64,000 nucleotides of DNA, taken from the IMG/VR virus record IMGVR_UViG_3300021085_000009, positions 32,001 through 96,000 of that record; one strand, written 5' to 3'. Positions within the stretch are counted from its first letter, which is position 1, and the number at the start of each line of letters is the position of its first letter. The translations under genes were made by a program, and so were the position numbers. Under the pieces are notes generated by a model that saw only the letters and a list, made by a program, of their open reading frames with translations, ran no database searches and was not told the origin of the DNA. Shown here piece after piece: positions 1-64,000 of the stretch. This DNA is from a virus.

Positions 1-6
1 ATTCAT
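1..6 (-). CDS. Start (ATG AAT) of a gene running off the left edge of the window
   Basis: On the minus strand AAAAAGGTAATATT-ATG lies just downstream of the promoter at 33-61. Only two codons are visible. Confidence 0.45.
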
Positions 7-32
7 AATATTACCTTTTTAATTAATAGTAT

Positions 33-61
33 ATTATACCATACTTTTAGTATAATGTACA
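33..61 (-). promoter_or_regulatory. Early/middle-type promoter TGTACA-N17-TATAAT (extended -10 TGGTATAAT)
   Basis: Minus strand reads TGTACA ttatactaaaagtatgg TATAAT. Same architecture occurs at four other sites. Confidence 0.8.
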
Positions 62-64
62 TAG

Positions 65-352
65 TTAGTTTGAATTAATCCTATCATGCTCATAAAGAGC
101 GAGTAATGCATAATGCAATACCTTCATAAGATCCTTTCGGTGGTCTTTCACATCACCTTTTTTCCCGTACCTTGCATTGTATTTATCGACATTACCTAGG
201 AAGAATCCTAGACCATGTCCACGATCCACTATAACCTCAGAGGATTGTAATCCTCCTTGACCATAATGTGCATCGTACGTAGAATCGATATACGCTTGGA
301 GCTCTTTGATTAGAGCTCCTTCGTTAAATTTATAATTAATCTGTTTCGACAT
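65..352 (-). CDS. DUF3310-family protein (SaV-like / T7 gp1.7 nucleotide kinase-like)
   Basis: HY...GFFLGNVDKYNARYGKK...DLMKVLHY pattern. Usual position next to the cobS-like gene in marine T4-likes. Confidence 0.7.
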   Translation of the reverse strand: MSKQINYKFNEGALIKELQAYIDSTYDAHYGQGGLQSSEVIVDRGHGLGFFLGNVDKYNARYGKKGDVKDHRKDLMKVLHYALLALYEHDRINSN

Positions 353-1463
353 AATAATCCTCGTCAGTAATTGTTTCTATGCCTGCATCGACCTTACTGT
401 AAAGATCTAGGAATGCTGCTTTTGTATCATCATCAAACCTTGAGATACATAAATCAATTGATTTCATTTTATCTTTAAAGATTGAGAATGTTTGTGCAAT
501 ATGACACAACCTTCTTGTTGAAATAACCTCATCGACTCCATCATCGTAGAAAGTTTTTCTGATGATATCTGCCCATCCCACTAAGTTATCAGCAAAGTCT
601 GTGTCGACTTCTCCAAATTTTTTCATGTGGTTATTAACAATTTTCTTTTCAACTGATACTGATGGAAATGCTTGATCTATTGAGATAGTAAATCTTTCCA
701 AGAATGCATCGTCGATAATTGAGGCAGCTGTGAATCTTCCATCGTCTGACCCTTTACCCTTTGTGTTAGCAGTTGCTATTACATTGAAGCCACTAGAAGG
801 TGTTACTACCTCTCCAGTTTTTTTAACTAAAACTGGTTTACCTTCTAAGATTCCTTGAAGGCACATAATTTTATTTGTAGCTCTATCAATTTCATCTAGA
901 AGAAGTATAGCTCCGTTTTCCATAGCTTTTAGAACTGGACCTTTGGAGAAAACTGTTTCGCCATTGATTAATCTAAATCCGCCAATTAAATCGTCTTCAT
1001 CTGTCTCTGGATTAATTTGCACTCTGATAAACTCTCTGCCTTCTTTAGCACATGCTTGTTCGACCATAAAGGTTTTACCATTACCGCTTAGACCTGACAC
1101 ATAGATGGGATAGAACATTTCAGATTTAACGACTTTAACGACGTCTGAATATGCACCCCATGGTACGAATGTAGGATCAACTGAAGCAAACGTTTTCTCT
1201 TCATTTACTATTGATTGCATTCCAACTACTGTTGGTGATGTTTTAGCCATTGTATTAGATTCCCTCATTGGAATAATAACAGCTGAAAGATCGTATTGAC
1301 CTCTGACATCAGTCCTGTTATCAGTTGACGTTAGAGGTGAATAATCACTCTTTTTAAATCCTAGCGAATTTGCTATAGATACGATTTCTGCCTTTTTAAA
1401 GACAGTGCTATCTGGATATGTTTCCATTAAGCTTTTCAGTATTGTGTTTGTATTTACGTTCAT
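336..1463 (-). CDS. cobS: MoxR-type AAA+ ATPase (phage CobS-like)
   Basis: Walker A GLSGNGKT, Walker B LLLDEID, ATANTKGKG and AFLERF motifs. ATG at 1463 has an AAGGA RBS and is preferred over the upstream non-ATG start at 1481. Confidence 0.88.
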   Translation of the reverse strand: MNVNTNTILKSLMETYPDSTVFKKAEIVSIANSLGFKKSDYSPLTSTDNRTDVRGQYDLSAVIIPMRESNTMAKTSPTVVGMQSIVNEEKTFASVDPTFVPWGAYSDVVKVVKSEMFYPIYVSGLSGNGKTFMVEQACAKEGREFIRVQINPETDEDDLIGGFRLINGETVFSKGPVLKAMENGAILLLDEIDRATNKIMCLQGILEGKPVLVKKTGEVVTPSSGFNVIATANTKGKGSDDGRFTAASIIDDAFLERFTISIDQAFPSVSVEKKIVNNHMKKFGEVDTDFADNLVGWADIIRKTFYDDGVDEVISTRRLCHIAQTFSIFKDKMKSIDLCISRFDDDTKAAFLDLYSKVDAGIETITDEDYYVETD

Positions 1464-1479
1464 AATATAGTTCCTTATC

Positions 1480-1557
1480 AATTTATATAACTATTATACC
1501 ATAGTTACTGCATAGTGTACAGGGTTATTTGCATTTATTTGCAAAATAATTAGCCTA
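1480..1557. repeat. ~78-bp direct repeat copy 1 (promoter cassette); copy 2 at 3970-4047
   Basis: 1480-1501 is identical to 3970-3991 and 1530-1557 is identical to 4020-4047. TGTACAGGGTT is shared. Only the promoter spacer and two nearby bases differ. Confidence 0.92.
1493..1521 (-). promoter_or_regulatory. Early/middle-type promoter for the cobS-like gene
   Basis: TGTACA ctatgcagtaactatgg TATAAT (17-bp spacer). Confidence 0.85.
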
Positions 1558-1564
1558 AGTATCA

Positions 1565-3730
1565 CTATGCTACTGCTTGGCCAAATTTAGTCATCAAACT
1601 CTTATTGACCTTTTTACTTGAGCTATACTTTTTAAATGCTCTTGTTATTTGGCTTTTAGTTTGATCAGAAGTTGCTTCGAATTCGTCCTCGTCGGTATTA
1701 AACTCTTTGTCCAATACAATGTAGAGATTATCATAGCCTTTACTGTTTTTGTACTCGATACATTTGTTTTTGTTTCTTTCCTTTAACTTTGTTTTCTTAT
1801 GCTTATCAAAACTAGTGTCCCAATCATTAGCATCTTTATTTTGATCTCTATAACTTGAGAATATAGCACTATTTAGATCGCTTCTAGAATCAGCAATATA
1901 GAATCCTATAACATTAACTCCGTATCTTTTCTTAAGATTTTGTAAAAGACTTTTAGTACCATTAACGCCTCTTCCAGCTAGTGTTAGCTTTTTGCCGTCA
2001 ATAGTAGTTTTAATTTCTGCATCGTAGCCATAGTATGAGCTCGTGGTAGGAAGCTTCTTGTCTGCAAGAGATCTATCTTCAATAATGCTTAATCTGTTTG
2101 TATCACCATCTGTAATTAACATAAGGTTAACTTTCTCTAGATTTTTTATTGCTTTAAATTTCTTAATTAATTTGTGTGAACAAACTAGTGCATGGTTTAA
2201 AGGTGTTGATCCCCATTCTTCGCATCTATCGTATATTGAGTAATCATGAGGTCCTCTAGCACATTCCATTCTAGCATAAAGGTATTTTAAAGCTAATTCA
2301 AAATCATTCTTTTTAAGATCTGAATGAATAAGCTGAGGCATTGATAAATTGTCCATTTGAAAATCACCATCTCTATAAGAAGTATAATCGTAATTTCCGC
2401 CAGTTGTAAATGCGTATACATCAAACGGTATATTAACTGTTTTACAAAATATAATGCTATGAACTAATTGATCTAGTACATTACTTAAAACACCTGCCAT
2501 CGATCCAGAATAATCGATTAACATAAACATTCCATGATTTTTAGAATTGGCTAGGTTAGTCGTTTGTGAAAAAATGTCTTCTGATATTTTGTATGAATGT
2601 AATTTGTTAACATCAATTCTACCAGTTTTTGCTGTAGTAGCATACTGCCATTGATGCGCAGCTTTCTTTTGCTCAAATTCTTTTACTGCTGGCTGAACCG
2701 CTTTCTTAACTTTACTTAAGTACTTTTTAAATTCTACTTCCATATTCATTGTAAGAATTTGTTTTTTGTTAACAGTTCCATCTTCGTATTCGTGATTAAA
2801 ACCTTCTAATACCTTTTTTCTTCTAGACATTAAGTCTTTAAATGGAACAACAAATGGTGTAACGTCCTTAACATCATTAGCATAGAATGTAGTTGATACC
2901 TCAGGTATTAAATCCTTTTCCTTTGCTCTAAAGATTTCATCTGTAATAGATACATCTTCATCACTATGCTCTGGTAAAGGCGAGGCTACTGCTTTCTCCG
3001 CTTGTCCTGGTTCCTCAGAATCGTTAGATTCCTCGCCGTCTCTTGGTTCCTCTTCAGTAGCCTCTTGTTCTTCACTTGGTGTTTGCTCAAAATCATCATG
3101 ACCTTGAGTAGTAGGATCGTCGTTTTCTTCAGTATCGCTTTCATCAAAATCTGGAAGCGTCTCTGGTTTTTGAATTAGTTCTTCTTGGTTTTCTTTAGTA
3201 TAAGCTAAAATATCTCTAACAACATTTAAAACATCTTCGAATGATTCAGTAACCATTGTAGCGTTATATAATGCTGATTCTTCAGAGTTCATTGGAACAT
3301 TTAGTAATGTACCAATTTTAGCTTTAAGATTAATTTTATCAATTAACTTTACTTTTGCCCAATCAATATCAGTAAGATCGCCAAAGAATTCCTTAGCTAC
3401 TAATGAAGTATATCCTCTTGCCATTGGTCCAACCAATCCAGGATATTTTGATTTAATGTTTTTTTCAATCCTAGCGTCTTCAACTACATTAATGTATGAC
3501 CTAGGACATCCTTCTAATTTTTCTGGGCTATCGTGCCAGCCTTCGTATGGAGTAAATAATGCATGCCCTACTTCGTGACCTATAAAAAGATCCTCAACGT
3601 CCTTTGACATGTCTTTCCAATCTGGAAGACCTAGTACTCTGGATTTAATATCAAACCAAGCAGTATTATAGTTACCAACTTGGACAGTGATATTTTCTGT
3701 TGCTAGAAGTTTTGCTAAACTATTATTCAT
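1565..3730 (-). CDS. HExxH metallopeptidase-like plus von Willebrand factor A (vWA) protein (CobT-like MoxR partner)
   Basis: N-terminal HEVGH...NVVEDARIE, an acidic linker, and MIDAS motifs LIDYSGSM, GSTPL and LITDGD. Adjacent to the MoxR ATPase. Confidence 0.85.
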   Translation of the reverse strand: MNNSLAKLLATENITVQVGNYNTAWFDIKSRVLGLPDWKDMSKDVEDLFIGHEVGHALFTPYEGWHDSPEKLEGCPRSYINVVEDARIEKNIKSKYPGLVGPMARGYTSLVAKEFFGDLTDIDWAKVKLIDKINLKAKIGTLLNVPMNSEESALYNATMVTESFEDVLNVVRDILAYTKENQEELIQKPETLPDFDESDTEENDDPTTQGHDDFEQTPSEEQEATEEEPRDGEESNDSEEPGQAEKAVASPLPEHSDEDVSITDEIFRAKEKDLIPEVSTTFYANDVKDVTPFVVPFKDLMSRRKKVLEGFNHEYEDGTVNKKQILTMNMEVEFKKYLSKVKKAVQPAVKEFEQKKAAHQWQYATTAKTGRIDVNKLHSYKISEDIFSQTTNLANSKNHGMFMLIDYSGSMAGVLSNVLDQLVHSIIFCKTVNIPFDVYAFTTGGNYDYTSYRDGDFQMDNLSMPQLIHSDLKKNDFELALKYLYARMECARGPHDYSIYDRCEEWGSTPLNHALVCSHKLIKKFKAIKNLEKVNLMLITDGDTNRLSIIEDRSLADKKLPTTSSYYGYDAEIKTTIDGKKLTLAGRGVNGTKSLLQNLKKRYGVNVIGFYIADSRSDLNSAIFSSYRDQNKDANDWDTSFDKHKKTKLKERNKNKCIEYKNSKGYDNLYIVLDKEFNTDEDEFEATSDQTKSQITRAFKKYSSSKKVNKSLMTKFGQAVA

Positions 3731-3954
3731 TAATGTGCTACCCTTGAAACGCCGTCGACCACGATTTTTTCTAAATCCCAGTTGCCGTCGTTGATTGTAA
3801 TGTCTGACCTAGAGGCTACTGAAGCTACCATTAAGTCCCAGCTATCGTTTACAGTAGGGCCATTATCCATAGCTAATTGCATCTCTTTGCCGTTTAAAGG
3901 AACCTCTTGAATGATCCCTGTAGCGATGTGGTGTAAAATTAAACCTTGTTTCAT
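3730..3954 (-). CDS. Hypothetical early protein (74 aa)
   Basis: AAGGAG/AAGGA RBS, directly downstream of a promoter, TAATG overlap with the next gene. Confidence 0.75.
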   Translation of the reverse strand: MKQGLILHHIATGIIQEVPLNGKEMQLAMDNGPTVNDSWDLMVASVASRSDITINDGNWDLEKIVVDGVSRVAH

Positions 3955-3969
3955 AATCCTTATCTCCTT

Positions 3970-4047
3970 AATTTATATAACTATTATACCAGGCTGATGG
4001 TGGATTGTACAGGGTTTTCTGCATTTATTTGCAAAATAATTAGCCTA
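3970..4047. repeat. ~78-bp direct repeat copy 2 (promoter cassette)
   Basis: Matches 1480-1557 except in the promoter spacer and two nearby bases. Confidence 0.92.
3983..4011 (-). promoter_or_regulatory. Early/middle-type promoter
   Basis: TGTACA atccaccatcagcctgg TATAAT (17-bp spacer). Confidence 0.85.
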
Positions 4048-4057
4048 TTTTACACTT

Positions 4058-5773
4058 TTATCTTATTTTAGAAAAGTTTCTGTCCTTATAGAACTCTATT
4101 TTAGACCTAAATTTATTCTCTAGAACATCGCCCTTATGTGATATAATAAACACATTGGTTCCTTCTTCTAGAGTATTTAGGATTTTGGTGAGGTTATCAA
4201 TACCATCAAGATCTAGTGATGAGTCGAATGTCTCATCTAAAACTAGTAGATTAGTGGCTGCTGAATTTTTCATTTTAGCAATCATCCTCCATGTGAACAA
4301 TAATGCTAAATCGATTCTTTGTTTTTCACCTTCTGAGAACGATGAATAGTTAAATGCATCCCTATGACGACTCCTAATGGTTTCGTTAAATGCTTCGTCT
4401 AAATGAAAAGCTACAAAGAAATCCAATACTTGTAAATATTGATTTATGAATCTATTCATTACAGGTAAATACTGCTTAATAACTTTGGTTTTAATTCCAG
4501 TATCTTTAAGCATTTCACCTATAACTTCGTTGTATGTTCTTTCTTCTACATATGACAATTTCTTTTCTGTCATACTATCTTTCTTTTCTCTTTGATCTGA
4601 TAGGTCAGTCTTTGCTGTAGTTATATCACCTGATTGGCCATTAAGACTTCTAATGTCTTTTTGGATTTTATCAATTTCTTTTTGTAGTAAACTTACAGCT
4701 TCGTTATTCGTGGTTATTTGATTTTGTTTTTTCAGTAAATGCTCTAGTGTCTTTTTAGCAAGAGTTGCTTCTTTTTCTAGGAAGCTAATCTGTTTCACAA
4801 CCTTAGACATTTCGTTTTGGATTTTATTAGCTTCTTCTTTAATTTGAGTAAGTTTAGTTTCTTTAAAACTATCCTCTAGGTCATGATCGCATGTAGGGCA
4901 ATGATCGTTGTCTTCATAAAATCTAGCTTCTTTGACCATACCTTTTATTTTATCAGTTAGTTCATGTTCTTTTCTTTGAAGCTGTCTGATATCAGAATCA
5001 GTAACTGAATATGATCTGTTAATTTCTTCTAGATTCGTAGATAAATTTTCACCAAGCTCTGCAGACTTACTAACATATCCTTGGATTTCTGTTTTATGCT
5101 CTTTCATCGTAGCATACTTAGCATCAATCATATCTTGATTAATACCTTGAAGATCTTTAATATATTTAGTTTGGCTTTGTATTTTAGACTTTACTAATTC
5201 TAAGTTATGATCTAAATCTATTAGTTCATCCTTAATTTTAGAATTCCTTTCCTTTAATAGACCATTCATCTTACTAAAAATGTTAATGTCTAATAAATCT
5301 TCAATGACTGCTCTACGCGACCATGGTGGTAATTGCATAAAAGGAATAAAGGAACTGCTACCTAGTACTACTACCTGGTGAAACGATTTATGATTTAATT
5401 TAAGTATATTTTGTTCTAAAAACTTTTGATAATCTCTAGCATTTGCTGCTTGATTAATTATTTTACCATTTTGGAATATCTCAAACTTAGTAGGTTTAAT
5501 AGTTCTTCTGACTTTGAAATCAACTCCACCAATTTCAAATTCAACTTCTACTTCAGTACCCTTTTTATTAATAGAATTAACTAATTGATCTTTCTTAATA
5601 TCTCTATGTGCTTTACCAAATAGAGAATATGATAATGCATCTAGTAATGTAGATTTACCTGCTCCGTTTGATCCTACTATAAGAGTAGATGGTGTTTTAT
5701 CTAATTGTATTTTTGTAAATTCATTTCCAGTGGACAAAAAGTTTTTCCACTTAACATATTTAAAATTTATCAT
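4058..5773 (-). CDS. gp46: Recombination endonuclease ATPase subunit (Rad50/SbcC-like)
   Basis: GSNGAGKST P-loop, CPTC zinc hook, FSEGEKQRIDLA signature, LVLDETFD, ISHK. Confidence 0.97.
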   Translation of the reverse strand: MINFKYVKWKNFLSTGNEFTKIQLDKTPSTLIVGSNGAGKSTLLDALSYSLFGKAHRDIKKDQLVNSINKKGTEVEVEFEIGGVDFKVRRTIKPTKFEIFQNGKIINQAANARDYQKFLEQNILKLNHKSFHQVVVLGSSSFIPFMQLPPWSRRAVIEDLLDINIFSKMNGLLKERNSKIKDELIDLDHNLELVKSKIQSQTKYIKDLQGINQDMIDAKYATMKEHKTEIQGYVSKSAELGENLSTNLEEINRSYSVTDSDIRQLQRKEHELTDKIKGMVKEARFYEDNDHCPTCDHDLEDSFKETKLTQIKEEANKIQNEMSKVVKQISFLEKEATLAKKTLEHLLKKQNQITTNNEAVSLLQKEIDKIQKDIRSLNGQSGDITTAKTDLSDQREKKDSMTEKKLSYVEERTYNEVIGEMLKDTGIKTKVIKQYLPVMNRFINQYLQVLDFFVAFHLDEAFNETIRSRHRDAFNYSSFSEGEKQRIDLALLFTWRMIAKMKNSAATNLLVLDETFDSSLDLDGIDNLTKILNTLEEGTNVFIISHKGDVLENKFRSKIEFYKDRNFSKIR

Positions 5774-6831
5774 ACGACCTCTAGGTTCTGAGCTTCGGTA
5801 TAAAGCTTTCTCAATTCAACTTTTAAATGATCTTTATCTAGTTCAGTGTCGACTGCTTCAACATATGAATCTAGTAGAACAGTAGTATCTTCAAGGGAAA
5901 CTTTATCGTCCTCAACACTATCTCCTAAAAATTCCTCAAAGTTTTCTGCTATTTTTAATTCGTATGTTTCAATAGATTGTAACTTATCGATAAATTTATC
6001 AAACATGTATAGATTGTTTTTATTTAATACTATAATCTTAACAAATTTTTCTTTAAATTGTTCCATATCAATATCAGAATAATCATGAGTTTCATCGTCA
6101 TACACAAACTTTTTAAACATTGTAATAGGATTTCGTACAGGTGTAATCTCTCTAGTTTCTGTATCTAATATGTGAAAATATTTTGGATCATCAACATCTG
6201 CCCAAGTAAATTCAAACTGTGAACCGAGATAATGAATTGGTCCTCTAGATGATTTTGTATGGAAATGTCCTGATAACACTAGCTCAAATCTTTGGAATAT
6301 ATCAGACTCCATACCGTGAGGATTAGATATACCTGCCATCATATCAAAACCTTTTAACTCAAGATGTGCTCCTACTATAGAAGCTTTACAGTTCTTAAGA
6401 AACTTTGTGTATTCAGCATAGTTAGAATTGTTAATCCATGGAATTGCAGCAACACCACAACCAGCATAATCCAATACTTTAGGTTTCATAATAATATTAA
6501 CATTAGATGTAAAATAACCTAGTAATTCTTTTAGAGAACAAAGCTCATTGGTATTCTTAAAATACACATCATGATTACCAGGTATAATATCCATAGTAAT
6601 ACCAGCATCTCGCATTGGTTCTAAAAAGTCTCTACGGTTTTGGTTAAGAGCTTTAAAGTTAACAAATTTACGATGTTCGTAATAATCGCCTAAGTGAAGT
6701 ATTTGTTTAATATCGTGTTCTTTCAAATAAGGAAAGAATACTTCCTCATAAAACCTTCTTTGATAATTTAAAAATATATCTGATGAATTTCTTACACCAC
6801 AATGTGTGTCATTTAAAATAGCTACTTTCAT
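5770..6831 (-). CDS. gp47: Recombination endonuclease nuclease subunit (Mre11/SbcD-like)
   Basis: Metallophosphoesterase motifs DTHCG, LGDYY, GNHD and SGHFH. Directly upstream of gp46. Confidence 0.97.
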   Translation of the reverse strand: MKVAILNDTHCGVRNSSDIFLNYQRRFYEEVFFPYLKEHDIKQILHLGDYYEHRKFVNFKALNQNRRDFLEPMRDAGITMDIIPGNHDVYFKNTNELCSLKELLGYFTSNVNIIMKPKVLDYAGCGVAAIPWINNSNYAEYTKFLKNCKASIVGAHLELKGFDMMAGISNPHGMESDIFQRFELVLSGHFHTKSSRGPIHYLGSQFEFTWADVDDPKYFHILDTETREITPVRNPITMFKKFVYDDETHDYSDIDMEQFKEKFVKIIVLNKNNLYMFDKFIDKLQSIETYELKIAENFEEFLGDSVEDDKVSLEDTTVLLDSYVEAVDTELDKDHLKVELRKLYTEAQNLEVV

Positions 6832-6832
6832 A

Positions 6833-7399
6833 TTATACCATAAACAATTCTAGTTTTTCTAAATCTTTTTCAGCTTTAGCAAATTTCTTAATTTTCTCAT
6901 CAGAAGTTTTAACCTTAGCGATTCTTTGTCTTAGTGTATCGACATACTCCATGGTTTGCTGTGCACCTGCATCATCCATCCCCATTTGAGCAAAATCTTC
7001 AATACCCATTCTTTCAATAAACCTAAATTTAATATCCTGTTGCTTTTTCTCTTTTGTAATTCTACGAATAAACGCAAAGTAACAAATTTGAGTAAAGTAT
7101 GAAAATGCGTTTGGCTTTCCAGTTCTTGTTGCTGTTTCAATATTGTAATTAGAAATAGCCTTTAAACAATTTTCTACTGCATCCATAACCATTTCTTCTC
7201 TGTATGTGTATCTTACAAAGTTTGGTCTGTGGGATAAACCTTCTGATATTTTTAAGAAGCAAGAGGCAATATAGTTAGTAACCTTAGGGGTTTCTTTACC
7301 TTCTTCTTCCAACTTATTTTTATTAGTAACATACTCAACTACAGCGAGTGAAAATTCTTTGTTATTAATATAGTGTGGCTTTTGCTTTGGATCTGCCAT
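6833..7399 (-). CDS. gp55: Late-transcription sigma factor
   Basis: HYINNKEF...HRPNFVRYTYREEMVMDAVENCL...NAFSYFTQICYFAFIRRI motifs. Located next to gp47. Confidence 0.95.
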   Translation of the reverse strand: MADPKQKPHYINNKEFSLAVVEYVTNKNKLEEEGKETPKVTNYIASCFLKISEGLSHRPNFVRYTYREEMVMDAVENCLKAISNYNIETATRTGKPNAFSYFTQICYFAFIRRITKEKKQQDIKFRFIERMGIEDFAQMGMDDAGAQQTMEYVDTLRQRIAKVKTSDEKIKKFAKAEKDLEKLELFMV

Positions 7400-7434
7400 A
7401 GTTAAATCTCCATTATTAATGTTGTATAGGTACT

Positions 7435-7463
7435 ATTATACCATAAAATCATTCATTTGTACA
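7435..7463 (-). promoter_or_regulatory. Early/middle-type promoter for the gp55-gp47-gp46 operon
   Basis: TGTACA aatgaatgattttatgg TATAAT, followed by a GGAG RBS. Confidence 0.82.
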
Positions 7464-7652
7464 TAGTTTTGTGAATGTTGTTTGCATTAATCCATCGTCT
7501 GTTTCATTAACGCTAACGCGTAGGGTGTCCCCATCATTAAAGTTAAAAAACTTTTGAATGTTAAGATCTTTATCGATTACTAATGCTTTATTCTTTCGAT
7601 GTATTCTATAGTCGCAAAACATCATCTCATTTTGATCAGGTTTATATATCAT
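7449..7652 (-). CDS. Small hypothetical protein (possible AbrB-like fold)
   Basis: AAAAGG RBS and fills the gap between genes. FNFNDGDTLRVSVNE weakly resembles the AbrB GD motif. Confidence 0.6.
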   Translation of the reverse strand: MIYKPDQNEMMFCDYRIHRKNKALVIDKDLNIQKFFNFNDGDTLRVSVNETDDGLMQTTFTKLCTNE

Positions 7653-7680
7653 TTTAATTGCCTTTTATTGCAGAAAGTCC

Positions 7681-7709
7681 TGTACAAATTACAGAAAACG
7701 TGGTATAAT
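7681..7709 (+). promoter_or_regulatory. Inverted (antisense) promoter of the same TGTACA-N17-TATAAT class
   Basis: Plus strand reads TGTACA aattacagaaaacgtgg TATAAT. Upstream GCAGAAAGTCC resembles GCAGAAAACCC of the 3983-4011 promoter. No credible plus-strand ORF follows. Confidence 0.75.
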
Positions 7710-7742
7710 AATAGAGTGGTTCCGAGGGAGGGTAATATAAAG

Positions 7743-8141
7743 CTAATGTATTGTTCGTTCCTTTGGTTCATCATCAACTGATGGTTCCTCCATATCGCTG
7801 GTAGGATCGATGTCTCTTAACATTCTGACATATTCTTCTAAACCTTCAGAGTCCGAATCGCCGACAGGCGTCTCCAAAGTTCTTTTCTGTGAAGCTATAC
7901 TGATATAGGCTTCTCTTATTTCTGCACTAATTTCTGCTGAATGTATAATTCTCGATCGTAGTATTTTAAATAGGGTTTGGTCCGAAAATTGGAACCATGG
8001 TGTTAATTGGTATTGACCTACTAAATTTTGAATAAGTTTAAATGGTCTTTCGACAACGTAATTTTCACCATCAACTTTGTTAACTAAGGCAATAATGTCT
8101 TCGCCACTATATAATTTAAATTGTCTTACCGATATGTCCAT
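7743..8141 (-). CDS. Conserved marine T4-like protein, probable Sm-like fold
   Basis: FKLYSGEDIIA...RPFKL...LTPW pattern typical of the gene between uvsW and gp55. Confidence 0.7.
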   Translation of the reverse strand: MDISVRQFKLYSGEDIIALVNKVDGENYVVERPFKLIQNLVGQYQLTPWFQFSDQTLFKILRSRIIHSAEISAEIREAYISIASQKRTLETPVGDSDSEGLEEYVRMLRDIDPTSDMEEPSVDDEPKERTIH

Positions 8142-9652
8142 TAAATTTTTATCTCAAATATTTTATAATTAAATTTCTCTTTACTATATATGCTAATTCG
8201 TACACCTGCATGTTCTAATGTGTAATTCTTCTTGTTCTTCCAATGTAGGTCATCTGCAATATCGTACACTTTAGTATTTATACCATCTGCGCTCTTCCTT
8301 AGCCCTCTTCCTATGCTTTGTAAAACCCTAATTTGAGACTTACTCGGTGAAGCAAATACGATATTATGAAGACGCTTAATATTAATCCCAGTAGAAAAAG
8401 TACCCATGGAAGCAACAATAATTGCGTTATCTTGTTGCTCTGTGATTGATCTAATCTTCTCCCTAGTATCGACATCGGTTTCTCCTGAGACATAAAATAA
8501 TTTCCTTTCCTCGGAACGAGGTAGTTTACTTATCTTATCCTGTAAAAGCGAGTGCAATGGTTTACCATGCTTCTCTACAAATTGAAATAGTATAAGTGTG
8601 TTTCCATCTTGGTCTAAAGCTAAATTACTAATAAAATTATTCCGTGGTTCGTACTTTACAATAAAATCTAGCTCATCGTGGTATTTCATTTTCTTTACAA
8701 GTTTACAATACTCGTCTGCATACTTTAAAAGTAATACTTGAATTTCTAATTGTGCTAATGTGTTTTTGTCCATTAACTCTTTTGTTGTTGTAACTTTATG
8801 AACAGGTCCAAACAGACCTTCTAAAACTAACTGATGAGTTAATGTTCCATCAAGGGTTCCTGTCGTACCTACTCTGTACTTAGCTTCTGTACATTTTTCT
8901 AATATTGAAGTTAATGACTTAGCTTTAAATGAATGTGCTTCATCTCCTATAACCATACCGTATTGCTCAAACCACTCATGGTGCATCTTATATATTGACT
9001 GCCATGTGGTAATAATAACCCTAGGTTTTATATTATATTTTTCTTTGCCTGAGTATATTCTATGGCAATTATCTTCTACATTCCAATCCTCAAGTTGAGA
9101 ATAGTCATTAAAGTCAGAATACATCTGCTCAACAAGTGACGTCGTTGGTACTACTAAAAGGACTTTGTTATCATACGTCTCTAGGTAATATCTAACAGCT
9201 AAATATATGATTAAACTCTTTCCAGAAGCCGTTGGTGATAGTAGAAGGCTTTTAGTTTTTGAAAGCAAGAGCGAGAGTGCCGTAAGTTGATAGTCATGGG
9301 GGATAATACCCTTACCGTTCACGCTAGGCCGTAATTCACTCATAAACCCTTCAATATCAATAATTTGTTCAATATCAGGCCTTGAATAGTACTCATCTTC
9401 CTCTATCTTCAGGGTGTAGTCCCTAACTTCACAGAATTCATTAAGGTATTGGAACAACCCACCATACAACGTCTTACGCCTAAGATCGTACAAGCGTATT
9501 TTACCATCCCACATCCTATTTTTATATGCTGGCATGAATTTATACCCTGGAACATAAAAACAAAAGTGTTCTGCCAACTCTTGCTCAATACCAGGATCAG
9601 TCAGTATCTGTATAAAGGTTTCGTTAAGTTTTTTAACTGTCACTATGTCCAT
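8141..9652 (-). CDS. uvsW: DNA/RNA helicase UvsW
   Basis: SF2 motifs SPTASGKS, GDEAH, GTTGT, FSTGINI and QSIGRGLR. N-terminal WDGKIRL. Confidence 0.96.
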   Translation of the reverse strand: MDIVTVKKLNETFIQILTDPGIEQELAEHFCFYVPGYKFMPAYKNRMWDGKIRLYDLRRKTLYGGLFQYLNEFCEVRDYTLKIEEDEYYSRPDIEQIIDIEGFMSELRPSVNGKGIIPHDYQLTALSLLLSKTKSLLLSPTASGKSLIIYLAVRYYLETYDNKVLLVVPTTSLVEQMYSDFNDYSQLEDWNVEDNCHRIYSGKEKYNIKPRVIITTWQSIYKMHHEWFEQYGMVIGDEAHSFKAKSLTSILEKCTEAKYRVGTTGTLDGTLTHQLVLEGLFGPVHKVTTTKELMDKNTLAQLEIQVLLLKYADEYCKLVKKMKYHDELDFIVKYEPRNNFISNLALDQDGNTLILFQFVEKHGKPLHSLLQDKISKLPRSEERKLFYVSGETDVDTREKIRSITEQQDNAIIVASMGTFSTGINIKRLHNIVFASPSKSQIRVLQSIGRGLRKSADGINTKVYDIADDLHWKNKKNYTLEHAGVRISIYSKEKFNYKIFEIKI

Positions 9653-10099
9653 TTAAATACCACTAGTAAACTTTCTCCACTCAATCATATTTTTAATAGT
9701 TTGGTGTCTCCACTTAACATTATCTAAAATTTCCTTTAGTGTGTCTGCAGTGGTTTTAAGATACTCAATACGGGCTTGAGCTTTTTGAATATCGGGATCA
9801 GAATCATAGTAATAATCCATATCGCCTTTTAATACTTTTAATCCATTTAATGGATCGTAATCCCAGCCTCTATCGTCAATATCCTCTTTGGACATTTTTC
9901 CATTATAATGCAACCACTTATCTTTAAGTAGAACCTTAAATTCCATTTCTCTTTTCTTAAGATCTAAACGATTGTGTGTTACAAATTCTAGGTATTTTGC
10001 GTGGAGTTTTGCTGAGTCTTTAGAAGATTCGTCAAGTTGCATTTCATCAATGTTTGAGTCTTTCTTCCACATTTCTAATATTTTTTCAATATCTAACAT
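9653..10099 (-). CDS. uvsY: Recombination mediator UvsY
   Basis: WKKDSNID...LHAKYL...IKNMIEWRKFTSG. Adjacent to uvsW. Confidence 0.93.
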   Translation of the reverse strand: MLDIEKILEMWKKDSNIDEMQLDESSKDSAKLHAKYLEFVTHNRLDLKKREMEFKVLLKDKWLHYNGKMSKEDIDDRGWDYDPLNGLKVLKGDMDYYYDSDPDIQKAQARIEYLKTTADTLKEILDNVKWRHQTIKNMIEWRKFTSGI

Positions 10100-10136
10100 A
10101 ATTAATTTCCTATACTACTATATATGATAGTAGTTA

Positions 10137-10601
10137 TTATATAAATTCAAACGAGGTATATTTAAAAGTTACGTCTGCTTGTAAGTATTCAATTTCAGTG
10201 GCACCTGTTGTAAATTCAACACCACTTAAACTAATAGGAAAAACATCTTTGAACCTAATAGTTTTACTTACGTTGTTGTGCGAGGTTAATATATTTAAAA
10301 TAGCATCAGATTTAAATTGCTCTCCAGCATTAACTATATTATGAATCCAATCAAAAGTTTCCTTATAGTTATCCATATCTTCAGTAATATTAAACTTAAC
10401 AGTTAAATCGTCAAATGTAATTCTGTCTCCAGTAAACCCTACATTAGCTCCTCTGAAAGGCATTGGTGCTTCAGCAATACTAATTGATGGTAAAGATACT
10501 GCAGTACAAAAGTATTCTAAATTAGGGTACAATTGATTGTCAATAGTAAACTTAAATCCGACAGGACTTAAATAGTTTTTATTTGAAGTTAGTGTGGCCA
10601 T
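10137..10601 (-). CDS. gp3: Tail tube terminator / tail completion protein
   Basis: NYLSPVGFKF...YFCTAVSLPSI...FPISLSG motifs. Located between gp23 and uvsY. Confidence 0.9.
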   Translation of the reverse strand: MATLTSNKNYLSPVGFKFTIDNQLYPNLEYFCTAVSLPSISIAEAPMPFRGANVGFTGDRITFDDLTVKFNITEDMDNYKETFDWIHNIVNAGEQFKSDAILNILTSHNNVSKTIRFKDVFPISLSGVEFTTGATEIEYLQADVTFKYTSFEFI

Positions 10602-10619
10602 ATAATAATCTCCTAATAC

Positions 10620-10627
10620 TATTTATA
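10620..10627 (-). promoter_or_regulatory. T4 late promoter TATAAATA (gp3)
   Basis: Exact consensus upstream of an AGGAG RBS. Confidence 0.85.
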
Positions 10628-10651
10628 AGTCTTTTAGTATAGAACTCAGAC

Positions 10652-10680
10652 AAAAAAAGAGGGATCCTAAGACCCCTCTC
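10652..10680 (-). terminator. Rho-independent terminator after gp23
   Basis: Minus strand AGAGGGGTC-TTAG-GATCCCTCT followed by a T run. Confidence 0.9.
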
Positions 10681-10702
10681 CATCAGAATTAAAATATTCA
10701 GA

Positions 10703-12046
10703 TTATGATGAAACCATAATTCCGTCTACTCTAAAGATTCTGAAATATGGGTTGACACGGTTAGTACCCGCACCTGTAGCTGTTCCCACGAATGGGTTCT
10801 GCTGCATTCCATATCTAGTTTTGAATCCAATTCTTGGCTGGAAGTCATTCTCGCCAATCGCTTTAACCATAGTTAAAGGAACGTATGGGCAATAGAAGAT
10901 ACCTGCGTCGTATGGATTTGAACCTCTGTAACCTACACAAGCGAAATCGCCAGTAGCATAAGGATCGATATATACTTTCATTCTACCGTTAAGAACACCA
11001 GCAAAAGTATTACCAGTATCGTCAACATTTAGGTCAGTTGAAAGAGCAGGAGTATAGTCTAGAAGACCAGCTGCTGCTAGTGCTGAAGCAACATCAGAAG
11101 AACAAAGTACAAAATTACCTTTTCCTCTTCTTGTTTCTTTAGCGATTACGTTAGCTTCTCTTTCGAGTTGCATGATGAGACCTTTAAATCTCTCAACCAT
11201 CCATCTGCCGTCTGAATCTGTGTCTACATTGAACGCACCTTTAAGAGCAACGTTTGATTGTAAAGCACCAACTTTAGCTTTAGCAAGAATAGTTCTAACC
11301 ATTTCTCTGTTGATTTCCGCAAGGATTTCAGAAGAAAGAATATTAGCTAATTCGCCTTCAGCGTCTAGACCGTGGATTGCTTTAAGATCTTGAGCAAGTT
11401 CCATAGTGTATTCAGCTTTAAGAGCTCTTGAGTTAGCTAGTACTTGAGCTTTTTCGATTGAGAAAGCCATTTCGCCGAACTGGTTAGCACTTGAGATAGC
11501 AGAACCGGGTACAGCTGTACCTTTAGCTTCTGCATTAGCTGTAGTAATACCAGAACCGAATCCTGATACAACATCAGCTTCGTCAGCGATAGAAGTACCT
11601 GCGTCTCCAGAATCAACTACACCCATTAATCCAGTAGGATCAGCTTCGTGTGTACCAGTTCCTGAGAAGTCAGTATCTGCTTCGTCGAATAAAGCTTCAG
11701 TACCACCTTGAGTGCTGTACTTAGACTTCATTGCAAAGATTAGACCAGTAGGTCCGTTCATTGGTTGTACGCCTGCGATATCGTATGCGATAAGGTTAGG
11801 CATTGCACGTCTTACAAGAGAGATCAATACTGGATCAAAGTTACTAATGTTAGAACCAGTAGCGTTAGCTGCGGTTTCATTAAGTTGAAAATCAGAATGA
11901 TTTCTGGTTTCTTGTAGTGCGATTTCTTGGTTTTCCAAGAGTCTAGCAGTAACAGCTCTCTTGTGCTTGTCACCGATGCTTGGAGCATCTTCGTGATCAA
12001 GGACAGGAGTCCATTTCTCTACTAGATTTTTATCTGCGTTAAACAT
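10703..12046 (-). CDS. gp23: Major capsid protein
   Basis: FDPVLISLVRRAMPNLIAYDIAGVQPM, SRALKAEYTMELAQDLKAIHGLDAE, FYCPYVPL and FKTRYG. Confidence 0.99.
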   Translation of the reverse strand: MFNADKNLVEKWTPVLDHEDAPSIGDKHKRAVTARLLENQEIALQETRNHSDFQLNETAANATGSNISNFDPVLISLVRRAMPNLIAYDIAGVQPMNGPTGLIFAMKSKYSTQGGTEALFDEADTDFSGTGTHEADPTGLMGVVDSGDAGTSIADEADVVSGFGSGITTANAEAKGTAVPGSAISSANQFGEMAFSIEKAQVLANSRALKAEYTMELAQDLKAIHGLDAEGELANILSSEILAEINREMVRTILAKAKVGALQSNVALKGAFNVDTDSDGRWMVERFKGLIMQLEREANVIAKETRRGKGNFVLCSSDVASALAAAGLLDYTPALSTDLNVDDTGNTFAGVLNGRMKVYIDPYATGDFACVGYRGSNPYDAGIFYCPYVPLTMVKAIGENDFQPRIGFKTRYGMQQNPFVGTATGAGTNRVNPYFRIFRVDGIMVSS

Positions 12047-12072
12047 TTTTTATTTCCCCTTAGGTTTATGTT

Positions 12073-13215
12073 TTATTTAATAGATTTAGTTATAGCTTGA
12101 GTGTAAGCAGCCATTGAACTAGAGATAGACTGAACTTCGTCAGCTTCTTCATTTCCAATTGCGGCATTTACTTCGTCAACTGATTCATTAACATCTTGCT
12201 TGAAGTATGACTCTTTAACAACTGATACTTTCATTTCGAAAGATTCAGCGTTATCGAATTCAATGTCTTCTACCAATGATGATAACTTTTCAGCTTCGGT
12301 TTCAGCCAAGCCTGAAGAATGTCTTCTTACGATTTCAGCTCTTTCTAAAGATTGAGTTGACTCGTATAAACGAATATTTTCTTCTGTGGTTTTATTGAGT
12401 GATTCCTCTAGCTCAGCAACCTGTGATGATAACTCATCTACTAGATCAACCTTACCTTCTGGAACTTCAATGTAATGTTCCTTGAATACTACCTGAAGTG
12501 CACTCATAAAGTCTTCAGCGATTTCAGACCTTAGTCCAGTCTCTACTGCTACTTCATTTTCTTTCATCCAGTTTTCAACAACATAGTTAAGGTATGAATC
12601 TACCTTTTCTACGAGTGAGCTCTGAATATCAGCGACTTCTTCTTCAAGATTTTGCGCGTATTCGCCTTCTAGCCTGTCAATTTCTGCACCTACTTTACTT
12701 GCGTAAGCAGCTTCAAAAATCGCACCAGCTTTAACACGGAATCCATCTGACAATGTAGCTTCTTCAGCTACTAAGATATCCAAATCTTCAGAATAGTCAG
12801 CAGCCTCTAGCTTAGCTTTAGGTGCTTTCTTATCTTTAGCAACGGTGTCAACAGCTTTATCAACTGATCCATCGTCTTCTGATTCTTCTACTTTTGTCAA
12901 TTTAGCATATAGCTTTTGCGCGTCTTCCTTTTTGGCCTTTTTAAACATCTCCAATGCAGCGTTAATAACACCAGCTTTAGTTTTAGGGACTACAGGTGCA
13001 GACTCTTCGACTTTTTCTTCGTCTTTTTTGTCTTCATCTTCGTCTTCTTCAACCTTTGCTTCGGCTACTACTTCTTCATCTAAAGCTTCTTCCTCGTTTC
13101 CAACTTCGTTTTCAACGAGCTCTTCTTCAGAATCTAGCTCAGCATCTTCAGAGATGTCTAACACAGCCTCTTCCTCTGCAATTGCAGTGGATTTAATTGC
13201 GTCTTCTAATGACAT
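12073..13215 (-). CDS. gp22: Prohead core scaffolding protein
   Basis: Acidic, helical sequence with KVDSYLNYVVENWM and FKEHYIEVPE motifs. Located between gp21 and gp23. Confidence 0.93.
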   Translation of the reverse strand: MSLEDAIKSTAIAEEEAVLDISEDAELDSEEELVENEVGNEEEALDEEVVAEAKVEEDEDEDKKDEEKVEESAPVVPKTKAGVINAALEMFKKAKKEDAQKLYAKLTKVEESEDDGSVDKAVDTVAKDKKAPKAKLEAADYSEDLDILVAEEATLSDGFRVKAGAIFEAAYASKVGAEIDRLEGEYAQNLEEEVADIQSSLVEKVDSYLNYVVENWMKENEVAVETGLRSEIAEDFMSALQVVFKEHYIEVPEGKVDLVDELSSQVAELEESLNKTTEENIRLYESTQSLERAEIVRRHSSGLAETEAEKLSSLVEDIEFDNAESFEMKVSVVKESYFKQDVNESVDEVNAAIGNEEADEVQSISSSMAAYTQAITKSIK

Positions 13216-13236
13216 TTTATATTCTCCTATTAAGAA

Positions 13237-13884
13237 TTAAAGTTTAGAGAGGAAATTTTTAAACGCTTTGATCTCTGCTTCAGCTAAATGCTTTTTAGGA
13301 GTACGCTTTATTTCAGTCTCAATTGATTCAATTTCTTGTGCAGTTAAGATACCGTTATTCCATATCCAATCAACACCTTCCATAATTCCATTGACAAATG
13401 CCTCTGGAGCGGAAGGGTCCTGGACTATATCTACAGTTGCAAGCATAAAATCCTTGCCCACGTAACTAGTACCATTCTTCTGTACAAGACTACCCATACC
13501 ACGACTTGATACACCAAGCTTAACGCCTCCATCGAGCAAACCTTCAACGATTTGTCCCATAGGGGTTTTAAGAATTGATGCTTTTCCAATAACATTACTT
13601 CCCTCAAATTTGAGATCTGTAATCTTATGTGAAACTTTATCCAGGTTAATTGTTGGACCTTCAGGGTGATTTAATTCCCCTACTGCTCGTCCACTTTTCA
13701 CCTGTTCGACTACGTATTTTTCTACCGCAGCCTCTAATATTTGTTTTTCATATATGCGACCATTTCTGTTCTTCTGATCGGCCTGCATAAACACGCCTTC
13801 AATGACGTGCTGTTTGCCACCATTTTTGGTAGCTTCTGTATAACATTCGATATTACTATCGGTATATTCAGATATTAACTTCAT
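13237..13884 (-). CDS. gp21: Prohead protease
   Basis: IEGVFMQAD.KNRNGRIY, GELNHP, GVSSRGMGS and DIVQDPSAPEAFV. Confidence 0.97.
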   Translation of the reverse strand: MKLISEYTDSNIECYTEATKNGGKQHVIEGVFMQADQKNRNGRIYEKQILEAAVEKYVVEQVKSGRAVGELNHPEGPTINLDKVSHKITDLKFEGSNVIGKASILKTPMGQIVEGLLDGGVKLGVSSRGMGSLVQKNGTSYVGKDFMLATVDIVQDPSAPEAFVNGIMEGVDWIWNNGILTAQEIESIETEIKRTPKKHLAEAEIKAFKNFLSKL

Positions 13885-13894
13885 AGTTGTTCCT

Positions 13895-14065
13895 TTATGA
13901 CTCTTCAGCTTCAGAAGCTCGATCGGTCATTGTTGATGCTAAATCGATTTTTCTTGCATCGAGTGCATCTTTTAATTTATCAGCCATAATGCTATTAAAG
14001 TTATCACTAGCTTTAACATTATCGTTACCTTTTAAATTATCAATTAATGATTCTATACTACTCAT
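13895..14065 (-). CDS. gp67: Prohead core protein gp67-like (56 aa; below the ORF-track cutoff)
   Basis: Hand translation MSSIESLIDNLKGNDNVKASDNFNSIMADKLKDALDARKIDLASTMTDRASEAEES. GAGG RBS, late promoter upstream, and syntenic position between gp20 and gp21. Confidence 0.8.
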   Translation of the reverse strand: MSSIESLIDNLKGNDNVKASDNFNSIMADKLKDALDARKIDLASTMTDRASEAEES

Positions 14066-14085
14066 TTCAGTTCCTCTTGTTTATA

Positions 14086-14093
14086 TATTTATA
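14086..14093 (-). promoter_or_regulatory. T4 late promoter TATAAATA (gp67-gp21-gp22-gp23)
   Basis: Exact consensus in the intergenic gap. Confidence 0.85.
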
Positions 14094-14098
14094 AGTTT

Positions 14099-15583
14099 TT
14101 ATAAGTCAAGATCAAGGTCATCGTCATCGCCAGCATCTTTTTCTGCATCCATTTGCTTTCTAAGTGCCTCGATTTCGTCATCATCTTGTCTAAGAATATT
14201 TTTTCGTACCCATTCATGTGATACATATTTACCTACATATTCATCAAGTGTGGCTAACATTTCAAATCTTTCACGAATGATTTCAGATTCTTTTAATTCA
14301 CTGAAGTAATTATCCTCAATGTAATTAAATGCTATATATTCTTTCCAGTTTCTCCAATCATCTTTAGTAATAACACCTTTTAATAAAAGCTGTGTTTTTA
14401 ATACCTGCATGAAGATATCAGAAAATCTTTTTCTTATTCTATCAATAAACTTCTTAAATTTAACTTCATCTCTACTTATTTCAGTAGCTCTACCTAAGCT
14501 AAATTGTGCTTCTTGCTCTAATCTGTTCATAGGAACATTTAAAGCTTTATATAATTTCTTTTGGAAATAGATTATATCATCTATTTGCCCTAGGTTTTCT
14601 CCACCTGGAAGTGTAGATATTTCAGTACCTCTACCGCCTTCTCTTCTTGGTAAAAAGAAATCCTCTAACATTGACATATGTTTTCTGTCGTCTTTTACAT
14701 CACCAGTTTTAGCATCGTATACTAATTTATTACGATACTTATTCATGATGTTCTGTAAATACTCTTCAGCCTTACCCTTAGGTAAATTACCTACATCAAT
14801 ATAAAAAATTCTTCGTTCAGGAGCTCTAGATATTCTATAGATAACTAACGAGTCTTCCATCATCCTTAACTGATTTACAGGTTTAATAGCTTTCTGTAAA
14901 TGCGATAAAATTCTTTTACGACTTGGATCTAACATTCCTGATGTGCAATATGCTATAGAATCAGGGTGAATTTTAAGTCCTTGATTTGCTCTATCCATGT
15001 GTACATCTTGAAACATGAAATATTCTTTAGATTTTTTAATTAACTTTGCACCCGTCTTAGGATCAGTTTCTTCTTCAATCTCTTTAATCTTTCTAATTTT
15101 AGTAGGATCAATATATCTTAATTCTTTTAAACCCGCCTTAGGGTTATTATCATCTATAATCATATGGTATGGTAATCTACCATCTACATACCATTTTCTA
15201 AATATATCATGCCCAGTACTATTAAAATTTAATAGCTCTAAAACATTATCAAATTCTTTTCTGATATTTTTCTTAATGTTATCAGATATTTTTAATCTAT
15301 CCAATACAATTGCTACAGGAGCCGCATTAAAGTCTCCAGTAATAGCTTCGTTTACAATATCATCAATAGCAGCATCGCATTCAGGCTGAACAGAAATGTC
15401 TCTATACTTAAATATAAGCTCATTTTCGTTTTTTACTTTATCTCCATCAATATCAAGGTATTGGCCAAAGTGACCACCTGTACTAATTACACCAGTTCCT
15501 TCTGCTTCTGTATCAGGAACAAAGGAAGGTCTAACAGGTTCTTGAACCTTTCTATTAATCTCAAATCCGAACAATTCTGCCAT
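14099..15583 (-). CDS. gp20: Portal vertex protein
   Basis: NQLRMMEDSLVIYRISRAPERRIFYIDVGNLPKGKAEEYL and EDFFLPRREGGRGTEISTLPGG. Confidence 0.99.
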   Translation of the reverse strand: MAELFGFEINRKVQEPVRPSFVPDTEAEGTGVISTGGHFGQYLDIDGDKVKNENELIFKYRDISVQPECDAAIDDIVNEAITGDFNAAPVAIVLDRLKISDNIKKNIRKEFDNVLELLNFNSTGHDIFRKWYVDGRLPYHMIIDDNNPKAGLKELRYIDPTKIRKIKEIEEETDPKTGAKLIKKSKEYFMFQDVHMDRANQGLKIHPDSIAYCTSGMLDPSRKRILSHLQKAIKPVNQLRMMEDSLVIYRISRAPERRIFYIDVGNLPKGKAEEYLQNIMNKYRNKLVYDAKTGDVKDDRKHMSMLEDFFLPRREGGRGTEISTLPGGENLGQIDDIIYFQKKLYKALNVPMNRLEQEAQFSLGRATEISRDEVKFKKFIDRIRKRFSDIFMQVLKTQLLLKGVITKDDWRNWKEYIAFNYIEDNYFSELKESEIIRERFEMLATLDEYVGKYVSHEWVRKNILRQDDDEIEALRKQMDAEKDAGDDDDLDLDL

Positions 15584-15635
15584 AATTTTTACCTTTACAA
15601 TATTGACAGGGACGCAATTGTCCCTGCCATATTAT

Positions 15636-15643
15636 TATTTATA
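15636..15643 (-). promoter_or_regulatory. T4 late promoter TATAAATA (gp20)
   Basis: Exact consensus right after the gp19 stop, followed by a 10-bp hairpin at 15604-15629. Confidence 0.8.
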
Positions 15644-15646
15644 CGA

Positions 15647-16174
15647 CTAAGAAGTAGTGTCAGATTCCCAATAAGTTACCTGCATCTCAACTGTGAATTC
15701 TTCGATTGCGTTCTCAGAATCATAGTTTAAATCAATTGCAGATAAATTAGTAGGATAACATCCTCTTACGTTATAAGTTTTTACAGTTTCTCCAGCCTTA
15801 TTCAATTGCTCGATTACTACGTCCGACTGATATTCAGTTGGGTTTGATAATCCAGTATTTGCGTTGTGCTGATTAATTCCATTCATCCATCTTTCAAAGC
15901 TATTTCTAACTTCAAATGCAGCATCATTGATGACAGTTAATGTAACTGGTTCAAATGCTCTATCACCTGCTACTGACATCTTTCTTCCTCTGAAATTTAC
16001 TTCAATGGGAGCGATTACAGAAGATGGGATAGCTACTGCTTTACACAAGAATGAAGTTAATTCCACATTTCCCTGAGCATAGCTTGGGAAGTTAACTGTA
16101 GCCTTAAACAAGTTAGGTCTTGCACCACCGCCTGTCAGCTTAGATTTAAAATCATCTATACCTAAAATTGCCAT
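15647..16174 (-). CDS. gp19: Tail tube protein
   Basis: GGGARPNLF, FRGRKMSVAGDRAFE, FERWMNGIN and IEEFTV. Confidence 0.96.
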   Translation of the reverse strand: MAILGIDDFKSKLTGGGARPNLFKATVNFPSYAQGNVELTSFLCKAVAIPSSVIAPIEVNFRGRKMSVAGDRAFEPVTLTVINDAAFEVRNSFERWMNGINQHNANTGLSNPTEYQSDVVIEQLNKAGETVKTYNVRGCYPTNLSAIDLNYDSENAIEEFTVEMQVTYWESDTTS

Positions 16175-16185
16175 TATACTTCTCC

Positions 16186-17898
16186 TTAATTAGAGCCGGC
16201 GATTTCTGAAAAATCGACGCCTGTTCTAGTTGCTATAAAGTTCAAGGTAATGAAGTTAATAGATCTTGATGGCTTGATAAAGATATCAGCTACAAAACTA
16301 TTAGAATCAATTACTTGTCCTGTATTATTTGTTTCGTCACAGATTACTTTAAAGTCTGTAACTCCTCTTCGGCCTTTTACATCCCTTAAGAATGGCTCAA
16401 CTAAATTCCTAAATTGTGCTCTAGTGAATTCATCATTGAACTCAAAGAGTTGTCCCTTAGCAGCTGTAGAAATTGCTTTCTCCAATACGATGAATAAACG
16501 TCTAACGTTAATTCTGTCGAATGCTGAAGGTTTAGGTGATAAAGTTTTATCTCCGAATAAAATAGTTCCTTCTCCAGGGAAAGATACGAGTGGGTTGACC
16601 TTAGCCTTATACAACTCATCTCTTTGTGCTAGATTAGGGTTAAATGCTAATTTGGTAACACCTAGTAGTTGACCTCTAGTCGAACCAGCTGGTGAGAACC
16701 AAGCATCTGCTGCTAAATCAGTACCAGCACATAGTCCAGCAATGTGACCTGCGCCACCGATCCAACGATACTTATCATTGTACTTATCGTACACATATAA
16801 AGCACCTGAATCTGCTGATCCGTATGAACTCTTAGTTACTGTTGTGGCCCATGTAGTTACATTAGTTAATGCAGTACCTGGTGCAATACCTGCTGTTTCA
16901 GAAACAGGAGGTGAAACAAAAGCCATACAGTCTTTCCTTTTTAAAGCCATATCGATTAGTTTATTAGCAATTACTGCTCCACTAGCATCTGGATAAGCAA
17001 ATAGTAAATTAACATCTACTGTTTCTCCGTCTGCTAAAAGATCGTATGCTGTCGATATTTCACCAACTGTTGGTGCGTTATCGTCAGATCCACCTGCTAA
17101 TGGTCTACTTTGTACTACTGCACCTACTACGTATGCTGCTGTTGAAGCAATAGGTGCTCCAATGTTTGAGCTTGCAATAGTTGGATGCGCTAACCACCAA
17201 ACGTAGCTTGATCTGTTATTAATAACATCTACGTAATAGTTAGTTGTGCCGTCGTCTGCTTTAGCGTCTGATCCCACACTTACGAATGGGAAAGTTTCTA
17301 AAACTGTGTTTGGTGTTCCGCTCCATAAGCCTGTTGTATCAATTACAGCAACATGGACTTCGTCCAATGCAGTAGTTTTACCTAGCACGTCTGCCGCGTA
17401 ATTTGATGTTCCAGGTGCTGAATCGAAGCTACCTCTATAATCCCAGGTTGCAAATCCTAATGGTCCACAAAGTTCAACCTTAAGGCTGTTACCTAGTGTG
17501 CCAGGGTATTTTGCAGCCCAGCCTCCCATAGTGTTAGTGTTACCTGCAGCAGGTGCACCATCGCTATGGTTAGTTTCATAATCAGTACTATTTTTAATTA
17601 GTACTCCTGATGTACCAGAAGTCGCGTTATCGTGACCGCTGATTGCTCTAACAACCTTTAATGATCTGCCGTATTTTAAAAATCCAGCAGCAGTTAAAAA
17701 GTAGTTAGCGGTATTGACGTCTGTAGGTTGACCAAATATTTCAGCTAGATTCTTTTCTGAACCTACCGTAATTACTTCGTCAACTGGACCCCAATTAAAT
17801 GACCCTGCGAATCCACCAATACTGGTTGATACGGCAGGAACAACGCCCGTTGCGTCAATTTCTTTGACCTGGACGCCTGGTGATACTTGAAATGCCAT
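16186..17898 (-). CDS. gp18: Tail sheath protein
   Basis: MAFQVSPGVQVKEID, WFSPAG, SAFDRINVRRLF, FEFNDEFTR and IKPSRSINFI. Confidence 0.98.
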   Translation of the reverse strand: MAFQVSPGVQVKEIDATGVVPAVSTSIGGFAGSFNWGPVDEVITVGSEKNLAEIFGQPTDVNTANYFLTAAGFLKYGRSLKVVRAISGHDNATSGTSGVLIKNSTDYETNHSDGAPAAGNTNTMGGWAAKYPGTLGNSLKVELCGPLGFATWDYRGSFDSAPGTSNYAADVLGKTTALDEVHVAVIDTTGLWSGTPNTVLETFPFVSVGSDAKADDGTTNYYVDVINNRSSYVWWLAHPTIASSNIGAPIASTAAYVVGAVVQSRPLAGGSDDNAPTVGEISTAYDLLADGETVDVNLLFAYPDASGAVIANKLIDMALKRKDCMAFVSPPVSETAGIAPGTALTNVTTWATTVTKSSYGSADSGALYVYDKYNDKYRWIGGAGHIAGLCAGTDLAADAWFSPAGSTRGQLLGVTKLAFNPNLAQRDELYKAKVNPLVSFPGEGTILFGDKTLSPKPSAFDRINVRRLFIVLEKAISTAAKGQLFEFNDEFTRAQFRNLVEPFLRDVKGRRGVTDFKVICDETNNTGQVIDSNSFVADIFIKPSRSINFITLNFIATRTGVDFSEIAGSN

Positions 17899-17963
17899 CG
17901 CTTTATCCTCTTAATTTGAGTTAGTTAATATGTTCTCATAATACGGTTATATTCAATCATAGT

Positions 17964-17971
17964 TATTTATA
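17964..17971 (-). promoter_or_regulatory. T4 late promoter TATAAATA (gp18-gp19)
   Basis: Exact consensus in the intergenic gap. Confidence 0.85.
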
Positions 17972-17983
17972 TGTTTTAACATT

Positions 17984-19588
17984 CTAATAAAGCCCTTGGT
18001 GTTTGTTTACTTCCATCCAAACATTGCCCTCGCTATCAACTTCCTTAGTGTTATTTTCATCGCTACTAAATACACCGAATGGTAGCATATCATCTTGTAT
18101 AGCCTGAAGTTGTTCTTTATATAGAAGTGTTTTCATATCTATATCCGTTATACCATGGAATATATCAGTAGTAGTAAACCAAGAAAACAATACTAAATTC
18201 ATCATTAAATCGTCATGGTTATTACCCGAAGCTTCCCATGATGATCCTCTATTTACAAATGTACTCATTTCAATAATAGTATTAGCATCGATGACATGAA
18301 GTTTTTTCTCCATAATTAAATCTTTTACTGCTGAGCAACCAATTCGTTTTAATCGTTTAGTCATTGTAGCACCAAGTGCATTACGCTTTACCATCGACTC
18401 AACAAACATATTCTCATATTCTAAATCATAATATAAACCATTACAAACTACTGCACCTTGGTCATTACTTTCAATAATAGTATATGCTTCGTTATAATGA
18501 TTAGCCCATTTATATATAAGATCAGGAAATAGTATTGGCGATATGTTATTATCTCTAAATACACACACTTGTTTAAATGGATCCACTGATACATCTATAA
18601 TTGTAAACGTAGAATAGTCTAATCCTCTGCCCTTAGCAACATCGACTGTCATTATATACTGATGATTTTCTACTGGATTTTCATATACGAATATATTTTC
18701 AGTAAATGATATTGGATCTAAAGCCTTTTGTGCTAATAACTCATTAGCTGGAATAAGAGTGTTTCCTCGTCCATGAAATGAATTACCAAACTCTTGATCA
18801 AACTGAAGCGATGAAGTATTGGCAATAGTCTGTTCTTTCCACTCTTCGTCCCTTCCTGGTACATCCCACCAATCAACTCTAAAAGGTTTAAATTCATTTG
18901 TATTGGTTGCTGCACCTTCCCATAGCTTATGATACACATTACCTACGCCATTTGCAGTAGATGTTATAATAATTTTAGTATCTTTACCTGATGATACTAC
19001 TGGATATGTAGATGTATAAAACTGTGCGTCGTTTTCTACAAAAGCAAACTCATCTAAAAACAATAGGTTAATAGAAAGACCACGAATAGAAGAACCAGAG
19101 GTTGCTGCAGCAATAATTTTAGAGTTATTGCTAAATTCAATTGATCCTTTATTTAAAGCCTTACAGCCAGGTTGTAAAAAGAAGGGTAAATTTTCTAAAG
19201 CTAAAGTAATACGTGCTAACATCTCTCTAGCAACTGCACCTTTGTTGGCTAATATAGCAATAGTTTTTTCTGGGTGAAAACACGCAAACCAAAGTAAAAA
19301 TATAACTGATGATATAGATTTACCACTTTGTCGACATGCTAAAACAATAGAGAATCGGTTTTTATGAAAGTGATCGAACATATCTTCTTGATACGGCCAT
19401 AAGTCAAATGATACTAAACCTTTATCAAGTGATATAACCTTAGCATATGTTTTTGCAAAGTACGCTGGATCCTGCATGCATTTTTTATACTCACGAATTT
19501 CGTCAATACTAAACTCTGACTCGACTCCATCTCGCTTTACATTAGGATTACCTAAATAACCGAATTCGTTATTCTTTATTTGGCTCAT
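17984..19588 (-). CDS. gp17: Terminase large subunit
   Basis: YLGNPNVK, CRQSGKS, LFLDEFAF, TSTANG, VDVAKGRGLDYS and HDDLMM. Confidence 0.98.
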   Translation of the reverse strand: MSQIKNNEFGYLGNPNVKRDGVESEFSIDEIREYKKCMQDPAYFAKTYAKVISLDKGLVSFDLWPYQEDMFDHFHKNRFSIVLACRQSGKSISSVIFLLWFACFHPEKTIAILANKGAVAREMLARITLALENLPFFLQPGCKALNKGSIEFSNNSKIIAAATSGSSIRGLSINLLFLDEFAFVENDAQFYTSTYPVVSSGKDTKIIITSTANGVGNVYHKLWEGAATNTNEFKPFRVDWWDVPGRDEEWKEQTIANTSSLQFDQEFGNSFHGRGNTLIPANELLAQKALDPISFTENIFVYENPVENHQYIMTVDVAKGRGLDYSTFTIIDVSVDPFKQVCVFRDNNISPILFPDLIYKWANHYNEAYTIIESNDQGAVVCNGLYYDLEYENMFVESMVKRNALGATMTKRLKRIGCSAVKDLIMEKKLHVIDANTIIEMSTFVNRGSSWEASGNNHDDLMMNLVLFSWFTTTDIFHGITDIDMKTLLYKEQLQAIQDDMLPFGVFSSDENNTKEVDSEGNVWMEVNKHQGLY

Positions 19589-19991
19589 TTATAATTTTAC
19601 TTTCATCTTGTTTTAATAATAATCTTTGTAAATCAGAACTACTTCCAACAAATAAATTATTGTTTGTCACTTCACGGGATGGTCCTTTTTTATCGACCAA
19701 ATCCTTTTTACTTTTCTGTAGTACCATTAGTTTATCAGTAGTGTCACCGATATCTTTAATAGCCTTAGATAATACCTCAAATGCTCTAGGATGTTCAGAT
19801 TCTTGAGCTAATTGCGCAAGTGAATCCAGAGATAGCATCCCTGTATTAATTAAATCTTTATAAGTTTTTCTGGAAAATTCGTAATCGTCTTTAATATCTT
19901 TAATATCAATTTGATCTTTTACTGGCAATTTACTCTCAGATTTTTGAGGTAAATTTTTTGCCAAACTATCCATCATTTTATCTTTCTTCAT
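19569..19991 (-). CDS. gp16: Terminase small subunit
   Basis: DDYEFSR...ESEHPRAFEV...NNNLFVGSSSDLQ. Overlaps the gp17 start. Confidence 0.93.
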   Translation of the reverse strand: MKKDKMMDSLAKNLPQKSESKLPVKDQIDIKDIKDDYEFSRKTYKDLINTGMLSLDSLAQLAQESEHPRAFEVLSKAIKDIGDTTDKLMVLQKSKKDLVDKKGPSREVTNNNLFVGSSSDLQRLLLKQDESKIINEPNKE

Positions 19992-19999
19992 AATAGTAT

Positions 20000-20971
20000 T
20001 TATGTATAACTAGAAATAGTAGCAGTTACGTTAGCAGCAGATCCAGTAATAGTCTCATCCTCAAAAAAGTATCCAGTTGTCGTGTCAACTGTAATTGTAG
20101 AACCACTTATAGCGGTTATTTCAGCAGTAGATGCTGATGATGTTCCTGTAATAGTTTCTCCTACAAGGAACGTATCTGATATATCATCTAATGATAATAC
20201 AAAACTATTTGGAACATTTAAATAATCATACGTTGTTGTTATAGTATAATTATCTGATTCACTTGCAGTTTTAGGATTTACTGCTAAGTTAATTCCTTCT
20301 AAAAATTGCCCTGTGTTATTTTTGTCAAAAAAGTCTATATCAATTTCTTTAATAACTGACTGATTCTGTGTTGGTCCAAAGAATCTCATTTTCATTGTAA
20401 AGTCTAAGGTATATGTTAATACCCTACGACTAGCAAAATCACCTTCGTATTCGTCATTTATAGCAACACTAGTTAACGTAACAGGCACATCTTCTTTATA
20501 AGTAGTCCAACCATCAATAGGTTTAATTGTAACTGTGTACTCTGGCTGAAAGTACGGAAGTATTTGTTCTATAATTTGTAAACCATCATCTTGGTTTTTA
20601 GCCATAATGTTTAACTGCATTCCAATAGAATATGTGGTCTGTTGTTTAACTGTTTTCTTTCTAGTAGAATCACTACCATGGGCTTCGGTAATCTGTGCTC
20701 TTTTATTTAATTTTGATGTTAGATCTTGCTCAAGGCCTGTTATTTCAAACGACATCCTAGGAAGTTTAATTGCAAAAGAAGCATCGTTCATAGTATCAGC
20801 ATCTAACCTAGCCAAAAACTTTTGTTTAGGTCCGTACGCTAATGGAACTTTAACTTGATTAATAACAGTACCATCACTTTTCTTTCTAACAATACCTATA
20901 TTATTAAATATAGTTCCGAATACTGCTACTGATTTTCGCAATGTAGCATGATAGAAATGATCTCCAAACAT
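20000..20971 (-). CDS. gp15: Tail sheath stabilizer/terminator with an extra C-terminal domain
   Basis: HFYHATLRKSVAVFGTIFNNI, VPLAYGPKQKFL, LPRMSFE and QIIEQILPYFQP. Confidence 0.95.
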   Translation of the reverse strand: MFGDHFYHATLRKSVAVFGTIFNNIGIVRKKSDGTVINQVKVPLAYGPKQKFLARLDADTMNDASFAIKLPRMSFEITGLEQDLTSKLNKRAQITEAHGSDSTRKKTVKQQTTYSIGMQLNIMAKNQDDGLQIIEQILPYFQPEYTVTIKPIDGWTTYKEDVPVTLTSVAINDEYEGDFASRRVLTYTLDFTMKMRFFGPTQNQSVIKEIDIDFFDKNNTGQFLEGINLAVNPKTASESDNYTITTTYDYLNVPNSFVLSLDDISDTFLVGETITGTSSASTAEITAISGSTITVDTTTGYFFEDETITGSAANVTATISSYT

Positions 20972-21912
20972 TAATAAGTCTCCGATGGATCGCCGAATGG
21001 ATTAGATTCGGTAAAGTCTATAAAATTATCACCTTCAATTTCAAATTGTACATTTTCTGCTTGACCATCTGATGCAAATGTATTAGCATCATCCTTATCG
21101 CCTATAGTAACAATGTCAGTTATATAGCATGTGTTACTACTAGTTTCTCCAACCAAACCTAATGTAGGAGATACCAAGAAGTTCTTTCCTTGACCTTCTG
21201 AACCAGTTACACCGATATTACTTACGCTAATATCAGCAGCAATATCTGAAGTTTTAACAATAGTTTGTATTTCACCACTTACTGTTACAGTAGGACCAGT
21301 TGATATTATCTGTGATATGGTTTCTCCAATTTCAAAATGATTACCACCTGTTAAGGAAACTGTCATCGTTTGTAGATATGAATTCCTAGCTTGAACTGTG
21401 TCAATGGCAACAACATCTGTTTCAAAATCATCATCACTATATTCGTATAGGCTACATTGTAGTTTATAAACTGGTAAATTTGATAATTGATAGAAAGGTT
21501 GTTCATGTTCGACAAACATAATTTCAAAGAACTTGTTTGTCATTGGTAAGAATAAAAGATCACCAGATTCTGGTGTAGGATTAACATTGTTTGTTTGATA
21601 AAAACCGATAAGTTTTTCCCACTGCCTTTTAGAGATAATAAAATTAGCTTCGTCTCTAATTTCTAATCCAAATTTAGAATATAAATCCCCTGAACCTTCA
21701 AACCCTTCTGCATTTTCAATATAAGCTTCAATCATATACGCATCATCAAATTTTGATGCACTATCTTCGCCTAATATATCATCTCTATTAAGCATTGTTC
21801 TAGGCAAGTAATAGACATCCTGACCATATATCTTAAGAGACTCTATGATCAAGTCTTCGTATAAATTCTGCTCAGTTTTTACAGCCTGAGAAAAGTAAAC
21901 GCTTCTTGGCAT
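20971..21912 (-). CDS. gp14: Neck protein
   Basis: EQNLYEDLIIESLKIYGQDVYYLPR, SKFGLEIRDE, FVEHEQPFYQL and DFTESNPFG. Confidence 0.95.
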   Translation of the reverse strand: MPRSVYFSQAVKTEQNLYEDLIIESLKIYGQDVYYLPRTMLNRDDILGEDSASKFDDAYMIEAYIENAEGFEGSGDLYSKFGLEIRDEANFIISKRQWEKLIGFYQTNNVNPTPESGDLLFLPMTNKFFEIMFVEHEQPFYQLSNLPVYKLQCSLYEYSDDDFETDVVAIDTVQARNSYLQTMTVSLTGGNHFEIGETISQIISTGPTVTVSGEIQTIVKTSDIAADISVSNIGVTGSEGQGKNFLVSPTLGLVGETSSNTCYITDIVTIGDKDDANTFASDGQAENVQFEIEGDNFIDFTESNPFGDPSETY

Positions 21913-21916
21913 TTAT

Positions 21917-22882
21917 TTATCCTGTCATAAAGTCGATTGGATCTTCCCAGACCAAGCGAGCTTCTTCTGTTAATTCTTTTATTTCTTCTTTGGCGTCTTC
22001 TAAGATTTGTCGTCCGTTAAATGTAACGCCACCTGGCATTACCATTCCCTCAAACTTTGATAGGTTAATACCCCATTGCATTTTAATTAATGCTGTGGCA
22101 TATCGTTTAAGAAAGTAATCGTTATATACATCAGTGTATGCGTCTGGATCTAAAACTCTTTGGCATTCTACTATAATGTATGAACCAATAACAACTTCAG
22201 TTTTCCAATTCATATCTATTCTTAGATTGTTTCTATGGACATTAAAATCTATATGTTTATCGTCTGTATCAACTATTAAATCTAATAGCGATAACCAAGA
22301 TTGTGTCATATAGTATTCTGATAAGTTCCCCATAAATCCTAATGAATATATATCATTTAAATGTAATTGGTAATCAATACTAAACATGTCAGTAGTGTGA
22401 TTCTCATTAAATGGAAATACTCTTGTTACTTGTTTAACCAAGTCTGGAGTAGGAAGATAGCCATTTTCTATATCTCCTAAAGTAATAGAAGATATGGTTC
22501 CGGTTGTACTAGAAGTACCTCCAGTTACTACTTCATTAGCCTGAAAAGGCAAATTAGGATTACCTAGTGAATCATATACTAAGTTTGAACCTGCAGTAGT
22601 GTTATGAACTATAGCCGTAGCTCCAGATGTTCCACCAGTAATGGTTTCACCTACCGTAAAATTATCAGCAACAGATGCTGATAAAGCTAAGGTGCTTCCA
22701 GTTACTTCATGCTTTAAAAAGACCTTTTCAATGGCATCTGCATGAAATGTATTGTAAAATTGAAAAGCTTCATCGATTCTATCTTCGATTTGGTCTTCAT
22801 CTACATTGATTTCAATTACAGGTGCACCTAATGATCTTAAACAATAATCAATTAATGTTGTTCTTGAGTTAGGTTTTGCCAT
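21917..22882 (-). CDS. gp13: Neck protein
   Basis: LIDYCLRSLGAPVIEINV and FLKRYATALIKMQWGINLSKFEG.MPGGVTFNG. Confidence 0.95.
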   Translation of the reverse strand: MAKPNSRTTLIDYCLRSLGAPVIEINVDEDQIEDRIDEAFQFYNTFHADAIEKVFLKHEVTGSTLALSASVADNFTVGETITGGTSGATAIVHNTTAGSNLVYDSLGNPNLPFQANEVVTGGTSSTTGTISSITLGDIENGYLPTPDLVKQVTRVFPFNENHTTDMFSIDYQLHLNDIYSLGFMGNLSEYYMTQSWLSLLDLIVDTDDKHIDFNVHRNNLRIDMNWKTEVVIGSYIIVECQRVLDPDAYTDVYNDYFLKRYATALIKMQWGINLSKFEGMVMPGGVTFNGRQILEDAKEEIKELTEEARLVWEDPIDFMTG

Positions 22883-22896
22883 TTTTTGGTCCTCTA

Positions 22897-23178
22897 TTAA
22901 CTAATAACGCCTAGCGCCATTTTGTGTTCTACTCCAGCCATAACTTCGCCGACTCTAACTAAAGTCGCTGCATCGTCATAATTGCCTTCTGAATCAAAAC
23001 AAACGTTAACCATACGAGTGTGAACTTTATCGGGTGTATATTGATCGTCAGTAAATGTTACTTCAACATCTGTAACATCAATTGTAGTTTCAATTGTTTC
23101 ACCTTCGTTATCCGGATCAGGATGACTGTCAACTCTGGTTCCAGTATATGCTTCTGCTATGTTATATGTAATTGCCAT
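22897..23178 (-). CDS. Small hypothetical protein (possible fibre-associated/assembly protein)
   Basis: AGGAG RBS. Late operon directly downstream of the fibre cluster. Confidence 0.7.
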   Translation of the reverse strand: MAITYNIAEAYTGTRVDSHPDPDNEGETIETTIDVTDVEVTFTDDQYTPDKVHTRMVNVCFDSEGNYDDAATLVRVGEVMAGVEHKMALGVIS

Positions 23179-23179
23179 T

Positions 23180-23509
23180 TTATTCTCCTGCCCATGGAAG
23201 ATCTGGTTCTGCTACCGGTGATACAAGAGCGTCGATTTGTTTTTGAATTACACCATTAACGTGTACTTCATAATCATCTACAACAACAGCTTGAATCCAA
23301 CCTAGTACATCAGCTTCGGTTAAGTCAGCAAATGGTACAAATGGATCTGCATCTACCGAAGTAAATGGAGTAGCTCCACTAAAGGATCCTACGTTTCCAT
23401 CATCGTCGGTACCAGTTTTTTTCCAATAAGTTTGAATTACGGCATCAGCATTATCGCCTTCTGCCTTAGTTTTTAGGGAACTTACTTCCCAAGTATATGT
23501 GATTGCCAT
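23180..23509 (-). CDS. Small fibre-associated protein (possible tail-fibre assembly chaperone)
   Basis: MAITYTW...FVPFADLTEADVLGWI...PDLPW pattern often seen next to marine phage fibre genes. AGGAG RBS. Confidence 0.7.
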   Translation of the reverse strand: MAITYTWEVSSLKTKAEGDNADAVIQTYWKKTGTDDDGNVGSFSGATPFTSVDADPFVPFADLTEADVLGWIQAVVVDDYEVHVNGVIQKQIDALVSPVAEPDLPWAGE

Positions 23510-23554
23510 TTTATTCTCCTAATAAATTGTGCATGAGGTTAATTCCTCTATATC

Positions 23555-23562
23555 TATTTATA
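23555..23562 (-). promoter_or_regulatory. T4 late promoter TATAAATA (small genes plus gp13-17)
   Basis: Exact consensus in the intergenic gap. Confidence 0.8.
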
Positions 23563-23574
23563 ATAGTTTTTTAC

Positions 23575-23757
23575 TTAACTTGTAAATAATACAGCATGCG
23601 CATCTTGTACCAGCTGTAACTTATCACTAACATCTGCTCCTGCAACTAAGATGTCCTGCGAATTATCACTATAATCTATTTGCATGGTAGCAGGTGCTTC
23701 AGTTGGCACTGTTCTATCAGGATGCCATGCTATATGTGTTACTGTTTTACTTGACAT
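23575..23757 (-). CDS. Hypothetical protein (60 aa) coupled to the fibre gene
   Basis: Overlaps the 3' end of the 1863-aa gene. AAGGA RBS. Confidence 0.6.
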   Translation of the reverse strand: MSSKTVTHIAWHPDRTVPTEAPATMQIDYSDNSQDILVAGADVSDKLQLVQDAHAVLFTS

Positions 23758-26700
23758 TTTTTATTTCCTTTATTTCTTGTTTCAAGTCTTTTACTTGTTG
23801 TGTTAATTCTTTTACTGCCTCTACTAGTAATGCAGTAGTATTTCCATACTTGACACCGTATTGATCAACGTCTTCTGCATAAGTTACCAACTCAGGTGCA
23901 ACTTCATTTACGTCTTGAGCGATAAAACCAATTTCCTTTGTTTTACTTTCATCGTCAATTCTGTTATAATACACACCTTCTAGCTTATTTACTTTTTCTA
24001 AAGCATTATCTATTTGAACGATGTTTTCTTTAACTCTTCTATCAGAATACGCAGTTATATTTCCAGTTGCGTAAAATGATCCGGTTAGATAAGCTCCGTA
24101 ACTTGATGAAGTAGTCGATTCGTTAAGGCCCAAGCAATTATTGCCAACATGGAAATAGTAGTACCACCCACCACCAGATTGTCTATACGCACCTCCATTA
24201 CCAGAGCCGTCAAACATGATTGCTGCATCACCACCATTATCAAATACAATACCGTCATAACCACCTCTACTACCAGAAGTACACCAAGAGCCATAAGAAG
24301 TTACAGTATTTGCTTTAAAGGTAGCGCTGTTCGCGTTACCAATTAAATTACCTGTTAACTTCATGTTGCCTATCACATGAAGTTTCTCACTAGGATCTAT
24401 AGACTGAAAACCTGGCCCGATTCCTACGTTATTATGATCAACAACAAAGCCATCGGTAGGTCTTGAAATACTTGCAGGTTCTCCATTATATCCTGTAGCA
24501 ATGTGTATTCTACCATTTGAGTTTGCGGCCCAAATGCGAAGTTCAGCATCTGCATCATCGTGTTGTCGTATACCAGTATGCCAAGAATCAACTGCCCCAA
24601 ATACAATAGAGCCTTCATAGTTGCCAGCATTCATATTAAGTTGACCAGCAATGGTTACATTATTCAATAAACTACTAGTAGGTGGATTTAAGTAGTAAGC
24701 CGTGTTTTCATTCATATACAAATGACCGTTTGTAGTCTTTTGTAAATCCCACGACCCCCAAGTATTATCTAAGAAACCATAATTAGTGCCATCACCATAT
24801 AATTGGAATCTAAATTGATCAGATCCATTTCTGACAAGTAAACCAGCAGTTCCACTAGCATGTGTTCTAATTTCTGTATTATTGGCATTGTTTCTTCTTA
24901 GAATATGAGATTCAGAATTATCTGCTCCAACTGCTATGTATCTACATCCTGAAATATAGTTATTATTCATAACTATCTGGCCATATAACCAGTTAGTTCC
25001 GTTTGAATATACACCACTTGGATGCCATGACGCACTTCCAGTTCCACCTACGTTACCATTTCCTTGATAACCATAAGCCTGCATTCTACCATGCGTTTTT
25101 AGTGTCTGTGTACCGACGCTATTAAAATCTGTTGTTGGGCTTTTAGTAAATACTGATGAGCTCGTACTTTGTGTTACGGCCCAATCTCCGGTATAATCAA
25201 TAGAACCAACATAAAAATCATCTGCTCCTGATACACTTGATACACGAACCGTTCCATAAGACCAGCTAGATGCAGGCTCTCCAATGACCATAACTCTTTT
25301 ATTTACTGAGCCATTATTTCTCCAGCCAAAGTAGATTGGTTTGTCCATATCACCAATAACTTTTACACCAACGTTATGCCACATCGTAGAACCTGTGTTG
25401 CCGTTACCACCTGAGTTCCAGTTATGTCCACCTACAATAATCTTAGTAGCATTTTTACCACTATATTCGTATACGTCAACTTCAAAGTATAACATATCGT
25501 AGTTAGCCAATGTACCTGGTAAATCAATAACAATCTGACCAGTAGTCGTACCACTTCCAGCCCATGCTGCGGCTGCTCCAGGAATTACTCTTTTAGGATG
25601 CGTTGTGTTTCCTAATCCTATGTTACCTTCAGGGCCTACATGAATAGTACCTCTCATAACAAGGGAATTATCATTGGTTGATAGATCCATATAATAGCCA
25701 GTATCATCTATGTCATAAAATGCGGCTGATCTCATATCAGCTAATGAGCACACTCTACCGCTCGAAGCTTCTAACCAAACTCTGGCATCACCATCAGCAG
25801 CAACGTACATTCCCCAATTACCAGTATTTAATCCACCGGTTATGTATCCCGCACTTGCACTTGCATATCCAACACCATACATATTACCCAATGCAGTAGA
25901 ACTAGGATTGTAAGCAGAGCCTATGGTATAAATTGGATTTGAGTTGGTGCCATTGGAACCAACGTTATTGTATGTGCCTTCTAAATGCCCACTGTGATGT
26001 GCTAATCGAGTAAGATTGGCATTGGCGGATAAGCGTAAATCACCGGTAAGAGTCATCTCACCACTACTCATGTTTTGAATCATGGTATTTACGCCACTAG
26101 CATTTCTAAAGATAGTTTCTGACGATGATTGTATATACCAGTTATTAGCATGGTATTGCATCTTGCCTGCAACTTCACCAGACCAAGTGCCAGAGTCCTG
26201 TCTCCAATCACCTATAGTCTTTAATGAATTTCCACCTTGTGCAGACGGGTTTAAGAAGTAGGCACTATTATTTCTATCATAAAATGCATCTGCGTCGACA
26301 CTACCCACTACTTTTAAAGCAGAGAAGAACACATTTTTATAATTATCACCAGAGTAACTACCCCATCTCTGCATTCCAGACCAAGCACCTGTACCTATTG
26401 TTTCTGATAGATACAGGGGAACACCACCGCCGTGATCGTGCTTATGGAATTTATGAGCCCAAGTATTATTGTTATAAGATGAGCCACCATATCTCATGAT
26501 GAGACCTACTGTACTAGAGTTAGCACCACCTGTGTTTTCAGCTCCAACCTTTACACTAATTGAATCAAGGAACGAAGTACTGGCAGGATTTAAATAATAG
26601 TTTGCATTGTTACTGTCATAGAATGTAGATGCATATACCGATCCTGCAGAGGATATATTTCCGTTATGTCCATCCAGCCACACTCTGCCTGTGCCATTAG

Positions 26701-29338
26701 CCGCGACATACATGCCCCAGTCAGTCGCGCCGGCAAGCGCTGTATTCATCAGAGACGCACTATAAGTGGTATAACCAATACCGTACATACCACTAATCGA
26801 TGCATCTGTAGGATTATAAGAAGATCCTATAGTATAGATTGGACTTGATTTGCCACCGCTGCTCCCTACGTTATTATAGCCACCAACAAGGTGCCCAGTG
26901 TGATGGCTTAATCTGCCATATCCAGACCCCAGTGTATTATTAGAAAACCGCCATGTTTGATCTACATACATATGGCCATTATTATCTGGATGAATTTGGA
27001 ATATAGTACTACCGTTTTGGGCATACATTCGCATTCCACCTTCCCATCCGTTGGAGTGCGATTTAATAGTGAATCTTTCAGTGGCCTCTTTGACCATTTC
27101 ACCAGTACCAAGTAATGTTAAGTTAGTTGTGCCACTAACTCCGCCATCTTTGAATACAATATTTTCTCCGCCTGATGTAGCAATTCTTAAATGGCCACCT
27201 TCTTGAGCATCAATAAATCCTCTTTCAGTGGAAATACCATCACCGCTGGTTGTGTGGAATTTTATAGGAGAGCCATGGAATACATCGATACCTTGACCAA
27301 CTACTGCTCTACCTGTAGTACCCATAGTTCCGTTAGGATCTTCGTTAACTTCCATAGCAGTTGTTTCGTGAATAGTATATCCACTTGGCAATCCATTTTC
27401 AACTGATGTTGGTATTGTTGCTCTGCCCCAACCAGATCTACCAAAACCTAATTGTTTTATTTTTAGAGTATACGAGGTATTCCAGTTAGTCATATAAACT
27501 TGAAGTTTACCAGTACCGTATGTTCTGTCAGCAGTATTATATAACATACGCACTTGATTTATAGTGCGGTTACCGTGTCTTACAGCATTAAGAATTTGAA
27601 TTGAACCCTGACCATATGACCATGCCGCTTCTATTTTCACATAGTTGTGTCTGCTACTCTCATTATCATATATTTCTATAATATCGGCTTTACGAGATCC
27701 GGTAAAGTTTGCAACAGTTACCCATTGATTATTAGCGGCTCCACTTAGACTTACAGTATCTCCGCTACTTAACTCAACTCCAGCAATACTTGCATAACCT
27801 GGAATGATTGCATTACCTGCAACATTTAATGATGTTCCAGTTGATGATGGATCTAAATAATAATTAGCATTGTCAGAATCATAAAAGACTGGTGCTCGGA
27901 AAGACCCTACAGATTCTGTATAAGGAACTTCACCAAAATAGAATCTTCCACTAAGTTCTTGCATATATGCAGTTCGTGCAGTACCAGTATGGAAAGAGAT
28001 ATAAGGATTACCGGTATCGTAAACAGCAAGGTTACCTGCGCTTGTCAATGTTGAAGTTGTTCCTCCTTGTACCTTAGGAGATGCTAACATACTAACAGTA
28101 CTAAATTTTCCGGCATTATCAAGCTGAGCTTTTTCTGAAGTACCAGTAAAGAATTTTAAACTATTACGATAGTAAATGCTCATTCTATCTTGGTCTGCAA
28201 AGTTATCCCATGCTCCCTCTGTTATTCCAAGAGGGCTAGAAGTTGTAGTATCGCCGAAGTGGAGTTCTCCACCTTGAGCCATACGAATTCGTTTAATAGC
28301 ACCAGTAGAATAAGTTCCTATCTCAGTAGTATTATCTGATTTACCTGCCAAACTACCATTTACTGTTAAGTTTCCACTAATTGCAACATTAAACTGATTA
28401 AATGTAACAGAACCAGTTGAACCAGTTCCAGTTAGATCAAATTCAAAAGTATTAGACCCAGTTCCTTTAATTTCTAATGCATTATTGCCAGTATCGTATA
28501 TTACTAAAGAACCAGGTTGTGAATTAGTATGTCCTAGCATTAATGACCCATATAGCTTTGAACTACCTACAGGGTCTACATAAAAATCTGTGTTTGAAGA
28601 ATCGTAAAAGACACTAGCTCTCATGTCAGAGGCTGATGAAATTCTTGATCTTGTCGATGATACTACACCGGTATGGTCAATCTTTAAAGCAGTTTTTGAA
28701 CCTGATCCATATGAGTCTGTAGTTGAAAGATACATTTTAGTACCATAACTACCATCCGATCTTACATAGATACCTGCATGTGCATTTGTGCCATCTGATG
28801 TGTCTGAAGCGCCAAATGTAATAGCACCACCGGCGTGATCGGTAGCACTGTTTGGATCAAGGTGAAGTGACCCTGTTCCCCCGCCCTGGGTTGTCTCACT
28901 CCATACTTGAGAATAATGGAGATTTAGTTTAATCATCTCAGAAGTAGCTGCAGGATTTGTGTAATATGCTGTATTGTCAAGGTCTCTGAATGTCGTACCA
29001 TCAACACCACTTGCATTAGCTTTTAAAAAGATTAAAGCTGGATTTGCGTAACCTGTATTATCAACTTGAAGGCCTTGAGAATTAATATAAAGGGTAGAAC
29101 TATTTCCATTACCAATACGAGTCTTCCATGAGTTAATACTAGTACTAGTTATACCTTGATATAGATAGCCACCCGCTCTAACAGACATATCACCATTCAC
29201 CTCAAGCTTGAGGTTAGTAGAGTCCATTGCGGATTTAGCTTGGTTTATAGCGACGGATGGAACGCTTTGAATGTTACCACCGGCATCGACTACTAATATG
29301 CCATTAACTTCTAATCCGTCACCGGTTCTAAATGCCAT
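23747..29338 (-). CDS. Long tail fibre protein (1863 aa) with C-terminal intramolecular chaperone (peptidase S74)
   Basis: G/S/T/N-rich, with repeated FYDSxNxxYYxxP linkers. C-terminal SDRRVKENI...GFIAQDV...LVEAVKEL. Confidence 0.88.
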   Translation of the reverse strand: MAFRTGDGLEVNGILVVDAGGNIQSVPSVAINQAKSAMDSTNLKLEVNGDMSVRAGGYLYQGITSTSINSWKTRIGNGNSSTLYINSQGLQVDNTGYANPALIFLKANASGVDGTTFRDLDNTAYYTNPAATSEMIKLNLHYSQVWSETTQGGGTGSLHLDPNSATDHAGGAITFGASDTSDGTNAHAGIYVRSDGSYGTKMYLSTTDSYGSGSKTALKIDHTGVVSSTRSRISSASDMRASVFYDSSNTDFYVDPVGSSKLYGSLMLGHTNSQPGSLVIYDTGNNALEIKGTGSNTFEFDLTGTGSTGSVTFNQFNVAISGNLTVNGSLAGKSDNTTEIGTYSTGAIKRIRMAQGGELHFGDTTTSSPLGITEGAWDNFADQDRMSIYYRNSLKFFTGTSEKAQLDNAGKFSTVSMLASPKVQGGTTSTLTSAGNLAVYDTGNPYISFHTGTARTAYMQELSGRFYFGEVPYTESVGSFRAPVFYDSDNANYYLDPSSTGTSLNVAGNAIIPGYASIAGVELSSGDTVSLSGAANNQWVTVANFTGSRKADIIEIYDNESSRHNYVKIEAAWSYGQGSIQILNAVRHGNRTINQVRMLYNTADRTYGTGKLQVYMTNWNTSYTLKIKQLGFGRSGWGRATIPTSVENGLPSGYTIHETTAMEVNEDPNGTMGTTGRAVVGQGIDVFHGSPIKFHTTSGDGISTERGFIDAQEGGHLRIATSGGENIVFKDGGVSGTTNLTLLGTGEMVKEATERFTIKSHSNGWEGGMRMYAQNGSTIFQIHPDNNGHMYVDQTWRFSNNTLGSGYGRLSHHTGHLVGGYNNVGSSGGKSSPIYTIGSSYNPTDASISGMYGIGYTTYSASLMNTALAGATDWGMYVAANGTGRVWLDGHNGNISSAGSVYASTFYDSNNANYYLNPASTSFLDSISVKVGAENTGGANSSTVGLIMRYGGSSYNNNTWAHKFHKHDHGGGVPLYLSETIGTGAWSGMQRWGSYSGDNYKNVFFSALKVVGSVDADAFYDRNNSAYFLNPSAQGGNSLKTIGDWRQDSGTWSGEVAGKMQYHANNWYIQSSSETIFRNASGVNTMIQNMSSGEMTLTGDLRLSANANLTRLAHHSGHLEGTYNNVGSNGTNSNPIYTIGSAYNPSSTALGNMYGVGYASASAGYITGGLNTGNWGMYVAADGDARVWLEASSGRVCSLADMRSAAFYDIDDTGYYMDLSTNDNSLVMRGTIHVGPEGNIGLGNTTHPKRVIPGAAAAWAGSGTTTGQIVIDLPGTLANYDMLYFEVDVYEYSGKNATKIIVGGHNWNSGGNGNTGSTMWHNVGVKVIGDMDKPIYFGWRNNGSVNKRVMVIGEPASSWSYGTVRVSSVSGADDFYVGSIDYTGDWAVTQSTSSSVFTKSPTTDFNSVGTQTLKTHGRMQAYGYQGNGNVGGTGSASWHPSGVYSNGTNWLYGQIVMNNNYISGCRYIAVGADNSESHILRRNNANNTEIRTHASGTAGLLVRNGSDQFRFQLYGDGTNYGFLDNTWGSWDLQKTTNGHLYMNENTAYYLNPPTSSLLNNVTIAGQLNMNAGNYEGSIVFGAVDSWHTGIRQHDDADAELRIWAANSNGRIHIATGYNGEPASISRPTDGFVVDHNNVGIGPGFQSIDPSEKLHVIGNMKLTGNLIGNANSATFKANTVTSYGSWCTSGSRGGYDGIVFDNGGDAAIMFDGSGNGGAYRQSGGGWYYYFHVGNNCLGLNESTTSSSYGAYLTGSFYATGNITAYSDRRVKENIVQIDNALEKVNKLEGVYYNRIDDESKTKEIGFIAQDVNEVAPELVTYAEDVDQYGVKYGNTTALLVEAVKELTQQVKDLKQEIKEIKNVK

Positions 29339-29371
29339 TTCTTAATCCTCTATTTGTATATTTCATATTAC

Positions 29372-29379
29372 TATTTATA
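29372..29379 (-). promoter_or_regulatory. T4 late promoter TATAAATA
   Basis: Exact consensus upstream of the 1863-aa fibre. Confidence 0.8.
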
Positions 29380-29389
29380 GGTAAATCCA

Positions 29390-32300
29390 CTATATCATTC
29401 TCCTAAATTTAAATATATAATTACTAGCACTGGTGGAATTGTGTGTCGCTCTTAGCTGTAGCATTAAATTGTCTCCGCCACTTGGATGTCTTAGTGTTCT
29501 TAAGAATATATTTCCGTCATTTGGCGCATGGCCTGCTCTATGCAAAGTAATTTCATCAACCTCGTTGCTATTAGTGCCGCCATTATACCAACTCATAACA
29601 CCTGAATAATATTCTTGATAATGATATCTAGGAACATCGCTATCAGCGTATATTTGTACTATATAGGTTCCAGTCGATAAATCAGTACCGTTTATTCCAG
29701 TATCTTGCCATGAAGTAGTTAATTGTGCTGAGACAGTTACTGTATATAACTGATCAACATCACTACCAGATGTCATTGTTAGACCAGTATGTTGTACATT
29801 ACCAGCAAACTTTGCACTTGTAGTTGTGTGGTTCGGATCTACATAATATGTAGTATCGTCAGAATCATAATAGACTGGCGATCTAGTCGCGTGATATATG
29901 TGAGTTCCGCTATTCCAGGTTCTAACTCCCCAACTGCCATCCGCAGATAATAGGCCAAACCCAGCAGTATCAAAATAAACATAACCTTGTAAAGCGTCGC
30001 TTCCGTTATAGTATTTAATACCACCGGTTGTTGTGTGGCCAGACTTATATCTTAGATAACTACTATTCCCTTCATCAAGAAACCGGACATCATCATTAAA
30101 ATGTAATTGATTGACATAATTTATATCGTTGTTTGCAATATGATGGCTTCTTCCCCAATGAATGTAACTAGTACTATTAGTATCATAATAGAACAACGTT
30201 GAATCAGTACCATTATTTCTTGTGTTCCACGTAAATCGATATCCTGAGTCCCAGTCCCAATGGACTCCGTATCTAATATTGTTAGTGCCACCTTCTCCAA
30301 AGTATAAATCAGAATCACCACTATCAGTAGCACCAATATGAACTATATCATTAATGTGTGTAATGTCGCCGCTTCCATTACCAAGTTGAGTATTGCCAGA
30401 AACATTTAATGTTGTAGCATTTAATGTCGAAAGAGTTAATGCATTAAATACTGAGGTACTGCCAGGGTTTGAGTAATAATTTGTATTGTCGCTATCATAA
30501 AAAATAGGAGCTCTCATTTGAGAACTTGCAATTACCGCGCCGTTATCTCCATGAATAGTTAATCGTTCTGTTGCTGTTCCAGCGTTAGAAGGTTTAAATA
30601 CTATATTTCTACTTGTAGTACCACCCTGAATAAAGAAATCAATTTGGGCATCCCATGCAGCCATACTGAATATGTTACTGCCATAGTTTATTTTACCATT
30701 CCAGTTCATATCGGTACCACCAATCTGAACTTGATTGCCGTTCCACGATACTTGAGGATTTCCACCTGTGCCTACAGCAAAATCTGCTTTACCAGAGTTA
30801 TTACCACCACCGTTAACCATAAACTTATTAACTACTGAAGTTTCAGATGGATCAGTATAATATGCTGTATTATCAGAAGAGTAATATCTTTCTGATCTTA
30901 AATTTCTTCCATAAAAATATCCATCATGATTAAATTCTGCGGTTTTTGTGAATGTGCCTCTTCCCGTTGATGATGAGGTTGTTCCATGTTTCTTCTGATA
31001 GACTTGCATTGTACCAGAACCACCAGAAAATTGACGTAACATAAACATACCAGCGTTTACATCACCTGAATAACCTGGAGTCCAAGAATCAGTCTGAGCT
31101 CCGTCATAAGTAGCATTTACCGAAAGTGTTGCAGTATTACTTCCTGTTGCACCATGTAATTTTAAGTATGAACCCAATCTAATTTCAGATGTACTATTAG
31201 ACATCACTAAATTACCAGCAATACTTGTATTACCAGTTAATGATGGATTTGCTAATGGAGCTTTTGTCGCAATACTATTAGTAACTGTTGTACTAAAGTT
31301 TGCGTCATCTCCAAGCGCCGCGGCTAATTCGTTTAGTGTGTCTAATGTAGTTGGTGCAGAATCAGTAATTGCGGCGACAATAGTTGACTGAGTTGCGTAT
31401 CCGTTATTTGAAAGGTATGTTCCTACTCTTGCATCTGTGTAGTAGAGATTAGATCCTTCTGATAAATTTCCAGTATTATGGTTGTTAAGATTAGAAGCCT
31501 GTGTTGCTGTACCAGACAATGAACCTGTAATATCACCGGTAATAGTACCAGTAACTGTAATACCAGAACCTGTAACTGCTAATTTTGTATTACCTCCAAC
31601 ATTAAAAGTTTGTCCTGATACATTAGAAGAAGCTCCATATAATATTGAGCCTCCGGCATAAGTATCAACTGGACCAATATACATTGTGTTACTACCATTG
31701 AGAATCATAGTTCTGGTATATGCACCAGCAGAATCTCTCATTCTAATAGCGGTATTATTACTTGTAAATGATAACTGACCACTCATCTCAGTAGCACCAA
31801 CATTTTTAAAATCAGCACTATTAAATGTAATGTCTCCAGTAGATGAATTTATACTTAATTGACCTGTATCATCTGTTATGCCATTTCTTGCTCTTACTGT
31901 TCCATCAAAATATGCACCTTGACTACTATTTACATAGAAATAATTGTCTGATACTAAAACAACTCCATCATTTCTAACTCTAAATAGGTCTAAACTAGAA
32001 CTATCTTTTACAGTTAGTCCATCTGTTGAAGAGTCACTTGTAGTACCTTTAATTACTAAATTTCTAATATTACTTGCACCGGCTGGATTCACAAAATACG
32101 CTGTATCACTTCTATCTTTATATGAAGCAAATCGAGCATTCATTTCTGATATTACATCATAACTTGCATTATTATACCAACCAAGAAATAGGTGTTGATT
32201 CTGTGTAGAATCTATGTATAATTGGCCAGTACTAGATGCTGTAATTCTTGCAGGAGATGAAGTGTTATGACCAGGAATAGCTTTTCCAAAATCTATATCT

Positions 32301-33826
32301 CCGATACCACTTACGGTGCTATTAACTGTTAAGGTTCCATCTACTGTAATTAAACTATCAGATATTTTTAGGGTTGGTGTTGTTTCATTGTATGGAACAT
32401 GAAAATTTAAACTTGGAGAATCTGGATTGTATTTAATATCAGCGTAGGATTGTGTACCGCTAGAATTTTTAGCGTTCATTCTAAGTACTGGTTTGTGACT
32501 ATTTGTATTTGTATGTAGTCTTAAGGTTGCGTCTTCATCATCAACATCAAGGATATTTAAAACAGTTCCTATATGACTATTTGTGTTTATGCCTACTCTG
32601 TTTTCTGTTGCATTGACATGCAGTGTTCCACTTCCTATAGAAGAAGCTCCTGTAGAAGTTATTGCAGCACTAGAGATAGTTCCACCTACTTCTAGACCAG
32701 CTGTTGTAAATTTGTGTATTGTATAATTAGTGTTATCGCTTTTATAAACTCTTAAATTAAGAACTTTATTTGTGCTTCCCGCAGCCGATCCAACGTGCCA
32801 ATATACATTAGTTCCATCGTGTGTGTTTGAATAGGCATGCGCTGGCAGCATAGTGCTACTGCCTCGCATATCTAAATTATTAAGTATTGAACCAGTGGCT
32901 GGATTGACGTAGTATGCAGTATTATTTGAATCGTAATATATTGGAGCTGATACTTGTCTAACTACATTAACATCTCTACCAAAGTTCGCATCATTATCTG
33001 CAGTAAGAGCCATGGCTCTATTCGCATATGATGTTCCTCGACCATTTGTACCAAATATAAAGTATCCACTTGTTTGGTCTGCCCAGATATAATTTGCACT
33101 AGGTCTCTTAAATATAAGATTACCGGCACTTGAATTACCAACATTTAAATTACCTTGTACTGATACATGCCCAGTAAATGTTGGCGATTCTTCAAACGTA
33201 GATGATATAACACCTGTAGAAGAATTGTAACTTATTGCATTACCTGTTGCACTTATCGCTGCTCTTGCTCTTGCAGTTGTATGATAAAGGTTACTACCTT
33301 CTGTAATATTAGAAGTGTTCTGTGCTGGCATCGTGAATGACATAACACCAGTTGTTGAGTTATATGATAGTGAACCTGTTGCACTTATAGCGCTTCTAGC
33401 TCTTGCAGTTGTATGATAAAGATTTCCGTTTTCGGCTATGTCACCTGTATCAAGTACGACTGAACCAGTTGCGCTATTAACGCTTATAACTGGAGAAGCA
33501 CTAGCACTAAACGATATAACACCTGTGGATGAATTATATGATAAATCTCCAGAAGCACTTATAGCTGCTCTGACTCTTGCTTCAGTATAATATTTGTAAT
33601 TAGTGTGTTCACTAATATCACCAGTATTAAGAGTTACAGAACCACCAAGCGATGTACTATGTCCAGCAATAGAAATACTACTGTTTTCTAATTTACTATT
33701 AGGAAGAGTTGGAATATCACTAGGCGCTAGTTTACCTCCAGAGATATCTAGTGCACTTTTGCTTTCTTTTACTTTACCGTCACTAGCTAGTAGTTCTGCT
33801 AATAGTCTACCTTTGGATTTAGCCAC
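29390..33826 (-). CDS. Tail fibre protein (1478 aa, GTG start)
   Basis: N-terminal TxxIxExxNLYxTxARxRxAISxxGxxSYNSxTGV repeats, LDTLNELAAALGDD fibre motif, and a globular C-terminal tip. AGGAG RBS before GTG. Confidence 0.85.
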   Translation of the reverse strand: MAKSKGRLLAELLASDGKVKESKSALDISGGKLAPSDIPTLPNSKLENSSISIAGHSTSLGGSVTLNTGDISEHTNYKYYTEARVRAAISASGDLSYNSSTGVISFSASASPVISVNSATGSVVLDTGDIAENGNLYHTTARARSAISATGSLSYNSTTGVMSFTMPAQNTSNITEGSNLYHTTARARAAISATGNAISYNSSTGVISSTFEESPTFTGHVSVQGNLNVGNSSAGNLIFKRPSANYIWADQTSGYFIFGTNGRGTSYANRAMALTADNDANFGRDVNVVRQVSAPIYYDSNNTAYYVNPATGSILNNLDMRGSSTMLPAHAYSNTHDGTNVYWHVGSAAGSTNKVLNLRVYKSDNTNYTIHKFTTAGLEVGGTISSAAITSTGASSIGSGTLHVNATENRVGINTNSHIGTVLNILDVDDEDATLRLHTNTNSHKPVLRMNAKNSSGTQSYADIKYNPDSPSLNFHVPYNETTPTLKISDSLITVDGTLTVNSTVSGIGDIDFGKAIPGHNTSSPARITASSTGQLYIDSTQNQHLFLGWYNNASYDVISEMNARFASYKDRSDTAYFVNPAGASNIRNLVIKGTTSDSSTDGLTVKDSSSLDLFRVRNDGVVLVSDNYFYVNSSQGAYFDGTVRARNGITDDTGQLSINSSTGDITFNSADFKNVGATEMSGQLSFTSNNTAIRMRDSAGAYTRTMILNGSNTMYIGPVDTYAGGSILYGASSNVSGQTFNVGGNTKLAVTGSGITVTGTITGDITGSLSGTATQASNLNNHNTGNLSEGSNLYYTDARVGTYLSNNGYATQSTIVAAITDSAPTTLDTLNELAAALGDDANFSTTVTNSIATKAPLANPSLTGNTSIAGNLVMSNSTSEIRLGSYLKLHGATGSNTATLSVNATYDGAQTDSWTPGYSGDVNAGMFMLRQFSGGSGTMQVYQKKHGTTSSSTGRGTFTKTAEFNHDGYFYGRNLRSERYYSSDNTAYYTDPSETSVVNKFMVNGGGNNSGKADFAVGTGGNPQVSWNGNQVQIGGTDMNWNGKINYGSNIFSMAAWDAQIDFFIQGGTTSRNIVFKPSNAGTATERLTIHGDNGAVIASSQMRAPIFYDSDNTNYYSNPGSTSVFNALTLSTLNATTLNVSGNTQLGNGSGDITHINDIVHIGATDSGDSDLYFGEGGTNNIRYGVHWDWDSGYRFTWNTRNNGTDSTLFYYDTNSTSYIHWGRSHHIANNDINYVNQLHFNDDVRFLDEGNSSYLRYKSGHTTTGGIKYYNGSDALQGYVYFDTAGFGLLSADGSWGVRTWNSGTHIYHATRSPVYYDSDDTTYYVDPNHTTTSAKFAGNVQHTGLTMTSGSDVDQLYTVTVSAQLTTSWQDTGINGTDLSTGTYIVQIYADSDVPRYHYQEYYSGVMSWYNGGTNSNEVDEITLHRAGHAPNDGNIFLRTLRHPSGGDNLMLQLRATHNSTSASNYIFKFRRMI

Positions 33827-33834
33827 ATAAACTC

Positions 33835-36800
33835 CTATTTAATTTGCTCTTTGAGATCTTTGATGTCTTGTACCAATCTATTTATAACACTTTGTTGTTC
33901 TTTCATGCCTTCTATAAGTAATCCCACCATGTTACCATAAGCTACATTTTTAGGATTAATATCGCCATTCCCGTCTTCAGGAGTTTCTGATACAAGACAC
34001 TTAGTTTCGGCTATAGCTTCTACTTCCTGTGCTATAACTCCCATGCTGTCATCGCCAGACTCTTTCCATTTAAATGTAACACCTCTCAATTTACTAATAG
34101 TATCAAGTGGATTTTCAATTGTTTTTATTTCAGTCTTTAATCTTTCATCAGAATAAGCAGTTACGTTACCAGCAAATGTAACGTTACCTGACCTATCCAT
34201 CGTCATTAATGAAGTTCCCCAACCACCATTTCTATGGCCGTGATCTTTCTTAATTCTAAAGTTACTGTCTGTGTAACCAAAACCTACTGTATATGTTTCA
34301 GTATTATTAACATGAGAAAATATAATTGAAGGTTTATCAGTACCAGCTGTTCCATTGATTCTATACTCTGCAATACAACCCCATGCAAAGTTTCCTGACG
34401 AATTCTGGAAAAGAGAGCCAATATTATTTCCCCCTCCGTTTGTTTGCGTAACCTTTAATGCTGGAGTTGATGTAACACTTTGAAGATTTGTTGAACTAGC
34501 AGGGTCTACATAAAAGCCACTACTGTTCTGATCGTAAAAACCTGAAGCTGAGCAGGTACCAACAAGGGCCAAATTACCTGTAGTAGCGTTTAGTGACATT
34601 TTCGATGTTGCAGTCGCACCACCACCACCGCCAGTACCAGTTTCCCAGTTCCACCCATAAGTAGCTACGCCTTCCATTCTTGAACGTAATGCCCAAGATG
34701 TTACACCAGCCAATCCAGTAGGAGGTGTTAAGTTTCCATTTGGTCCACAGCTACCTTGTCCCGGCGCTCCCATGTAATCTTGCCAGTTATAATATGATTC
34801 GTTATACCAGCTGATTCCAGTTGTCGCTGTCGATACTCTCATCAACGATAAGCCATGAGCTTTAACAGAAGCAGTGCCATCTCTTTTTACAATACTATTA
34901 TTTACTGCACTTTCTTCTGCGTTATAGCCATCAAGCAAATCAGCATCTAATCCTGAACCTGAACCATCATTATTATCACTCCATAACTTATTCCAACTAA
35001 AGAAAGTTCCAGACTGATGCCATCCTCGTGCATATAATGAAGTGCTGTTGTACCCTCCATATATTTGAAGCCCCGTATCTATACCCTTAGCAACAATTAA
35101 CTGAGCGTAATCAGGTGCACCAGAAGGTTTATTTGAATTGGTTCCGGATCCAGTATTGTAAAAACCACTGGTTAAATATGAATTAAGATTTGTTGCGTTA
35201 GTTCGTGAACCATCCATGTGTTCAACAAACTCAGAGGCGTGTTTTCCATCAAGTAAATCTGCATCTAGACCAGAACCTGAGCCATCATTACCTGCATGCC
35301 AGGCCACATTAGCTCCACCGATATAAGTTGTTCCGCCTCTATAATAGTTTAGGTATAAATTACCATCTGCTGCCGAGTCAATGTGTAAGTTAGAAGAAGA
35401 GCTAATTCTGTGAATGCCATTTGAGTTTGTTCCGGTTGACCACCCACCTACATATAGAGACGCTCCTCCATTTCCTCTAGTAGATATTATGGCTGGAGAG
35501 TCACTTGCTGGGAAAGTGTAAGTAGTTCCTGCAGTTACTGTATCATCAGCGTCGCTTCTTAGGAATGAAGCAGCATGTAATCCATCAACAGTATCAGAGT
35601 TACCACCATTTGCTGGAAGAGAAGTAGGATTAGTATAGTATGAACCTTGTTGACCATCAAGTAAATCTGCATCTAGTGTTGAACCTGAGCCATCGTTTGA
35701 ACTATTCCAGAATTTATGGTTATACGCGCTTGTAGCAATTCCGTATACAGCAGGTGTTCCAGCACTGTTATACGATACTGGCATATTAAGATATACTTCG
35801 TTAGCAACTCCACTGTCAGCTTGTGCTGATGTTCTTTCCGAAACAGTAACATCATAAGCGGCGTTTGAATGATCATACGAATACCATTTGTGTGGTGAAG
35901 CAGATACATAGTTTGAGGCTGATGTACTGTCATTTACTTCAATACTAATATCAGCATTTGACCATATATGATATGTTGCTGTACCACCTCTAAGCCATAC
36001 AACGTGTTTCATCGTATGTGCTGTAAACGCAATACCACCAAAGATTCTACGATAGACTTCACCAAATTCTTGAACTCGTATTCCAGTAGGATAACCACCC
36101 CACCCAGATGATCCCATAATTTTATAGTTAAAAGTAAGTCCACCCATGTGAGTAGAACTACCCCATGAAGATGGAGCAGTTTCACCATAACCTCTAAAAA
36201 TTTGGAAATCAGTTACTCTATCACCACCTCCACCACTTATAACTACAGGGTAGTAAGTAGCGGCATCACCATTAACAGTAAAGTCTATTCTTTCACCAAC
36301 ACCTAGCTGGTTGTGAAAATGCATATTATCAACAGTATCAGAGTTACCACCATTTGCTGGAAGAGAAGTAGGATTAGTATAATAAGAACCATGTTGGCCA
36401 TCTAATAAATCAGCATCTAATCCTGAACCTGATCCATCATTACCAGCGCCCCATAAGTTTCCTTGGCCTGCTGTAACCATCAACCCGTTTGTTCCAATAC
36501 TCATTCTAGGTACAGTAGTACTTGAAGACCAACCCCCAAGAACCATCGTATTAGAAGTATCTAAGCCCCAGTTAATAGCATACGCCCCACTTCTATGGAA
36601 AGCCATATATGCAGCCGTAGTACCAGTAGTATATGCTTGTAAAGAAGCACTTCCACCTCCACCAAGAGGTGACGTAGCAGTTCCCGCAGGTTTGAAGTAT
36701 TTCGTACCTGTAATAGTTACTGCATTTGTAGATGAGACTGTTTCTGCTGTTAGAGTACCTGTGTTAGTTGTATATCCAGAAGGATTACTTGCAGGGTAAT

Positions 36801-39800
36801 AGTAAGAACCTTGCTGTCCATCGAGAAGATCAGCATCTAAGCCACTACCTGAACCATCGTTGCCAGAATCCCAAATTTTTCTCCAGCCTGAATATTCATC
36901 GTTATTCCAGCCAGTTTGGTAGTGTAGTTGACCCGTATGAGGTGCGTATAATTTAAAAGTAGAATTATCTAATTGCCATGACAAAACTCCACCATACGAA
37001 TAAGCTGATGTTGGGTAATTGCTGTGTCCACTTGCAGTATTTTGTACTTCATATACACCCATGTGCCCGTCAGTCTGACTGAAAATAGTATCCCAGTTTC
37101 CAGAAACTAGACCTTTATAATGCATTAGGTAATCTTTGTGCTTACCATCAACAGTATCAGCATCTAGACCTGAACCTGATCCATCGTTTCCAGCATGCCA
37201 GACAAGATTTGATGTACCTTGATAAATTCCTGTGCTAGTCATTTTTGCCCAGTTACCTGTTCCACCATCACCAAAATTAATTGGTCCATTTGATGCTGGA
37301 GATAATTCTATTCTCGCCTGAGAACTTCTTAATGTAAGCCCCCAATAAAAAGCTATCTGAGCTTTGTTGTGTGTGCTATGATATCCCGCTACATTTGTAC
37401 GACCTATACCATACCAAGGAGAGTCATTGTATGCATCAGCAAAATTTGTTGTCCCTCCTGCAATAAGCAATTTAGTATTATGAAGATATCCTAGAGTTAA
37501 ATAATTTGCGGAACTTGATGCACCACTATCTGAGGCATCACTTCTTAGGAATGAAGCAGCATGTAATCCATCAACAGTATCAGAGTTACCTCCATTAGCT
37601 GGAAGTGAGGTAGGATTAGTATAATAAGAACCATGCTGTCCGTCTAATAGATCAGCGTCTAATCCTGAGCCAGCCCCGTCTGATGAAGAGGTCCATATAG
37701 TCTGCCATGCTCCTCTACCTCCTCCTGTTGCTGGTCTTAAATAAAACTTACTCGTCGTAGAGTCGTTAGCCGCTAAATCAAACCCAGCTGTATTTCCTTC
37801 AACATTGTAAGAGGTGTGCAGTACAAAGTTTACTGATGTAGCATTTGGTATAGTTGAACTGGAAGATGCTACTCTATAAAAGCCGCTTTTTAGATGTCCA
37901 CTTGGATTTAAAGCCGCACCACTTATTGAATTTGTTGCTGTGCCGTTATCTCCGTAAACAATTCTCGAAGCCTGTTTGCCATCAACAGTATCTGCGTCTA
38001 ATCCTGAACCTGAACCATCGTTACCTGTATGCCATAGCTTGTACCAAGAAGTCCAACTATTTGTCGCACTCCAAGCCTCCGATCTTACATAAAATGCTGC
38101 AGTATTATTACTACCTCCAGAACCCGCGGCAAGTTGGGACCTTGCGCTTGAATCATAGTAAGCAAAATCTAAACCAGTTGCGTAGTTTCCAGTATCTGGA
38201 CGATTTGATACTCCTCCGACATTAGCAGTATGGAAAGCAGTAACCCCTCTAGGACCTCCAATACTATTTAAGTCTGAAGTTTCTCCATATTGAAGTGTAA
38301 TTCTTCCGGAAGCTATGTCTGCAGTATCACTTCTTAAGAATGAAGATGACTGTATTCCATCAACTGTGTCAGCATCTAATCCTGAGCCTCCGCCGTCATT
38401 AGATGTTGTCCATACTTTACTATTATTTACTCTTAATTCTGTAGCATTTGCAAAGTTCATTATTGAATCTGTAGAATCATCTATAGCATATAAAGTAACT
38501 CCAGCTGAGCCAGCAAAATTAATACCTTCGCCTGGATCATTCATGGAAAGTTGATTTACACCAGTAATATTATAGTTAGACCCTGTAATACCACCGGTTG
38601 CCAAATCACCTACATTAATACCAGCACTAAATGTAATTGTTCCTGTTGCAGTATCAGCGGCGTCGCTTCTTAAATATTTTGTTTGCGTAGGTAATCTAGC
38701 TTCTGGAACTGTTCCACTTGAAAGATTTGAAGCATTTAAAGTATTTAGACCAGAACCATTTCCTTGCCATTGACCTGTAGTGTACACATTCTTGTTAAAT
38801 TCAAATCTGTTATCGCCTTCGTCCCAAAGCATTTGGGCACCTGAACCATCAACAATTAAACCTGATCCTCCAGAGTTTGCTTCTGTTTGCCCTGCACCTA
38901 CTGTAATTGTTTTATCTGTAACATCTAAATCTGTGACATTATAAGAATTAATGTCACCTGTAATACTAAGATTACCTTGTACTGTTAAATCTTGGAAAGT
39001 TGGAGAATCAGAAGTCCTAACATTTTGGTTCATGGCATAGAGCTCATTAGCTCCGTGACCAGTATTTACAGTAGTTGCTGTAATTGCACCACTATTAATA
39101 GTTCCATTTATAGTCCAGTTACCTGAAGTGGATAAAAGCGAAGCATTTGTTCCACTTCCAAATGGTCTAAATTGTAAAGCAGAAGAACTATCACTAGGGT
39201 TGGCTGCAATATCCCACATGACATTACCACCATTTTTTAACCTTGTATATGCCCAACCCCCATTCCCTTGTATTTCAGCTCTTGTAACCATTCCAACTAC
39301 ACCTGAAGATGTAATAGCACCACTAGAGATAGTTCCTATGTTTAATAAATTCCTAGAATTATCAATAACAGTAGATGCTCCAACCTTATAAGAAGAAGAT
39401 GTAACTACGCCAAAAGTAGATGTTCCTGTACTTGTAATAGCACCACTAGAGATAGTTCCTATGTTGGTTAGATTACGAGACGAGTCTATTACATTGGTAT
39501 TATTAACTCTATAACCTGCAGTATTTAAGAAAGATAAATTGCCTGACATTTCAGGTGAACCTGAAGAAGTCCATTCACCTAAGGTAAAATTACCATCGCT
39601 AGTCATCGTTAAACTTCTTGATACTACACTTGCCCAATGGAAGTTTAAGTTTGGAGAATACTGATTATTGGTTGAGTTATTGGTATTTAATCCTCTTTCT
39701 CTTATAGAGATAGGTGACACCTGCCAATCATCATGACCAGTAGTATGGTGCGAATGAAATTGACTTACATTTGCTCCTGAATTTACAATAAGTCTAGCAC

Positions 39801-40236
39801 TAGAGATAGTTCCTACATTTGTGGCTGGGTTATTTTTAAAATCTACTGCACTTCCAGTTAACGCAAACTCTACGCCGCCACTAGCTCCGTGCGTGTAAAA
39901 ATTTAAGACATTACTATTAGCTGCAATTAAAGGTTTATTAGAACCATATCCACCTGCCCATTGGATATCTGCACCATCATTTAGTTGTATTTTACCTGTT
40001 ACTGCAGTATTAGAACCAAGTGTGATTAGTGAACCAGTATCTGTAATGTTTGAATCGTCTAATATTGTGCCATTGAATTTGACTACTTTATTAGTAACAA
40101 TATTTGTGACACCGATAGATGTTGCCGATATTGCACCAGATATTGTGGTTGCTTGAAGTTGTCCGCTCGAATTGACTATAAGAACACCGCCCACTTCGAG
40201 GCCGTTCTTTATTCTGAAATTATGATGTGTTGCCAT
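33835..40236 (-). CDS. Long tail fibre protein (2133 aa) with nine repeated linkers, knob-like modules and an S74 chaperone
   Basis: Nine W...DGxGSxLDADxxDG linkers. C-terminal SDERLKTEI...GVIAQEVE...LIEGMKE. Confidence 0.9.
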   Translation of the reverse strand: MATHHNFRIKNGLEVGGVLIVNSSGQLQATTISGAISATSIGVTNIVTNKVVKFNGTILDDSNITDTGSLITLGSNTAVTGKIQLNDGADIQWAGGYGSNKPLIAANSNVLNFYTHGASGGVEFALTGSAVDFKNNPATNVGTISSARLIVNSGANVSQFHSHHTTGHDDWQVSPISIRERGLNTNNSTNNQYSPNLNFHWASVVSRSLTMTSDGNFTLGEWTSSGSPEMSGNLSFLNTAGYRVNNTNVIDSSRNLTNIGTISSGAITSTGTSTFGVVTSSSYKVGASTVIDNSRNLLNIGTISSGAITSSGVVGMVTRAEIQGNGGWAYTRLKNGGNVMWDIAANPSDSSSALQFRPFGSGTNASLLSTSGNWTINGTINSGAITATTVNTGHGANELYAMNQNVRTSDSPTFQDLTVQGNLSITGDINSYNVTDLDVTDKTITVGAGQTEANSGGSGLIVDGSGAQMLWDEGDNRFEFNKNVYTTGQWQGNGSGLNTLNASNLSSGTVPEARLPTQTKYLRSDAADTATGTITFSAGINVGDLATGGITGSNYNITGVNQLSMNDPGEGINFAGSAGVTLYAIDDSTDSIMNFANATELRVNNSKVWTTSNDGGGSGLDADTVDGIQSSSFLRSDTADIASGRITLQYGETSDLNSIGGPRGVTAFHTANVGGVSNRPDTGNYATGLDFAYYDSSARSQLAAGSGGSNNTAAFYVRSEAWSATNSWTSWYKLWHTGNDGSGSGLDADTVDGKQASRIVYGDNGTATNSISGAALNPSGHLKSGFYRVASSSSTIPNATSVNFVLHTSYNVEGNTAGFDLAANDSTTSKFYLRPATGGGRGAWQTIWTSSSDGAGSGLDADLLDGQHGSYYTNPTSLPANGGNSDTVDGLHAASFLRSDASDSGASSSANYLTLGYLHNTKLLIAGGTTNFADAYNDSPWYGIGRTNVAGYHSTHNKAQIAFYWGLTLRSSQARIELSPASNGPINFGDGGTGNWAKMTSTGIYQGTSNLVWHAGNDGSGSGLDADTVDGKHKDYLMHYKGLVSGNWDTIFSQTDGHMGVYEVQNTASGHSNYPTSAYSYGGVLSWQLDNSTFKLYAPHTGQLHYQTGWNNDEYSGWRKIWDSGNDGSGSGLDADLLDGQQGSYYYPASNPSGYTTNTGTLTAETVSSTNAVTITGTKYFKPAGTATSPLGGGGSASLQAYTTGTTAAYMAFHRSGAYAINWGLDTSNTMVLGGWSSSTTVPRMSIGTNGLMVTAGQGNLWGAGNDGSGSGLDADLLDGQHGSYYTNPTSLPANGGNSDTVDNMHFHNQLGVGERIDFTVNGDAATYYPVVISGGGGDRVTDFQIFRGYGETAPSSWGSSTHMGGLTFNYKIMGSSGWGGYPTGIRVQEFGEVYRRIFGGIAFTAHTMKHVVWLRGGTATYHIWSNADISIEVNDSTSASNYVSASPHKWYSYDHSNAAYDVTVSERTSAQADSGVANEVYLNMPVSYNSAGTPAVYGIATSAYNHKFWNSSNDGSGSTLDADLLDGQQGSYYTNPTSLPANGGNSDTVDGLHAASFLRSDADDTVTAGTTYTFPASDSPAIISTRGNGGASLYVGGWSTGTNSNGIHRISSSSNLHIDSAADGNLYLNYYRGGTTYIGGANVAWHAGNDGSGSGLDADLLDGKHASEFVEHMDGSRTNATNLNSYLTSGFYNTGSGTNSNKPSGAPDYAQLIVAKGIDTGLQIYGGYNSTSLYARGWHQSGTFFSWNKLWSDNNDGSGSGLDADLLDGYNAEESAVNNSIVKRDGTASVKAHGLSLMRVSTATTGISWYNESYYNWQDYMGAPGQGSCGPNGNLTPPTGLAGVTSWALRSRMEGVATYGWNWETGTGGGGGATATSKMSLNATTGNLALVGTCSASGFYDQNSSGFYVDPASSTNLQSVTSTPALKVTQTNGGGNNIGSLFQNSSGNFAWGCIAEYRINGTAGTDKPSIIFSHVNNTETYTVGFGYTDSNFRIKKDHGHRNGGWGTSLMTMDRSGNVTFAGNVTAYSDERLKTEIKTIENPLDTISKLRGVTFKWKESGDDSMGVIAQEVEAIAETKCLVSETPEDGNGDINPKNVAYGNMVGLLIEGMKEQQSVINRLVQDIKDLKEQIK
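33879..33886 (-). promoter_or_regulatory. T4 late promoter embedded in the 3' end of the 2133-aa gene (serves the 1478-aa fibre)
   Basis: Exact TATAAATA about 50 bp upstream of the next start codon. Confidence 0.65.
35555..37635. repeat. Three near-identical intragenic DNA repeats (around 35555-35700, 36328-36445 and 37541-37680)
   Basis: 35555-35604 = 37541-37590 (50 bp), 35584-35637 = 36328-36381 (54 bp), 36368-36393 = 37610-37635 (26 bp). Confidence 0.9.
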
Positions 40237-40283
40237 AAGGTTTCACTCTCCACCGTTTAGCGTTAATAAATTTATTATACTTC

Positions 40284-40291
40284 TATTTATA
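40284..40291 (-). promoter_or_regulatory. T4 late promoter TATAAATA
   Basis: Exact consensus upstream of the 2133-aa fibre. Confidence 0.8.
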
Positions 40292-40297
40292 CATTTA

Positions 40298-43200
40298 CTA
40301 AACTAAGATGGAATGTCTAACAACCTTAAATTGCATTGAATCTGCAGATGCTGGAGTTGCAAGAAGTCTTATATTACCCGAAACTATATCAGCATCGAAT
40401 GTGGCCTCTGCAGCACTACCTGTAAATATTGTACCGTATTCTGTCATTGATGGAGTTGTACCATCATGTATTAAAAGTATTTCTGTAATCTGATATGTGC
40501 TATCAGTTGTGTTAGTAATTTGTACTGTAAATCTAGCTGATCTAAAATCGGCTGCAGGGAATGTATCTACCTGAGCCGCACTAGTCGCTGAAGTGTTAAC
40601 AGCGTATGTATCGATACCAGCATGATCCACTTGAAATTCTGATTTAACATTAGTGGAATTAAATCCATCACCTACTGCAACTCGGCCGGTTGATGTGTCC
40701 ATGTACATAAGACCAGTGTTTGTTCCACCAGTATTTCCACGGAACTCAAAGTCACCAGCTGCTGTACCCGTTGTTGCTTTCCAAGTTCCACCATAGTTTC
40801 TAAATTCACCAACTGATGCTGTATATACGTTAGAAGCAGATGTAATACCAGCGGTATTAAGATACATTCTTTGAGCACCGCCAGCAGAAAATCTTAACGT
40901 ATCTGCCTGGCTATCAATATACATTCCAGTATTTTGATCACTATCAAAAGTATAAGTTGGAGCAGCAGGAGTACCATTACTTGCTTTTATAGTATCCGAA
41001 TATACACTTAACCACTTCTTACCAGAAGAACCTAAATTATAATAACTATCTGTAGAAGATTGAAAAGACCTTTGAATTTCAATATGGTCTAGTGTATTAT
41101 TATATGCTATCTGAGCCCAAGCATTTCCTGCCGAGTTATAAAGTTTTAATGCGCTACCGTTATCAATTCTAATATCACCAGCAACATGTAGTTTATGAGT
41201 AGGAGCAGTCGTTCCGATTCCAACCTTACCGCCCCAAAGAGATATAGTCTCTAATGAGCCGGCGCTCATAAGCGCCATACGAGGACTGCCAGTGCCGTCT
41301 ACTCTAAGTTTTATACCTGCATAGTCCCAACCTGCGTTATTTGAAGCACCAAGTTTTAATCCCCAATTATCTTGGTTAGCTGCATAAGTGATAGGAGTAG
41401 AATATATTCCTCCAGCATGAATATGGAGTTTTTCAGTTGGCGAAGTTGTGCCAATTCCAACCTTGCCATCGCCTTTTATCATCATGTCTGTGCGATTGTC
41501 TGTTACGTTATGAAATCCTAAACCAACTGCACTTTGTAGTCCTATTCTAAATGTATCATGGTTGGTTCTTTCTAATCTTATTTGGTCTGCACTTGTGCCA
41601 GATATATGAAGCGCTGCTGATGGATTATTTGTACCAATTCCAAGATTTCCAGCTTCTGTAAGACGCATTAGTTCTGTACCAGAACTACTATTTCCGTTTA
41701 TATTCCATTCAAAAGATCGGTTTGTATCATCGTTATCACTATCAATATTAAATGTCATATTCTCAAAAGCATTGATATGACCACTGCTTGAATCAGCAGT
41801 ACCTAGGTATATTTCTCCGCCTAAAACACTAACAGTTCCAGAAGCAATAGTATTACCACTTGAATTTACATTTAATTTAGTAACACCACCAACTCTGAAT
41901 TCATGACCAGATACTGTTCCACCTAAAGAGCTTCTACCATAAGCTACAGCGGAACCGTTCCAATACATTAACTGAGTATCTCCGCCCGTTGCACCACCAC
42001 CAACAATAGCAGCACCAGAATTAATTTTAACCCCGGATCCTGCTGCACCACTTACATGAATACTTTTATTAATGTCCCATTCATCAGTTGTGCTTGCATA
42101 TGTGATTCTGGCATCTGTGTCAGATCCACAATCAACTGTAATCCCTGCACTATTTGCTGCTGCTTTGTTTGCAGATCCACTTGCAAGAGTAATATTCTTA
42201 TCGTCTACCGTTAATGTAGTAGAATTAATCGTTGTGGTAGTACCATCTATTTGTAGATTACCTGCTATAACGACAGTTCCTGTATCATCCCCATGAGCTG
42301 CAGGGTCAATCGTAAATGTGGAAGGACCTCTTAGGTATCCAGTTGTTGTGATATTGGCCGCACTAATATTTCTACTTGCATCGACAAAAGCAGATCCGCC
42401 TACTTCTATTGCTCCTCCTGCCGCTACTCTAAAGTAGTGGCCAGAACTATTCTCTGCTCTAATAGCATATCCTGAATCTTGTCTAATATCGAGTTTTGCA
42501 CCAGCAGTAGTATTTCCAATTGCTACGTTACCGTCTCCAGTAACTCGCATACGCTCAGAAGGTTCAGCAGAAGGGCCTGAAGTAGCAATAATTAAATCAT
42601 GGTCATTTGCTGTACTTTGAATCTCTGCCGCAAGGTAAGCACCTCGTACGGTATTTTGAATACCCCCTAAGAAAATACTACTTGCTTCTCCAGTGGAGCC
42701 AGAGTCATTTCCTCGTACAACTAGACCGTAAGCTTTATTTGCTGTTGCTTGAACTGAATACTCTATGTACTGGCGACCAAAAGTGTGTAGAGCAGGATTC
42801 GTTGATCTGTTTATTCGTACTAGCTCAGTGTCTGTACTTCCAATAAGCCCTCTAAACTCTAGTCTATCATTCTGCCCATTGTAATTAATTTTAAAGTTAC
42901 TTGTACCAGAGACTTCGGAAAATATAATTGTGCCATTCGGATTTGTGTTTGCTCCAGAATTATCAAGCAGAGTAATTGTTGGATCTGTTTTTGAAATAAG
43001 TAAATCACCGGATGTGGTAATAGCACCACTAGAGATAGTTCCAACTGAAATATTATCACCCGATTGGTAATATGTGGAATCTAAAATACCAGTAAAATTA
43101 CCTGCAGTAACAATTTTACTTCCTCCGGTTAGGTTTGCGGAAGTGGCCCAGTATGGTTCGTCATCTGTACCTTTACCAAAATACCTTGAGTTACCTGCAC

Positions 43201-44305
43201 TAAATTGTATACCAACTTGATTACTAGTAGGACTAGCTCTTTCTAATGTAAGAGGTGTTGCATTATTATTAGATGTTAAAACTGATAGACCATCAATATC
43301 TAATGAATCAGCTTGTACTTCTCCTGTTATGTCTATACCTAAGCTGGTTGTTGCTAGTTTTTGGTTTGCATTGTGATATAGATTTACACTACCACCATCA
43401 TAAGCTACCAAATAATTAGCACCCACTGAATTACTTACAACCAGTGACGTACCTTGTAAATACAAATTACCTGTGCCATTTTCTTTTATGTAACTATTAC
43501 TGCCATCATGGTAGATTTGTAAATCTGAAGAGTTACCAAATACTGCTTTGTCACCATCGCCGAAGTTTAAGTTAGCAGATGTAGTACCACCATCAAAAGT
43601 AATTGTTCCTGTAACATCTATACCTGTTGAGGTTGTTTCTAGCTTTTTAGAATTATCATAGAATAATTTAACTGCACCATTTTGTGTTGCAGTAAGCATA
43701 TCTTCATTTAATGCCACATTTCTTATAGCAAGTACATCTGAACCTATTAATAATTTACCAGTACCTGCATCTTTAATTACGCTATTGCTACCATTATGAT
43801 AGATTTGTAAGTCTTGAGAATCACCAAACTGTAATTTTTGATTATCATTAAAGTTTAAATTGTTTACAATAGAGACATCTGATTTATAAGCATGAATTTG
43901 AATTAAGTCGCCAGCATCTGCAGCAGTAGTTAATACTACCGATGTTCCATTAGTGCCAGTGTAATCTTGAGAAGAACCTTCATCAAGAAGAATACCATTC
44001 ATAAAGACTTGAACGGAAGGAGGAGTGCCTGTGTTATAGGCTAGAGTATTTGAATTATTGTCAGTACCAGAAAACGTTGTTTGGTTAGCAGTTGCTGTAT
44101 ATTCATACGCAATAAAGCTGGATGCTATTCCTGAGGCACTACCTCCAACCTCTACAATAGTATCAGTACCGCCTACGCTCTTCTTCATGTAGACTTTACC
44201 GTCTGCAGTATTAAGTGCGAGTTCCCCTAGGTTTAAATTAGATGTGCTGGGTATAGACCCACTGACGGCTGAGCGTCGTAAACGAATGTCTGATAATCTG
44301 GCCAA
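40298..44305 (-). CDS. Tail fibre / fibre hub protein (1335 aa, TTG start)
   Basis: N-terminal IRLRRS...GELALN motif, FGDxxDLQIYH and VGIGTTxP repeats, and a C-terminal RSARF...EILLIHD...TEYG domain. AGGAG RBS. Confidence 0.85.
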   Translation of the reverse strand: MARLSDIRLRRSAVSGSIPSTSNLNLGELALNTADGKVYMKKSVGGTDTIVEVGGSASGIASSFIAYEYTATANQTTFSGTDNNSNTLAYNTGTPPSVQVFMNGILLDEGSSQDYTGTNGTSVVLTTAADAGDLIQIHAYKSDVSIVNNLNFNDNQKLQFGDSQDLQIYHNGSNSVIKDAGTGKLLIGSDVLAIRNVALNEDMLTATQNGAVKLFYDNSKKLETTSTGIDVTGTITFDGGTTSANLNFGDGDKAVFGNSSDLQIYHDGSNSYIKENGTGNLYLQGTSLVVSNSVGANYLVAYDGGSVNLYHNANQKLATTSLGIDITGEVQADSLDIDGLSVLTSNNNATPLTLERASPTSNQVGIQFSAGNSRYFGKGTDDEPYWATSANLTGGSKIVTAGNFTGILDSTYYQSGDNISVGTISSGAITTSGDLLISKTDPTITLLDNSGANTNPNGTIIFSEVSGTSNFKINYNGQNDRLEFRGLIGSTDTELVRINRSTNPALHTFGRQYIEYSVQATANKAYGLVVRGNDSGSTGEASSIFLGGIQNTVRGAYLAAEIQSTANDHDLIIATSGPSAEPSERMRVTGDGNVAIGNTTAGAKLDIRQDSGYAIRAENSSGHYFRVAAGGAIEVGGSAFVDASRNISAANITTTGYLRGPSTFTIDPAAHGDDTGTVVIAGNLQIDGTTTTINSTTLTVDDKNITLASGSANKAAANSAGITVDCGSDTDARITYASTTDEWDINKSIHVSGAAGSGVKINSGAAIVGGGATGGDTQLMYWNGSAVAYGRSSLGGTVSGHEFRVGGVTKLNVNSSGNTIASGTVSVLGGEIYLGTADSSSGHINAFENMTFNIDSDNDDTNRSFEWNINGNSSSGTELMRLTEAGNLGIGTNNPSAALHISGTSADQIRLERTNHDTFRIGLQSAVGLGFHNVTDNRTDMMIKGDGKVGIGTTSPTEKLHIHAGGIYSTPITYAANQDNWGLKLGASNNAGWDYAGIKLRVDGTGSPRMALMSAGSLETISLWGGKVGIGTTAPTHKLHVAGDIRIDNGSALKLYNSAGNAWAQIAYNNTLDHIEIQRSFQSSTDSYYNLGSSGKKWLSVYSDTIKASNGTPAAPTYTFDSDQNTGMYIDSQADTLRFSAGGAQRMYLNTAGITSASNVYTASVGEFRNYGGTWKATTGTAAGDFEFRGNTGGTNTGLMYMDTSTGRVAVGDGFNSTNVKSEFQVDHAGIDTYAVNTSATSAAQVDTFPAADFRSARFTVQITNTTDSTYQITEILLIHDGTTPSMTEYGTIFTGSAAEATFDADIVSGNIRLLATPASADSMQFKVVRHSILV

Positions 44306-44386
44306 TGTTGGCTCCTATGTTTCAACTCTTATATAAGAGATATTAATTAAAAATAAAATTTCTGCTAATATATATTAGCGTATATC

Positions 44387-44394
44387 TATTTATA
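44387..44394 (-). promoter_or_regulatory. T4 late promoter TATAAATA
   Basis: Exact consensus, followed by two palindromes in the leader. Confidence 0.8.
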
Positions 44395-44420
44395 ATGTTT
44401 AGGAAGCCAATTGCTATGTT

Positions 44421-46034
44421 TTAGTAAGTTCCGCCATCTATTACATCAGAAGCGAATGGAACACCTGAACCATTAAACTGAATCAGATCTCCTTGAGTAC
44501 CAGTTACTTGCGATAAAGCAGTACCTGCACCGTTTGATATAAATACACCGTTACCTGTAAAGCTTGATACTCCAGTACCACCGTGAACAACTGCAAGGTC
44601 ATTACCAAGTGTTACAGTTCCTGATACATCTAGGTTACCATTAAGATCAAGGTCTGCATTTACTTCAACTTCATTAGTAGCTGAATCAAGTACTAACTTA
44701 CCAGCCGTTGTGGTAATAGTTTGGTCATCAGCAATACCAACTGTGATATTACCAAGATCAGCACCTGTACCATAAATGTTTCCAAATTCAGCATCACTCC
44801 ATGGTGCGGAAGCGTCTTCTCCACCACTTAAATCTTCGTCTTTAGTAAATACAAATCTTTCTGTTTGTATATCAAATCCAAAGAATCCAGTAGCAACTGC
44901 AGAACCAGTTCCCCATTTAAATCTTACACCACGATCAAGACCATCTGATGTATTTGAAGAAGTGTTATCTGCTAATGCGATTACTGGGTCGTCTAATGTT
45001 ACAGTTGTTGATTCAACTGTGGTTGTTGTACCTTGTACTGTAAGGTTACCCGAAATAACTACGTTATCTGTAAGACCATTACCAAGATTAATAGAAGAGC
45101 CATTGACATTTAAGTTGCCATCAATAACTGTATTACCAGTAGCACCTGCGACTGTTAATTTGTTTGAACCTACTACTAAATCTGTTGTTACTGTTAAATC
45201 GTTTCCTACAGTAACATCATTAGGTAATCCAACTACGACTTTTACATCTGTACCTACTTTAGTTACAGCAGTTTCAATTTCATTAGTTGTTCCAAGTATC
45301 TGTAAATCATCTGTTAGAATATCTACATCTTGTGCACCAGTATCACCGTCAACTGTTAATGCTGTTGCAACAGCAACTTGGTTAGCAGCTATTAAACGAC
45401 CTTGTTGGTCAACTGTAAAGGTTGGAATTTGTGTAGCTGAACCATAAGACCCTGGAGTTACTGCAGTATCATCTAGGTCAATTTCAATTGTATTACCTGA
45501 ACCGGTTGTTGTAATACCAGTATCACCTGAAATAGTAAGTGTTTCTGAATCAAGGTCAATAGATAATGCACCACCATTATCACCTTGGAAGTCTAAGTCT
45601 TGTGCTGTAACAACACTATCAATATATGTCTTAGCGGCTAGTGCTGTAACTAACTGAGAGTTAGTAGCACCTGCTAAAGTTGTTGATGTTGATATGCTTG
45701 TTACTACTTGACCTGAACCTCCAGTTGCTTCAAGAGCAAGAGATCCAATATTTAATTCTGTTACATGTTTATTAACATCTACGATTAACGCTTTATTGGC
45801 TGTTGTAGCACCATGTACATGATCGAGTAATCCTACAAAATACTTACCGCCAATTAAATCGACACTAGAAGCAACCCCACCAGATTCTGTTCCAGTACCA
45901 ATATATAATCTATCACCATTGTTTGCTTGTGTACCAGCTACATATGAGTATGCTAATTCACCTGTTTTAATATTACTAGGGGCATTGGTGGTTGCACCCG
46001 TAGTTAAGATTTTTATTCTTGTTAAATTAGCCAC
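44421..46034 (-). CDS. Fibre connector/structural protein (537 aa)
   Basis: N-terminal RIKI...GELAYSY, fibre motifs VTPGSYGSATQIPTFTVDQQGRL, GNLTVQGTTTTVES and LAVVHGGTG, ending in IDGGTY. Confidence 0.8.
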   Translation of the reverse strand: MANLTRIKILTTGATTNAPSNIKTGELAYSYVAGTQANNGDRLYIGTGTESGGVASSVDLIGGKYFVGLLDHVHGATTANKALIVDVNKHVTELNIGSLALEATGGSGQVVTSISTSTTLAGATNSQLVTALAAKTYIDSVVTAQDLDFQGDNGGALSIDLDSETLTISGDTGITTTGSGNTIEIDLDDTAVTPGSYGSATQIPTFTVDQQGRLIAANQVAVATALTVDGDTGAQDVDILTDDLQILGTTNEIETAVTKVGTDVKVVVGLPNDVTVGNDLTVTTDLVVGSNKLTVAGATGNTVIDGNLNVNGSSINLGNGLTDNVVISGNLTVQGTTTTVESTTVTLDDPVIALADNTSSNTSDGLDRGVRFKWGTGSAVATGFFGFDIQTERFVFTKDEDLSGGEDASAPWSDAEFGNIYGTGADLGNITVGIADDQTITTTAGKLVLDSATNEVEVNADLDLNGNLDVSGTVTLGNDLAVVHGGTGVSSFTGNGVFISNGAGTALSQVTGTQGDLIQFNGSGVPFASDVIDGGTY

Positions 46035-46282
46035 TAGTATGTGCCTCCAATTATATTGAGATTTTGATTCTCTAAACTTGTTATGACTTCGTATTTACCC
46101 GAAGATCCATTTCTTTGTAGCATTCCGCCATCAGGATTTCCATTAACAGTTACGTCTGTTAGATCTCCTAGCGTTAATTCGAAATTACCAACCGTTACAG
46201 ACTTAGCTTGTATTTCTTGTTGAGCTTTAGATTTACCTTTAACTCTTCCGCCTGTCTGAATTTTTGCTTTCATGTTAGCCAT
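46034..46282 (-). CDS. Small structural adaptor (82 aa)
   Basis: LGDLTDV fibre motif, ends in IIGGTY, stop overlaps the next start. Confidence 0.7.
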   Translation of the reverse strand: MANMKAKIQTGGRVKGKSKAQQEIQAKSVTVGNFELTLGDLTDVTVNGNPDGGMLQRNGSSGKYEVITSLENQNLNIIGGTY

Positions 46283-46294
46283 TTATTCTTTACC

Positions 46295-46627
46295 TTATCT
46301 TGTTACACCTGGTGAAACTTCTACTTGTCCTTCTAAAACTCTTGTAACGACTCCTGTAGATGATGTAATTTCGACATCATATACATATCGTCCAGCCTTC
46401 ATAGCATTAGTAGTAGAAGCATCTAGAAGTAACTTAATAGTTCCAGCACTTGTATTAAATACCGTTGCAACAAAGGCTACAGCTGTAGAGGAACTAAAGT
46501 TTTTTCTAATCTGTCCTGCTACAGTGTAATTCGTTAAATTTAATATAGCATCTTCCGCATCAGTAATATCTACTTTTATATCAAAGGTACTACCTTGGTC
46601 AATATTTAAATTTGAGTATATAGCCAT
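46295..46627 (-). CDS. Conserved Ig-like virion adaptor protein (110 aa)
   Basis: NLNIDQGSTF...YTVAGQIRK...GRYVYDVEI...TRVLEGQVEVSPGVT pattern common in marine T4-likes. Confidence 0.75.
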   Translation of the reverse strand: MAIYSNLNIDQGSTFDIKVDITDAEDAILNLTNYTVAGQIRKNFSSSTAVAFVATVFNTSAGTIKLLLDASTTNAMKAGRYVYDVEITSSTGVVTRVLEGQVEVSPGVTR

Positions 46628-46637
46628 TAACTTTTAC

Positions 46638-49600
46638 CTATCTATTTATACTTTTAAGATTTTCAATCTCATCTCTAAGATATTTATTTTCTTCTTTTAA
46701 TTCTTTTATTGCTTCAATAAAGAATGCAGATAGTTGGTTATAATCTACAACTTTATGTGTCTCATCAGTACCAAGTGTTTCTACTTCTTTAACAGCACTT
46801 GGGATTACCTTTTCCATGTTTTGAGCAATTACACCAGCTGAAGCTTTACCATCTTTCTTCCAATTAAATGTTACACCATCTAATTGTGAAACTAATTCTA
46901 AGGCACCTTCAACTTTTTGGATGTTATCTTTTAGTTTAGCATCTGATGCAGTAGTATTTGAGACTGCAACAATATCGTCGGAAGCATGAAATGTTCCATC
47001 ATTGCCAAACCTGAATTCTTCTCGCATACTGCCACTTACTTCAGCATTAATACTAATCCTAGAATTGCCCGTCCCGCCGGTGCCAACAATTTCAATAGCT
47101 GGGCCCATACTGTGATCCCAATGGAAACCGCCGCCACCACTTCCCATTGAAAGTTTGGATAATCCCTGAGGATACATGTAGTAACTAGTAGTACCGATAT
47201 ATGATACATCACCTCTTAGATCGCTCTCTACACTAAATACTGTACCATTAAGATCTAATCCGCCACCTGCAGAATATGTTGTATTACTGTCTACTAAAGT
47301 AATTGTTGTATTACCTGATTGATCAACTGTAAATGCTTGATTAGATATTCCAGGTTGGACTATAGTAATTGTACCATTATTTGCCGCACTTGGTATACTA
47401 GGTTTACTCGTTAAATCACTGTAATCATAACCAGTACACCTTGATAAATCCCCTTGGAAGTTAAAGTTAACATCACCTAAGATATTTGTGCTTGGATCAT
47501 ACATCATACCAGGATCGTATTTTAATGATTTGTTTCCTGATGAGTTAACGCTTACAAACGTAGGGTAATGTACTCCAGCTGTTCCTGCAGTTTGCGTGGT
47601 ATATATGTTTGAGCTATTAGTTGCACTTGTTGCTGTAGATGCATGTGTTGCGGTATCGGCATTTCCTTCTAGATCACCATCAAATTTTGTTGCTGTAATT
47701 TCAGCAAAACCATGAAGATGAGCTGTATGTGGATTATAATTAAAGTGAGAATTGTCAGTATCAATATAAGGCCTTTGATATGATGAACCATTGAGTGTAC
47801 CAAAGTATACTTGATAATTAGCATTAGTATTTGTTTCATCAACATTAATGTTATGAGCATTTGTTGCTGTCGTTGCTGTCGTTGCTGTTGTAGCATTACC
47901 ACTTAAAGCACCACTAAATGTTGTAGCATATAGAGTATTTGTATCCATCCTTGCAGTTATTCCTGAAGTTGAATAAACATTACCCTGGGTATTAATACCA
48001 TTATGAGAACCTAAAATTCTCATAACAGTGGTACTATTATATTGGTTTACATACACCTTATCAGAATTAGTAGCATTAGTAGCATTAGTAGCACTTCCAG
48101 CTGTTGTAGCTGTTGTAGCACTTCCAGCTGTTGTAGCAGATGTGGCTGTTGTAGCATTACCTGATAAAGCACCAATAAATGTAGTCGCAGATATTGTATT
48201 ATCATTCGGCTGAAATGTTATTCCAGCAGTAGAATATAGAGTATCACCACTATGCCAAACTGCGCGGTAATTGCTGTTTGCATTTGAATCATTAACATCT
48301 ACTGTATCAGCCCAAGTAGCTGTATCAGCATTTCCTTCTAGAGCACCATCAAATTTTGTTGCTGAAATTTCAGCAAAACCATGAAGATGATTTGTGCTTG
48401 GATTATAGTTAAAGTGGCCATTATCAGTATCGATATATTGTCTATTATATCCAGCATTGTTGTTAGCACTAAATGTTACTTGGTAGTTAGTATTACCATT
48501 TGCTTCGTCAATATTAATGTTATCAGCATTTGTTGCATGACCAACACTTGTAATATCTTTACTAACAAGATCAGTAATATGTCCAAATCCATCAAGAGTA
48601 ATATCTTGGATAACATTGTTACCGCTATTATTAACACTGGCTTGACTTGAAGTATCTGCGTGAGATACGCTAAAAGTACTAGCGCCCGATTGATTAGCTG
48701 ACCAGTTAGTATCACCACCAAGAGATATACCACTGCCAGATGCTGTTGTAACTGTGGTAGTTCCGTCACCTATTACAACAGCAGCACTAGTTGCACCAGT
48801 TACGTGACCGTATGTATCAAAGGTTAAATCTTGTATAAATGTATTACCAGAATTATTAATATCAGCTTGACTTGATGTATCAGCATGATTAATAGAAATA
48901 TGATCTGATGATGCACTAACCGATAATGTAATACCAGAGTTTCCAGCATCAAGATAAAGAGTATCATTGTTATTATCTGCTACTACTGTTCCTAGTACGC
49001 TATCTGCTAAATTCCTAACTACGATATTCTTAAAGATATTCTGTGATGAACCTTTATCTGTATTTGTAACAGCAAAGGTAAGATCGAATGGATCTGCATC
49101 TGAACCAGGAGAAGTGTCTGTCCAATTAATATCAATGGATGCACCTGAACCAGCACCTTCAACGAATTTCCATTCTTTACCTTGAGTAATAGATAGTTCA
49201 GTACCATCTCCGTCTTCTACTTGGAATGATTGAATATATCTAGTATCGAAGTTTCCAGTTTGAATATTTGTTAAATGACCTCTGTCATCAACAACAAGTC
49301 CTGAAACATATATACCATTCTGTGTTGAAAGGTTACCGTATGCTCCGTTTAATGTGGAAGTATCAGAGTGATTAATTGTAATCGTATCGCCAGATCTTGC
49401 TGACTCTAGCATCGTGCCGCCATGAATAGTTAGTGTATCATTATTACTATTTGCTACAGCTGTACCGCTATCAGTTGCAATATTTTTCCAGATATACTGT
49501 GATGAACCTCTATCGGTATTATTATATGTTACAGCAAATCCTGATACGCTTTCGCTTAATCCAGCTCCTGCACTAAATGTTAAATTATCACCAGGACCAA

Positions 49601-52600
49601 AAGAAACACCCTCAATATTAGGAGTATCTAGTGTAGCAGTAGAAAGAATTAATGATCCATCTGCTTCCCATCTATCAGTTGCAAAGTTATATACAATTGA
49701 GTGAGCACCTGTTACTCCACCAGCCGCGTTACTATGAACACCAGCGAATGGTTTTGTTTCGAGTCCAAATCCGCCAGTTGTTGGTTCAGTTGAACCTAAA
49801 TTGTTACCTGCTAAAATTAAAGTATCTTCTACTTCTAGTGTTGAAACATTTAATTTAGTTTCAGTTCCATTAACATATAGATCACCTGTAACTGTTAAAT
49901 CATTTGCGATTGTTACATCATTCGGTAATCCAACAGTAACAGCTCTTCCTTCTGTTCCTGAACCAGTTACCTCAACTTCATTTGCAGTTCCTGCTATTGT
50001 TGCAACATAATTACCAGATGTTTTAGTTCCTAGTGTTACAGCATTGGTCGCAATCTTTCCAGTAGTAACTGCAAGGTTTGCAATCATTCCAGTCGCAACA
50101 CCAAGTGCTTTAACCTTTAAACCGTCCGAACTAATTTCAAGTGAAGTACCATTGAGGTTAACATCAAGATCCCAATAACCAGATAGGTCTGGTGATGTAC
50201 CAGTTTGTACCCAAGTAGTAGTAAGTCCATTACTAGCACTACTGCTAATTAAATGCCTAGCATTATAGAAGTTAACAAGAGGTGATGTTACTGTAGTACC
50301 ATCGTTCTTCATTCCAACCACTGTCCATGCTCTTGATGGATCAGCTGATACTTTTGTTTCGTCCCATTGCAGTTTAACATCGTGATCGTTACTACCAGAA
50401 ATATGATCTCTATCTACTTGTAATCCCATTTGAGTACTAATGTTAGCATCTAATTTTAAGAATGCTGATCCGAAGTTTGCAACTCCACCTGCTGATGAGA
50501 ATAACACAGTAGCATCTGAGAAATCAACCTGTGTTCCATTTCTATATTTTATTAGATCAGATCCACCATCTTCTCCGATGTTCATATTACCAGTAAAATC
50601 TATTGTAGTAGCATCGACTGATAAATTGTTATTAACTGTCATTGCATTACTGAAAGTTTTAGCTCCAGCAATTGTCTGTGCACCTGAAGTTCTAACAACT
50701 GTGCTATCAACTGATATTGATCTATTCGCTGTTAGGTTTCCAATAGTAGTAGTAATACCGCTACCGCCAGATAAAGTAATTGCTCTAAGAGTATTAAGTT
50801 CTCCATCGTTAGAAACAATAGCACCACTTAGGTTATCTAATACTCCGAATATTGTAGCAGATTTATGTGCGTGAGTTCCGCCACTGTGTGTAATACCATT
50901 TGTCGTATTAACTGGTCCAAGGTCTGCTACGATAGCTTGGATTGCGTTTGTAATATTTGTCTGTCCGTTTGTTGAGTGATCGGCAAGTGAACTAAATGCG
51001 TTACCACCAACTCCAACTTCGTCATGTAACTCGTTAAGTGCTAACTTAATATTATTAGTATTTGTAAATTTACCATTAAGGTTTCCAATATCTAATACAC
51101 CACCAATAGTAGTATTACCATCAACCTGTAGCGTAGAAGCCATATCTACTGCGCCATCAATGTCAACAACATCTAGGTTAGAAACACCATCAACATCTAA
51201 GACTCCATGAATAGTCGCATTAGTAGAAACATCTACTGAGCCGTTTAAATCTAAGTTGCCATCAATGGTTGTACCATTTAATGTTGTAGTACTATCTACG
51301 TTAAATGTTCCAGCAACTTGTGTGTTACCATTTGATTCGTCTACCTTGAAAGTAGCATTACTATATTGAGTACCACCAACTCTAAAGTTACCGTCGACAC
51401 CAACTGTTCCGTCTACTTCTAAATTTCTATCAATTTGTGTATCACCGGTTGCAGCATCAACATTGAATTTATTAGCACCTACTCTTAGGCTACCATCTAT
51501 TCCTGCTGTACCATCAACTTCTAAATTATTTTCTACTGTTACATTATTAGCAAATGTTGCATTAGCACCACTACCTGTAAGCATTGTAGTAGTACCAGAT
51601 TTAATAACTAGATTAGTACCAGAACTAGTTAAAGCACCATATTGACTAGCACCAGGACCATCATTTAATTTTATATCACCACCATCAGCATCTAATACAA
51701 TATCACCTGATGAGTTAATTGTAAATGCACCTGAATTAATTGTAAATGCATTTGAACCTGCACTAATCTCATGTGTTGATGCGTCGAATACTGATTCAAT
51801 TTCATTAACTGCACCAATTAATCCGTGAGTAGTCTGTGCAGTTGTTAATGTATAGTTACCTAAACTACCTCTTACTGCAGTTTCTATTTCGTTAATAGAT
51901 CCAACCAATGTAGATTTTACTGTTGTTCCTAATCCAGTAATATCACCAATGTCGCCTTGAATTTCTTGAATACCGGTAACAGCTGTTGTTGAAGAATACC
52001 CTGCAGCATTATTAATATCATTGTGATCACCAAGTTCAGCTCTTAATTCTTCAATAGCATCTTGGAATCCACCAGAAGATAATCCAGTAAATGATACATT
52101 AGTAGTACCATATAAATCTGTTTCGTGTTCGTTAATTGATAATACTAAATCATTAGCAGATGTAGCTAAGTTTTCAGTAACACCAACATCATCTTGAAGT
52201 TCGTTAATAGCAGCAATAACGTCCATACTAAATATTTTAATATCGTCATTGGCTGCAGCTGGTGTATTTAATTCAATACCATTTCCGTATGTTGTATCAT
52301 AGTTAACAACAGCACCATGCTTATTACCAGCAATTACTGATGATTGTCCAAGAACTCTTATATCATCACTATCAACAAATGAACCACTACTTACTTTAAG
52401 TAGCATTTCGGTTGCAGTAGTTCTTAAAATAGTACCATACCAAGCAGAAGTTGATTCTACACTTGCCTGTGTAGATAATTGGCTGCTGTGAATATAAACA
52501 GTACGGCCTTCAACAAATTCTGTTACAGTAGGATTTCCAGTTAAAGGAATCCTAGCTCTTAAATTAATACCGTGGAATCCATTTACTGCAGTTGTGCTTT

Positions 52601-53105
52601 GTGTAAGTTCAGTTCCATTTTTATAAACTCTTACAACACCTAAAGGATATGCTTCACCAATTCTACTAACAATTTTAGATGCAACAATATCTGATCCACC
52701 AGCTGTAAGTTTACTTGAAGCACTAAATGTGCCAGTAGTATTTTTAACTAAGATCTTAGTGCTATCGATAGATACGATTGTACAAGCGAATCCACCAGTC
52801 TGTGTCATCTCTACGCCAGATACAAATGATGATGGAATAGTAGGATTTCCTTTAAGAATAATATAACCACCAGTATTGTCAACTGTTTCCTGTGGTTTAA
52901 TTTCAAACCTTACAGTTTTACTGTCGTCATCGTTTCCATAGAATACTGTATCACCTGCAGTAACATTATCAAATAGATATGTTTTATCTTTTAAATTAGA
53001 ATTAAGCTGTTCATTATCGCCTAAGTGAAGAGATACTTCGTTACCCTTCTGTCTTAAACCTTCTAATGAATCTGATTGTAATACTCTAGTTTCTTTATTA
53101 GCCAT
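46638..53105 (-). CDS. Giant fibre protein (2155 aa) with segmented coiled-coil region, beta-repeats and an S74 chaperone
   Basis: xINE(L/I)...IGD heptad segments, GNATTAT repeats, and C-terminal SDAKLKDNI...GVIAQNME...IEAIKEL. Confidence 0.87.
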   Translation of the reverse strand: MANKETRVLQSDSLEGLRQKGNEVSLHLGDNEQLNSNLKDKTYLFDNVTAGDTVFYGNDDDSKTVRFEIKPQETVDNTGGYIILKGNPTIPSSFVSGVEMTQTGGFACTIVSIDSTKILVKNTTGTFSASSKLTAGGSDIVASKIVSRIGEAYPLGVVRVYKNGTELTQSTTAVNGFHGINLRARIPLTGNPTVTEFVEGRTVYIHSSQLSTQASVESTSAWYGTILRTTATEMLLKVSSGSFVDSDDIRVLGQSSVIAGNKHGAVVNYDTTYGNGIELNTPAAANDDIKIFSMDVIAAINELQDDVGVTENLATSANDLVLSINEHETDLYGTTNVSFTGLSSGGFQDAIEELRAELGDHNDINNAAGYSSTTAVTGIQEIQGDIGDITGLGTTVKSTLVGSINEIETAVRGSLGNYTLTTAQTTHGLIGAVNEIESVFDASTHEISAGSNAFTINSGAFTINSSGDIVLDADGGDIKLNDGPGASQYGALTSSGTNLVIKSGTTTMLTGSGANATFANNVTVENNLEVDGTAGIDGSLRVGANKFNVDAATGDTQIDRNLEVDGTVGVDGNFRVGGTQYSNATFKVDESNGNTQVAGTFNVDSTTTLNGTTIDGNLDLNGSVDVSTNATIHGVLDVDGVSNLDVVDIDGAVDMASTLQVDGNTTIGGVLDIGNLNGKFTNTNNIKLALNELHDEVGVGGNAFSSLADHSTNGQTNITNAIQAIVADLGPVNTTNGITHSGGTHAHKSATIFGVLDNLSGAIVSNDGELNTLRAITLSGGSGITTTIGNLTANRSISVDSTVVRTSGAQTIAGAKTFSNAMTVNNNLSVDATTIDFTGNMNIGEDGGSDLIKYRNGTQVDFSDATVLFSSAGGVANFGSAFLKLDANISTQMGLQVDRDHISGSNDHDVKLQWDETKVSADPSRAWTVVGMKNDGTTVTSPLVNFYNARHLISSSASNGLTTTWVQTGTSPDLSGYWDLDVNLNGTSLEISSDGLKVKALGVATGMIANLAVTTGKIATNAVTLGTKTSGNYVATIAGTANEVEVTGSGTEGRAVTVGLPNDVTIANDLTVTGDLYVNGTETKLNVSTLEVEDTLILAGNNLGSTEPTTGGFGLETKPFAGVHSNAAGGVTGAHSIVYNFATDRWEADGSLILSTATLDTPNIEGVSFGPGDNLTFSAGAGLSESVSGFAVTYNNTDRGSSQYIWKNIATDSGTAVANSNNDTLTIHGGTMLESARSGDTITINHSDTSTLNGAYGNLSTQNGIYVSGLVVDDRGHLTNIQTGNFDTRYIQSFQVEDGDGTELSITQGKEWKFVEGAGSGASIDINWTDTSPGSDADPFDLTFAVTNTDKGSSQNIFKNIVVRNLADSVLGTVVADNNNDTLYLDAGNSGITLSVSASSDHISINHADTSSQADINNSGNTFIQDLTFDTYGHVTGATSAAVVIGDGTTTVTTASGSGISLGGDTNWSANQSGASTFSVSHADTSSQASVNNSGNNVIQDITLDGFGHITDLVSKDITSVGHATNADNINIDEANGNTNYQVTFSANNNAGYNRQYIDTDNGHFNYNPSTNHLHGFAEISATKFDGALEGNADTATWADTVDVNDSNANSNYRAVWHSGDTLYSTAGITFQPNDNTISATTFIGALSGNATTATSATTAGSATTATTAGSATNATNATNSDKVYVNQYNSTTVMRILGSHNGINTQGNVYSTSGITARMDTNTLYATTFSGALSGNATTATTATTATNAHNINVDETNTNANYQVYFGTLNGSSYQRPYIDTDNSHFNYNPHTAHLHGFAEITATKFDGDLEGNADTATHASTATSATNSSNIYTTQTAGTAGVHYPTFVSVNSSGNKSLKYDPGMMYDPSTNILGDVNFNFQGDLSRCTGYDYSDLTSKPSIPSAANNGTITIVQPGISNQAFTVDQSGNTTITLVDSNTTYSAGGGLDLNGTVFSVESDLRGDVSYIGTTSYYMYPQGLSKLSMGSGGGGFHWDHSMGPAIEIVGTGGTGNSRISINAEVSGSMREEFRFGNDGTFHASDDIVAVSNTTASDAKLKDNIQKVEGALELVSQLDGVTFNWKKDGKASAGVIAQNMEKVIPSAVKEVETLGTDETHKVVDYNQLSAFFIEAIKELKEENKYLRDEIENLKSINR
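46643..46650 (-). promoter_or_regulatory. T4 late promoter embedded in the last codons of the 2155-aa gene
   Basis: Exact TATAAATA 15 bp before the next ATG. Confidence 0.7.
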
Positions 53106-53338
53106 TATTTACTCGCTATACTTTTTAGTAATTTCTTTATTTCTGCCATATCAGCTTTTAATGAATCGATGTCTTTACTTTGCTGAAGATCTATTTCAGC
53201 CTTTTTGGCTTTACGATCTCTTGCTTCGATTCTTGCTTCATATGCCGACCTATTAGTATTTATAACTGCACCAGTGGATAGATCTTTAACTAGGTTAGGT
53301 TCATCAACTATTTTTACTGTTTGTTTTTTTCTTGCCAT
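53105..53338 (-). CDS. Small conserved coiled-coil virion protein (77 aa)
   Basis: LVKDLSTGAVINT...DIDSLKADMAEIKKLL pattern. TAATG coupling to the fibre gene. Confidence 0.75.
   Translation of the reverse strand: MARKKQTVKIVDEPNLVKDLSTGAVINTNRSAYEARIEARDRKAKKAEIDLQQSKDIDSLKADMAEIKKLLKSIASK
53257..53264 (-). promoter_or_regulatory. Internal T4 late promoter (serves the 2155-aa fibre)
   Basis: Exact TATAAATA within the 77-aa gene. Confidence 0.6.
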
Positions 53339-53342
53339 AATT

Positions 53343-56300
53343 TTATGCCGTCGTTGCTATTGCTCTAAAGTCTCCCAACATTGGAACATTAGAGCTGTTA
53401 CGTGATCTTAGTACTACCTTAATTGCAAATTTTGAGAATGCTCCATCTACTACGCCACCTGCTAAACTATTTGCAACTGTAGGATTAATTTCAAAATGTG
53501 CTTCACTCATTCCACTATCAGATACTGGAATTGTGTTTACTGGATTAGCTGGTCTCCAATTTAACTGTGTAAAATCTGAATCGTCTGCACCTGATTGTAC
53601 TTTATAATATAAGTCAACTGAAGAATCAGCTGGCCTTGCTACTGACATATAAACATCGATTAAATCAGCTTCGTTTTCTAATTCAATTTTCTTAGTTATA
53701 TATTTAGCTAAGTTTGTAGTACCAGAAGGTTGTGTCTCAGCTACTAATCTACTATTGGTAGCATAATAAGGTGCAGTAGCGTCATTGATTCTATTTTGAA
53801 TAGTAAACAATGAAGTTCTTTCCAAATCAATGGTTGGAGATATTCTATCGTTTCCATTGTTATTTAATGTACATTTAATTTCTGTAAGTGTTGTAGCTCC
53901 ACCATTTGCATTAGGTGACATAACCATATATGGTTTTTCTGGAACAAAGTTACTATTAGGTAATATTTCAATTTGAGTTTGAGCAGTATATGATTGTTGT
54001 GTTGTACTATCTTGAGATGCTGCTGAAATACCAGTTAAATCTGTTTGTATTGAAGTTCCAGGAACTTGAGTGTTTTCCATTTTTAATACTAATGTATTAT
54101 ATAACATATTTTCAGTAGCAGTAACATTATCTCCACCGCCAAATATTCCAACTGTAGTAGCAGTTCCTGCATGTGTTATAACATATGAGTCATGTTCTAT
54201 CTCTGTAATAGTGTGAGCTTTATTGATGTGTGCTACATTAGTAATACCATTACCAGCAACATAACCAGCAATTATAACTTGATGAGATCCACTACCATAG
54301 TGTCCATGGTTAGAATGATAAACTCTAATTTTATTTGTAGCAATATATTCTAATGAATCTGGATTAAGCTTCTTAGGTTCTATTGAGTCATTGACTAATG
54401 TAACAAATTGATTAGCCGTAGTACTAAATTGGCATCTATTAAGTTTAAATTTAAGATCCTTAGTTTGCTCTGCTGTCCATGTTGAAGCATTAGCTGATGT
54501 AAAGAATACACCGTTATATGGTTGTTTATTAACTCTTTTATTTGTAATGGTTAAATCCATTCCGCCAACTTCTGATACATATACTTTATAATCAGCTGAG
54601 TTTGCAATTAATACAATAGAATACTCAGAGTCTCTTTCCAAATAAACTGGATGTTTAAATCTTATAACAGTTCCTGCTGATGCATCACTTGATATATTAA
54701 TGTTAGCTGGATAAACTGTTACGTCAGAGCCAGGTATAACCTTTTGTGTTGGATAACCATTATCAACAGATCGTATAGAAACTTCCAATGGAATGTTAGC
54801 ATCTATAGATTCAAAGAATAATTCTATCTCATTTAAAAATACACCAGCTCCTGTAGAGTCTGGATCAGTAATTGTAAATGTTTGTGCTACTGGATCTGTC
54901 CATCTGATTAGTTCAGTCGATCTTTCAAATGTAGTTCGACTAACTGCTTTACTTGCTGAACTAACTTCCCTAGTAACTAACCTTGGAACCTTAGTAGCAA
55001 TAATTGTTTTCTGATGAACTTCTAGTAATCCTTGTGCATAATAATTTGCTGATGCATAAGTATCAGCTTCTGATGAATCGTTTGTAGGGCTATCTGTTAG
55101 TTTAAATTCTCTAGTACCAGTTTTAAATTTTAGTACATCGTTTCTAGGAATAATAAATGATCCTATGCATCGACCAGCAGCATCAGTTACTAGTGCACCT
55201 GAATTAGAATCGGGATGTGCACTTTCTCCTGTATGACTTTTAACATTGCTTCTTGTTGAAAATTTAACAAATGATGATTCTTGTCTACAATAGGATGTTA
55301 CTTTAGTACCATTGAAGAAAGCATCTAGCTTTGAATTCGGCTTAAGAAGTTCTGCGTTAAAGAATATTTTTCTTGATCTAATAAATGGTATAAAGTTTGT
55401 TTCTACTACGTAATCGCCAACTTCTTTAAATTGTGTATCTGATGCAACTGAAGTTGTTAGCCCAGATCTTGATTGAGAACCAGTTTCAGTTATAGCTTTT
55501 TGAACATCTTGAACTTCAGCTCTACGGCCACCGTTTCTACCTGGTGCTACAAAACCCATAGCCTCAGCTTTGTTTCTGCTAACTAATCTTTTATTAGATG
55601 TGGTTTCTGTTACTTCTCTACCAGTCCAGTTAGTTTCCCATTCGTTCCATACTGTTCCTAATATGCCTTCTTGCTTAGCCATAGCAACGAACTGATCATA
55701 AACACTAGTATCATCTATGATAATATCTGGTCTTACATCTACTTCTTTCCATTCATCCGATGCAGGAGATAGTTCAATCTTTCCTTCCCATACAAAGATA
55801 TCATATGGATTTACAAATTCAGCATAAGTAGAAAATGGTTGATCGATATAATTAGCTGTAGTATATGGTAGTGTAACCATATCACCTGAACCAGCAAGTG
55901 TGTTTCCTTTTACTCCACTTTCGACTGAAGAGTTAACACATGTACCAGTATCATTAGACTTTCTTACAAGGTTAACGCCTCTTTCATCAAATGATGGTCT
56001 AGCAATTCCAGCATCTTTGTCAACTGAAATTTGATAATCAGGATCATTTGAATTACCAATGTTATGTCCTGTAAAGTTATCTACTATAAATCCGTTTTTA
56101 ATTCTTGGGTTTCCATCGCTATCTAGTAAAGGTGTTCCTTGTGCTGACTTTTCTAATAAAGAAAGCGATGTATAATATTCTAGTGTTTTAATTCGTTTAT
56201 CTAGCTTGCCAATATCTCTCATTGTGTATCGTTTGTTGTCAAATGGTACTGGTTTAATATCTAACTTATTGAATACGTATGGTGATATGTTTAATGTATA

Positions 56301-58829
56301 TAATGGCATTGCATCTTTAACATTTTCAGGAGCTACTGGATTAAGATCTGATACACCAGTTATATACTTATATGCACCTTCCTTAGTTATAAATAATTTA
56401 TCTTTTCTTGGAAGGAATATTGTAACATCATTAGTAGCAATATTGTTTGGAGCTATTGGAGAACTAAGTGATGATATTCCTCCAGCAAAATCTCCATCTA
56501 AATCTTTAACTGGTCTGAAGTCTAAACAATCTCTTAAATCTACAACTCCGGTTGAGCTTTTAAAACTTGGAATCTCTTCGTACTTAGCAGCTTCAAGAGC
56601 TGAAGGTGTAGGATTACCAGGTGTGTAATATGAATCAACTGAGAAATAATCTCCGCCAGTATGTGTATAATGATCTAAGATAATAGTCATATTACCAGGA
56701 GCTATTGATTCGCCACCTTTTAATATGATTGAAGCCTCGTCATAAAAGTTTGCTCTTTGGCCATTGTCAACAACAAATTTATCTGTTACCAGAGTATTTG
56801 CTCCATCTATAATTGAGGTTACTCTAATTACATCAGCTACTCCTAACTCGTAAGTAGAAGTTCCAGCAGAATATGCAATAGTTTTTGTAACGGTTTGTCG
56901 AGATTTAGTTTTAGGTTGAAAGTTAGTTCTTAACACTGTAACAATAGCTGAAATTTGTATTCCAGAAGTCATTGTTTGGCCAGTTTCTGTAGCAGTTAAA
57001 GTAAACTGTGAGTTATTAACACCACCAGATGTAGAATCAACTTCACTTATTTCAAATGTTCTTCCTGAATTATGATTAGCAATTGATATTTGAATATCGT
57101 CGTCATTTGCTAAAACTCCATTAGTAATAGTAAATACCGCTTCTCCAGTACCACCAATAGTAGTATTAACTCTTTGTCTAACTCTATAAGCACCTGTAGT
57201 AGAACCACTAGTTTCTAAAGTTTTTACTGTGTCATAAGGTAACTTAAATACTAATGTGTTATTAGATGTATCAAACAATGTTGCACCAGCAGTAATATTA
57301 CCACTTGCTCCAGTTCCTAAGTTTCCTTTAAAGTCAACGCCAGATAATACTTGTCCTACGCTTTTTACAGAAGAAAATATATTAGTGCCAGTCATTTGCA
57401 AGTCAAATAAGTATAATCTGTAATGGGCTGGATTAACACCGATATATTCAAGTCCTCTAGCTCTTGCTGTACCTATTGGTGTCGATTGATTTACTGCACT
57501 ATATAAAGTTACAGTTGCTAAATTATTAATGTCTGGAATACCTGTTGTACTATCAGTAGTTAACTTAATATAATTGCCTAGTGGAGTTGAAGTTGTAGCT
57601 CCAGCTGCAGTAGCTGTATCGCTAATGCTTCTTGGTTTATCAATTACAATAGGATCCGATGCAGTCTTTTCGACTCGGTATCCTTGGACATAAGCCACTG
57701 AAGGCTCAACAGTAATAGCCATTTTACTAGAATCACCACCGTCAGCAGCTGATAAGTAACCATTGTTTCCAGCTTCATCATTTAAATGTTCGTTAATATC
57801 TAGGATGAATGGTCTTACTGCATAGTTGCCAGACTCTTCGAATGTTCTTGTAGCAAATCGATCCGATAATGTTGTATCAATTGGATCAGTTGATGTTGTT
57901 TGTGTTACACCATTTTTGACGAGGACTAATGGTATAAAGTTAGTAGTTGTTTGTGATGCTACTACAACATTTTCTTTTATTAGTGTAGCAACTATTTTTA
58001 GTCTGTCTGCGCCTGGCGCTGTATGATTAGGTGTTCCTGACGCGTTATCATTAAGTGATTGGTCAGAGCCAGAAGTAACTATTGATTGAACGACACTCAG
58101 TCCGATTGAGTATGAAGGAGTATTAGTATACTTATCTAATATCAAAGTACTTGTTGGAATATGCACAAATGATCCATGTAAGAAATACACGCCTTCTTCT
58201 ATACTTACACTAGAACCAGTTCCAACTGAATCGCCAGTTATTAATGAGTCGCCATTATTAACATCAGCTCCAACATATTCAGTTGCACTTCCTGTACCAC
58301 CGCCAACTTTACCATACCTGGATCCAGTATTAGTAACAAAAACTTCTCCAGTACCAAATGCTTTTACATTTTTATCTGGGCCTCCAGAACTTAAGTATTT
58401 AATAAACAGCGTTATTGGTTCTCCTGGACTAACGTAAGTGCTTACTGCAATAACCTTTGCTTGAACTTGGTTACCAGTATTACCTGTACCAGTAATTGTT
58501 TTACCTACAAAATCATTTAGGTTTGTAGAAGTAGTATATGTTGCTGCACTGCCAGTAGCAATTGTAGAATTAAATACATCTTCTACTTTTATAAAATCAT
58601 AATCGATATTTACTGTGACCTTACCGCCTATAACTCTTGAGCCATTATTAAAAGCCCATTGACCATACTTATCAATCTGTGCTTGTAGCGCTGTTTGTAA
58701 CTGAGTAAGTTCTCTAGCTTGAACTGAATAGCCAGGCTTAAATAAGATTCTATGATAATTTTTTGACTCATCAAAATCATCATGATATGGTTTATCTGGA
58801 TTGTTATAAAGGCTTTTACTTATTGTCAT
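53343..58829 (-). CDS. Large baseplate-associated structural protein (DUF4815 / VrlC-like)
   Basis: PYHDDFDESKNYHRILFKPGYSVQARELTQLQ, APGADRL, YTMRDIGKLDKRI.TLEYYTSLSLLE, KNGFIVDNF and DPVAQTF. Confidence 0.9.
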   Translation of the reverse strand: MTISKSLYNNPDKPYHDDFDESKNYHRILFKPGYSVQARELTQLQTALQAQIDKYGQWAFNNGSRVIGGKVTVNIDYDFIKVEDVFNSTIATGSAATYTTSTNLNDFVGKTITGTGNTGNQVQAKVIAVSTYVSPGEPITLFIKYLSSGGPDKNVKAFGTGEVFVTNTGSRYGKVGGGTGSATEYVGADVNNGDSLITGDSVGTGSSVSIEEGVYFLHGSFVHIPTSTLILDKYTNTPSYSIGLSVVQSIVTSGSDQSLNDNASGTPNHTAPGADRLKIVATLIKENVVVASQTTTNFIPLVLVKNGVTQTTSTDPIDTTLSDRFATRTFEESGNYAVRPFILDINEHLNDEAGNNGYLSAADGGDSSKMAITVEPSVAYVQGYRVEKTASDPIVIDKPRSISDTATAAGATTSTPLGNYIKLTTDSTTGIPDINNLATVTLYSAVNQSTPIGTARARGLEYIGVNPAHYRLYLFDLQMTGTNIFSSVKSVGQVLSGVDFKGNLGTGASGNITAGATLFDTSNNTLVFKLPYDTVKTLETSGSTTGAYRVRQRVNTTIGGTGEAVFTITNGVLANDDDIQISIANHNSGRTFEISEVDSTSGGVNNSQFTLTATETGQTMTSGIQISAIVTVLRTNFQPKTKSRQTVTKTIAYSAGTSTYELGVADVIRVTSIIDGANTLVTDKFVVDNGQRANFYDEASIILKGGESIAPGNMTIILDHYTHTGGDYFSVDSYYTPGNPTPSALEAAKYEEIPSFKSSTGVVDLRDCLDFRPVKDLDGDFAGGISSLSSPIAPNNIATNDVTIFLPRKDKLFITKEGAYKYITGVSDLNPVAPENVKDAMPLYTLNISPYVFNKLDIKPVPFDNKRYTMRDIGKLDKRIKTLEYYTSLSLLEKSAQGTPLLDSDGNPRIKNGFIVDNFTGHNIGNSNDPDYQISVDKDAGIARPSFDERGVNLVRKSNDTGTCVNSSVESGVKGNTLAGSGDMVTLPYTTANYIDQPFSTYAEFVNPYDIFVWEGKIELSPASDEWKEVDVRPDIIIDDTSVYDQFVAMAKQEGILGTVWNEWETNWTGREVTETTSNKRLVSRNKAEAMGFVAPGRNGGRRAEVQDVQKAITETGSQSRSGLTTSVASDTQFKEVGDYVVETNFIPFIRSRKIFFNAELLKPNSKLDAFFNGTKVTSYCRQESSFVKFSTRSNVKSHTGESAHPDSNSGALVTDAAGRCIGSFIIPRNDVLKFKTGTREFKLTDSPTNDSSEADTYASANYYAQGLLEVHQKTIIATKVPRLVTREVSSASKAVSRTTFERSTELIRWTDPVAQTFTITDPDSTGAGVFLNEIELFFESIDANIPLEVSIRSVDNGYPTQKVIPGSDVTVYPANINISSDASAGTVIRFKHPVYLERDSEYSIVLIANSADYKVYVSEVGGMDLTITNKRVNKQPYNGVFFTSANASTWTAEQTKDLKFKLNRCQFSTTANQFVTLVNDSIEPKKLNPDSLEYIATNKIRVYHSNHGHYGSGSHQVIIAGYVAGNGITNVAHINKAHTITEIEHDSYVITHAGTATTVGIFGGGDNVTATENMLYNTLVLKMENTQVPGTSIQTDLTGISAASQDSTTQQSYTAQTQIEILPNSNFVPEKPYMVMSPNANGGATTLTEIKCTLNNNGNDRISPTIDLERTSLFTIQNRINDATAPYYATNSRLVAETQPSGTTNLAKYITKKIELENEADLIDVYMSVARPADSSVDLYYKVQSGADDSDFTQLNWRPANPVNTIPVSDSGMSEAHFEINPTVANSLAGGVVDGAFSKFAIKVVLRSRNSSNVPMLGDFRAIATTA

Positions 58830-58851
58830 CTTTTTTCTCTCTTCTTACTAT

Positions 58852-58859
58852 TATTTATA
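58852..58859 (-). promoter_or_regulatory. T4 late promoter TATAAATA
   Basis: Exact consensus in the intergenic gap. Confidence 0.8.
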
Positions 58860-58866
58860 TAGTATA

Positions 58867-60384
58867 TTAGAATTCAATTATGAGTTTAATATCTTCAATC
58901 TGTGTAGCTGTTCTACTAATAGGTGCTCTGTTTTCTAGGAATACCATTTCGCCGCTACCTTTATGTGCTTCTGCTGTAAAATTAAATCCACCGTTTCCTG
59001 TAGTATCTAATGATGCTGAACCTGCTCCGCCATCAGCTGTAGTACTAACTGTCTCACCTGTAGTGAACTTAGTATAACCAGTCTTTTCATTTTGGTGGTA
59101 ATAAATTCTGCCAGCCTGTGCACCGGTCTGCGGTGCTTCTACGACGAATGCTCTAGCTCCACTTGCTCCACCTACAATAACTTGATCAGCATTGAAGTTT
59201 ACTGAGGATTGACCAGATGCGATTTTTAAAAACTGTGTTCCTTTTAGAGTAGTTGCTGTGGCAGGTGTAGTTAAATTTCCTGCTACAATAGCTCCAACAG
59301 AAACTCCACTAGCAATTGATGATGGATTCTTAATTAAACTAACTTGTCTAAAATCTTGATTAATTGTAAGATCATTACCAGATCCTTCATTACCTGTAAG
59401 TAAACTATTAATACCAACATAGAAAGCTCCAAGTTCTGCTACTGGATCTACACCATGTCCGCCTGCAGGAGCAAGGACTGCTCTAGCTTCTGCAATAACT
59501 GGAGTTCCACTATCACTTGTGTTTTTTGTTATAACAACATCTGCTACTGTGTAATTGCTTCCTTTATTAGTAATAGTAATACTAGTAATTCTACCACTAG
59601 AATCAATATCCTGTGCAGTAATATCAGCAGCAGCATTAATTCCGTCACCCGTAATAGTAACAGTCGGCCTATTAGTTGTACTATAACCAGAGCCTGAAGT
59701 AACGCTATCAACGCCGTTAGTAACAAGAACTAATCTTTCAATTCCTTCGCGGTTAGCACTAGCATTTGAAGCTATCTGCGCAGCTTGTTGAGGCTGATTA
59801 GGATCAGTAGCTGCAAGAGCTGGAGTTAATGCTAAAGTTTTAACTGGCATGTATGAAGTGGTTAGGAATTTTTCTGAATCAGCAACGGTAACTGTATACA
59901 TATATTTCCATTGGTAACCATCCTCTGCAGCACCTATAGGTTGTTCTGACGTATGTACAGGTTCAACTGAAACACCTGCAGGGCCAGCAATAATACATTT
60001 ATAAACTTTAAACTGAGAAGTCATAACATAGAACGGGCTTTGAGAATCAAAGATAGATGTAGGTGTTATTACACCACTAACAGATTCTTTATAATTTGAA
60101 TCCCATGGTTGATAACTATCTCCTGCAGTCCAATTATGTCTTGGTACTACGTGTGATACATCACCGGCCGCAATCTTTTTAAGACCGATCATGTTCTGCC
60201 AAGCTTCTGCTACGTTTGTTTGGTTGTCGTATGGAGTAAAAGCATCAGTGTCTGTTTTATCGGATGTGCTGTTTGACCAAACGTCTGCTTTACCGATGCC
60301 AACATATACACTACTAGTTTCTACGTCCTCTTTAAAATTTTGAGCATTTACTACTCTAAATTGTGAAGTTACTATTGCTGTCAT
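58867..60384 (-). CDS. gp8: Baseplate wedge subunit
   Basis: MTAIVTSQFR, VVPRHNW, FYVMTSQFKVYKC, DGYQWKYMYT, GGHGVDPVAELG and QIEDIKLIIEF. Confidence 0.93.
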   Translation of the reverse strand: MTAIVTSQFRVVNAQNFKEDVETSSVYVGIGKADVWSNSTSDKTDTDAFTPYDNQTNVAEAWQNMIGLKKIAAGDVSHVVPRHNWTAGDSYQPWDSNYKESVSGVITPTSIFDSQSPFYVMTSQFKVYKCIIAGPAGVSVEPVHTSEQPIGAAEDGYQWKYMYTVTVADSEKFLTTSYMPVKTLALTPALAATDPNQPQQAAQIASNASANREGIERLVLVTNGVDSVTSGSGYSTTNRPTVTITGDGINAAADITAQDIDSSGRITSITITNKGSNYTVADVVITKNTSDSGTPVIAEARAVLAPAGGHGVDPVAELGAFYVGINSLLTGNEGSGNDLTINQDFRQVSLIKNPSSIASGVSVGAIVAGNLTTPATATTLKGTQFLKIASGQSSVNFNADQVIVGGASGARAFVVEAPQTGAQAGRIYYHQNEKTGYTKFTTGETVSTTADGGAGSASLDTTGNGGFNFTAEAHKGSGEMVFLENRAPISRTATQIEDIKLIIEF

Positions 60385-60409
60385 TTTTCTAATTCCCGTT
60401 GTTTATACA

Positions 60410-62755
60410 TTATGTTGTAGACTTATATGTTATGCTACTCATACCGTTATATCTATTTATATTAGTTATAGATGTAGTTGTAAGTAAATTTGCACCATAT
60501 TCTTTTAATGGCACATTATCTCTAAATTTTCTGGTTGGAAACCAGTTGTTCTTTTTAATATTATAAAAATTATTATCATGATTAATTTCAAAGGTATCTT
60601 CAAATAGATTCATTACTAATTGTAATATCATAGTAGTGTCTTTAGCTCTTACTTCGTCTTGAACACCAGAGCCAAGTCTTACCTCAGGTTCAAATATATA
60701 TCCGTTACCAGCATTAGTAGGAGTTATAATCGTGGTATCTGCTAATGATGAAGGAACTAATTCAGCTCTTAATATACCATTACCAGTAACTGTTACTGTT
60801 GGAACTGATGTGTAACCACTTCCATGGTTCGTCATAACAATTCTACTTATATTACCATTATCCATCTGTGCTACTGCAGTAGCATTGGATCCGCCGCCGC
60901 CACTTATTGTTACTGTCGGTGCTGATGAATAGCCACTACCACCATTTACTATTTGTATATTATTAATCGTTGTTGGCTGAAGTAAAAGTGATGCTGTTGC
61001 TTGAACGTTAGTTGATAGTGGTTGTCCTAAAGCATTCTTTGCTGTTGGCGCATCTATAACTACCTTAGGTGCAATTCTGTATTTATGATTAACGTCTGAA
61101 AGACCATGTAAAAATATTTTACTTATACTTCCAGGATTACTTACTGCTGGTATTGAAGCCGCAATTTCTGTGTAACCTGATCCTACATTAGTAATAACAA
61201 ATCCATCTGGTGATAATGAACCAGATGCTGTAACCTTACATGTAACAGCTCCGGCCGATCCACCTGCTCCTGTTATAGTAACAGTTGGCCCAGCATAAAG
61301 CTTTTCGCCATTAACTATTGTTTCAGTGCTAAGATTTATTGGATAACCATAACCTGCTTTAGCAATTTCAGCTGAAAGAATTTTACCAACATTTGGATTA
61401 GCTTGCCCATTCGGTAATGTGGTTGGTTGTAAATTAATACTAATTTGTCCACTTCTTTTAATAAATGCAGATGGTCTTGGTTCAAACATTGACGCAAACA
61501 TTTTAACTAGAACTGGAACATCTTCTATTCCAATCACACCAGGCTGTCTGTCAGGCATAGATGATAAAGTTAATCTATTAATTCTAGGATAACCATAAAA
61601 GAATTGCCCTGTGCCCTGACCATGTTTTGGTCCACCAATATGAGGAACCTCGTACATAGCTTTGGTGTTATCTCCTAAAGCCTTTCTAGTTAATTGTAGT
61701 AATATTAGAATCTCTCCAAAGAATTTAAATCCTGCAGGGTGAACTAATTTACTAAATGCTGATGACCAATCTGTTACGTTCCTACCAGTTCTAATAAGGT
61801 ATGAAAACTTTTGATAAAAGTCGCTGTCTTGTATTTTGATTTCGTCTGATAGCCAACCTTTATGATCTAGGTACTGTCCTTGGGATGCATCCCATGCACC
61901 TGACGAAGGTATTAAAGTTTTATCCCATGGTCTTTCTACTTCAACTTCCTCGTTAAACAATAACCTAAAGAATATTTCAATAGAATCTGAAGAACCTCTA
62001 ACTTTATAGAAGTCAACTATCTTTTTATAAAGAGACCTTTTATCTACATTAGATAAGTCTCTAGGAATAGCAGCTGCTACTTCTTTCTGCATCATCTCTA
62101 AATAATCTTCTGTGTTCGCATCGATGTCTAACGCTTCTTCAATTGCGTTCAGCACATATGATGGACCAGGTCCTACCCAATATGTAATTACAGTTGTAAA
62201 GGTAGCTTGTAAACCATCAAAGGTATCATCGCCAAAAACAATTCTAAAGGTTTTGCCGTGAGGGTTAGTATTATTTTTAAGCGAGCCAGGAAGTTCGTTA
62301 CCATTAGTAATATTAAGCTGTGGTGCATTAGCGCCAGTAAATGATATTGGTATACTTTGTCCTGGGTTATATACAACATTGTCAACTGTCATATCAGCAT
62401 CAGTAGTATTCTTAATTAGTAATGTACTACTTGCTCCCTGAAAGTCTGAAAAGAAATGATCATTAGAATTCTCAGGATCCTTAACTCTAAAGATAGCTTG
62501 CTTACTTAAAATAGTATCAAGGAAGACTTCGGTCTCTTGATATATAAACTCTTCCATATTATTAAATTCATAATATGATTTAAGTAATTCTTTAATGCCT
62601 CTTTGATTAGACTGATCTCCACTACCAACTTGGTCCTGAAGAATATTAGTAGGGATAAGTTCATCAAGTCTAAGATTTTCTTTTGTCTTACGCTTACTCG
62701 AAGCAACTGATTCGATATAACCAGGTGTTTGTGCTTCTCCTCCATATCGAGCCAT
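60410..62755 (-). CDS. gp7: Baseplate wedge initiator
   Basis: FYKVRGSSDSIEIFFRLLF, IQDSDFYQKFSYLI, LVHPAGFKFFGE and GGSGYSSAPTVTI repeats. Located between gp6 and gp8. Confidence 0.85.
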   Translation of the reverse strand: MARYGGEAQTPGYIESVASSKRKTKENLRLDELIPTNILQDQVGSGDQSNQRGIKELLKSYYEFNNMEEFIYQETEVFLDTILSKQAIFRVKDPENSNDHFFSDFQGASSTLLIKNTTDADMTVDNVVYNPGQSIPISFTGANAPQLNITNGNELPGSLKNNTNPHGKTFRIVFGDDTFDGLQATFTTVITYWVGPGPSYVLNAIEEALDIDANTEDYLEMMQKEVAAAIPRDLSNVDKRSLYKKIVDFYKVRGSSDSIEIFFRLLFNEEVEVERPWDKTLIPSSGAWDASQGQYLDHKGWLSDEIKIQDSDFYQKFSYLIRTGRNVTDWSSAFSKLVHPAGFKFFGEILILLQLTRKALGDNTKAMYEVPHIGGPKHGQGTGQFFYGYPRINRLTLSSMPDRQPGVIGIEDVPVLVKMFASMFEPRPSAFIKRSGQISINLQPTTLPNGQANPNVGKILSAEIAKAGYGYPINLSTETIVNGEKLYAGPTVTITGAGGSAGAVTCKVTASGSLSPDGFVITNVGSGYTEIAASIPAVSNPGSISKIFLHGLSDVNHKYRIAPKVVIDAPTAKNALGQPLSTNVQATASLLLQPTTINNIQIVNGGSGYSSAPTVTISGGGGSNATAVAQMDNGNISRIVMTNHGSGYTSVPTVTVTGNGILRAELVPSSLADTTIITPTNAGNGYIFEPEVRLGSGVQDEVRAKDTTMILQLVMNLFEDTFEINHDNNFYNIKKNNWFPTRKFRDNVPLKEYGANLLTTTSITNINRYNGMSSITYKSTT
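60454..60461 (-). promoter_or_regulatory. T4 late promoter embedded in the gp7 3' end (serves gp8)
   Basis: Exact TATAAATA about 70 bp upstream of the gp8 ATG. Confidence 0.6.
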
Positions 62756-62758
62756 GTG

Positions 62759-64000
62759 TTATCCTCTAAGTCTTGATGTTGTGTTATATGATATAGTACC
62801 AGTACTTCCTGATACAGCGATTGAATCAATCTCTGGATTAATAGAAGTCTTTAATGGATCGATTGCGATTAGCTGATCTCTCTTAGGAGCAATGTCTAAA
62901 GAAGCTGGTGTCGCCGTAATTTTAATTCCACCTGTTGGAAGAACTGAAGGAGCAAAGTTATTTAATACAACTTTACCTGTAGTAGAATTTACAGTACCTG
63001 CATCAGCAACTACAATATTTTCTTTACCACTTACGATTTTATAAACATATACTCTACGTTCGTCTTGTCCTTCCACTGCTTCATCTCCAAAGAAGTGATC
63101 AACTCCACCAACTTGGAATCCTGATGATGTAATAACTGAATCAGTACTACTACCAGTGACATAGAAAGAACCTGTAAAGAATAAAGTAAAACTATTTTCT
63201 GCTCGATTTAAACTAGGTGTAATTGTTTTGAATAACATAGGACGTACAGTAGAGTTAACAATTGATGGATCAGCGTTATCGATTGCTTTTAATAGCTGTG
63301 AATGTCTGAACACTCCATCAAATTTGTTAAGGTTATTAAAGTTATAATCTTCTACTGTATCACTGACCACGCTAAGTAGATCACTTGCACTTCTGTCAGT
63401 CAGGTTATTATTATATTTAAAGAATACATCTAACTCTAGGTAAGTATAGTTAGGATCAACCATGACCGGAGTAATAGAGACCACGTTCTTACCTTTAAGG
63501 ATAGTATTCTTAATTGTATTCTTTTGAGCGTCTGTTAGTTTTTCGTTCTGTACTGGTTTAACACAGACATATACGCTACCATAATCTGGTGGATCATTAT
63601 CTTCACCACCCCAGGTACTAATCGCATCGATGTCTGAGAACTCTCTTTGAATAATAGCACGATAGTCATCTGTGGTTACCGCTCTGTTCTGAGAAGTAAA
63701 TGTTAGCGGAGCATTATATCGTATTGACTCTAATGTCTCTCTGTCCGCGCCGCCAGTAGACTTACTGACCAGGCTTATTGCGACTGATGATGCACTGAAT
63801 GGTCCGATATTAATATTAGATCCCATTCCGAAATTTGTCGCACCATTTACATCCTTACCATTTGTATACACATAGTCGAGCGTTACGATATTATTTGACT
63901 GAGGACGAGCACCAATGACACCATCGCCAAAGAACACTTCGTAATATTCATTTGCATTCTCTTGTAGATGAAAGATTCGAGTTGCAGCGTCGACATTCAG
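62759..64000 (-). CDS. gp6: Baseplate wedge subunit (5' part outside the window)
   Basis: Frame is open to the window edge (LNVDAATRIFHLQENANEYYEVFFGDG). Motifs ESIRYNAP...QNRAVTTDDY and WGGEDNDPPDYGSV. Confidence 0.95.
   Translation of the reverse strand: MNVDAATRIFHLQENANEYYEVFFGDGVIGARPQSNNIVTLDYVYTNGKDVNGATNFGMGSNINIGPFSASSVAISLVSKSTGGADRETLESIRYNAPLTFTSQNRAVTTDDYRAIIQREFSDIDAISTWGGEDNDPPDYGSVYVCVKPVQNEKLTDAQKNTIKNTILKGKNVVSITPVMVDPNYTYLELDVFFKYNNNLTDRSASDLLSVVSDTVEDYNFNNLNKFDGVFRHSQLLKAIDNADPSIVNSTVRPMLFKTITPSLNRAENSFTLFFTGSFYVTGSSTDSVITSSGFQVGGVDHFFGDEAVEGQDERRVYVYKIVSGKENIVVADAGTVNSTTGKVVLNNFAPSVLPTGGIKITATPASLDIAPKRDQLIAIDPLKTSINPEIDSIAVSGSTGTISYNTTSRLRG

Follow-up and report, generated by a model that had tools for sequence, protein, structure and literature searches.

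Matching ends and conserved gene order suggest a jointed tail fibre built from serially reused T4-type joints in an uncultured marine phage

Introduction

In an uncultured T4-like phage of marine origin, do five neighbouring fibre genes encode separate structures, or the successive links of a single fibre? The question arises in a window of 64,000 nucleotides (the whole stretch of DNA analysed; positions 32,001 to 96,000 of IMG/VR record IMGVR_UViG_3300021085_000009), for which a sequence-only reading had proposed that each C-terminus is the socket for the N-terminus of the next gene product. The models for such sockets are in phage T4, where, as described in part of PMC3004832, gp9 trimers are 'socket proteins' on whose C-terminal domain the long fibre sits coaxially, the N-terminal end of gp34 is attached to gp9, and the N-terminal region of gp37 is bound by trimeric gp36.

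Results

Layout of the cassette

All five ORFs were found as neighbours on the minus strand, and every motif quoted for them was confirmed in the translations. The range first assigned to the system, 40180-46627, stops 19 codons into the 2133-aa gene, whose far end lies at 33835. The features are as follows.

46643-46650, minus strand: TATAAATA, T4 late-promoter-like motif, 23 nt upstream of P0001
46295-46627, minus strand: P0001, 110-aa Ig-like protein (ORF)
46034-46282, minus strand: P0002, 82-aa protein, the proposed first link of the chain (ORF; phrog_13853, E 9.5e-7)
46037-46054, minus strand: C-terminal end of P0002, ...NLNIIGGTY (translation)
44421-46034, minus strand: P0003, 537-aa rod with a GTG start (ORF)
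about 45903-46034, minus strand: gp37-type N-terminus of P0003 (profile match to T4 gp37)
44424-44441, minus strand: C-terminal end of P0003, ...VIDGGTY (matches the gp36-family end D[FY]G.[YF])
44387-44394, minus strand: copy of TATAAATA before P0004
40298-44305, minus strand: P0004, 1335-aa putative connector rod with a TTG start (ORF)
44129-44305, minus strand: gp37-type N-terminal plug of P0004, residues 1-59 (BLASTP against T4 gp37)
40301-40630, minus strand: gp9-C-like C-terminal jellyroll of P0004, the proposed socket, residues 1226-1335 (AF2, Foldseek, hhalign)
40284-40291, minus strand: copy of TATAAATA before P0005
33835-40236, minus strand: P0005, 2133-aa putative distal fibre (ORF, Pfam, tail-fibre PHROGs)
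40168-40236, minus strand: gp34-type N-terminal plug of P0005, MATHHNFRIKNGLEVGGVLIVNS (profile against T4 gp34)
34009-34152, minus strand: Peptidase_S74 intramolecular chaperone of P0005 (Pfam PF13884)

The motif TATAAATA, which we take to be the T4 late-promoter consensus, occurs 14 times on the minus strand and twice on the plus strand (shuffle mean 7.9).

A gp9-like domain at the end of the 1335-aa protein

The last ~110 residues of P0004 (...FRSARFTV...EILLIHD...TEYG...FKVVRHSILV) had been likened to the C-terminal domain of T4 gp9, and both the predicted fold and profile-profile comparison bear this out. With the AF2 model of the domain, the top Foldseek match in the PDB was T4 gp9 itself (1qex_A, E 5e-5), which was also the best PDB match by VIA (Z 12.2, rmsd 2.7 Å over 109 residues, model residues 27-136 against gp9 169-283), and the second-best structural match was 9f4a, a gp9 homologue from a Klebsiella phage. 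When the search was run without the Foldseek prefilter, only 4 of 48,161 chains reached a Z of at least 8, all of them phage connector or tailspike C-domains; the same fold is found by VIA in the C-terminal domains of podophage tailspikes (7xy1_A, Z 9.7; 6e1r, Z 9.3; 6c72, Z 8.7). In hhalign, the P0004-type socket matched the gp9 family, represented by a 25-sequence alignment, with a probability of 73.4% and E 3e-5 (85 columns); in line with the proposal, FRSARFTV was aligned to YNMAKLLV, EILLIHD to EINILVD and TEYG to SEYA. Sequence-only comparisons did not recover the match: BLASTP of the socket against gp9 gave no match, phmmer and profile searches of PDB sequences did not match gp9, hhalign against a single gp9 sequence gave a probability of 0.07, and Pfam PF23618 was not reached at E <= 1.

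The domain is present in 4544 protein clusters (E <= 1e-3) and, as read by eye, lies at the very C-terminal end in 149 of 150 clusters among the matches listed. The proteins that carry it are between 87 and 3211 aa long, and the domain itself is extremely conserved, with 58-99% identity to that of the window in the 29 other rows of our alignment (A1). The remainder of P0004 is a gp37-type plug followed by a variable shaft, for which the cyanophage P-SCSP1u fibre (8i4m) was a match; in related loci the same pair of ends is found on proteins whose lengths run from 255 to 2111 aa. No canonical gp9 was detectable in the record.

Plugs and gp36-type ends

The T4 motifs on which the proposal leaned proved correct when checked on NC_000866: gp36 ends in QDFGYY, gp37 starts with ...IQFKRS...GELAIN, the gp9 C-domain reads YNMAKLLV...EINILVD...SEYA...KVI, and gp34 starts with MAEIKREFRAEDGLDAGG. 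The gp37-like character of two N-termini was upheld, since P0004 (LARLSDIRLRRSAVSGSIP...GELALNTADG) matched T4 gp37 residues 1-56 by BLASTP (E 5e-8, 20/59 identical), and a profile of P0003-type N-termini (n=9; ANLTRIKI...GELAYSY in P0003) matched the gp37 N-terminus with a probability of 74.9% and E 2.6e-5. The likeness of the P0005 start (MATHHNFRIKNGLEVGG) to gp34 was recovered more weakly: the profile of its type (n=28; consensus MATxxNF[RK][IV]KNGL) matched T4 gp34 residues 5-24 with 40% identity and E 2.7e-4, a short and weak match (probability 41.5%) in which both sides lie at the extreme N-terminus.

The C-terminal end D-x-G-x-[YF] is conserved in the gp36 family, in which 118 of 120 homologues among the matches listed end in D[FY]G.[YF], the same shape as the IDGGTY of P0003. 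P0002, whose N-terminus is Lys-rich, ends in IIGGTY without the Asp, and the P0003 N-terminus is without the basic pair. The motif patterns missed this 82-aa/537-aa pair, so the P0002-P0003 joint is drawn from family resemblance only. P0002 relatives of 71-72 aa end in NIIGGTY or NITGGTY in two loci (L026 and L040), and in another (L019) the socket protein is preceded by a 199-aa protein that begins like P0002 and ends like P0003. At the far end of the cassette, P0005 carries Peptidase_S74 (PF13884, E 1.2e-14) at residues 2029-2076.

The Ig-like protein that heads the cassette

The Ig-like assignment of P0001 was confirmed by a confident AF2 model (pLDDT 93.7) and by matches within the Ig superfamily. 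Its PHROG matches were phrog_1084, at E 4.7e-30, and at E 8.7e-26 the family phrog_3304 ('L-shaped tail fiber protein assembly'); no Pfam family was matched at E <= 0.01, and two P0001 relatives gave sub-threshold matches to Pfam LtfC. By VIA, the model aligned over 110/110 residues with the collar chains of T5 and DT57C (8hqz_T, Z 12.6; 7qg9_J, Z 12.5; rmsd 2.4), with 23% identity to T5 p132, and also matched myophage neck or connector proteins that are Ig-like (9mt4_H from Bas63 and 9c39_J from Sf14, Z 9.4). On its modelled fold, P0001 is thus a structural relative of p132/LtfC, the anchor of the T5 side fibre. In part of PMC10038345, p132 is described as an Ig-superfamily collar that carries the grafted N-terminus of the fibre; by analogy, P0001 would probably anchor P0002, the root of the proposed chain.

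Matching ends lie in neighbouring genes, and socket and plug co-vary

Gene order was assessed in 413 adjacent same-strand ORF pairs from 66 loci plus the window. Of 57 pairs headed by a terminal socket, 35 continued with a gp34-like N-terminus of the FRIKNGL type, compared with 2 of 356 others (Fisher p 2.6e-33), and a DGGT[FY] end was followed by a gp37-like GELA N-terminus in 17 of 23 pairs, compared with 11 of 390 others (p 3.1e-18); these p-values are uncorrected for locus relatedness and overstate independence because the loci are related, and socket and plug are moreover physically linked on the DNA. Cross pairs between the two joint types were absent (0/57 and 0/23). In the reverse direction, a socket domain ended just upstream in 14 of 14 loci found by a DNA pattern of the plug. 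The expectation that the motifs are adjacent beyond chance was thus borne out, and they were never cross-paired. Collapsing near-identical pairs left 43 clusters, of which 26 had the strict plug motif and a further 5 had obvious variants of it, as judged by eye. Twenty-two of the 57 terminal sockets were without a strict plug downstream, and in 6 clusters the socket is a stand-alone protein of 122-123 aa with small, unrelated ORFs after it.

Socket and plug also co-vary (Mantel r 0.75 for 33 distinct pairs; 0/2000 permutations as high), and the corresponding r for socket and downstream shaft was 0.26. Five loci contain two socket-to-plug joints in series, with differing socket and plug variants. 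In seven loci (L013, L020, L021, L025, L026, L039 and L040) a DGGT[FY] end lies directly before the gp37-type N-terminus of a socket-bearing protein; L004/L005 have the same end before a gp37-type N-terminus, on a protein that is truncated by the end of the locus before any socket could be seen. The record itself has one socket domain and two fibres that start with a plug, of 2133 and 1863 aa, which counts against a simple one-to-one chain.

Discussion

Since the matching end and start pieces come from two joints of the T4 long tail fibre, the products most likely clip end to end, and we consider it reasonably probable that all five belong to a single tail fibre, jointed and trimeric, whose parts follow one another head to tail in the order of the genes. 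What we observed is the homology of the ends and the gene-order statistics; from these we infer that the ends bind at each step, that the proteins are trimeric and where the chain is anchored. In the first type of joint, a gp36-like ...[ILV]-D/I-G-G-T-[YF]-COOH end would receive the gp37-type N-terminus of the next protein, and this joint would be used twice, from 82 aa to 537 aa and from 537 aa to 1335 aa. In the second, the ~110-aa C-terminal jellyroll of P0004 would coaxially receive the gp34-type N-terminus of P0005. Because the two joints are orthogonal, the order of the chain would be fixed, and since P0005 ends in a self-cleaving chaperone, it would be the last, distal, receptor-binding unit. 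P0001 would fix the root, P0002, to the virion.

The 1335-aa protein could instead be an independent fibre with the gp9-like domain as its distal tip, a module that binds a carbohydrate or receptor or caps the trimer; each fibre would then be attached by its own N-terminus, and adjacency would reflect conserved synteny only. Podophage tailspikes are indeed closed by the same fold, the strict plug is absent behind the 22 sockets noted above, and a 'gp9 C-terminal domain-related' class stands among the C-terminal carbohydrate-binding modules in part of a Klebsiella RBP atlas preprint (10.64898/2026.05.12.724579). Nevertheless, the domain matches true connectors (gp9 and the homologue from a Klebsiella phage) better than it matches tailspikes. 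The tip domain of a fibre usually varies more than the rest, whereas here the socket is the most conserved part, on carriers of very different length. Together with the co-variation of socket and plug, the lack of cross pairs and the single loci with two different joints in series, this makes the tip module an unlikely explanation.

The conserved ends may also be generic trimerisation or folding-nucleation elements, kept for folding and not for docking. Such elements are conserved on many fibre N- and C-termini, and P0005 itself ends in a chaperone; however, a fixed partner in the next gene would then be needless, whereas strict pairing, a lack of cross pairs and co-variation across two genes were observed. 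The T4 homologues of these parts are moreover described as sites of docking in part of PMC3004832, and we regard this reading as very improbable. A third possibility accepts only the joint between P0004 and P0005: P0004 would be a very long gp9 analogue on the baseplate, held by its gp37-like N-terminus, and P0002 and P0003 would make up a short fibre or whisker of their own, attached through the Ig-like collar protein, perhaps at the neck. It accords with the resemblance of P0001 to myophage neck proteins, with one late-promoter-like motif common to P0001-P0003 while P0004 and P0005 have one each, with the record's want of a detectable canonical gp9, and with the 82-aa to 537-aa joint being the weakest. 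We nonetheless give it a low probability, since in many loci a DGGT[FY] end precedes the gp37-type N-terminus of a socket protein, the 199-aa protein of L019 joins the P0002-like and P0003-like parts before a socket protein, and the gp36 family, whose T4 member binds the gp37 N-region according to part of PMC3004832, shares the end motif.

The proposed jointed fibre is best compared with the T4 pairs. It shares with gp9/gp34 the C-terminal jellyroll fold and the N-terminal motif F-R-x-x-[DN]-G-L-[DE]-x-G-G of the next protein; however, T4 gp9 is a 288-aa baseplate protein encoded ~63 kb from gene 34, whereas here the socket ends a 1335-aa rod with a gp37-type N-terminus, the N-terminal and middle domains of gp9 (PF07880) are absent, and socket and plug genes are adjacent. 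With gp36-gp37 it shares the C-end D-x-G-x-[YF]-COOH followed by the N-terminus [IL]-x-[FIL]-[KR]-[RK]-S...GELA-x-N, in adjacent genes in assembly order, but here the joint type is used twice in series, on 82-aa and 537-aa carriers without a Pfam gp36 (PF03903) match; the gp35 kneecap and gp38 were not found within this cassette. The likeness to T5 p132 (LtfC) and its pb1 fibre lies in the Ig-superfamily fold, the PHROG assignment and the position of the P0001 gene at the head of the fibre cassette, although T5 is a siphovirus and the present phage a myovirus without a known p140 partner. In Prochlorococcus myophages, part of Sullivan et al. 2005 (PMC1079782) describes a gp9-related socket beside or fused to a tail-fibre gene, with the gp9 homologue on the N-terminal side of the fibre and the socket fused to its own fibre; here, in contrast, the socket is the C-terminal end of the preceding rod, and two joint types follow in series. 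We read the system as a variant of the T4 joints, serially reused.

Genome setting of the fibre cassette

The virus record spans 136,814 bp and is estimated to be 76% complete. The genes of interest are all on the minus strand, and they sit within the structural module of a T4-like myovirus:

62759-64000, minus strand: gp6, first in order of transcription
after gp6 and before gp8, minus strand: wedge protein of 781 aa
58867-60384, minus strand: gp8
53343-58829, minus strand: DUF4815 protein of 1828 aa (phrog_358, 1397 bits), between gp8 and the first fibre
between the DUF4815 protein and the 2155-aa fibre, minus strand: virion protein of 77 aa
directly before the five-gene cassette, minus strand: fibre of 2155 aa with a Peptidase_S74 end
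after the 2155-aa fibre and before the 1478-aa protein, minus strand: five-gene cassette, namely P0001 (110 aa, Ig-like), P0002 (82 aa), P0003 (537 aa), P0004 (1335 aa) and P0005 (2133 aa)
29390-33826, minus strand: protein of 1478 aa, after P0005
23747-29338, minus strand: fibre of 1863 aa with a gp34-type plug at its start and a Peptidase_S74 end
after the 1863-aa fibre, minus strand: neck genes gp13-like, gp14 and gp15, last in this order

The sequence-only reading had proposed that the products of the cassette form a daisy-chained fibre built from reused T4 joints, and ORF calls and translations recovered its five open reading frames and every motif it quoted exactly as written. The range that it assigned, 40180..46627, does locate the cassette but stops 19 codons into the P0005 gene, whose end lies at 33835. 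A single split or frameshifted gene is ruled out by the separate starts of the five genes, their intergenic gaps of 61-115 nt and the presence of late-promoter-like motifs. The motif in question, TATAAATA, which we take to be the T4 late-promoter consensus, is located 23-89 nt upstream of the P0001, P0004 and P0005 starts and was not found upstream of those of P0002 or P0003. It occurs 14 times on the minus (coding) strand of the window and twice on the plus strand, against a shuffle mean of 7.9, and nine of the 14 minus-strand copies lie no more than 150 nt upstream of one of the 12 gene starts examined.

No close relative of the locus was detected by megablast among 50,697 deposited phage records. 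The conserved DUF4815 protein is a candidate component of the baseplate periphery, where it could provide attachment sites.

A predicted gp9-type socket at the end of P0004

According to passages in Leiman et al. 2010 (PMC3004832), T4 gp9 is the attachment point of the N-terminal end of gp34, and the N-terminal region of gp37 is bound by trimeric gp36; a 2026 preprint (10.64898/2026.03.06.709160) states that the T4 fibre is held via (gp9)3 on the gp7 docking loop. The T4 motifs quoted in the sequence-only reading are correct, as checked by translating genes 9, 34, 35, 36 and 37 from NC_000866. Two kinds of connection are distinguished below: joint A, in which a gp36-like ...GGT[FY] C-terminus precedes a gp37-type N-terminus (P0002 to P0003, and P0003 to P0004), and joint B, in which the gp9-C-like C-terminal domain of P0004 (the socket) precedes the gp34-type N-terminus of P0005 (the plug).

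An AlphaFold2 model of the socket segment (pLDDT 77.6, with core blocks at 80-93) had T4 gp9 (1qex_A) as its top Foldseek match in the whole PDB (E 5e-5), and VIA-align superposed model residues 27-136 on gp9 169-283 with a Z of 12.2 and an rmsd of 2.7 Å over 109 residues. The second-best match, 9f4a (Z 10.4), comes from Klebsiella phage KP1; its chain of 303 aa is itself a gp9 homologue (phmmer E 8.7e-57). A Foldseek-independent search with the same model placed four of 48,161 representative chains at Z >= 8, all of them phage connector or tailspike C-terminal domains, with unrelated folds at Z <= 6.3. Since gp9 is the top match in both Foldseek and VIA and few chains reach Z >= 8, the proposed structural match between the P0004 C-terminus and the gp9 C-domain holds at the fold level, the socket being predicted to adopt the gp9-C jellyroll.

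The socket and gp9 gave no match by BLASTP, and phmmer searches of PDB sequences with P0004 returned no gp9 link. A profile from our socket alignment A1 (the window plus 29 other rows) matched among PDB sequences only bd2133-type repeats located upstream of the socket domain, and its hhalign probability against the single gp9 sequence was 0.07. When an alignment of 25 gp9 homologues was used instead, hhalign gave a probability of 73.4% (E 3e-5, 85 columns) between socket-segment residues 44-129 and gp9 186-276, reproducing the motif pairing that had been put forward. Thus, the gp9 link is visible at the sequence level only through the gp9 family alignment, and otherwise through fold comparison. 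Membership of P0004 in the Pfam gp9 families (PF07880, PF23618) does not hold: the protein matched no Pfam family at E <= 0.01, and PF23618 (T4_gp9_10_C) had no match at E <= 1 in its residues 1200-1335 or elsewhere in the record. PF07880 (T4_gp9_10_N), which covers the gp7-binding N-terminal coiled coil and middle domain of gp9, had no match at E <= 10 in the 136.8-kb record, and T4 gp9 itself scored 247 bits; no canonical gp9 is therefore detectable in this record, 76% complete by estimate.

The socket is widespread. Among 1.84 billion representatives, residues 1200-1335 of P0004 matched 4544 protein clusters at E <= 1e-3 and 1432 at 1e-10. Of the 150 clusters listed, 149 have a match that ends, as judged by eye, within two residues of the C-terminus; the one exception carries seven copies. 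The listed proteins with a terminal socket range from 87 to 3211 aa, and the last ~100 residues of the 29 other rows of A1 are 58-99% identical to the domain in the window. At odds with a purely joining role, podophage tailspikes have the socket fold as their C-terminal domain, and another preprint (10.64898/2026.05.12.724579) regards that version as a tip module for carbohydrate binding. A weak match below threshold (17.7 bits) was given by Pfam Mtd_N at residues 3-15 of the window's segment, immediately ahead of the socket.

Plug and gp37-type N-termini

The N-terminus of P0005, MATHHNFRIKNGLEVGG, can be compared with that of T4 gp34, MAEIKREFRAEDGLDAGG; the motif F-R-x-x-[DN]-G-L-[DE]-x-G-G is present at residues 7-17 of P0005. 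By BLASTP, 8 of 19 residues are identical (E 0.036), and a profile of 28 plug N-termini matched gp34 with E 2.7e-4 and 40% identity over 20 columns (probability 41.5%), pairing N-terminus with N-terminus. So short a match is weak, and the expected likeness of P0005 to gp34, although recovered by both methods, is best described as suggestive.

For joint A, the gp37-like character claimed for both upstream N-termini was confirmed. The N-terminus of P0004 matches gp37 residues 1-56 by BLASTP (E 5e-8, 34% identity); that of P0003 found nothing in gp37 by BLASTP as a single sequence, and a profile of nine P0003-type N-termini matched it with a probability of 74.9% and E 2.6e-5. The gp37-type motif [IL]x[FIL][KR][RK]S...P...L..GELAxN, at residues ~5-35, is thus assigned to P0004 by BLASTP and to the P0003 type by profile.

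The opposite partner, gp36, ends in D-[FY]-G-x-[YF] in 118 of the 120 homologues listed (of 316 found), the two exceptions being one sequence without its final residue and one partial sequence. P0003 ends in IDGGTY, with D, G and Y placed as in gp36 and G in place of F/Y at position -4, a likeness over six residues that is no proof of homology; its relatives end in IDGGTF, LDGGTF or LDAGAF. P0002 ends in IIGGTY, lacking the Asp and again a six-residue motif that does not prove homology, and its relatives of 71-72 aa end in NIIGGTY or NITGGTY. The gp36 domain PF03903 was absent from both proteins in a Pfam search, the best BLASTP E between P0003 and gp36 was 0.99, and P0003 gave nothing significant against PDB sequences by phmmer.

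Gene-neighbour statistics

Related loci (8 fetched by P0004 and 58 by the socket alignment) yielded 413 adjacent pairs of non-overlapping same-strand ORFs of at least 60 aa, in which sockets were marked by an HMM from A1 and plugs and ends by conservative regexes. A terminal socket was followed by an F[RK..][IV.]KNGL-type N-terminus in 35 of 57 pairs, against 2 of 356 pairs without a socket (Fisher p 2.6e-33), and a ...GGT[FY] end by a basic...GELA N-terminus in 17 of 23, against 11 of 390 without such an end (Fisher p 3.1e-18), both p-values overstating independence because the loci are related and were picked by socket. The cross pairs were absent: 0/57 terminal sockets preceded a GELA N-terminus and 0/23 ...GGT[FY] ends preceded an FRIKNGL N-terminus. 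Both motif pairs are thus adjacent above chance, as the sequence-only reading would have it. The regexes under-count, since four of the six joint A 'misses' carry GEVA and the window's own P0002 to P0003 pair was scored negative.

When socket pairs sharing 90% identity or more in the socket as well as in the plug were collapsed, 43 clusters remained, 26 with a strict plug and five more with evident variants (LDIQYGLS, RFIGANGL), judged by eye. The remaining 12 clusters comprise sockets followed by an AKSK..LAELL N-terminus (two), the Ig-like protein (two) or a socket-only protein (one), stand-alone socket proteins of 122-123 aa followed by unrelated small ORFs (six), and one other. Ascertainment was also reversed with a DNA pattern for MAT[DE][HK][ND]F[RK][IV]KNGL in the viral collection, a narrow pattern that covers this plug type only: the socket HMM ended just upstream in 14 of 14 loci, of which 13 were on contigs that had already been sampled.

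Stand-alone socket-only proteins of 117-123 aa were seen in 11 loci. In L047 and L050 a plug-bearing fibre follows, an arrangement resembling a mini-gp9; in L044-L046, L048, L049, L051, L052, L055 and L056 unrelated small Cys-rich or basic ORFs follow, and such socket proteins with no neighbouring plug gene are at odds with the joint reading.

Modularity and co-variation

Proteins that combine a gp37-type N-terminus with a gp9-type socket were found at 255, 260, 421, 494, 1259, 1335, 1361, 1458, 1531, 1692, 1824 and 2111 aa; these connector rods share constant ends, with a shaft that is free to vary. Co-variation was assessed on 33 distinct socket-plug pairs (downstream protein at least 160 aa, loose plug regex, exact duplicates dropped). 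Socket and plug distances correlate with r = 0.75, a value reached by 0 of 2000 permutations, as compared with r = 0.26 between the socket and residues 61-160 of the plug's own protein and r = 0.21 between the plug and its own shaft; the contrast is supportive of joint B and not decisive, since relatedness, physical linkage and saturation of the shaft distances can all inflate it.

Five loci (L032, L033, L035, L036 and L042) have a series of two socket-plug joints whose socket and plug variants differ, which is how orthogonal cognate pairs would be expected to look. In L019, the protein directly before the socket protein has 199 aa, with a start that resembles P0002 and an end that resembles P0003; this is a chain with one link fewer.

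Other arrangements were also observed. In L016, L021 and L022, proteins that directly follow a socket-bearing protein have the same N-terminus as the 1478-aa protein (AKSKGRLLAELL...), and in L021/L022 a 135-aa protein with this N-terminus ends in a socket and is followed by an FRVKNGL fibre; this N-terminus may be a third kind of plug. Downstream proteins in L009 (9989-14427) and L039 (10070-10753) start with IQ[IL]RRDT...NP.LASGE[IF]G[FY]ETDT, which we take to be a Mtd/HylP-type fibre N-terminus, and this suggests yet another joint type in series. In L059-L063, L068 and L069 the gp9-like domain is internal: the match covers 6001-6294 of each locus, and ~1100 to 1840 aa remain between it and the end of carriers of 2545-3163 aa that lie directly upstream of gp8 homologues. 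These carriers are giant proteins that occupy the gp7 position and have a domain resembling the socket embedded in them.

Candidate anchor and distal unit

P0001 has more than 1000 family members, 120 of which, as listed, share 59-97% identity with it, and falls in phrog_3304, 'L-shaped tail fiber protein assembly' (E 8.7e-26). Its predicted model (pLDDT 93.7) matches T5 and DT57C tail-tip chains of 137-140 aa over its whole length (Foldseek E 2-4e-8); by VIA, 7qg9_J (Z 12.5) and 8hqz_T (Z 12.6) align over 110 residues with an rmsd of 2.4 and 21-23% identity. Their length of 137-140 aa, together with the description of the entries in PMC10038345, leads us to infer that these two chains are p132, and the whole-chain match to this Ig-superfamily fold bears out the earlier description of P0001 as Ig-like. 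Ig-like neck or connector proteins of two myophages, Bas63 and Sf14, match less strongly (Z 9.4). P0001 matched no Pfam family at E <= 0.01 and nothing significant among PDB sequences by phmmer; its relatives P0487 and P0473 scored 25.8 and 20.6 bits with PF23926 (LtfC), whose cut-off is 27. Because of its likeness to the T5/DT57C collar chains, it is reasonable to suppose that P0001 could anchor the chain, at baseplate or neck.

At the other end, P0005 carries a C-terminal Peptidase_S74 chaperone (PF13884, residues 2029-2076, E 1.2e-14, 54.7 bits, cut-off 22). Such an intramolecular chaperone would leave nothing docked on the primary C-terminus, which would fit the last position in the chain. 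The 1478-aa protein is ruled out as a further chain member, as it sits after a fibre whose C-terminus is a cleaved chaperone.

At odds with a one-to-one pairing, the record contains two plug-bearing fibres, of 2133 and 1863 aa, the latter starting with the gp34-type plug MAFRTGDGLEVNG, and one socket. Either both fibres share this socket, or the 1863-aa fibre docks elsewhere. The 1478-aa protein, the neighbour upstream of the 1863-aa fibre, has no support as its socket carrier, since hhalign found no match between the socket profile and the last 200 aa of that protein.

Significance and comparison with T4

Taken together, homology and gene order support the interpretation of the cassette as jointed fibre segments, with binding at the joints putative. 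A serial chain with predicted docking is the mechanism that we moderately favour. We consider rather unlikely, as a whole, a broader portable 'joint grammar', which would comprise two or more mutually orthogonal pairs of plug and socket (one of the gp36/gp37 type, another of the gp9/gp34 type whose sub-variants diverge), chaining in fixed order, swappable distal units and, in this phage, a shared socket. If true, it would allow rods of any length to be chained and recombination at precisely the joints to exchange distal receptor-binding units, and one socket serving the 2133-aa or the 1863-aa fibre would give mixed virions with a broader or hedged host range. It would then be a major, largely unrecognised fibre principle in environmental phages, given the 4544 clusters with a socket.

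Should the joints bind as they do in T4, the architecture of fibres and their order of assembly could be deduced from the sequences of uncultured phages in their thousands. The huge fibre genes that marine myoviruses carry would then be understood as sets of rods, and laboratory phages could have their receptor-binding units swapped at connection points that are both conserved and exchangeable.

A gp9 homologue adjoining, or fused to the N-side of, Prochlorococcus myophage fibre genes is described in a passage of Sullivan et al. 2005 (PMC1079782). In the open-access literature searched, we found no gp9-type socket at the C-terminus of a rod with a gp37-type N-terminus, and no account of both joints as an ordered series. 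The two joints are already known from T4, where they are textbook parts with one use each and the socket sits in the baseplate. In contrast to T4, the socket in the window ends a fibre rod that itself begins with the other, gp37-type plug, and it is for this reason that the parts read as links of a chain.
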